From assembly GCA_030141605.1 (NCBI GenBank), contig JAQGDQ010001380.1, positions 1 to 43,584 of the forward strand: DNA of 43,584 nucleotides. The letters run 5' to 3'. The stretch comes from Tubiluchus corallicola. Its lineage: Eukaryota > Animalia > Priapulida. The notes beneath the pieces are model-generated. The model made no database searches. It was not told the origin of the DNA and saw only the letters and a program-made list of their open reading frames with translations. Made by a program: the position numbers and the translations under genes. Of the stretch, positions 1 to 43,584 are shown in pieces; position 1 is the first letter of the stretch; the number at the start of each line of letters is the position of its first letter.

Positions 1-573
1 GAAATAAACTTTTTGTGAGCTAATGATATTTGTAAAAAAAATTGTGTAAAATTTCACGCAACAGCAAACCACGCTTTGCAGTAACAAAGGATTGCCATGG
101 CAATTGTGACACGCATCTGCTATGTCCATTGTCCTGCCGTATCTTCTAAAATCACACTGCCGGAATGCGGATTGCTAAAGTTGGCATTGCTCTTGTGAAT
201 GAGCAATTTCTTTATCTGCCATCTAGGGGAGAATGTCTGTAATTGCACTACTTGTAATTGTATGTAAAGTGGTGCCATCTCAAAGCAATAAATACAACTG
301 TATTCTATAATAACTGTATGGAGTAATAAGCAAGAAAACTTTTTGTGATTGTCACTGTATGAGCCATCACTGGATGAAAACTCCATTTTGCTTGAATTTT
401 TTCTGGTCATGTTACATGTAGGGGTCCGAATAAAAAGTTTTGTTAGTATTAACTCTGACAGCAATTAAAAGTAAACATAATACATGTGTATAATTATAAT
501 TACAACGTTAAATAAAATTTAGCCAAAGCCACTAAAACGGGAAGAATTGGCATTAAGTATGTGGGATTTGAAC

Positions 574-1004
574 CAGGGGCGGAACTAGGGGGGGCGCCCC
601 CTTGTCAAAATTTGCGCCCTCCCCTGCAAAATCGGACAAATATTTTTTTGCAGTGAAAATTGCAGTTCGCATGTAATCATTTTCTATATGAATTAGAATT
701 AGGTAAAAAAATGTTTGGTAGCTTCAGTGTATTATTTTCTCAAAACTTGTGTGTGATAAATTTCTGTAAATAACAATTTAGTTAGAGGCACATTAATAAC
801 GTTAGGTTAACTGAGAGTTAATTTTCTCATTATTGCTTTGTCTGCTACGCCGTCCTACACACACGCTAATTAGGCCTGCATGCAGTATAAAAGGGGTTAA
901 AATTGGCTTAACCATTATTTAACCACTTCGGATACCTCGCCCCCCCCCCCAGAAGAAAATTTTTGCGCCCCCCCCCCTGCTTGCCACATCTAGTTCCGGC
1001 CCTG
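574..1004. mobile_element. hAT-type MITE
   Basis: 15-bp TIRs CAGGGGCGGAACTAG / CTAGTTCCGGCCCTG (1 mismatch) and a perfect 8-bp TSD ATTTGAAC at 566-573 and 1005-1012; no ORF. Confidence 0.9.
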
Positions 1005-1237
1005 ATTTGAACCACACAAACACATAAAAGGCCATGCTTTTATATTCTGCCATCTTTCAGTTGCATATCAGATACACTGTCCTGGTTCAAACCTGAACTT
1101 GTCACAACACTTCATTCTTCAATCTAGTCAATTTCCTTTTGTTTTAAATGAATAAAATAGTTTATTCTCCAGTAGGAAAACAAAGCTGCATTTAAAAAGC
1201 ATACGCAAGAAAAGATTACATTTAATGCTAAGCACAT

Positions 1238-1643
1238 AACAACAACAACAATAATAATAATAATAATGTAGTCCATAGATATGCTGTTGTAAGTAGGGAA
1301 AAGGTTTCTGATCTTGCCAAGAGAGAGAGAGAGAGAGTTCGGTGTCTGTCTGCTTGTTTTGTTTGATGTACTGGAAATTAATATGATTAATGTTTATGAC
1401 TAATTACAGTTTGTTGGTATTTACTATTCAGCGTGGTTGTTGAATGGTCTGTCTAGAGAGCTTTGACATGCTCTTTCATTAACACGGTCCTGACAAATAG
1501 CGAGGTTGAAACAACATAGAGTTGTGTTTTATAACACGGAATTGAGTAACGACTACAGTTAGGACAGTGTGACGAGATGGCCATGGGTAACAACAACAAC
1601 AACAATAATAATAATAATAATAACAACATTAACAATAATAATA
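1238..1643. repeat. Microsatellites: (AAC)n(AAT)n at ~1238-1266 and ~1588-1643; (GA)n at ~1320-1336
   Basis: Directly visible simple repeats. Confidence 0.85.
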
Positions 1644-2466
1644 ACAAAAAGCAGGAACAAACAAAGATCATCAGAAAAGTAGACTAGATCAGAGTCAATA
1701 ATATTTAAATTCAATAGCAGTTTCACTTGAGGCACAATAATGCTAGCAGCACTAAGCATTTTCAGAGTTCCAGCAACTGATGATCATGAAAAGGTCAAAG
1801 GTTAAAAGTACTAGACATTGCATTTGTGTACACTTGACAACACCTTGCAGTCCATGCTACTGTAATAGTATGACGAGTTCTAGGGTATAATTAAGCTAAC
1901 GAGTAGATTGCTTTAACTTAATAGAAAAATACAACTTTGTTCAAGTTTTAGTCCAACGAAAAACGTCAACTGAAACTCTGACAAAATAACCACGCAATGC
2001 CCGAAATCTTTTGCATTATATCGCTTATAAAAATATGCGTTGCTTACCACAAAATACGAAACGAAACACAACATAGTAACAGTTTTAACAGATAGCTAGA
2101 ACCTTACCTAGTTCATTTTTTCTTGTTCTCAAGAAAGATCCTGTTATTAAATCACTCTGTGCACAGACTAGTGTATAATTAAGAAAAATACACTTAACAC
2201 AACTGAAGTTACTGAATTGATGCGCCAGATGTGATATGCCGACTTATGAACGATTTTGCTTTACAGGCACCATAAATTACATATGAAACACAAAAAGAGA
2301 AAGATGGTAATGCAATAAAAGCAATAATAACAACAACAGCAAAAAGTGTTATAAAAATCAGAGGATTACGATCTACTATACATAACTTACAGTTTAATGT
2401 AAAACACAAATAAAAATAAATAACTGCTGCTCATTAAAACATTTTTATGTTGGAAGATATCTAGAC

Positions 2467-2784
2467 CTAACCAAACCCTAACCATTCGTTAAATCGTTCG
2501 TTCCAATGATATAGTCTTGTAAATAATGTGGGACGATGAGTAAATTCTACACTAGATGGCGCTGCATCTAGTTCTGAGTCGGGTTCTCCGATAGTAAAAT
2601 ACGACGTGATTACGCCGCGACACATGGGACACTTGTCCAACCGAGGGAAGCAGCCGGAGCAGATGCAGGCGTGTCGGCATGGCAACAGTGCAAACGACGT
2701 CGGAGACTGCTGGCAGACAACGCAGGTTCCATGCGCAGAAGGTAAGGAGTCTGAGAGGTTGTCATTGTCAGCCATAAATAGTTG
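2467..2784 (-). CDS. CGRRF1: CGRRF1 exon 6 (last), C3HC4 RING domain
   Basis: TTCCAG acceptor, phase 0; QLFMAD...CVVCQ..ALLPCRHACICSGCFPRLDKCPMCRG; TAG stop at 2467-2469. Confidence 0.9.
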   Translation of the reverse strand, partial: QLFMADNDNLSDSLPSAHGTCVVCQQSPTSFALLPCRHACICSGCFPRLDKCPMCRGVITSYFTIGEPDSELDAAPSSVEFTHRPTLFTRLYHWNERFNEWLGFG

Positions 2785-2876
2785 CTGGAAAAAAAGAAGA
2801 AAGAACAATAATTAAAACGAGATGCATACTAGTCAAGCGATGACAGCCCCCCTTTTTACATGCTGACCAAAGTTAA

Positions 2877-3494
2877 AGCAAAACTGGGCTCAATCTTAAA
2901 CTGTAGGTCAAAGCAATCTATTCTCTAAAATATTGAAAGGAAACAACCTGTTTTTTTCAAAAATGACTTACGTAAAACAATTATTAGGAAGCAAACACAA
3001 TTTCACATTCGCGCCACTAGTTCTTCGTTGTTACACGCATTTGGCCATTCGCAAGTTAGCCGGCCACTAGCACCTGCATTTCGAAAACGCGTTGCACAGA
3101 AAACAGGTGCTGTACCTCTCAGTTTAGACGTGATAGTTTGTGACAATCTACACACGTTCGACAGTTCATGCGTGAGCACAGGGGTAAATTTGAAATTTGA
3201 ATTTTTATCTTAAAACTTGCCTAGTTTTAGCACAACACACTGAATATCTTACAGTAGCACTGTACTTCAATTTTCGTTTTTGCAAACACAAGCAACACGC
3301 TCGTGGAACATTTTTTCTGTTGAAATATATGTTAGTTTGTGATGTCATCACTAATTGGGCTCGCCCGCCATCAAATAAGTTTTTAACCTATTATTTAATT
3401 ATCAGAAACTCTTGCAGTATTAATTGCGTTAAAATGTATACTTTTTATCGGATTTGAAAACGGGTTAGTAGATGAAAAATCATCCTGTCTTCCT
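2877..3494. mobile_element. TTAA-flanked non-autonomous DNA transposon (Kolobok-like termini), family A
   Basis: TTAA|AGCAAAAC...GTCTTCCT|TTAA; full homologous copy at 37169-37790, partial copies at ~5015-5322 and ~13310-13510. Confidence 0.7.
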
Positions 3495-4074
3495 TTAAGA
3501 TTACTGACAAGGTTGGCAAATGAATAGCAAGATAAGCCAGTTCAAAACTCCCTCTAGGCAATTTCATCAGCCATACTGATTCTGTCTGTTTACCTCCAAG
3601 TGGGAGGACGTAATCACATTCAAACAATGCTAAGACACCTCTGCAGGCCAAGCATCACATTTTAGAGAGCTAATCTTGATAATAGGTCAAATTTAAGGTC
3701 CACCCTGAGGACCGAAGTTATCTGTACCTGCTGCTGCATCCCCGACTCTGGGATGCCAATGTGTCAATTGTATAATGTGCCAATCAAATTTTCAATATGC
3801 AGTAAAACTTGTTTACAATTGCAGTACTTGTTTCTAGCATGAAAAATGGGTACACTGTTATCAAATTAGATTTCCAGTATTTTCTGAACACTTTCTTCAT
3901 AATTTAATGTTAGAATATAAAAGTTTGTAATAAATTTAGCATTTGTTTTTATCAAAAACAAAAAAATGACATTTGGCCATATTTTCCGTGCATTCTACTT
4001 TGAAGCTTCATAACGTAGTTTTAACTTTATCAACTAATGGATGGTTTTGGTTTGGAAACCCACATTTAGTAACA

Positions 4075-4622
4075 TATGTGTGCTTGCACACCAAACCGTG
4101 CATAAGTCGGCATAGCTAAAACCACGTTATGATGCTTCAAAGTTGAATGCACCTAAAATTTGGTCAAATGTCGATTTTTTTGTTTTTAATAAAAACAAAT
4201 GCTAAATATATTGGACTTTAATATTTTCAAACTCTGATTGAAGCTCGTGGAAGCAGCCATTTTGCTTCGGGTTTTTCTGCTGACAGATCTTCGTCAGGAA
4301 GAGCCATCTACTGGATTTAAACATAACTTCAATGTGTTTTTGCAAAGTCCATAGCAACCAACATTTGTACAGTTGTTGAGTGTTTTGTAGAAATGGGACA
4401 AAAAACTAGGGCTGACTTTAACAGTGATTTTCTCAAGATTATGTTTTTCTGTGCGTAGCCTGCACCTCAACTTCAATGTGGATTATCTCAACTTAGAAAT
4501 AACAGAGAACAATGAACTTGGTATCAAAATGATCCTCATGAAATGGAGATTCAGGATATGTGAATAACTAGAAAAGGTTTATTTCCGACTTATGGACGAC
4601 TTTGCTATGCAAGCACAAATAT
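4075..4622. mobile_element. MITE family B with ~37-bp imperfect TIRs
   Basis: ATATGTGTGCTTGCACACCAAACCGTGCATAAGTCGG ... CCGACTTATGGACGACTTTGCTATGCAAGCACAAATAT; an adjacent partial copy at ~3820-4070 and several more copies in PGGHG introns. Confidence 0.8.
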
Positions 4623-4630
4623 GACATTAC

Positions 4631-4738
4631 CTGCAGTGTATAAACATGTCCATCAAAAGTTTTCACAAACTGCCCGTAGATGGCGGTGGGCTCATGACAC
4701 ACGGAATCCTTGAGGTGTATCACATAAATGGATGCAAC
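4631..4738 (-). CDS. CGRRF1: CGRRF1 exon 5
   Basis: AG|GTT...CAG|GTAATG, 108 nt, phase 0/0; VASIYVIHLKDSVCHEPTAIYGQFVKTFDGHVYTLQ resembles the conserved CGRRF1 segment before the RING. Confidence 0.85.
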
Positions 4739-5014
4739 CTTAAAAGAATTAAATATAATTAGCTTAGCACTATAAGATCACACAGAAAGGCTTATAAAGC
4801 TGGGTTTATTTTCTGCAGATAGTAGCATAAAAAGGTCATTACACAAAATTATGTATTAACACACTACAAGCAGTTGGAATGCGCAATTATTTCTGAAATC
4901 TTATTCACTAATCTTTGCTATGTACAAAAAAAGAGTTATTTGACCCAAACTATGTTTATAATTACAGTTGAATCTCTTGGAGTAAAGGAATTTGGCATTA
5001 AAACACGAGAAAGC

Positions 5015-5322
5015 ACAGTAAATTTGAAATTCGTATCTTGAAACTCGCCTAGTTTTAGTACAACAACTGAATATCTTACAGTAGCACTGTACTTCAATTT
5101 TCTCTTTCGCAAAGACGTGCAGCACACTCATGGAATATTTTTGCTGTTGAAAATTATGTTAGTTGATGATGTCATCAATAGTTGGGCTCGCCCAGCGTTA
5201 ATTAAGCTTTTAATATATTACATAATTATCAGAAACTGCGATACTAATCGTGTTAAAATGTATACTTTTTATCAGATTTCAGAATGGGGTAGTGCATGAA
5301 AAAATCATCCTGTCTTCCTGTA
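5015..5322. mobile_element. Partial copy of family A element
   Basis: Homologous to 3185-3494. Confidence 0.7.
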
Positions 5323-5397
5323 AGTAATCAATATAAGACATCAAGAAAAATACGGCATAAAATGGTTTTTCTTAAACCTTTCCTGTTTATACATTGG

Positions 5398-6360
5398 TAT
5401 TTTATTTATTTATTTATTAAATATATCCTCAATGATCAATACAGCATTGTACATAAAAGTATTTAATAATATATTTATTATTATGTACACAAGATGCCAA
5501 GCCGCATATGACTTGTGGGGTACTCAAGAAGTAATTACTTGTTTATAGCACCCCAAATGAATGTGGACTGAGTGTAATAGAAAAGAGCAGTAAAGGAGTA
5601 GAAGGAAAGGTTAATAGAGAAGAGAAAGAAAGAGAAAGATGTGATGGTATCTGTATGAAGTAATGAATGTGGATTGAGTGTAATAGAAAAGAGCAGTAAA
5701 GGAGTAGAAGGAAAGGTTAATAGAGAATAGAAAGAAAGAGAAAGATGTGATGGTATCTGTATGAAGTAATGAATGAAGTAATGAATGTGGATTGAGTGTA
5801 ATAGAAAAGAGCAGTAAAGGAGTAGAAGGAAAGGTTAATAGAGAATAGAAAGAAAGAGAAAGATGTGATGGTATCTGTATGAAGTAATGAATGTATGGAT
5901 TGAGTGTAGTAGAAAAGAGCAGTAAAGGAGTAGAAGGAAAGGTTAATAGAGAATAGAAAGAAAGAGAAAGATGTGATGGTATCTGTATGAAGTAATGAAT
6001 GTGGATTGAGTGTAGTAGAAAAGAGCAGTAAAGGAGTAGAAGGAAAGGTTAATAGAGAATAGAAAGAAAGAGAAAGATGTGATGGTATCTGTATGAAGTA
6101 ACGTGTACTATAGAAATATAAAAATTGACATAGCCAGCAACACAATGGATTCCGACAGGGACAGCAGCGTAATTAATCAAATTGATTTATTCTGTATAAT
6201 TAGAAAAGATTTCACTTTTGAAATTTCTTTTGAAGTTATTTATAGATAAAGAATTTTTTATGTATTCGTTGCTGTTATTCCAAAGTCTAGGGCCAGTGTT
6301 AGTGATGAAGTGCCTTGCCGCGTCAGTCCTGCAATATTTAACACGAATGTGGTAAATAGA
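5398..6360 (-). mobile_element. 5'-truncated LINE (CR1/L2-like) 3' end
   Basis: Minus-strand peptide FITNTGPRLWNNSNEYIKNSLSINNFKRNFKS is typical of a CR1/L2-clade ORF2 C-terminus; (TAAA)n-like tail at ~5400-5418. Confidence 0.55.
5558..6100. repeat. Purine-rich tandem repeat, ~106-bp unit x ~5
   Basis: Unit ATGAATGTGGATTGAGTGTAATAGAAAAGAGC...GGTATCTGTATGAAGTA repeated. Confidence 0.9.
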
Positions 6361-6495
6361 CACCAATACATAAACAACATGGATCATGGAAGAACATAAC
6401 CGCAAAGTGAAACAATACAGTAACGTTTGTTCTACAGTTCTATATAGGATACAAGAAGATACCAGTATGCAAAAATCATGAAATAAAGAACTTAC

Positions 6496-6682
6496 AATGT
6501 AATTATGATGGGAATCACAGCCGTTGTCATCGCTGTCATCATTAACATTCACACCGCATTTGTCCTCATAGATAACTACAACAAGAGGGTATCGCTGACG
6601 TGGTTTAGACAAACCGAGATCTGCATCAGTGATCTTAATGTGTGGGCAAAGGGTTACGATGGCGTCTTTACAGGGTTCTAAC
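6496..6682 (-). CDS. CGRRF1: CGRRF1 exon 4
   Basis: TTTTGCAG|G...ATT|GTAAGT, 187 nt, phase 2/0; contains DLGLSKPRQRYPLVVVI, a conserved CGRRF1-like motif. Confidence 0.85.
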
Positions 6683-6791
6683 CTGCAAAAAGATTTTGAA
6701 AAATATAAAGAAGGTCAGAAATGAAAATTCAGCAAAATAATTTTAGAAAACTATAAACAATGTTGAGTGTTTAACGATGTTCCTTGTGGTA

Positions 6792-7090
6792 TATGTCTCA
6801 TCTTCTCGTGTCTGTCTCTCATCTCCTCGTGTCTGTCTCATCTCCTCGTGTCTGTCTCAGCTCCTCGTGGTGTCTGTCTCATTTTCTTGTGTCTGTCTCA
6901 TCTCCTCGTGTCTGTCTCAGCTTCTTGTGTCTGTCTAAGCTCCTTGTGGTGTCTGTCTCATCTATCAGTGTCTGTTTAACTTCTGTAACTGTTTCAACTC
7001 TTAGTCTGTCTCATCTCTTAGTGTCTGTCTCACCTCTTGGTGTCTGTCTCACATCTTATTGTCTGTCTGCCATCTTGGTGTCTACCTCAC
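6792..7090. repeat. Degenerate ~19-21-bp minisatellite (GTGTCTGTCTCATCTCCTC)
   Basis: Visible tandem units. Confidence 0.85.
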
Positions 7091-7165
7091 CGTTTGTTTT
7101 ATATCTTGATTTTTGTCTCTTGACTTAAATTTCAGCACAAATTTTAGTTGTAGGTGTTAGTCAGT

Positions 7166-8086
7166 TACCTCATACATTCACCGATGTGTAGTGAACAGTA
7201 AGGTACCTACCTCATACATTCACCGATGTGTAGTGAACAGTAAGGTACCTACCTCATACATTCACCGATGTGTAGCGAACAATTTTAGTTGTAGGTGTTA
7301 GTCAGTTACCTCATACATTCACCGATGTGTAGTGAACAGTAAGGTACCTACCTCACACATTCACCGATGTGTAGCGAACAGTAAGGTACCTACTTCATTT
7401 CTTCACCAATGTGTAGCAAACAGTAAGGTACCTACCTCATACATTCACCGATGTGTAGTGAACAGTAAGGTACCTCCCTCATACATTCACCAATGTGTAG
7501 CGAACAGTAAGGTACCTACCTCACACATTCAATAATGTGTAGCGAACAGTAAGGTACCTACCTCATACATTCACCGACGTGTAGCGAACAGTAAGGTACC
7601 TCATACATTCACCAATGTGTAGTGAACAGTAAGGTACCTACCTCATACATTCACCGATGTGTAGTGAACTGTAAGGTACCTACCTCATACATTCACCGAT
7701 GTGTAGTGATCATTACAGCACTGTACATAAAAGTATTTAATAATATATTTATTATTATGTGCACAATCATACATTCACCGATGTGTAGTGAACAGTAAGG
7801 TACCTACCTCATACATTCACCGATGTGTAGCGAACAGTAAGGTACCTACCTCATACATTCACCGATGTGTAGTGAACAGTAGGGTACCTACCGCATACAT
7901 TCACCGATGTGTAGTGAATAGTAAGTTACCTACCGTATACATTCACCGATGTGTAGTGAACAGTAAGGTACCTACCTCATACATTCACCGATGTGTAGTG
8001 AACAGTAAGGTACCTACCTCATACATTCACCGATGTGTAGTGAACAGTAAGGTACCTACCTCATACATTCACCGATGTGTAGTGAA
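7166..8086. repeat. 42-bp minisatellite (~20 units) overlapping the CGRRF1 exon 3 donor
   Basis: Unit TACCTACCTCATACATTCACCGATGTGTAGTGAACAGTAAGG. Confidence 0.95.
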
Positions 8087-8234
8087 TAATCAGCAAACAG
8101 CACATTATTTTGTTCAGCATCATCACAGAGATCCTCCCACGATGAGTACAAACGATGATAAAATGGTTGCACAAGCACAGCCCAGTAAACTTCCAACTTA
8201 CATGCTTTACGACATGACAAGTTCACCTCCACAC
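8060..8234 (-). CDS. CGRRF1: CGRRF1 exon 3
   Basis: CTAG|GT GTG GAG...ATG AG|GTAGGT, 175 nt, phase 1/2 matching both neighbours; GVEVNLSCRKACKLEVYWAV. Confidence 0.8.
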
Positions 8235-9211
8235 CTAGTAGCAAAAGATAGAGAAAAAAATATATAGCATAATAGAGAAAGATAGAAGAATCAACCCTCG
8301 AGCCCCAAATGCGAATTTATTGCATTTTAATATACAATTAAAACTATTGAAATCACCACACAATATAAGCGCATAGAATGCTTTGCATTAAAAATGTAAA
8401 ATAAATTTAAATATTTTTATCTTTTGCCAAACGAACGTTGCTGCCAGCATATTTCAAAAATGATGTAAGGCGGTGTTTGCTGGGCAGCGTCAATGCCGTG
8501 AAGGTAAGGTGTGATGAAGGTATGCGTTGAGAAATTTCTACAGTTTGCTTTGAAGTTCCGTTATTCTAGCGTTGTATTTAACTGTGTTTATGTAAAAATT
8601 AGTCATTTGATTAATTACAAACAAAATTAAAGTGGTTACACAGCTTTAACCCATAGGATTGTACCGCAAAATGTGTAAGTAGTATACATTAATTGCATAA
8701 ATGTAATTAAAATACAGACTTTTGTTGACTTTTAGATACATATGCAAACTTGCGAGAATACATTAGGTACCGAGTGGGTTGCTCAGTATATTTAGGTACC
8801 GAGTGGGTTGCTCAGTATATACAGGTCGCTCTGTAAGTTAAAAAAGATTGCTGAAGCACCCGGTGGAATAGGTGTTTCTATTGCACGGAAACCAGACGCC
8901 ATTTTTCGTCTAAAACGAGAGCACCCAAGCGGAAGTGGCAGCAAATATAAATTTATTTTACTAATTACACGAGACGCTTATCACAATTTTGTTGCAGAAA
9001 CTTTCTAACATTTTCCTCAGATATTTAGAATAAGCTCAACTTCTCGAGAGACTTGGCATTTTGCTTTAAGTTTGTGTTCTCATGCCAAGGCACGAGCAAT
9101 ATCCAGTAGGGTAGCATATAAATGCTGCCTTATATATGTGCTGAAATATTTGTGTTGAAAAATATAGCAGAAAATAAAGAAGAGAGGTTAGTAGGAGGTC
9201 ATTGTAAACTA

Positions 9212-9753
9212 TATTGTTGACATGCTTCTGTCTCGGAAGACAATGGAGTGTGCGCCAATAGAGTCAGTTCTTGATCACATTGATGGAGCTGCAGCGTCGA
9301 TCCTTGAACCACTGGAGTGCCCTCTCCAGGGCGCACGCCTGGGCAAGGTGTATTGGAGATCCTGAGTTGCCCAGACAACAGGAACCCCCTCTCTTCCTCC
9401 CTGGTGTAGTCCAAAGGAAAGCGGAGCGATACGTTTGGCACTAGGTTGGCTGCAGGAGCTGCCGGAGTCAGTGAGCATGCTGCACTGATCCGCCTTTGGG
9501 GCTCCACTCCTGATTTGGAAGGTTTACTCCTCTACACATGGCCGTTGGGTCACTTGACCTCCTCTGCCCTCTAGCCGTTGGCTGCTTGTGCAGCTCCTCC
9601 GCCTAGTGTCGAGATACAGTGTGGGCATCCCGCAGGCCTACAGCACCTGGTATTCCCAGGCGGTCACCCATCCAAGTACCAACCGAGCTCTATGTTGCTT
9701 AACTTTGGCGATCAGACGAGAACCGGTGTTTTCAATGTGATATGGCCATAGAT
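9212..9753 (-). mobile_element. 5S rRNA-headed retro-insertion (SINE3-like), 542 bp
   Basis: 5S head at 9753->9635, GC-rich body, perfect 11-bp TSD ATTGTAAACTA at 9201-9211 and 9754-9764. Confidence 0.75.
9635..9753 (-). pseudogene. 5S rRNA-derived sequence (diverged, no oligo-T terminator)
   Basis: Reverse complement ATCTATGGCCATATCACATTGAAAACACCGGTTCTCGTCTGATC...GTACTTGGATGGGTGACCGCCTGGGAATACCAGGTGCTGTAGGC matches the metazoan 5S rRNA consensus over ~119 nt. Confidence 0.9.
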
Positions 9754-10793
9754 ATTGTAAACTAATACATGCGTCAAAGTGTTGAACAGGGCACTTTGGA
9801 TGTAAAGTAAGACAAGCTACATTTTATCTAACGGATGATCAACACAAAACAAGCTGTCAGTTACTCCCAAGTAATTTGTAACTTATCACAAGTAACACAT
9901 GACTTGTGACATACCACTATGTTAGGACGCAATTTAAAGGCACATACAACCCCAGCAGATATTGAAGTTTTTTTAATGCGTTCTGATGATTACACAAAGA
10001 ATTCATAATTATTATTAAACAAAAGAGATTTATAAATTATATAACTCACCTTTTTCTGGCAAATTTCGAACGCGAGCAGTGCCGTAAAGATCGCCGTATA
10101 TAGCGTTTTTGGCGCAAGTGAGCAATAGTACAGAATGACATACATAGTACAGAAAGCATCTTAGGTCACCTATGTTTGTTGACAGATCTTTGGTGACTGT
10201 ACTCATAACGTCATTCGTTTCATGCAGCAAAAAACGGTGATTCTTCAAATTTAATAGCGATGAAAACGAAGTGATAAAAAACCAAACAAACAAGTTTTAC
10301 TGTAAGTTTATAAAAACATATAAGTTTAATATTTGTAATGAGAGTAGGATTTTTAGCTGTAAAAGCTTATATTATATCGAGGGTTTACATTGATTTTAAG
10401 TGTATTTTTATGTAGAGTGTGACACATTACATCAACAAAGGTTGCTAGGTGAAAGACAATGGCACCCTAGCTTTATGGGATTGTTAGGAACTTTTCAAAA
10501 GTCATTGTGTTTAAACGTGGACACTACATTGTTACATTGTTGGAGAAAATTCTTTGCCATGCCATTGTTAGCAGTGAAGTGATTATTAGAAACCTCTGTT
10601 AAAGCTTTTAGTTGTGTTATTTCAAGAATCTTGAACAATTCTTGACAGTCAATAAAATGTTTTGCTACATTTAAGAATCCAAAGCTTTTTTTGAAGCAGC
10701 TGTTATTCAAAGAACTCTGAAGCTGGTACAGTTGAAGAAACTGTTACAGTTTCACAAAAGGAAACAAAGTTTTTGTTATACTGAAAGAAGAAT

Positions 10794-11427
10794 ATGAAGT
10801 TGCTGATCACAGCTGGAGTTTACCTAATAACTCTGTTCACAGTTGGTAAGGCGCAGTGCCCTTGTGATCCATCTTGGCAGTGCAACTGTTTCCCCATAGA
10901 AGTTACCACAGCGGACTTAAGCAAGAATAATCATACAAACTCACCAAGCACGTCTATCAACTGTCAAATGATTTGCTTGTGGAAACACCTGCCCCCAGCA
11001 AATGTGCAGAACCTCTCAAATACATTACCAAACGCCATTCGTGAACTCAAGGTTATGAACTACGCCAGAACTGAACTACCTGACAAATTTTTGACAGGAA
11101 AAATGATCGAGAAACTGATAATATTCGAGTCGAACGAGTTGAAACGCATAGGTGAAACCACGCTGGCAGCCGACGCCATTGGTGTATGTTTGTGGAACCT
11201 GGAAGAGCTAAGAGCAATTGCCTCTAGGGCCTTCCAAGGAATGAAACATTTGGAATACCTCCACATTATGCATTGTTGGAAACTAATATCAATTACAGAG
11301 CATTTATCTTTCATTCACAGTCCAAATTTACGCAACATTGCTATTGATGGAACATCTATAGAACGACTCCGAGAACCCAAACTACACAGCAGAGCACTGA
11401 ATAGAATTTTTATAATTTCTTTGACAG
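10794..11427 (+). CDS. Nested LRR-mucin surface protein paralog 1, exon 1 (signal peptide, LRRNT, ~5 LRRs)
   Basis: Signal MKLLITAGVYLITLFTVGKA, cap CPCDPSWQCNC, LxxLxLxx repeats; donor G|GTGACT, phase 1; lies in CGRRF1 intron 2 on the opposite strand. Confidence 0.85.
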
Positions 11428-11444
11428 GTGACTGGTAACAAAGC

Positions 11445-11730
11445 AACAGGAGAAAAGTCACAGAAATGTCACGATTTTGGCTAGGAAAAAAATCACAGGA
11501 GAAAGTGACAATTAATTTTGGTTGTGGTTAGGGTTATGGCAATTTATTTTTTCTTGAACCTTTTTCGCCTGTGACTTTTTTACCTGTGACTTTTTTATCT
11601 GTGACTTTTTAGCTGAATATTTTTATTTGTGACTTTTGTCTATGGCTTTTATACCTGAATATTTTTATTTGTGACTTTTCCTGTGACTTTCTTATCTGTG
11701 ACTTTTTACCTGTGATTTATTAGCTTGGAT
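11445..11730. repeat. Insertion with GTCAC/GTGAC inverted sub-repeats (MITE-like) just after the LRR1 donor
   Basis: GAAAAGTCACAG units on the left versus CTGTGACTTTT units on the right; a donor-like TTGACGGGTGA reappears at ~11735. Confidence 0.5.
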
Positions 11731-11762
11731 TCCCTTGACGGGTGAATTGCGATTAGACTAAA

Positions 11763-12043
11763 GGAGCATTCAGACTAGCGAGTTTTCTCAGCAACTAACT
11801 CACAAGTGCATTCAGACTAGAGAGCAAAGTTACTCTCGCTTACACTCACTTATCCATTCACTGCAAGAAGTGTCAAGAGTAACTCGCCAAAGCGTTCACA
11901 CCACGCAGTGAATCAACTCGCAGCAACTGTCGGAGAGTTTGCAATTTCTTGCCGACAGTACCTCGCAAAGGAGTAACTCACATTTGCGAGTTTGCTGTCA
12001 CAGAGAAAACATGCGACAGAAAACTGCCTGGTCTGAATGCACT
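11763..12043. mobile_element. MITE, PIF/Harbinger-like termini
   Basis: GGAGCATTCAGACTAGCGAGTTTTCT versus inverted AGAAAACTGCCTGGTCTGAATGCACT; superfamily assignment is tentative. Confidence 0.55.
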
Positions 12044-12305
12044 TGCGAGTTATTTGATTATCTGCAGATGTTTTTGCAGATAGTCTGAACACGCCTTTTT
12101 ATGCATTACTATTGACAAATTTTCACCAAAGCAGAAAAGCAATGGTGACATGCAAACGGTTTCATGTACAATATGGCACATCTTTTCTATATCGACATTG
12201 AACTTAATTATGTGACTTTAATGGTGAAATTATCGTACGTCCGATAATCTCAGAAAATCTGTCTATTATTATAAGCTATGCATTTCAGTCATTATGTTTT
12301 TGCAG

Positions 12306-13177
12306 ATAATCAAATCAAATGCAACTGCGACATAAACTGGGTTTTCGGCAAACCGTGGAAGCTACATGAGATTGAATGCAAAAAATGGAGAAACTCCGGA
12401 TATAGTACACTTAAATCGAATAATCTCACATATTGCTACACCACTAGAGTGAGCTCAACTGTTGAAATGTCTACTACAGGAAGAGGGTCAACCAGAATGT
12501 CATCAAAAATAAGCTCATCTAGTACTCTGTTACACAGTGAACTCCATAGAGACACAGTTACACAGTCCATAGAGAGCTCAACTGCTCAACCTTCTACAAA
12601 GAGCTCAACCATCAAACTGTCTACAGTGAGCTCAACCAATAGGTCATCTACAAAGAGCTCAACCATCAATCTGTCTACAGTGAGCTCAACCACCAAGTCA
12701 TCTACAGTGAGCTCAACCACCAAGTCACCTACAGTGAGCTCAACCAATAGGTCATCTGCTGTGAGCTCAACCACAAAGTCATCTACAGTGAGCTCAACTG
12801 CTAAGCTGTCTACAGAGAGCTCACTGACAACTATTAAGTTATCTACAGTGAGCTCAACCACTAAATCATCTACAGTGAATTCAACTACTAAGTCACCTAT
12901 ATTGAGTTCAACCACCAAATCATCTACAGTGAGCTCAACTGCTAAACTGTCTACAGAGAGCTCATTGACAACTATAAAGTCATCTACAGCAAGATCAACC
13001 ACCAAGTCGCCTACAGTAAACTCAACCATTAGCCCATCCACAGCGAGTTCAACTACAGACCAGTCTAGTACCGCAAGCAAGATGTACGGCATACAGTGTG
13101 AAACGCATGTAATTGCAGTAATACTTTTTTTACTGTCTTTACAAATGCCAGCATTTCTGTATGTAAAAAGTTGTTAG
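12306..13177 (+). CDS. Nested LRR-mucin paralog 1, exon 2 (LRRCT, Ser/Thr/Lys stalk, hydrophobic tail); spliced protein 501 aa
   Basis: TTTTGCAG|AT phase 1 gives DNQIKCNCDINW; 27-bp STVSSTTKS repeats; C-terminal VIAVILFLLSLQM; AATAAA at 13213. Confidence 0.85.
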
Positions 13178-13724
13178 AATTCTCTCTTTAATATTGAAAT
13201 TTTGTCAAAGTTAATAAACTTTTTACTGATACATCACATAATTAACTGTACCGCGCATTACTACTAATTTTAATGGCAAAGCCTTAACTAGCTAGTTAAC
13301 ATAAGATGTGCCGTGGAATATTTTTGCTGTTGAAAATTATGTTAGTTTGTGATGTCATCAATAGTTGAGCTCGCCTAGCATTAATTAAAATTTTCAACCA
13401 TCATTTAGCTATCAAAAATGCTTTCGCAGTATTATTGGCATTAAAATGTATACTTTTTTACTGTCCTTCAATATGAGGTAGTAAATGAAAAATCATTCTA
13501 TCTTCCTGTTAAATGGCTGTACCTAATAGTCATTAGATTTACAAGTTTTACGCAGTGCTGCTGCTGGAACTAGTTCTATGCGTAATAAGATAGCCCGTAA
13601 GTGACAAAAACTTGAAGACGATGTTTTAGCTTGATAATTATATAATAAGAATGGTGTTTGCTCGAATGAATGTTAGTCTGGAATGGGCCTAACAATAACA
13701 ATTGTAAGGAGCCAAGCAGCTTAC

Positions 13725-13855
13725 CGTTCTCTAAAGAAGCTCTTTCACTAGCAGCCAGTTGAAGAACAAAGGGATTGTTGGCTCCGGTTACTTGCATGGG
13801 CTGAACAGATTCAGCGTAAACTACGGCACTGCCTCGATGGTCCAAACCATTCAAC
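13725..13855 (-). CDS. CGRRF1: CGRRF1 exon 2
   Basis: TCCAG|G...G|GTAAGC, 131 nt, phase 2/1; MQVTGANNPFVLQL resembles the conserved V.NPF.L motif. Confidence 0.85.
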
Positions 13856-14100
13856 CTGGAAATAATGCACAGCTAATTCTGACTGAACTGTTTAAACATT
13901 TTTATTTTGTAGTTAATTGACCCTGCAAGATGAGCTTTTAGCGGAGATGTAAAATGTTTACGAAAACCGTGAATGTTAACATTAACGATAATTAATAAAT
14001 TTCCCAATTCACTGGGTTAACACAAGAACTAAATCAACCGTCAACCAAATGTTATAGTCCAAAATATTTTTAAAATTATAACTAGTAGCAGTTGAAATAC

Positions 14101-14207
14101 CTTATAATGAATATAACCATGCAAAGAAAACATACAAGAACCGTAAAAACCGAGAATTTATTAGAAAAATCGAGAACTGAAAGAAAAATGTTTACACTGC
14201 CTTCCAT
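14101..14207 (-). CDS. CGRRF1: CGRRF1 exon 1 (N-terminal transmembrane segment)
   Basis: ATG at 14207; MEGSVNIFLSVLDFSNKFSVFTVLVCFLCMVIFIIR; AG|GTATTT phase 2; the six exons total 1026 nt with an open frame. Confidence 0.8.
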
Positions 14208-14224
14208 AGGGTACACTAAGCTGT

Positions 14225-14372
14225 AGTTTGTCACGTGACCAATACACAAGTACAGTACAAGCTGTAGAGCGGTATACAACTTTTTAATGTTTACACATCT
14301 TACCAGCAAAATGAGATAGCGCCTCTCTATTGACAAGTAATGGCAGCGTGCGTGCTGAAATGACAAGTGAGT
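14225..14372. promoter_or_regulatory. Putative bidirectional promoter CGRRF1/POLR1F
   Basis: Palindromic GTCACGTGAC (E-box/CLEAR type) at 14230-14239 with adjacent CCAAT; plus-strand GTGAGT donor at 14367 could join the acceptor at 17318-17319. Confidence 0.45.
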
Positions 14373-15616
14373 TTAACTTTTCAAAAGTTTGCGTAATTTG
14401 AGGCCTTTAGACAAGCTCCAAATTAACAGCATGAAAATCACTGTATCGGCGTAAACTTTTGTTTTAGTTCTTGAGTTACCGTCTAGTCAAACCTCAGTAG
14501 GCGGTAGTTTCCTTTGCCTACTTAGTGCATTATTAAATAAGAAAATTAATATTTCCATGCTGTAGCAGCAGGTACTGTTTACTTCAATTCTTCAGTCGTA
14601 CCACATGCAGCAGAAATGTCTATTTGATTAATACGATATGTATATCTAGAGTTACAGAAGATTATTCAATTCAATTTCAATTTATTTATCTCTTCAGAAC
14701 ACTACAATAGAATATTAACAACAGAACCAAAAAGTCATGAAGATTGGTTATAATAGATAGATACAAAACTAAAGAGAGGCTAGTGAAAAGACCATATAAT
14801 CACATAGTCGGCTATCCTTTACTGAATATAGAAAATGAGTAAAATTTCTACTGTTTGTAATTTTTGTAGCTGCTGTTTATTGTTGTTTTGTTATGACAGT
14901 GGCTGTGGCTCGTGAAGGCAGTGTGTGAACAGCCACGAGGGCATTGCAAACTGCCAAAGGTTGATTTATAAAACTGCACATTTAATAAGACATAGTATAA
15001 ACAGTGAGATAGTCATGCCAGCCCTCAGTCTCCAAGTCAGTTCTTGATGTGCCCTAGGTGCGGGCTACAAACTCTTGTTTATTTACCTAGTGTGTACTGA
15101 GTTTCTGCGAGTGGGAGTTACATCATCAATCTACAGTCGTGACGAATCCTCCAAAATAGGTCGTTAATCAGCTGATCATAGCGTGATGCCGTGCCTAACA
15201 TGGCTTCTCACTGAGGCAATAATTTGATCTTGAAACGTCAGTAAATTAATCTAGATCCTACTGATGGGAATCGATTATCGTTTTATCGACATAAGATCAA
15301 TTTTTTTATCGATTTTCGAATCGATACAAAACAAAATGGATTTTTTTTATCTATTAACAAATAAAAAAAAAAAGATAATCACCACAGAAAATTGAATACA
15401 ATCGGAGCATCGATATCAAAATCGATGTTTCATTTCGTGGCGATTTGTGTGCCCTAGCAATAATAAACAAATTTAATAATAAACAATAATAATAAATAAA
15501 CAAATGAATAATAGAACAACAGTTTTGTAATATCGTTTTATTAACTTCAAGATCTGGTATCATTAATTACATCAAATGATGCTTTGCAGTTTGCATCGTG
15601 TAGTACAGTATGTAAA

Positions 15617-16167
15617 ACGTTTATCGAAATCATATCGCAAGTTCTTTTCGTTTATCGAAATCGTATCGCAAGTTCTTTTCGTTTATCGAAATCGTATCGC
15701 AAGTTCTTTTCGTTTATCGAAATCGTATCGCAAGTTCTTTTCGTTTATCGAAATCGTATCGCAAGTTCTTTTCGTTTATCGAAATCGTATCGCAAGTTCT
15801 TTTCGTTTATCGAAATCGTATCGCAAGTTCTTTTCGTTTATCGAAATCGTATCGCAAGTTCTTTTCGTTTATCGAAATCGTATCGCAAGTTCTTTTCGTT
15901 TATCGAAATCGTATCGCAAGTTCTTTTCGTTTATCGAAATCGTATCGCAAGTTCTTTTCGTTTATCGAAATCGTATCGCAAGTTCTTTTCGTTTATCGAA
16001 ATCGTATCGCAAGTTCTTTTCGTTTATCGAAATCGTATCGCAAGTTCTTTTCGTTTATCGAAATCGTATCGCAAGTTCTTTTCGTTTATCGAAATCATAT
16101 CGCAAGTTCTTTTCGTTTATCGAAATCGTATCGCAAGTTCTTATCGTTTATCGAAATCGTATCGCAA
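15617..16167. repeat. Near-perfect 31-bp minisatellite (~18 units), probably within a MITE at ~15259-16191
   Basis: Unit CGTTTATCGAAATCGTATCGCAAGTTCTTTT; flanks TACTGATGGGAATC / GAGTCCCCTCACTA form weak TIRs. Confidence 0.9.
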
Positions 16168-16754
16168 TTTTTTTATAGAGTCCCCTCACTACCTGAATCA
16201 TCAATTTAATAATCTAATCTTGAATTATCAATTTAACTAAATCTCTTTACTAAATGATCATTAGACACCCCTGGGCATGAAAATTAATGTTGTCAGTTGA
16301 ATTAATTAGTTAATCCAAAATAAATTAAATGCTATAAATTGGGTCAATAGAATAGCGTCAATCTTGCGTAAACTATAATTAGCATTTTAATTTTGAGTGA
16401 AACACAGGTCAAGTTTGTTGTGTAATAATAAAAAACTTTGGATTAAGAATACAGCGAATCAACAAGAAGAATTAATACATTTTTGATTCAACTTCATCAT
16501 GTCCAGGTTTATTGAGTAAAGATGAGTCCACTGATTTTGGACAATAACAATACATTTTTCAATTTGCTGACTGGACAAATATTTAGTTGTACAAGTTTTT
16601 GTAATAATTTTGTAAAGGAGAGGTAAGATTTGTGCAATCTGTGCACAATTTCTGAATCTTTACTTATAAGATACATGTAGCACCACGGTATGAGTTTACT
16701 AATTGTTCTGCAAAGAAGAGGAGAAAGACAAAGCATTTACTGATATTATGTTAA

Positions 16755-17211
16755 CCCTTTCAGTCCCAAATTATTTTTTTAATAAAAAAAATTTTTTTGG
16801 CTTGGTACTTTTGTTCAGTATGTCCATCTTGTTTACATATAATAATTTTTTTCTACCTGTGCCCGCGTGCTAAATATAGCCTGTATCCCACGGGATACAT
16901 TGGGATTCAATGGAAGCATAAAATGTGCTTCATTTTGCAACTGGTGATAATTTTTTAAAGTATTTAAGACATTTAGTATGCACGCTATGCTGATCTGTAC
17001 AAAGTCGTCTCTAAAGTACTGTACCTTGCGCAGTTTTTTATGCTATGTAGATTTTCTAGTTTGCCATTTTATCACCATTTTTAGTCTATTGCTATTGGCT
17101 TAAATCAAAATAACTATCAACAGATCAAATAACTGTCAGTTTTAAAATTTTATTAATTTTAAAGGCAGAAAATATTCTCTTATCCCACGGGATACAACGG
17201 GTATGAACGGG
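16755..17211. mobile_element. piggyBac-type MITE, copy 1
   Basis: TTAA|CCCTTTCA...TGAACGGG|TTAA; inverted homolog at 20270-20707. Confidence 0.85.
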
Positions 17212-17323
17212 TTAATATCAGTATTGGTCAGTGGATTCACTGATTTAGACGTCATAAGCAATGTTGTCTTAATCTCTTATTAAAGTCTCTTTTATCATTG
17301 AAATCATTTTCTTTTTTAGGCTA

Positions 17324-18064
17324 ATGAACGCTTCTCTGGATTTCAAATCAATAGAAAAGCTTCTGTCGGACGAATATTCTCTATTAACGAAGATCGAGCA
17401 CAGTAGAAATGTTTCACTATCCCCCATGTACATAGGCAGGTGGAGAAGCGGCATAGAGGCGTTGCTTGACAAGGAAATGAATGTGTTTTCCGAACAGTTG
17501 CAAGGCGTCATGGTCGCGTACCGGAAACTGAAGATCCGGCAAAGGATGGGCTCTCTACAGGACTGCCAAACTCATGTCAATTTCACCGTTTTGTACGACG
17601 CCATTGTGTTTCGACCGCACGTTGGCTGCTTCCTAAAAGGAGTCGTCAACAAAATCAGCCTATCGTTTATCGGATGCATCGTGCACGGGTGGTTCAATGC
17701 GTCCATTCATAAGCCGAAAAGTGGCGCCTCGGAGTGGTCGCAGCTTCAGTTAAACTTTGGCGATGAAATTGTATTTCTAGTGGAGAATGTGAAAACTCGA
17801 AATAACTTCATACACATTAATGGCAAGTTGACTGAAGATTGGGTTGAAAGAACAAAGAAACTTTGTGAGGAGAATAAGAACTCTGTCGTGAAAGAGCCGT
17901 TGACGTTTTCTTCCGCAGTTTCTCACAATAGTACAGACTTAGTGTACGGCGATGGTGTCAAGAAAGAAGAAGAGGAAGAAAGAGTGAGTGAAAAGCACAA
18001 AAGGACAGATGAAATGGACCCTCCTAAAAAGCATAAACATAAAAAAAGCAAAAAGAGCTTGTGA
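17324..18064 (+). CDS. POLR1F: DNA-directed RNA polymerase I subunit RPA43 (TWISTNB)
   Basis: VSLSPMYIG, LQGVMVAY, IVFRPHVGCFLKGVVNKISLSFIGCIVHGWFNASI (Rpb7-like N-terminal and OB domains) and a Lys-rich tail; splice acceptor ends at 17319, 4 nt before the ATG. Confidence 0.92.
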   Translation: MNASLDFKSIEKLLSDEYSLLTKIEHSRNVSLSPMYIGRWRSGIEALLDKEMNVFSEQLQGVMVAYRKLKIRQRMGSLQDCQTHVNFTVLYDAIVFRPHVGCFLKGVVNKISLSFIGCIVHGWFNASIHKPKSGASEWSQLQLNFGDEIVFLVENVKTRNNFIHINGKLTEDWVERTKKLCEENKNSVVKEPLTFSSAVSHNSTDLVYGDGVKKEEEEERVSEKHKRTDEMDPPKKHKHKKSKKSL

Positions 18065-18690
18065 CTGGATACAAAGTGTTTGTGATTGGATACAGAGAGT
18101 TTGTGATTGGACGCAGAGAGTTTGTGATTGGACGCAGAGTTTGTGATTGGATACAGAGTTTGTGATTGGATACAGAGAGTTTGTGATTGGATACAGAGAG
18201 TGTTTGATTGGACACAGAGAGTTTGTGATTGGACGCAGAGTTTGTGATTGGATGCAGAGACGATTTGTGATTGGACAGAGAGAGTTTGTGATTGGATACA
18301 GAGAGTTTGTGATTGGACAAAGAGAGTTTGTGATTGGACACAAAGAGTTTGCAATTGGACACAGAGGGTTTGTGATTGGATACAGAGAGTTTGTGATTGG
18401 ACGCAGAGAGTTTGTGATTGGATACAGAGTTTGTGATTGGATACAGAGAGTTTGTGATTGGATGCAGAGAGAGTTTGTGATTGGATACAGAGAGTTTGTG
18501 ATTGGACGCAGAGTTTGTGATTGGATACAGAGTTTGTGATTGGATACAGAGAGTTTGTGATTGGATGCAGAGAGAGTTTGTGATTGGATACAGAGAGTTT
18601 GTGATTGGACAAAGAGAGTTTGTGATTGGACACAAAGAGAGTTTGCGATTGGACACAGAGGGTTTGTGATTGGACACAGAGTTTGTGATT
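18053..18690. repeat. 20-24-bp minisatellite (GAGTTTGTGATTGGATACAGA) x ~29 beginning at the POLR1F stop
   Basis: Visible tandem units; the first unit overlaps the TGA at 18062-18064. Confidence 0.95.
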
Positions 18691-20229
18691 TTTTTGTGCC
18701 ACTTATAGGACAGTAACGGAGATTTTTGTGTTGAAATGCTCTAAGGAAAAGCATTTCCCTAGGACAGTGAGGGAAATTGCACATTTTTCGTCAGATGATC
18801 CAGATTTTTTTCATTTACTCAACGAATGGGATTTTTTGTTAAACTTTTCTTATTGTTTTCAATTTGAGAGAACTGTAATCAGTTCATGTGTAACTGCAGT
18901 CTTTTATAGCAGAAAAAATCAAATAAACTCTAACTTATTACAAAAGCTTTGATTGCGAAAATTGAAATATGTGAGATCACAAAACTGATGTTAATTATTT
19001 TTTATTTTTTTCAGAATTAGCTGACAATAACTTAGAAATGTAAACTACGATAACAACACTTACCGGTGATAACAATTCACACTGTTCTCTTTCATCTTAG
19101 TACAAAAGACGTAGTTTAACAACTTGTTTTATTACAAGCGTGTCTATTTTTTATAACAGGCACATTTATAGTTAGAAACAACACAACTTTATTAAATTTT
19201 TTAGTTAACATAGTCAAAAATGATGTCAATCGTATTATACGACTTATTAATAAAAGAAAGTTTATCTGTGTACCCTAATAAGCCTTCTCTTAATGTACAA
19301 AGCAGTTCAATTCCTTTAACTTTATTTTCAAACACTTAGCTATTTGTGAATGTATCAATTTCTTTGTTGCTTTCCCCACTTTCCAGTGATCCAAAAAGTC
19401 CCTTCCAAGACCCCCGCTAAACGTCACTTAGACGTTTTTACTACGTGGCGTTTCCCCAATGAGCAAGAAGCGACAATTTTTTTCAAGGTTTCGGTCACCG
19501 TTCCTACAAGAAACAGCGCGGAAAACGTTCTAATTTCGCTTCGGAGTCTTAGGGAGAATTTACAGGTCTGTGAAAAAAGAAAACCGAGCTACACGACGAT
19601 TACGATTATGATTAATTAGTGCATAACAGGCTTTGCCTGTATAAACTGGTTGCATGTTTGTAAATTTACCACTGGTGATGACAGCAGCAGCTTGTCAAAA
19701 CGTTTGGCAAGATTTTTAACTATGTAAAGTAGAAGTTTTAATAAAGTTGTGTTGTTTTTAACTATAAATGTCTCTAGTACACTATCATAAAAATTTCGTA
19801 TAAAGGTACCTCAAAGATATAAAATCACATTAAAAAATAGCACCGTTCTACATTCACAGAATTATTTTTGACAAGTGTAAAGTGTTAGTATTATTTCTTA
19901 TAGATATTAGATAAATAGGTAAATATTTTTCATAGATATTAAAAACAAACAGCTGTGTGTTGTTTATGTAGCTTGCGGATGCAGATGCGTTTTTCACCTG
20001 CAGAACACAGCCTGTGGAAACAAAACAGTGTGAAATAACTGCAGAAATAAATAATTTGGTGCATTGAAAACAATATAAACCGATTTTATCTATTCCGCAA
20101 CCGCGAGAGACAAACATGTACTGTTTTAATGTGCATAGGTAAAAAACGTAGGCAAAATACAAAATGGCTTCGAGCAAAGTAAAAAAAATCGCAACTACAA
20201 CAAAAGCGAAAAAGGTGGCACACGATCTG

Positions 20230-20725
20230 CGACGTTAAAACGAAACGTCGCTAAATGGGGAGTTGTTAACCCTTTCATACCCGTTGTATCCCGTGGGATA
20301 CGAGAATATTTTCTGCCTTTAAAATTAATAAAATTTTAAAACGGACAGTTATTTGGTCTGTTAATAGTTATTTTGATTTAAGCCAATAACAATAGACTAA
20401 AAATGGTGATAAAATGGCAAACTAGAAAATCTACATAGCATAAAGAACAGCGCAAGGTACAGTACTTTAGAGACGACTTTGTACAGATCAGCATAGCATG
20501 TATACTAAATGTCTTAAATACTTTAAAAAATTATCAGCAGTCGCAAAATGAAGCCCATTTTTTGCTTTTGTTGTGTTTTTAAAACAGCCGGACTTTGTTT
20601 TTTTTGCACATGACAAAGAATGTTGTGTATCCCACAGGATACATTGGGAACAAAAGTTCCAAGCCAAAATTTTTTTCTTATTAAAAAATGATTTGGGACT
20701 GAAAGGGTTAAGCGAGGACTCACTG
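20230..20725. mobile_element. Right end of a pogo/Tigger-like element, interrupted by the piggyBac MITE
   Basis: Removing 20270-20711 restores ...AAACGAAACGTCGCTAAATGGGGAGTTGTTAAGCGAGGACTCACTG, homologous to the terminus at 33260-33297. Confidence 0.7.
20270..20707. mobile_element. piggyBac-type MITE, copy 2 (inverted relative to copy 1)
   Basis: TTAA|CCCTTTCATAC...GACTGAAAGGG|TTAA. Confidence 0.85.
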
Positions 20726-20860
20726 TGTAAACAACGTGCCAGTATTGGGTCTGAACGAACATAAGTACAATGACTAGATGCACAAAACTAAATCCTCCAC
20801 AAAGTGTTTGTTTTGCACAAACTGGTAAATTTACCTCAAGCACCTCTAGGAAGCCATTAT

Positions 20861-21130
20861 ATGGCTTCATTTCAACTCACATTAATACTGAAACATTACA
20901 TGGCTTCATTTCAACTCACATTAATACTGAAACATTACATGGCTTCATTTCAACTCACATTAATACTGAAACATTACATGGCTTCATTTCGACTCACATT
21001 AATACTGAAACATTACATGGCTTCATTTGGACTCACATTAATACTGAAACATTACATGGCTTCATTTTGACTCACATTAACACTGAAACATTACATGGCT
21101 TCATTTTGACTCACATTAATACTGAAACAT
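20861..21130. repeat. 39-bp minisatellite x ~7 just downstream of the PGGHG stop
   Basis: Unit ATGGCTTCATTTCAACTCACATTAATACTGAAACATTAC. Confidence 0.9.
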
Positions 21131-21184
21131 AACAGTTCAATTCATTTTTCTAAAAAAAAAAAAAAAAACACATTTCTTCTACAG

Positions 21185-21488
21185 TCACGGTAGATAGTCT
21201 GAAATTGTCCAGGCGATCACGGCCACCGCAGCAGCCAGTAACAACGCTGAGCAAGAAGGTACGACGTCTCTTCCCGCCGACTTCACCGTCGACATGACGG
21301 CAACGTGGCTGAGTTTAAACTGGAGACCTTTGTTCAGTTCAAGAGGAAAGAATTCTTTCGTTTCGTAGAAATAAATCCTGAAGAGTTGTCGAACGTCGGC
21401 GTTGGACGTCATGACGAATTCAACGATCTCTTGATTCCATCTGATCGTGAAAGCCGCTCCGAGGTAATCGAGGTGGGTGATGGTCATT
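21185..21488 (-). CDS. PGGHG: PGGHG/ATHL1-like GH65 glucosidase, last exon (hydrophobic C-terminus)
   Basis: TCCAG|A ATG phase 2; MTITHLDYLGAAFTIRW resembles the GH65 C-terminal domain; TGA at 21185. Confidence 0.75.
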
Positions 21489-21604
21489 CTGGATAATAAA
21501 GAAATAAAGATTATTAAAGGAAAGGTAAACATATTTACTATGTACAGTGTCAAACACTCATATTGTGATTCCGTGCTGCTTTGTGTGTTGTGAGGCTGTC
21601 AAGT

Positions 21605-22272
21605 ATATGTGTGCTTGCACAGCAAACTCTTGCATAAGTCGGCAGTTAAGCTTTTCTGTTGTTCACTCATCCTGAATCTCCATTTCATGAGGATCATTTT
21701 GATACAAAGTTCATCGCTTTATGTTATTTCTAAGCTGAGATAATCCACGTTGACGTTGAGGTGCAGGCTGCACACTGAAAAACATAACCTTGAGAAAATC
21801 ACTGTTAAAGTCAGCCATTGTTTTTTGTCTCGTTTCTACAAAACACTTAGCAACCGCACAAACGTTGGTTGCTATGGACTTTGCAGGAGCACATTGAAGT
21901 TATGTTTAAATCCAGTAGATTGCTCTTCCTAACAAAGATCTGGGTTTGGCAACAGAAAAAAAACTTGAAGCAAAATGACTGCTTCCACAAGCTACTATCA
22001 AACTTTGAAAATAAGAGTTCTTTACAACTGCAGCACTAGTTCCTATACACAAAAATGGATAAGGAGTGATAAAATTAGATTTTTTGTATGTTTTAAACAT
22101 TTTCTTGATAATGCTTTGTTAGAATATAAAAGTTCGATATATTTAGCATTTGTTTTTTTATAAAAAAAGAAATTGATATTTGATTAAATGTTTAATGCAT
22201 TCTATTTTGAAGCATCATAACTTAGTTTTAACGATGCCAACTTAAGGACGGTTTTAGTTTGCAAGCACACAA
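21605..22272. mobile_element. MITE family B full copy (partial copy follows at ~22375-22635)
   Basis: ATATGTGTGCTTGCAC...TGCAAGCACACAAAT TIRs; internal homology to 4075-4622. Confidence 0.8.
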
Positions 22273-23460
22273 ATAACATAATTTAAAAGGTGTGGAATGA
22301 AGCTTCTCATTTAGGAGTTTGAAAGATATTTTAGCAGCATTTCAGCTACGACAACGCTGCCTTCTGTTAGTTTCATTGTGTTGTACAGTTGCTAAGTGTT
22401 TTGTAGAAACACAATAAAAACAATGGCTGACTTTAACAGTGATTTTCTCAATATTATGTTTTTCAGTGTGCAGCCTGCATCTCAACTTCAATATGGATTA
22501 TATCAGCTTAGGAATAACATAGAGTGATGAACTTGGTATCAAGATGATCCTCATGAAATGGAGATTCAGGATATGTGAGTAACTAGAAAAGTTTAGCTGT
22601 TGCTTGCCGGATGTTTTTGATATGCAAGCACAAAATGCCTCAGAATTTTCCGCAACACACAAAAATAACTACAGTGTTCACCGATTTCGAAAACTGGCCC
22701 ATAGACACCATTTATTATAGTATTACACGAGTGCAGAATGCCCAGAATTTGTGTAACAGGAGGCTGTAGTAAAGAAACAAATGATGATGTTAGCCTTTTT
22801 CAAGTTTCACGGCCCGAAAGCAGACAGTAAATGGCTAGAATTGTAATTGCTAAACACCTGCTAAGGCTCAAATACGCCAATTTGTTACCAGGCATGACGA
22901 TTCCTGCCTTGACGTCATCAGTGAGTGGTCGCTGTTAGCCATTTCAAGTGTCCCGACCGGAAAGCGGACACTAGGTCCGCTAGAGTTGTACTCGCCATGA
23001 TTGTGTGTGAACAGTAAACACTGCTAAGGCTCAAATACTCCTGCCTTGACGTCATCAGTGAGTGATCCGTCAATGACGTCTCGCCCGATCATAGATTTAC
23101 ATGTGGCAATTGGAGTATGTAAAATCGACAAATTATTTACTTAATTAGTTAATTGTGTTACAAAAGCAACTGGAATGTCATTTCAAAACGTGCTCCTCAA
23201 ACTTCTGCTAAACTTGTTGGCGAGACGGGGCTTTTACTTTAAGCAAAATCGTGGCTATTCAGTCTAACACAGTCATCTACAATGTTTCAACCACAACGTG
23301 GTCGTGATCACACAACTCACCTAATAAGAACATAAGGTATAACATTTACGCGTATGTTTGTGATCGCAACAGCTCATAACACCTCATTTTATCTTTGCTT
23401 CATTACATTCATTGTCATTCAATCTGTTTTGTAGCTTTACATTAACTTCGAACATACTGA

Positions 23461-23810
23461 TACAGGGGCGCCAGCAGCAAATTACAGGGGCAGGGCAGCA
23501 AATTACAGGGGCACCGGCAACAAATTACAAGGGTACCGGCAACAAATTACAAGGGTACCGGCAGCAAATTATAGGGGCACCAGCAACAAATTACAGAGGC
23601 GGGGGCAGAAAATTACAAGGGCGCCGGGAGCAAATTATAGGGGCACCAGCAACAAATTACAGAGGCGGGGGCAGAAAATTACAAGGGCGACGGGAGCAAA
23701 TTATAGGGGCACCAGCAACAAATTACAGGGGCACCGGCAGCAAATGACAGGGCACTGGCAGGAAATTACAAGGACAGGGGCAGCAAGTTACAAGGGCAGG
23801 GGCAGCATTT
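23461..23810. repeat. ~20-bp GC-rich minisatellite (CAAATTACAGGGGCACCGGCAG variants)
   Basis: Visible tandem units. Confidence 0.85.
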
Positions 23811-24256
23811 ACGAAAAGGGCACGTTTTATTTACCCACATTTCTGTGGCTACACTGATGACAATATGACTTATGTATAAAGGTATGTCTAAGGCACCCCA
23901 AATGCCTTCTGTTTCTCACATAGTCCTTTTAAATAAACTAGTATTAGTAAATTACTTTTACTAATCATACTATTCAGTATAGTAAATATACTGAGAAATA
24001 TATACAAAGCACATATACATGATTTGGCTTCATACACGGTGTGGCTTCGTCGTTACTGAATCGTTTACATTTTCCTGTAAACTTTTTTGGGGTAATCATG
24101 GATAACCACACATTTTTCCATCAAAACGGCACAGTTCTGCTCCCGCGCTGCCCCCGCCCTTGGGAAAGGGCAAGACGGTCGCTGCACACCAGCACCCCTG
24201 CAGCGGTACGCCACAAAGGTAACTGCACTTGATAGAAAGAATGATGAGCGTCTTAC

Positions 24257-24408
24257 TCTTTAGTGTTGGCTGGCAACACCGGATTAAAATCCAGGCGATC
24301 CTCTCGTATTCGGATGCCTCCATAACCGAAGAGAAGTGCTTGGAGAAATCCTCCCATCCCGGTAATAAAATTTACCGCCCCTTTTGCATCCTTTACTTCC
24401 GACCAGAT
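24257..24408 (-). CDS. PGGHG: PGGHG-like exon
   Basis: IWSEVKDAKGAVNFITGMGGFLQALLFGYGGIRI, a hallmark PGGHG motif; TTTAG acceptor, GA|GTAAGA donor. Confidence 0.92.
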
Positions 24409-24539
24409 CTAAAAAAACAGGAACACAATTTTATCAATGTAAAACAATTGCAGAAAATCTCGCAAATGGCTTAATAAAAGACTATTTAAATTTAATTTTA
24501 TAATTGTAGATGTACAATATATGAATGAATTTCACTTTC

Positions 24540-25133
24540 CAAACTTTTAAAATTTTAGTATCGTATTAATTTTAGTATCGTAATAGCTCGTGAAAGCAGT
24601 CACTTTGCTTCGGGTTTTTTCTTCTGACAAGCCCAGATCTTCGTCTGGAAGAGCCATCTACTGGATTTAAACATAACTTCAATGTGTTTTTGCAAAGTCC
24701 GTAGCAACCAACATTTGTACGGTTGCAAAGTGTTTTGTAGAAATGCGACAAAAAACAATGGCTGACTTTAACATTGATTTTCTCAAGATTATGTTTTTCA
24801 GTGTGCAGCCTGCACCTCAACTTCAACGTGGATTATCTCAGCTTAGAAATAACATAGAACAATGAACTTGGTATCAAAATAATTCCCATGAAATGAAGAT
24901 TCAGGGTGTGTGAATAACTAGAAAAGCTTAATTGTCGACTTATGGATGATTTTGGTATGCAAGCACACTCAAACGGACCTCAACTTCAGCGTGGATTATC
25001 TCAGCTTAGAAATAACAAAGAGCAATGAACTTGGTATCAAAATGATCCTCATGAAATGGATTCAGGATACGTGAATGTCTGGAAAACCTTAATTGCTGAC
25101 TTATGGATGACCGTGGTATGCAAGCACACATAT
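24540..25133. mobile_element. MITE family B, two tandem partial copies
   Basis: Homologous to 4240-4622; TGCAAGCACA ends at ~24968 and ~25130. Confidence 0.75.
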
Positions 25134-25343
25134 AGAAGTTGTTTAGCTTGCTTTTCACAAAGTAAATTATATATATATATAATATTAGCATTATATAAGC
25201 ATATTATAAGACATATATAATTAGCATTAATATATATATATATATTACATTTTTGTTGAGACCATTTACTTTATTTGGAGCAACTTAATAGTAATAAGAG
25301 TAATTTCTGTAGTCACTCTGTACACAACGTCTCTCAATTCTAC

Positions 25344-25472
25344 CTTAAACGGAGGCACGATGTGTTCAAAGTTTTTCTGAAACAGCTCCGCTGCTTTCTT
25401 GTAGTCACCAAGTTCCAACCAGCCAACAGTGAACATTCCCCACGTCATTGCCGGTCCGGTTGGACTTGTCAC
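25344..25472 (-). CDS. PGGHG: PGGHG-like exon
   Basis: VTSPTGPAMTWGMFTVGWLELG...PFK, 129 nt, phase 0/0. Confidence 0.92.
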
Positions 25473-25571
25473 CTAGAATGAACACGAACGGCTCATTTCT
25501 ACGCAGAATTCCACTTAGTTGAGCGTAAATGAACGTAGAATCGTTGCAGTAACGTTTTGTAAATGAACATA

Positions 25572-25890
25572 TCAGACTAAAGCATAAACAACGAGCCATG
25601 CGAATGTGATTAGACTAAAGAATAAACAAAAAGCCATGTGAATGTGATAAGACTGAAGTATAAAGAACGAGCCATGCAAATGTGATAAGACTGAAGCATA
25701 GACAAAGAGCCATGCGAATGTGATAAGACTAAAGTATAAACAAAGAACTGCGCGAGTGTGATAAGATTGAAGTACAAACAAGGAGCCAGGCAAATGCGAT
25801 GAGACTGAAGTGTAAACAAAGAGCCATGCAAATGTGATAAGACTGAAGTATAAACAAAGAACTGCGCGAGTGTGATAAGATTGAAGTAAA
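25572..25890. repeat. ~40-bp degenerate minisatellite
   Basis: Unit approximately AGACTGAAGTATAAACAAAGAGCCATGCAAATGTGATA. Confidence 0.85.
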
Positions 25891-26630
25891 CACTGATGAT
25901 GACAGCAGTGTCTCTGTCGAAATAATTTGACATGATTTTTTAACTATGTAAATTAAAAGTTTTGATAAAGTTGTAGTGTTTTAACTAGAAATGTTTTTAA
26001 GTGCCTGAAATAAAAAAAAATTGACTCAACGAAAATTTTCTTCTAACATCTGTAAGTGCCAATTCAACTGTCTTGCAAAGAATATCCGAAAATGACGATC
26101 TAAAAATGAGTTGCCCAGACGTTGCCGTAGAAACAATTTTTCGTTTCTGAGCAGACACGAGGAGGAAAAACAATTTTTACGGGAACTTATTCTTTGATAA
26201 AACCAAATGAGCTTTTGGAAATTTTCTGTAATTTCCGATTTTTTCAGGCAAATTTAGTTGGAGTCATTTCTGCCGTTATTTTTAGAAAATGACATCGAGC
26301 CCAAAATAATCTGTTCAAAACAACCAGCAATCTATTTCAGTCTGCGCATTTCTTACCAAAAATATTTTAATGGTCTTAGCCAATGCACAAAGAAAATTTA
26401 AAAAAATATCATTTTTCACAACAGTGTATGAATTTTCCGCAAATTCGAATGTAACCAAATGAACAGAGGAAAGAATATGCTTTAGCTTGCCCAACAGCTA
26501 ACGGTCATCCACCCAACACACTGCCGTAAGGTACAAAGCTTAACTGAGAACATCTGCCATATACATGTGTTATCAAATTTTAACAGCTGCTTTACCGGTG
26601 CTGCCATCTAGGGGTGAAAATAGTACTTAC

Positions 26631-26731
26631 ATCTTCGTATATAAGCAGATCATTTTTCCTAACTGACTCTGGCATATCATACATAAGAGGAAAACCCAGT
26701 AATATGACATCAGCCTGTTTCACCATATTAT
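26631..26731 (-). CDS. PGGHG: PGGHG-like exon (KQAD motif)
   Basis: NMVKQADVILLGFPLMYDMPESVRKNDLLIYED; phase 1/0. Confidence 0.92.
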
Positions 26732-26899
26732 CTGCAAATATAAATTTTTCACATACAATGCACAGTTATTTACAATATCAGCTGAACATCGACTGCTTTA
26801 CTGAATATCTTCGAAGCAGCGAGCAAAGGGCATACAGGCAAGTTTGCTAACACATAGAAAAGTGCCTTCTGCTGAACCCTTTCATTATGTTGCTGCTTT

Positions 26900-26973
26900 T
26901 TAACGTCTGCATATCTGCAACTTCTTGTGGTGTGTTACTAAAATAGAATCTTGTAAATATTAGTTTTATGTCT

Positions 26974-27011
<38 letters not shown>

Positions 27012-27095
27012 GAACATATACCAATGCACTCACACACACACAGACGAACACACACACACATGCACTCTCACACACGCACGCACGCACACACAAAC

Positions 27096-27135
<40 letters not shown>

Positions 27136-27290
27136 GTGCAGAGCCTCATAAATAAACATGTGCTTATATTTAGAAACCAGTTTTCACAAAAGACACAATA
27201 CTAGTCCATAATGTGCAATCATTTTATAAGACTGCAGGACAATCAACTAAACATACGTTTCATCAACGATCTACAAGTGATTTTGTGTGG
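26900..27290. repeat. Dispersed repeat with internal (CA)n; inverted copy at ~37820-38135
   Basis: CATACGTTTCATCAACGATCTACAAGTGATTTT versus its reverse complement at ~37824-37857. Confidence 0.7.
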
Positions 27291-28680
27291 CACCTGGCTT
27301 CAGATGCTGATTGGCTGGTTAGCGTTACTTGTTGTGAAGCAACCCCAATCCCACGGCTGTCAAACGTTTCAAAAACGTCTTGCGTGGCCGTAGCAGTGAA
27401 ATAAGCAGACCTGGGTAACTGAGCTTAGTCACTTGGCTTGGGCGGCGGTCTACCGCCTTCCATAGTGAAAGGGTTAAGTTTTTTTAGCCTTATTTCTAGC
27501 AGTAGAAATGGTATAAAGTACAGGTACTTATCCACTTATGACCTATGTGACTTACAACCATTCGACTTTACGACCCCGACCGCGACTTAAATGAAGATGG
27601 GGTGATTTTTCACATCACTTACATGCTGTCTTATTGCACGCAGGGCTTGCATTTTAGCAGTAACTCTGTATAAAACTTATGCGGTAAGACCTCGCTTAAC
27701 GACGCCAATGCATTCCAGCGAAACCTCCAATCTCTCGTACCATATTTAGTGACATAGTTTAAAATTCCCATTCTGATGTGGTTAGTAAGCATTAATAATT
27801 TATGATCACTAATTCACTGATCATTTTCGTGGGTGTTACAAGTTGAAATGTTGTAATAAATTGTTACCTAAGATATGGTTTCGCATTTGAAGCAAATGTA
27901 TAGTTATGATAAATTAACAAAAACATAGTACGTTATATGCAGATTGTATATTAGGTCTACAGGTAGATTTTCTATACGTATTAGTCATTCGTACCTTTCA
28001 CACACCCATATTTCAAATGCACGCGTTTTGTAAATTCCCAATTATAATTTCTGCACACAATGAAAATTACTTATATCATTATGTAAAATTACTTATATTA
28101 TGTAAACTTGACCTTTTGCGCATTTTGATGAATACTACACAAACAAAAATGTTTCTGCTATATTATGCTCTATATTATGCTCAAAGCAGACATTTTGCAT
28201 AAACAAACCTAATTTCACAGTATTAACTTTTAAACACGTGATATGATATGCACAAAATAATGCAACGTGTGCAAGTTTAAGACTATCAACACCAGTGACT
28301 CAGGAAAGGCAGTTTCAATTTAAAAGAAGGATACAGAACATTTTACCATCATTTGGAGAAATATTTAAAAGCAGCTCAGTACTGGCAGCATTCTTCGTTA
28401 CTTTGTGGTGAAATTTGGATGAAAGTTTATTGCCTTATTACTAAAGATTCTATACCAAGTGCTGCTAATTGTGAATTACTATTAGAACTATTATTGCTCG
28501 GTCTTAGTTACTTACAACAAACTAGACAATTCTTAGTGATCTATAAATCTGCTTTATTCAACACGACAAAACTGAAACTGTGAATTAATCTGAGCTTGGT
28601 TCAAGTTGAGAAACGTGGCTATACCATTTCAGAAGAGTCAACTTTTATTTTCATTGCTGTTCCAATTATTTGTGCCACAG

Positions 28681-29260
28681 ATGAAGTCGTCAATCAAAGT
28701 TGGATTTTATCTGATGTCTCTGATCACGGTGTGTAGTGGATGGAGCGCATGTGATGATCCGTCTTGGCAGTGCAGATGTGATTATTGGGAAGATTTGGAT
28801 TGCTTTTGGGGAAATTTGTCCCTAACAGACGTACAGAATATTTCAAATACATTACCAAAAGATATCGACATGCTCACGATTTACAACTATTCAAACAGTG
28901 AATTTCCAGACAAATTTTTGGCAGGAGAAAAGATGAACACTTTGCACATTAGTCACTCCAAGCAGCTGAAACGCATCAATGAAACCAGTATAGCAGCTGA
29001 CATCAGGATATTAGCCTTGCGTGCCCTCAGTGCTTTAGAGACAATTGACTCAATGGCATTCCAAGCAATTACAAGACTGGAGGCTCTATATATTTTGGAC
29101 TGCTACCAGCTGACATCGATTACTGGGCACTTGTCTTTTACACAAAGTCCAAATCTGATTCACATTTACATTGAACGGACATCCATGGAAATACTTAAGG
29201 AGCCAAAACTACACAGCAGCGTACTGAATAGCAGCAATTTTGTACGGATTAACTTTTGGG
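28681..29260 (+). CDS. Nested LRR-mucin paralog 2, exon 1
   Basis: Signal MKSSIKVGFYLMSLITVCSG, cap CDDPSWQCRC, LRRs colinear with paralog 1; donor G|GTGAGT, phase 1; a CAG acceptor directly before the ATG suggests an upstream UTR exon. Confidence 0.85.
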
Positions 29261-29491
29261 GTGAGTTCAATTCAAATTTTTGACTAACAACTTTCAGCAG
29301 AGCACGAAGCCAGTGTGGTCAATTGAATACATTTATGTGTCATAAGATTTAATGAAAACAGTGTCCTTATAATAGGTGAGCAAGTTTGTCTTACGTGATG
29401 CTTTAGGTAAAACTTCTTTCACTATTCTTATAAGTTTTGTATTTTAATGGTTGTTTTGCTGTTGTTGTTATCGTTGTTGCCATTTTTATAG

Positions 29492-30540
29492 AAAATAATT
29501 TCACATGCGACTGTGACATCAGTTGGGTTTTCAACAAACCGTGGAAACTAGTAAGAGATTTTCAATGCCGACAATCAGAAAATGGAAATTACAAAACAGC
29601 TACAAAAGCAGACTTTGACTATTGTTACGATGCAACAAACCAAACCACTGAGTCATCTACAGAGAGCTCAACCACTGAACCGTCTACAGAGAACTCAACC
29701 ACTGAGCCATCTACAATGAGCTTAACCTCTGAGTCGTCTACAGTGAACTCAACCACTGAGTCATCTACAGAGAACTCAACTACTAAGCCGTCTACAGAGA
29801 ACTCAACCACTGAGTCGTCTACAGAGAACTCAACCACTGAGTCGTCTACAGAGAACTCAACCACTGAGTCATCTACAGAGAACTCAACCACTGAGCAGTC
29901 TACAGAGAACTCCACCACTGAGCCGTCTACAGAGAACTCAACCACTGAGCCGTCTACAGAGAACTCCACCACTGAGCCGTCTACAGAGAACTCAACCACT
30001 GAGCCGTCTACAAAGAACTCAACCACTGAGCCGTCTACAGTGAACTCAACCACTGAGCCGCCTACAGAGAACTCAACTACTGAGCTGCCTACAGTGAACT
30101 CAACCACTGAGTCGTCTACAGTGAACTCAACTACTGAGCTGCCTACAGTGAACTCAACCACTGAGCCGTCTACAGTGAACTCAACTAGTGAGCCGTTTAC
30201 AGAGAACTCAACCGCTGAGTCGTCTACAGTGAACTCAACCACTGAGTCGTCTACAGGGAACTCAACCACTGAGTCGTCTACAGGGAACTCAACCACTGAG
30301 CCGTCTACAGAGAACTCAACCACTGAGTCGTCTACAGAGAACTCAACCACTGAACCGTCTACAGTGAGCTCAACTAGTAAGCCATGTACAGTGAGTTCAA
30401 CCACTAGGCCACCTACAAAGAACTCAATCACTACAACATCAGCTAGCTCTTCAAGTGAGCTGTATGGCACACAATGTAAACTGAATGAAGTCTTTGCACT
30501 AGTATTCTTAGTTTTAGCAAGTCACCTTTTTTACCTGTAA
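29492..30540 (+). CDS. Nested LRR-mucin paralog 2, exon 2 (LRRCT, acidic STENSTTEP stalk, hydrophobic tail); spliced protein 542 aa
   Basis: TTTTATAG|AA gives ENNFTCDCDISWVFNKPWKL; 27-bp repeats; ends VFALVFLVLASHLFYL; AATAAA at 30765. Confidence 0.85.
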
Positions 30541-31704
30541 AAATGCCACCAATACAGCTATTCTCAGTAAAAAGACATTAGCACCGCCATAGTCATTCAG
30601 TAAAAGCGCCGCGTGGCTAAAAGCAGCCACATTAGAAGTGATAGTTACGAATCAATATCATAAATTGAAAGTAATAATTTAGCCTCATCATAACATAGTG
30701 AAAGATTCATCCCAGACCGTAAAAGTTCTGACAGTCTTTCCTGCATGTGATTTATTCCTTTTTAAATAAACAAGGCGCTTCATTTTGAGAGGGGAGATTT
30801 TCTGTGTTAAAAAGTCTTGAAGTTGAAAAAGGAAGTTAATTTTTGAAAGTCAACAAAATTCAAGCTAACAAAGAACTGAGGGAAACCCTCATAATTGTTA
30901 TTACTGTTCTTTTATCCACTGACCAGTGGCCAACCATAAGAGCCAGTAATTCTATTGCTAAGTGTGTTGCTATAGATAAGAATAGGTAGAAAAACAATTA
31001 CACTAGTTAGAGATGTAAGTCTTTGGGAAGCAATAAGATGGATCATGTCAGAGATTAGAAAATTAAGAAGTTGAAGTGATGCTAAACTATTCAGGTTGGT
31101 GATTGTGTGTAAAGCAGATAGACGACCATTTTATACTATTAACATAATAATATGCCATAATAATATAACATGATATACACATTCATTATGTGTGCACAAT
31201 AGCCAGCACTGCTGTTAGATGTTGCGTTTGTCAACAGTAATATTATATTGCGAATGAAATATAATCAAGGAAATGGTTTGTGTCAGCATTTTCCTCTCCA
31301 GAATTCGTCCATGTTTGTCAGGATAAATTATTGTTACAATAAAATTAATATTTTATAATTTAAATATAGCTTTTGTTTTTTAATCTAACGAGGAGAGTTT
31401 ACACAGACTGTGTTTGTTTTAAAATAAATATTTGCTTATATCTTAAAAGCAGTCAACAAGTAGACATGTTTTAGCTACGAGCATGCAGATGCATAGCACA
31501 CTTGGCTAATCTAAATTTTATTAACGTGACTCTCAATCAATTAATCAATTTATTTCACTCCAGCAATACATATACAATACATCAACATACAATATTATTG
31601 AAACAAAAAGAAACAGTATAGGTAAAAAACCCATTTATGAAGTCAAATTAACCAATAGAAAAGAGTTGCTGTATGACACCTTGAAAGCTTGGCTTGTTAG
31701 GGTG

Positions 31705-31985
31705 GCGCAAATGAGTGAATGAAAGAATGGTTAGGGTTAGTAGACATGATGGAATGGAAAAAAATAGTAAGATTAGGGATAGGAAGAAGGAATGGAGGGG
31801 AGGATGAGTGAATGAAAGAATGGTTAGGATTAGTAGACATGATGGAATGAAAAAAATAGCAAGATTAGGGATAGGAAGAAGGAAGGGATGGGAGGATGAG
31901 TGAATGAAAGAATGGTTAGGGTTAGTAGACATGATGGAATGGAAAAAAGTAGTAATATTAGGAATAGGAAGAAGGAAGAGAAGAA
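31705..31985. repeat. ~92-bp purine-rich tandem repeat x3
   Basis: ATGAGTGAATGAAAGAATGGTTAGG...GGATAGGAAGAAGG repeated. Confidence 0.85.
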
Positions 31986-32235
31986 ACGACCACAGTGTAT
32001 GTTTAATTTACATAGAGCTATATTAAAATAGCATTATAAATGACTGGAGGCTATAATTTATATAATAAGCACGTTTAATAATTGCACTGTTTACATTACT
32101 AATGCATTTTTAGAACAGAATAATGCAATATATGCCATTCTGATGCTTCAAATAAGTAAAAATGTCGCTGAAAAATGAAAATTGGTTTCAGCAAAGTTAA
32201 AATGAAATGTGTGTTATTAATTGGGAAAAGGTGAA

Positions 32236-33280
32236 ATGTTCAAGGTCGTTAAAACAAAACGTTGCTAAACAGGGAGTCGGTAATCTAATGTTCAGGGTCG
32301 TTAAAACAAAACGTTGCTAAACAGGGAGTCGGTAATCAAATGTTCAGGGTCGCTAAAACGAAACGTCTCTAAACAGGGAGTCGGTAATCTAATGTTCAGG
32401 GTCGTTAAAACAAAACGTTGCTAAACAGGGAGTCGGTAATCAAATGTTCAGGGTCGCTAAAACGAAACGTCTCTAAACAGGGAGTCGGTAATCTAATGTT
32501 CAGGGTCGTTAAAACGAAACGTCTCTAAACAGGGAGTCGGTAATCTAATGTTCAGGGTCGCTAAAACGAAACGTCTCTAAACAGGGAGTCGGTAATCAAT
32601 GTTCAGGGCGTAAACGAAACGTCTCTAAACAGGGAGTCGGTAATCTAATGTTCAGGGTCGTTAAAACGAAACGTCTCTAAACAGGGAGTCGGTAATCTAA
32701 TGTTCAGGGTCGTTAAACGAAACGTCTCTAAACAGGGAGTCGGTAATCAATGTTCAGGGTCGTAAAACGAAACGTCTCTAAACAGGGAGTCGGTAATCTA
32801 ATGTTCAGGGTCGTAAAACGAAACGTCTCTAAACAGGGAGTCGGTAATCTAATGTTCAGGGTCGCTAAAACGAAACGTCTCTAAACAGGGAGTCGGTAAT
32901 CTAATGTTCGGGTGCTAAACGAAACGTCTTAAACAGGGAGTCGTTATGTTCGGGTCGTAAAAAACGTCTCTAAACAGGGAGTCGGTATTAATGTTCAAGG
33001 TCGTTAAAACAAAACGTCTCTAAACAGGGAGTCGGTAATCTAATGTTCAGGGTCGTTAAAACGAAACGTCTCTAAACAGGGAGTCGGTAATCTAATGTTC
33101 AGGGTCGTTAAAACGAAACGTCTCTAAACAGGGAGTCGGTAATCTAATGTTCAGGGTCGTTAAAACGAAACGTCTCTAAACAGGGAGTCGGTAATCTAAT
33201 GTTCAGGGTCGTTACAACGAAACGTCTCTAAACAGGGAGTCGGTAATCAAATGTTCGGGCTCGTTAAAATGAAACGTCGC
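32236..33280. repeat. 52-bp minisatellite x ~20 derived from transposon subterminal sequence
   Basis: Unit AATGTTCAGGGTCGTTAAAACGAAACGTCTCTAAACAGGGAGTCGGTAATCT; runs into the right TIR. Confidence 0.92.
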
Positions 33281-33780
33281 TAAGCGAGGACTTACTGCAA
33301 ATTTAAATTCCAGCATTGACGGTTAGACGCAGCCATTTTAACGGTGAGTCGCTTGAAACAAGTTTAGATAACAAAGTTTAAAAATACACAGAGCATCCGT
33401 AGCACATGTTGTCAATAAGATCAAAAATAGTTTTTTTGCGAGCCTGTGGTGCGCGCTGGGAAGTTGAGTCGGTAATGCTTTACCAGTCGACACATCTAAT
33501 TTATCTTAAATTGTTAAGTTCTTTCTAGTTAAATAAGTCTTATAAGCAGGTGAGGGTAATGCAAAGTAATATGACTTTGTGTGGAAAGTTTCTTGGGGAG
33601 CACTTGAATATTGTTTTTTCTTCCCTATTAAGCAAAGCAGCTCTCAGTAAAACTACATTAGTACAGCAGTTTTCTCCATTATCATGGAAGCAACCACGAC
33701 TGCTGTTATATTGATCATACTCATTCACAAAAAAAAGCAAAATAAGCAAAAACAACCAACTTACTAACTAACTAACTTAC

Positions 33781-34020
33781 TAGGCTTTCCCTCTGCGCTC
33801 AACGTCTCGTTATCCTTGAAGTTGTACCCGTCAAACTCTGGATGATACTGGTACGTATGACTGAAAGGCATGTGCAACTTCTCGGCAATTTCCGACCAAC
33901 TCTTGGGAAATGTCTTCTCCGGATATGTCCTCTTCGGAAGCGTCAGACTGAGGTTGGCGACGTAGTTGGTGTAGATGGAGTTGTTGACTGGAAAGTGCCA
34001 TTCGTCCGGCGGCATAACTC
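33781..34020 (-). CDS. PGGHG: PGGHG-like exon with catalytic PDE motif
   Basis: GVMPPDEWHFPVNNSIYTN...YHPEFDGY; 240 nt, phase 1/1. Confidence 0.92.
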
Positions 34021-34266
34021 CTGGAGAAGAGAAAGATAAGAAGTCAGGTAAGAGTGGAAATCTTCTTTGTAGTAACTGATGAGAGGCGCTAAATTAGAAA
34101 AATCAATTTAGATAAATAAAAAAACTTTGCCCATACCATGGAAATAAATACATACGATAACTCTTACTACATGCATGCCAAGGTCATCTTACTGAACTTA
34201 TAATCAAATGACAAAATTACCGACAAACATTAACATTTTAGCGGACACACGTCTCGAAATACAAAC

Positions 34267-34464
34267 CATAAATGTTGTATTCCTCCCCGTCCCACCATGC
34301 ACGACTTTCCCAAAACGTTGCAATCTGTGTAAGCACCTCCTCCGCAGAATCCTTAAATGCCGGGTCGATGGTCATCGTCAAGTACTGCCAGAATGCGAAG
34401 GCGATGTCTCCGGTGATGTGGTGCTCCAATGAAGTCGCAGGGTACCACGGACACACATCAATAC
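34267..34464 (-). CDS. PGGHG: PGGHG-like exon
   Basis: GIDVCP...EHHITGDIAFAFWQY...IATFWESR; phase 1/1. Confidence 0.92.
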
Positions 34465-34514
34465 CTAAAATATGTTTCATATCCACAGTTTCTTTTGAAA
34501 AATCAAAAATCATT

Positions 34515-35415
34515 AGTAGACAGGGCCACCCTTAGGAGGTTTCGGACCCTACTGGAAACAATTTTGGTAAGCCAAAAATTCCCAGTTAGCAGACAGGGCC
34601 ACCCTTAGGAGGTGTGAGGCCTAGTGGAAACAGTTTTGGTAGGCGCCAGGTTACGAACTAGTAGATAGGGCCAGCCTTAGGAGGTTTCGGACCCTACTGG
34701 AAACAATTTTGGTGAGCCAAAGGTTCCCAGTTAGCAGGACAGGGCCAACCTTAAGAGGTGTGCAAGACCCTACTGGAAAGAATTTTGGTAGGCGCAAGTT
34801 TCCGAACTAGTAGACAGGGCCAGACTTAGGAGGTTTGGGGCCCTACTGGAAACAGTTTTGGTAGGTGCCAGGTTACGAGCTAGTAGACAGGGCCAGCCTT
34901 AGGAGGTTTAGGCCCTACTGGAAACAATTTTGGTGAGCAAAAGGTTCCCAGTTAGCAGGACAGGGCCAACCTTAAGAGGTGTGCGAGACCCTACTGGAAA
35001 GAATTTTGGTAGGCGCAAGGTTCCGAACTAGTAGACAGGGCCAGCCTTAGGAGGTTTCGGACCCTACTGGAAACAATTTTGGTGAGCCAAAGGTTCCCAG
35101 TTAGCAGGACAGGGCCAACCTTAAGAGGTGTGCGAGACCCTACTGGAAAGAATTTTGGTAGGCGCAAGTTTCCGAACTAGTAGACAGGGCCAGACTTAGG
35201 AGGTTTGGGGCCCTACTGGAAACAGTTTTGGTAGGTGCCAGGTTACGAGCTAGTAGACAGGGCCAGCCTTAGGAGGTTTAGGCCCCTACTGGAAACAATT
35301 TTGGTAAGCCAAAGATTACCAGTTAGCAGACAGGGCCACCCTTAGGAGGTGTGAGGCCCTACTGGAAACAGTTTTGGTGAACACTGCAAGTAGGTTCCCA
35401 GATAGTAGACAGGAC
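34515..35415. repeat. ~73-76-bp satellite x ~12 with three monomer variants
   Basis: Each unit contains ACAGGGCCA..CTTA.GAGG...CCCTACTGGAAA. Confidence 0.9.
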
Positions 35416-35992
35416 CAGCTGGCGCCATCTTGCGAAATTAAGTTTCTAGAATCGGGAAAATATAATACCACAGCCTTTCTATACCTACAACAGTATGAAT
35501 GCAATCATAATATGCAATTAAAAAGTAGTGATGCATGATGCAAGTCAATGAACTCAACAGCTACATTTTTAGCCAAAACAATTTATAATACAAGACATAC
35601 AAGACAGTAATTTAGTCACATCATACTGTTACAAGAATCCTATAGGTTTTATAGATATTTAAAAACTCGCTTAATCACCTAGGCAACGGAGCGATTTCGC
35701 GTCTGCGTACTGCTGCGTGATACGTATTCGGTAGGTAGCGATCGGGTGCAAATGAATACGGATCGCGCACACGCAACACGGATTACGCATTACGCATCAC
35801 ACAGAAACACTTCTACGTGTTTAGATACAAATTGTTGTACATGCGTTACGGATCACGCATCATGCATTACGTATTACATGCACATGGTGTTGTACTTTAA
35901 GGAGTTTTATTATCACAAAAAGACAATTTGAGAAGACTACAGGCTGTACAGGTTATCAAGATTTTAATAGAGTAATAGCTTTAGATTGGTAC

Positions 35993-36176
35993 CAGTAAAA
36001 GCACTTTCCCAAGGGTACATTGCTCCTGACCAAGTGAAATTCTTCGCCTTCTCCTGCGCCCCCTTTAGATGAAGAATTCGTATGCGCAGCTGCAGACGAG
36101 CCATTTCCGGTTGCAGGAGCAAGATGGGAGGAAACATCCAGGTTTCCTGATCCCAGAAAACATGTCCCAAATAGTC
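35993..36176 (-). CDS. PGGHG: PGGHG-like exon
   Basis: DYLGHVFWDQETWMFPPILL...GAMYPWESAFTG, canonical GH65 motifs; phase 0/1. Confidence 0.95.

Positions 36177-43584: not shown

Follow-up and report, generated by a model that had tools for sequence, protein, structure and literature searches.

A complete gene for a putative leucine-rich-repeat (LRR) mucin of Tubiluchus corallicola lies between the inverted ends of a transposon, and the whole arrangement resides in an intron of an unrelated gene. This raises the question of how the gene came to be there. The initial annotation of the window, i.e. the whole stretch of 43,584 nucleotides, had offered two routes, arrival of the gene as cargo of a non-autonomous DNA transposon of the Pack-TIR type or later copying of the gene into such an element.

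One TA-targeting element in a PGGHG intron

The two terminal inverted repeats (TIRs) are located at 27682..27704 on the plus strand and at 33275..33297 on the minus strand. Each is 23 bp long, they pair at 20 of 23 positions, in agreement with the three mismatches of the initial annotation, and they enclose 5,616 bp. Between 27401 and 33600 this is the single non-overlapping inverted pair of 20/23, and such a pair was obtained in one of 40 dinucleotide shuffles. Base 2 of the left TIR is a G, compared to an A in both of the window's other ends. The surrounding intron of the PGGHG gene (26733..33790, minus strand, edges approximate) was located by tblastn with P0002 and P0003 and by GH65 matches in the adjoining exons, which occupy 33791-34021 and 26634-26732 of the same strand on either side of the element.

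The flanks had been proposed to be two halves of one older repeat that is broken at a TA, and both parts of this proposal are borne out. The left half (27602..27679, plus strand) aligns with 43074-43154 and with about 13543-13604 of the minus strand, and the right half (33300..33625, plus strand) aligns with about 43157-43488. When joined, the flanks align to the empty copy at 43074..43488 (plus strand) without a gap at the break, with a score of 192.5 versus at most 45 among 200 shuffles and with 275 identities among 372 aligned letters. The break reads TA in this copy and also in a second empty copy at about 13502..13604 on the minus strand (alignment score 64), and TA directly precedes the TIR in the consensus of eight loose ends from the short-read run X4. 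The target-site copies of the element itself read TG on the left (27680..27681, plus strand) and CA on the right (33298..33299, plus strand) where TA would be expected, just as had been annotated; the contigs of runs X1 and X2 agree with the window at the left copy with 0 differences, and the right copy is known from the assembly. Paired TIRs, flanks that are contiguous in two empty copies and the TA target show that this is one TA-targeting TIR element, and the gene within it is, as had been suggested, younger than the host repeat.

It is scarcely credible that the two ends are unrelated and were paired by chance or by a mis-join of the assembly. Such a reading could draw on the one shuffle in 40, on the right junction, for which the assembly is the source, and on a third end of the same family that is unpaired in the window (20233-20725); a search of 13901-20269 and of the opposite strand of 13901-27000 gave no left end for this third TIR, with scores at shuffle level. 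However, both empty copies are contiguous and break exactly at the TIR edges, neither TIR has a partner end in the window at up to six mismatches, the two arms differ in type (one left-type, one right-type), and the left junction recurs in short-read contigs.

The interior of the element is markedly asymmetric. As the remainder of the left arm (27705..27723, plus strand) loses its similarity to the family at 27723, the left end is reduced to 42 bp; pieces in run X3 that extend from 27682/4 to 27723/4 show four differences each to the window, and behind 27723 seven contigs of X4 continue with other letters. The arm is followed by a 20-bp piece (27724..27743), possibly a repair filler, that is covered solely by the junction contig described below and has no other copy in the window with fewer than seven mismatches in 22. 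The captured segment of about 4.4 kb (27744..32126, plus strand, about 4,383 bp) has a left edge given by contigs and an approximate right edge placed at the onset of similarity to a related element. This similarity marks the beginning of the inner right arm (32127..32234, plus strand): positions 32127-32283 are identical to 20113-20269 at 110 of 150 sites, with a score of 84 versus at most 47.5 among 60 shuffles. The arm leads into a 52-bp tandem array of 20.7 copies with 4% indels (32235..33283, plus strand), an expansion of a subterminal motif that is single in the related end. A hairpin as the cause of fragility is unsupported, since the array folds no better than shuffled sequences (z -1.13). 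The initial statement that a transposase is absent between the TIRs holds, as none of 14 scanned open reading frames of the element had a Pfam transposase match and the longest ones outside the gene encode 94 and 119 aa. One TIR element with ends of at least 10 bases around a non-TE interior of about 4,383 bp, within the range of 100-5,000 bp set by Tan et al. 2021, supports the Pack-TIR reading.

The LRR-mucin gene and its older paralog

The captured gene is complete and spliced, as had been claimed, comprising 28681-29260 and 29492-30540 joined by GT-AG in phase 1 and encoding 542 aa without an internal stop; its orientation is antisense to the host PGGHG gene. Exon 1 (28681..29260, plus strand) encodes a predicted signal peptide, a Cys-rich cap and LRR repeats. 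The intron (29261..29491, plus strand) is located at the same position as in a paralog within the window, and exon 2 (29492..30540, plus strand) encodes an LRR C-terminal cap, a Ser/Thr repeat of 9 aa in 27 copies (29643-30374) and a hydrophobic tail predicted to be a GPI-type signal. The Pfam LRR matches of exon 1 are below curated cut-offs; its predicted structure has a mean pLDDT of 85, and Foldseek returned weak LRR matches only (best E 0.003, none at E 0.001) and Atlas generic LRR clusters only. The closest protein relatives are unnamed LRR proteins of 223-387 aa from Logan assemblies with 27-39% identity. None of 491 candidates among longer proteins matched exon 1 at E 0.001, and 0 of 112 pattern matches in metagenome contigs were confirmed as related loci. 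Based on these features, the protein would be a GPI-anchored surface LRR protein on a glycosylated stalk. Lamprey VLRB and platelet GPIb-alpha similarly consist of a signal peptide, a capped LRR domain, a Ser/Thr-rich stalk and a C-terminal hydrophobic end. The LRR-mucin protein shares this architecture, and both folds occur among the weak Foldseek matches, none at E 0.001, so that the likeness is one of architecture alone, with no sequence relationship shown.

The older paralog (10794..13177, plus strand) encodes 501 aa with 49% identity in exon 1, and no TIR was found near it. Both genes share the intron as well as 280 bp of sequence upstream, which indicates copying at the DNA level and not a retrocopy; the shared promoter-proximal region (28402..28680, plus strand, corresponding to 10504-10793) has a local score of 104, without shuffle control, and continues into the coding sequence. 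The paralog was considered as the source and is too diverged (49% amino acid identity, dS 1.27). The two genes have a dN/dS of 0.31 over 190 codons, a ratio that reveals constraint on the old branch; it does not do so for the captured copy. Among the young sister copies of the captured gene, neither purifying nor positive selection was apparent in the 22 listed exon-1 variants, 20 of which are non-synonymous versus 79% expected (p=0.29; among 40 of 364 rows). In run X6, possibly RNA, contigs cover 3 of 30 bins, all within a flank repeat, which speaks neither for nor against expression.

The left joint, the age of the ends and the origin of the arrangement

The left joint was followed in public short-read contigs (Logan), which drop rare variants and hold about 130-150 ends of the TIR family. 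Runs X1 to X3 represent one sample, possibly the source of the window itself; the contig evidence covers the left breakpoint, and the likeness to sister copies covers 27744-29630, where contigs 97-100% identical to the cargo exist; a Pack-TIR calls for a parental copy with at least 90% identity over 80-120% of the length that is not itself flanked by the transposon. Positions 27731-27741 are covered by one contig per run, at a depth of 304.3 in X1 and 13.3 in X2. This junction contig matches the window from 27654 to 27787 with 0 differences, reaching 70 letters to one side of the joint between TIR arm and cargo and 64 to the other; to the left of the TIR it has 28 placed letters, below the 31-letter threshold for bridging that joint. 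The bins at 88% likeness equal the bin at 80% (782.76 versus 782.8 and 45.02 versus 45.0), and hence X1 and X2 hold no further contig across the joint down to 80% likeness. X3 and X4 are without cover at 27731-27741, which was not counted as absence since contigs drop rare variants. The same TIR-cargo joint was thus not encountered at several loci, as judged from one contig per run with a single flanking sequence (left end, X1 and X2, one sample).

The matches of the sister contigs start at 27744 in X1, X2 and X3. Ahead of this position lie 99 unlike letters in X1 record 6, 64 in X2 record 15 and 157 in X3 record 24, and no TIR joint was found within these 64-157 letters of the three contigs, the letters themselves not being visible. 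From 27758 on, the junction path and the sister path merge into one contig, with depths of 13.3+22.3 versus 37.1 in X2 and of 304.3+242.8 (by subtraction) versus 543 in X1. A copy in X4 ceases to match elsewhere, at 27812. Over the cargo, contig depths sum to at least 2.6-2.9x that of the junction contig, with a median of 6.6-8.9x, which is a hint, depth not being copy number.

The ends of the element appear to be older than its cargo. They have decayed by about 8-10%, both TA copies included, compared to 0-1.4% divergence between the cargo and its sister. Changes were counted at 4/50 terminal sites versus 4/284 cargo sites (p=0.02, sites picked after the fact) and at 4/42 sites of family pieces versus the same 4/284 (p=0.011). 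For the read-checked left end alone the contrast is weak, 2/25 versus 4/284 (p=0.077) or versus 2/298 (p=0.031). The right-end changes adjoin the array with its indels and are seen in the assembly only, and may therefore be assembly errors; base 2 of the left TIR and the left TA are altered in read contigs as well.

The single joint, the TIR-free boundary of the sisters and ends that are older than the cargo favor capture in place. Thus, of the two routes initially proposed, later copying gains support and arrival as cargo is disfavored: the most likely event is copying of the gene into an old resident element and not its delivery by transposition. It might be envisioned that a transposon with short TIRs entered a TA within the older repeat in the PGGHG intron and that its ends decayed before the capture. 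Later, a 4.4-kb stretch with the whole LRR-mucin gene would have been copied into the resident element; template-switch (gap-filling) repair is the probable mechanism, with a near-identical family member as donor, and most of the left arm may have been lost in that same event. With base 2 of the TIR and both TA copies altered, this copy would no longer be mobile, and the transposon would have served as a fragile landing site, not as a vehicle.

Alternatively, the gene could have been captured elsewhere and the loaded element could have moved in, and perhaps to other loci as well (FoSTeST-type, cf. Ssk-FB4), followed by loss of the inner left arm and gene conversion among the copies. We regard this as doubtful. 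In line with the depth over the cargo, the gene belongs to a young family of several copies, and the end of the left arm after 42 bp would allow for a later deletion. Furthermore, the sister in X1 record 6 shares the 27744 boundary and has 14 differences in 170 letters, about 8%, on par with the TIR family pieces (p=0.76), as fits an old capture with subsequent gene conversion. On the other hand, there is a single joint down to 80% likeness and no TIR in the letters 5' of the three sister contigs, a recent jump should have left fresh TA copies and intact ends, in conflict with the alterations seen in reads, and two extra events, a deletion and a conversion, are required. The letters upstream of the sisters could be inner left arm of this transposon family. 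The sisters would then be Pack-TIRs as well, and the copy in the window would simply have lost its inner arm; if the sisters are bound by TIRs, the locus would belong to a surface-receptor family spread by a transposon instead.

The 27744 edge common to three sister contigs, together with the multi-copy cargo, might also be explained if the cargo were a mobile or duplicating unit of its own, Helitron-like or a segmental duplicon with fixed edges, that landed by chance in an old miniature element. Such a common edge is expected of copies with defined ends, but equally so if the sisters retain the ancestral upstream sequence and only the copy in the window was cut there. Helitrons are marked by a TC start, a CTRR end with a hairpin and insertion between A and T, and no Helitron-type terminus or hairpin was apparent by eye at 27715-27800 or 32040-32140, the right edge being uncertain. 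As the X4 copy ends its match at 27812 and the inner left arm would survive a clean insertion, we consider an independent unit quite improbable. Capture in place also implies a caution, in that the location of a gene between TIRs should not be equated with its movement by a transposon.

Comparison with known elements and captures

The TIR presumably resembles MER82-type Tigger ends, and its pattern occurred in none of the metagenome or viral contigs searched, collections with hardly any animals. According to the available parts of two sources, pogo/Tigger elements target TA and have TIRs below 40 bp, those of Tigger being 8-33 bp and 23 bp in one example (PMC7386202, PMC9219625). The 23-bp TIR described here lies within 40 bp, and the target is TA in the empty copies and ahead of the X4 ends; in contrast, the copies at the element itself read TG and CA and the element contains neither a CENP-B HTH nor a DDE transposase. 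The initial assignment to pogo/Tigger is compatible with TIR length and target; the superfamily itself is not established, as neither a transposase nor an autonomous partner turned up for these ends.

The arrangement likely represents gene capture in a Pack-TIR, a known process, in an instance of unusual size and completeness. No earlier report of such a locus was found by title or start of abstract, in a search that left out most subscription papers. Most of the Pack-TIRs known from animals are small fragments of non-coding sequence. As far as the available parts of the survey by Tan et al. 2021 (PMC8277862) describe, which searched up to 5 kb and included few invertebrates, the cargo is fragmentary (median 224 bp), an orthologous element free of cargo exists for 91 of 97 single-copy Pack-TIRs of primates, and a Pack-Tigger1 example has a target site decayed from TA to CA. 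The element in T. corallicola resembles these single-copy cases in its non-TE DNA within one TIR element, its single copy, its old shell with a decayed TA, its putative near-identical source and its retained intron. It differs in that the cargo comprises an entire spliced gene plus upstream region, in a TA-type shell and antisense to the host gene. At about 4,383 bp, right edge approximate, this cargo exceeds all 370 listed cases, the largest of which, picked by eye, is an ARF6 retrogene of 3,585 bp within a hAT element; TcMariner cargo reaches 1,804 bp at most (PMC8277862, Supplementary Data 1). The locus suggests that repair in a dead short-TIR element can supply an entire spliced gene together with its promoter. 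The outcome is a gene nested in an intron of an unrelated gene, and thereby a route to dispersed duplicates without the marks of a retrocopy.

The closest counterpart is Ssk-FB4 of D. melanogaster, the sole whole spliced gene in the portions of PMC8277862 at hand, which is MULE-like and mobile. There, too, a nearly whole intron-bearing gene for a membrane protein and its 5' region reside in a non-autonomous TIR element, with a short unexplained insert at the breakpoint, 45 bp compared to 20 bp here. However, as described in the same portions of PMC8277862, Ssk-FB4 has TIRs of about 700 bp and target duplications of 9-10 bp, in contrast to 23-bp TIRs and a TA target, and it reached three loci by transposition with expression demonstrated, in contrast to the one joint and the predicted gene reported here. 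It appears unlikely, although conceivable, that a TA-type (pogo-like) non-autonomous transposon took up the whole LRR receptor gene with its promoter and spread it as the young, fast-changing LRR-mucin family; if so, the element would be the Tc1/mariner-class equivalent of Ssk-FB4 and would carry the largest cargo known.

Structure, insertion site and family of the element

The element (27682-33297) lies in a PGGHG intron between the exons at 33791-34021 and 26634-26732, which are on the minus strand, opposite to the captured gene. The PGGHG matches indicate an animal host, probably an invertebrate. The terminal inverted repeats of the element (TIRs), at 27682-27704 and 33275-33297, are 23 bp long and mismatch at three positions, as described in the initial annotation; no other non-overlapping inverted pair in 27401-33600 matches as well (20/23), and one of 40 dinucleotide shuffles yielded one. 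Taken alone, the inverted repeat thus exceeds chance only modestly. The block counts as one element because the sequences flanking the TIRs match the older host repeat as one piece: left and right flank, once joined, align to 43074-43488 without a gap at the break, with 275 of 372 letters identical and a score of 192.5 (maximum of 200 shuffles, 45), bearing out the view that they are halves of a repeat contiguous near 43085-43385 and broken at a TA. The joined flanks also align, with a score of 64, to a further empty copy located around 13502-13604 (-). At the break, TA is present in each of the two empty copies; at the filled site the flanking dinucleotides are TG and CA, exactly as noted before. 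Within 6 mismatches, only three TIR ends of the family occur in the whole window, so that no separate partner end is available for either TIR. The structure of an element with a gene inside is real and well supported.

Parts of the window were found in four public short-read runs, compared as assembled contigs (Logan); X1-X3 represent one sample, which possibly is the source of the window and possibly is not. The left arm comprises 42 bp (27682-27723) matched by family contigs, beyond which seven X4 contigs carry other letters. The right arm begins by 32127, as aligned with a related unpaired end (20113-20269, 110/150 identical), and contains a 52-bp subterminal motif amplified to 20.7 copies. 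Summed contig depth over the left TIR is 134x (X1) and 149x (X2) that of the contig joining TIR and cargo, a rough hint that the family numbers more than 100 ends. In the consensus of eight loose ends from X4, TA immediately precedes the TIR. The element contains no recognizable transposase, its longest ORFs outside the gene being 94 and 119 aa, and neither 14 of its ORFs nor three near the third TIR end matched transposase families in Pfam, in agreement with the initial annotation. The proposed pogo/Tigger-like label fits in TA target and 23-bp TIR, both compatible with that group according to PMC7386202 and PMC9219625; the transposase needed for membership was not found in the element, and scans of metagenome and viral contigs for the TIR pattern gave no match.

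The third TIR-family end, a right end at 20113-20725, is 73% identical to the right arm of the element; no left end for it was found. A lysine-rich ATG frame of 24 codons (no Pfam match) lies within this end at 20164, and a miniature element flanked by TTAA splits its TIR. Two inverted copies of a piggyBac-like miniature element (16751-17215 and 20266-20711; 84% alike, TTAA on both sides) enclose RPA43, encoding an RNA polymerase I subunit, and about 2 kb behind it. The RPA43 coding region (17324-18064, +) is uninterrupted, its stop extends into a 21-bp tandem array, and one relative at 83% occurs in Logan. Minisatellite arrays with units of 21-106 bp are abundant (5556-6101, 7166-8086, 15618-16167, 18054-18690, 20855-21130, 23461-23807, 25574-25888, 34514-35378 and 39101-40285). 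The 52-bp array derives from the transposon subterminal motif, and the other arrays may be similar in origin. The window further holds a single full-length 5S rRNA match (9635-9753, -; 94 bits) with no surrounding array, and a C3HC4 RING-finger exon (2467-2811, -), the terminal exon of a gene running off to the right.

The captured LRR-mucin gene

The exons at 28681-29260 and 29492-30540 translate into 542 aa without an internal stop, confirming a complete spliced gene between the TIRs; an AATAAA follows 225 bases downstream of the stop. The N-terminus of the protein is hydrophobic and is followed by a Cys-rich cap; LRR repeats with a C-terminal cap come next, then 27 Ser/Thr repeats of nine residues and, at the very end, a hydrophobic tail, which suggests a GPI-type anchor. 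LRR matches are weak, and the predicted structure of this region has a mean pLDDT of 85. Its nearest relatives elsewhere are short, unnamed LRR proteins (27-39% identity). At a distance of 15 kb from the element, an older paralog (10794-13177, +) has its intron (877 bp) at the same site, and homology extends about 280 bp upstream of the captured gene; the cargo was therefore copied at the DNA level, together with the promoter region. As the source of the cargo this paralog is too distant (dS 1.27). One empty copy of the host repeat lies about 330 bp past its stop. Among young sister copies in X1, X2 and X4, 20 of 22 listed variants in exon 1 are non-synonymous, many of the protein-changing ones falling in the N-terminal cap; these 22 do not depart from neutral expectation (p=0.29).

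Origin of the cargo

A single contig in each of X1 and X2 extends from flank through TIR into cargo (27654-27787) with no differences, and it alone covers 27731-27741. It spans the TIR-cargo joint with 70 letters on one side and 64 on the other, but only 28 letters are aligned left of the TIR. The depth bins at 88% likeness sum exactly to the 80% bin, and therefore no more diverged TIR-cargo joint is concealed. Contigs of sister copies join from 27744 (X1 record 6, X2 record 15, X3 record 24), preceded by 99, 64 and 157 letters unlike the window, respectively, and no joint between the TIR and these three contigs is listed. According to depth sums, the near-identical sister path and the TIR-linked path fuse from 27758; deeper in the cargo the median summed depth is 7-9x that of the junction contig, which serves as a hint only. 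From these joints and depths it follows that the gene belongs to a young, multi-copy family and that the TIR-gene joint is single in the X1-X3 sample. Of the two routes initially considered, travel as transposon cargo is hence the less likely, and later copying into the element is favoured.

The ends of the element have changed at 4 of 50 sites, among them the two TA copies and the second TIR base; a further mismatch, at TIR position 8, probably reflects an inherent difference between left and right ends and is left out of this count (5/50 if included). The cargo, compared with the shared contig of the runs, has changed at 4 of 284 sites (p=0.02, or 0.005 with 5/50). Restricting the comparison to the read-checked left end weakens this contrast (p=0.077 or 0.031). 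In the simplest order, the element would have inserted at a TA and decayed, and a break within it would then have been filled with 4.4 kb copied from a sister gene, the same repair costing the inner left arm and adding a 20-bp filler. An old capture with transposition, followed by gene conversion, is rather unlikely but has to be considered, because one sister copy is 8% divergent, similar to the element ends, and because the upstream letters of the sisters were scored as unlike the window with their sequence unseen. Less likely still are a cargo mobile by itself, which we consider doubtful, and an artefact, which appears highly improbable.

Comparison with known Pack-TIRs

The favoured copying into a decayed element would probably correspond to the transposition-independent gap filling which Tan et al. 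2021 (PMC8277862) infer for most single-copy Pack-TIRs, that is, TIR elements with captured non-TE DNA; for primates, they give a cargo-free element in outgroups in 91 of 97 cases. In the membership features tested, parental-locus criteria aside, the locus behaves like a single-copy Pack-TIR. A search of the literature, which included few subscription papers, yielded no earlier description of a complete spliced gene enclosed by an animal TA-type shell. The locus differs from single-copy Pack-TIRs in size and completeness of the cargo, which at about 4,383 bp compares with a median of 224 bp in that study and with maxima, picked by eye among 370 entries, of 3,585 bp overall and 1,804 bp for TcMariner. 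An earlier example of a whole spliced gene, Ssk-FB4 of Drosophila melanogaster, resides, according to the same study, in a MULE-like, mobile element, whereas the gene described here is enclosed in a TA-type shell.

Follow-up and report, generated by a model that had tools for sequence, protein, structure and literature searches.

The window, by which we mean the whole stretch of 43,584 nucleotides (43.6 kb), is eukaryotic DNA of ~36% GC with many tandem repeats, and it carries two related leucine-rich repeat (LRR) genes on the + strand, g1 (10794–13177) and g2 (28681–30540). The g1 gene is composed of 10794–11427 and 12306–13177 and encodes 501 amino acids, and g2 is composed of 28681–29260 and 29492–30540 and encodes 542 amino acids. 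Both share the same layout, namely a signal peptide, an LRRNT cap, ~6 LRRs, an LRRCT cap, a Ser/Thr stalk and a GPI-type tail; the splicing, signal peptide, GPI anchor and glycosylation of the stalk are predicted. The features of the two genes are as follows.

28681–29260, + strand: g2 exon 1, with signal peptide, Cys-capped LRRNT, LRR1–5 and the start of LRR6 (open reading frame, GT donor and spliced frame; structural model with pLDDT 87.6; LRR solenoid with Z 16.2).
28864–28893, + strand: g2 LRR1 strand segment, positions 1–10 (register and model strands).
28933–28962, + strand: g2 LRR2 strand segment (register; three or more sequence types within a single sample).
29002–29031, + strand: g2 LRR3 strand segment (register and model strands; loose ends in reads).
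29077–29106, + strand: g2 LRR4 strand segment (register and model strands; loose ends in reads).
29155–29184, + strand: g2 LRR5 strand segment (register and model strands; a loose end in reads).
29261–29491, + strand: predicted g2 phase-1 GT-AG intron of 231 bases, between the last LRR strand and the LRRCT (joined frames).
29492–30540, + strand: g2 exon 2, with LRRCT, acidic Ser/Thr stalk, hydrophobic C-terminal tail and stop (spliced frame and hydropathy).
29643–30432, + strand: stalk-coding 27-base repeat of g2, 29.3 copies (25 N-glycosylation sequons in the stalk).
30475–30537, + strand: g2 hydrophobic tail without a cytoplasmic part, a predicted GPI signal (hydropathy).
10794–11427, + strand: g1 exon 1, with signal peptide, LRRNT, LRR1–5 and the start of LRR6 (spliced frame and alignment).
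10902–10964, + strand: g1 LRRNT insertion of ~21 residues relative to g2 (edges alignment-dependent).
11037, 11106, 11175, 11250 and 11328, + strand: starts of the g1 LRR1–5 strands (alignment to g2).
11428–12305, + strand: predicted g1 phase-1 GT-AG intron (spliced frame).
12306–13177, + strand: g1 exon 2, with LRRCT, basic Ser/Thr stalk, hydrophobic tail and stop (degenerate 27-base repeat at 12571–12964).

The single phase-1 GT-AG intron was predicted in each gene because it joins the two reading frames and restores the LRR–LRRCT motif, and its position is identical in g1 and g2. The exon 1 products are 48% identical, and the hydropathy profiles of both proteins peak at the two ends only. 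The stalk between the LRRCT and the tail comprises 215 residues in g1 and 278 in g2, 58–59% of which are Ser or Thr, and is basic in g1 (23 K+R, 7 D+E) but acidic in g2 (5 K+R, 43 D+E). At the DNA level, the two stalks (12565–13067 and 29643–30432) are built from related 27-base repeats with 70–75% identity, although their charges are opposite; the g1 stalk is rich in Lys, and the g2 stalk is rich in Glu with a sequon in almost every repeat. The LRRNT also differs between the copies, with six Cys in g1 and four in g2 and with a loop of different length (10902–10964 in g1, about 28773–28810 in g2). In addition, an unpaired-looking cysteine occupies an exposed face position of LRR3 in g1 (residue 132, 11187–11189). 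No third copy or LRR fragment was detected in the 43.6 kb window.

Several other elements lie in the window. Between g1 and g2, an uninterrupted open reading frame (17273–18064, + strand) encodes the OB domain of RPA43, an RNA polymerase I subunit (E 1e-7). On the − strand, an exon with a C3HC4 RING finger occurs at 2467–2811, which may correspond to the end of CGRRF1, and a glycoside hydrolase family 65 gene is represented by three exons at 33767–36176. At 21185–21598 (− strand) lies a 137-residue open reading frame that matches no Pfam family, is richer in GC than its flanks and turns hydrophobic towards its C-terminus; it is possibly the terminal exon of a gene for a further anchored protein. 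Dispersed repeats of 400–640 bases with 83–90% identity, some of them inverted (2873–3499/37165–37795, 4222–4622/21605–22013/24581–24968 and 16751–17215/20266–20711), are probably non-autonomous mobile elements. Long minisatellites are also present (15618–16174, 18054–18690, 32235–33283, 39101–40286 and others), and these account for spurious long open reading frames in the window. The capped extracellular type of the LRRs and the genes next to them point to an animal, presumably an invertebrate.

Pfam matches for the LRR region of g1 and g2 were weak and below the cut-off, and exon 2 matched no Pfam family. In contrast, a family profile built from a 16-sequence alignment matched LGI1 and LRRC15 with E about 1e-17. 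A model of g2 exon 1 computed from the family alignment reached a pLDDT of 87.6 and placed strands at residues 64–68, 84–91, 107–114, 135–141 and 161–167, whereas the model from two sequences was poor (pLDDT 59.6) and its fold search was weak. The good model superposed on the FSH receptor (FSHR) with a Z-score of 16.2 (rmsd 2.2 over 155 residues), on LGI1 with a Z-score of 16.0 and on hagfish VLRA with a lower Z-score of 13.1. Foldseek with the same model returned no match at E ≤ 0.001, the top entries all being LRR proteins, and the Atlas structure search returned generic LRR clusters only. The fold shared with FSHR, LGI1 and VLRA shows no function. In both proteins, LRRNT and LRRCT caps flank the LRR solenoid and further domains are lacking, as in extracellular LRR_Only proteins; both also combine a signal peptide with a short C-terminal hydrophobic stretch without a cytoplasmic tail, as in the GPI class of these proteins; the tail was judged by a manual criterion that is also used in PMC2235866. 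They do not have the organization of Toll-like receptors, as the stop codon lies at the hydrophobic tail or a few residues past it and no Pfam TIR domain was found in exon 2.

The divergence between g1 and g2 was evaluated in an ungapped block of 134 residues (g2 residues 50–183). All strand and linker peptides quoted in the preliminary description are present and in register, with a g1/g2 offset that is constant at 20 residues. The placement of two linkers required correction: they had been located within 28855–29220, but VQNISNTLP starts at 28831 and WVF.KPWKL sits in exon 2, past the 231-base intron. The register was taken from the LxxLxLxx motif and agrees with the strands of the pLDDT 87.6 model, so that motif and strand positions together support the predicted concave and exposed status of the variable positions. 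As the same description had held, the exposed strand positions differ almost throughout, with only 2 of 25 residues identical (positions 2, 3, 5, 7 and 8 of LRR1–5), whereas the connecting segments are conserved, with 68 of 109 non-face positions identical (Fisher p = 7e-7). Positions 3, 5 and 7 alone show no identity (0/15), and identity on the face is at chance level, random pairing giving 6.4%. By comparison, 16 of 20 residues are identical at core positions 1, 4, 6 and 9, and 33 of 63 at polar non-face positions (p = 8e-5 against the face). Furthermore, when the mask was shifted by −12 to +12 residues (24 shifts), 6–18 of 25 positions were identical and never 2, a value that is unique to the true register. 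The substitutions on the face are radical, with a mean BLOSUM62 score of −1.2 compared with 0.0 in the linkers. The ungapped block and the constant offset rule out misalignment as the cause. The convex stretch is generally the more variable part of an LRR (PMC2235866), and the concave contrast in g1 and g2 thus reverses the LRR default. These results confirmed that the face-versus-scaffold pattern is real and strong.

Whether this pattern reflects positive selection depends on how the divergence is modelled. Simple counting revealed no significant excess, with a pN of 0.66 on the face and a pS of 0.55 elsewhere (bootstrap P(pN > pS) = 0.88). Neutral simulation yielded two or fewer identities with P = 0.02, 0.09, 0.22 and 0.36 at distances of 0.8, 1.0, 1.25 and 1.5, respectively. 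A custom-written pairwise codon model with one shared divergence time for the whole block gave an omega of 0.25 off the face, whereas omega on the face was saturated above 1, with a lower 95% bound near 1.7. The likelihood ratio test for a face omega above 1 was significant in all four model variants (p = 0.005–0.017), as was a parametric bootstrap (p = 0.003, 2000 replicates). Moreover, omega exceeded 1 at only one of 25 mask positions, the true register, and in none of 1000 random polar masks, and the sign was kept in all five leave-one-LRR-out fits. The diversifying selection proposed in the preliminary description therefore found support under a shared divergence time, but the excess of omega over 1 was lost (p = 0.64, omega about 0.8–1) when the strand segments were given a divergence time of their own. 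This second model fits equally well (lnL −376.7 vs. −377.4), and silent differences are commoner in strands (11/17) than in linkers (18/51; p = 0.048, or p = 0.15 for third positions only).

Both the fit of the second model and the excess of silent change in the strands are consistent with an explanation without positive selection, in which the face is simply unconstrained, or the strand segments are older than the linkers owing to gene conversion of the linkers or shuffling of segments; the neutral simulation, unrejected at distances of 1.0 or more, is also compatible with it. The conservation of other polar surface positions (33/63) argues against this explanation, and the linker dS of about 0.9 rules out a recent homogenisation of g1 and g2. 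From g1 and g2 by themselves, selection is not distinguishable from strand segments that are older or were exchanged.

Closer variants of g2 are found in public DNA runs. Six public DNA runs were listed, four of which contain the stretch, and four were aligned to g2. Three of the four cover all 30 g2 bins, with many contigs 80–99% alike; of the 225 variant rows, 46 loose ends and 369 pieces, the data used here comprise 40, 22 and 26, respectively. One contig (record 17 of run X4), whose rows were assigned by matching depth and include 27 of its 29 differences, was evaluated over codons 45–107. Changes in this contig affect 4 of the 10 face codons and 4 of the remaining 53 codons (p = 0.017). 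There are 7 amino-acid-changing base changes over 24.5 face sites compared with 2 silent changes over 39.8 sites, and omega is about 6.8 (p = 0.014). The LRR1–2 strands carry 7 amino-acid-changing and no silent changes, where 3.7–4.8 silent changes would be expected under neutrality (p = 0.016–0.034); the result weakens to p = 0.03–0.06 if both of the remaining differences are silent, and to p = 0.11–0.16 if each changed codon is counted once. This test concerns one contig and two repeats, and the contig may be an allele, a paralog or an ortholog of g2. The LRRNT loop of the same contig has a net 11 extra bases. Its differences around this loop (about 28773–28810) are mostly amino-acid-changing, in a part of the alignment that is gapped.

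The LRR block contains six of the 22 loose ends, which were read by hand. Each of these six spans strand codons without breaking the frame, and 20 of 22 face residues were changed while 13 of 16 core residues were kept (one incomplete codon excluded), the three core changes being hydrophobic swaps. Since loose ends are divergent by definition, only the position and codon pattern of these changes are taken into account. In one LRR3 loose end, all 8 base changes fall at positions 3, 5, 7 and 8, and three interleaved or following Leu codons are identical. For LRR2, at least three sequence types were found within one sample (runs X1 and X3), indicating several loci or pooled animals, and similar variants recur across two samples. 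A further cluster of variants with a small indel is located at 29552–29556, just past KPWKL in the LRRCT, where g1 and g2 also diverge; this site is possibly a second variable loop.

The closer variants favour selection. The complete lack of silent change in the strands of the X4 contig argues against strand segments of greater age, and a loose end in which all face codons changed but the core codons between them stayed identical also counts against divergence without positive selection. We consider the explanation without positive selection rather unlikely, and positive selection on the face likely but not proven.

To place the two genes in a wider family, we used a profile search against 1.84 billion representatives, which yielded 70 matches at E ≤ 0.001. 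The family as discussed here consists of 15 single-stretch matches that are under 50% identical to each other; together with P0031, a multi-repeat protein of another type that was dropped, they are the 16 matches that were inspected. All 15 relatives are unnamed singletons from Logan. The LRRCT motif is present in 13 of them, 10 of the 15 also have a hydrophobic tail, and a long stalk was found in P0008 only. The reading frames of the relatives run through the position of the intron, which suggests that they derive from spliced transcripts. When 14 relatives were aligned (P0034 excluded), column identity was 0.08 on the face, 0.28 in the linkers and 0.19 at polar non-face positions (p = 2e-5), a contrast that is partly saturation at about 30% identity. 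In the family tree, computed without P0017, P0057 and P0034, g1 and g2 are sisters (100/99), which is the sole resolved grouping, 8 of 11 inner branches being open.

Word-index homolog searches gave no homolog among 491 candidates for g2 exon 1 and none among 1203 for the g1/g2 pair; with the family alignment, 3 of 4197 candidates were retained, of which two were members already known and the third was a longer protein with a weak match. A JGI metagenome locus, the only one from 332 candidate stretches, was rejected as a chance match of 18 residues on a bacterial-looking contig. A stalked, GPI-type invertebrate LRR family with a hypervariable concave face was not found described in the full-text literature searched, although a gene list of a genome paper may hold one. 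The LRR family of g1 and g2 thus appears undescribed.

These data are best read as showing hypervariable recognition receptors of the cell surface that belong to a germline-encoded family. On balance, we incline to the view that g1 and g2 encode GPI-anchored surface recognition receptors whose concave face was driven apart by selection for different foreign ligands, most likely microbial. The gene structure, LRR fold, divergence pattern, corresponding DNA variants and wider family are demonstrated by the data, and the function is our inference. Once the gene had duplicated, purifying selection (omega about 0.25) would have maintained the scaffold, with replacements taking place in the face residues and in the LRRNT loop, and each copy may bind a ligand of its own. 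The glycosylated stalk is predicted to lift the LRR domain above the cell coat. Since neither protein has a cytoplasmic part, a partner such as a co-receptor would be required for signalling, or the proteins would act in capture, as opsonins or adhesion molecules, or once shed. The fast and continuing turnover of the face points to non-self ligands. A more far-reaching version, which we put forward tentatively as a possibility, is a convergent germline "VLRB-like" repertoire in an invertebrate lineage, with many stalked, GPI-anchored mini-LRR receptors whose faces turn over rapidly by selection and strand-segment exchange, forming a large innate or allorecognition system without somatic assembly.

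The same selection could also act through another kind of ligand, if the proteins were polymorphic and served allorecognition or gamete recognition, binding either one another or a partner from the same species that co-evolves with them. Several sequence types occur within and between samples, the long stalk and tail-less anchor suit cell–cell contact, and the basic g1 stalk contrasts with the acidic g2 stalk. However, nothing in the data is specific to this explanation; the 15 divergent clusters would probably fit a repertoire better than one polymorphic locus, and invertebrate LRR-only proteins with a tested function mostly bind microbes (PMC10178686). We regard it as no more likely than the explanation without positive selection.

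Alternatively, g1 and g2 could be developmental or neuronal surface tags, comparable to Nogo receptors, OMgp and Connectin, that diverged once to bind endogenous ligands and were then fixed. They share the domain class of these proteins (PMC2235866), and LRR proteins of neuronal or endocrine function match them best in sequence and fold, but turnover of the face at a divergence as shallow as that of a contig with about 93% identity would be unexpected for fixed partners, which makes this explanation quite improbable. A somatic origin of the variants by cassette-type gene conversion, as in VLR assembly, is very improbable: the anatomy is VLRB-like and only part of the strand changes is common to the variants, as a patchwork might produce, but g1 and g2 are both complete and contain an intron, no LRR donor cassette was detected when the 43.6 kb window was scanned in six frames with the profile (best other match E 1.1), and similar variants occur in two samples, as expected of germline copies.

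Germline-encoded recognition receptors with a diversified concave face therefore remain our preferred reading, and several known systems can be compared with them. In plant LRR resistance proteins, the xxLxLxx residues are hypervariable and selection acts on exposed strand residues. The likeness to g1 and g2 lies in this pattern of selection; the architecture is unrelated, the g1 and g2 caps being animal-type LRRNT and LRRCT.

The comparison with VLRs made in the preliminary description holds for anatomy and fails for membership. As in VLRB, a signal peptide, an LRRNT, few LRRs, an LRRCT, a low-complexity stalk and a GPI-type end follow one another, and the variable residues lie in rows on the concave sheet (PMC13590357). 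Unlike VLRB, g1 and g2 are complete genes in genomic DNA, with all LRRs in an open frame and an intron before the LRRCT, their repeats have 23, 23, 25 and 26 residues, and length variation occurs in the LRRNT. Moreover, VLRs have intron-less LRR coding, a Thr/Pro stalk and eight C-terminal cysteines (PMC6058257, PMC13590357), compared with an intron, a Ser/Thr stalk and 2 Cys after the LRRCT in each of g1 and g2. Complete genes, an intron, a different stalk and a window without cassettes indicate that g1 and g2 are not VLRs.

Among invertebrates, VLR-like or LRR-only proteins are known singly, such as Bf66946 (PMC4731796), FrLRR (PMC10199209) and LvCD14L and others (PMC10178686). In amphioxus, the VLR-like LRR-only protein Bf66946 uses residues of its concave face to bind bacteria, and with the LRRNT loop of lamprey VLRC it offers a likeness in its short, non-vertebrate LRR-only solenoid and LRRNT insertion (PMC4731796). 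This comparison is by description, the accessible part of that source mentioning no stalk, GPI-type tail or selection analysis, and g1 and g2 differ in that the length of the LRRNT insertion varies between copies. The GPI-linked LRR_Only proteins CD14, OMgp, Connectin and the Nogo receptors share the domain layout and fold (PMC2235866), with 14–20% identity to g2 in structural alignments. Subfamily Ia of the expanded sea urchin TLRs is encoded by many germline genes, and its sites under positive selection cluster on the concave beta-strands (PMC3367398), but these receptors have a transmembrane segment, a TIR domain and over 20 LRRs, compared with ~6 LRRs in g1 and g2.

Diversification of the concave LRR face as a principle is already known from VLRs, plant resistance genes and sea urchin TLRs. 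What appears to be new is the family itself, and g1 and g2 join VLRB-like anatomy to genes that are complete and ordinary. Should both selection and an immune function be confirmed, the family would represent a germline route by which a receptor repertoire of the VLRB type was reached convergently, a model of the type of gene from which VLRs could have arisen, and a compact natural binder scaffold in which 25 tolerant positions are already mapped.
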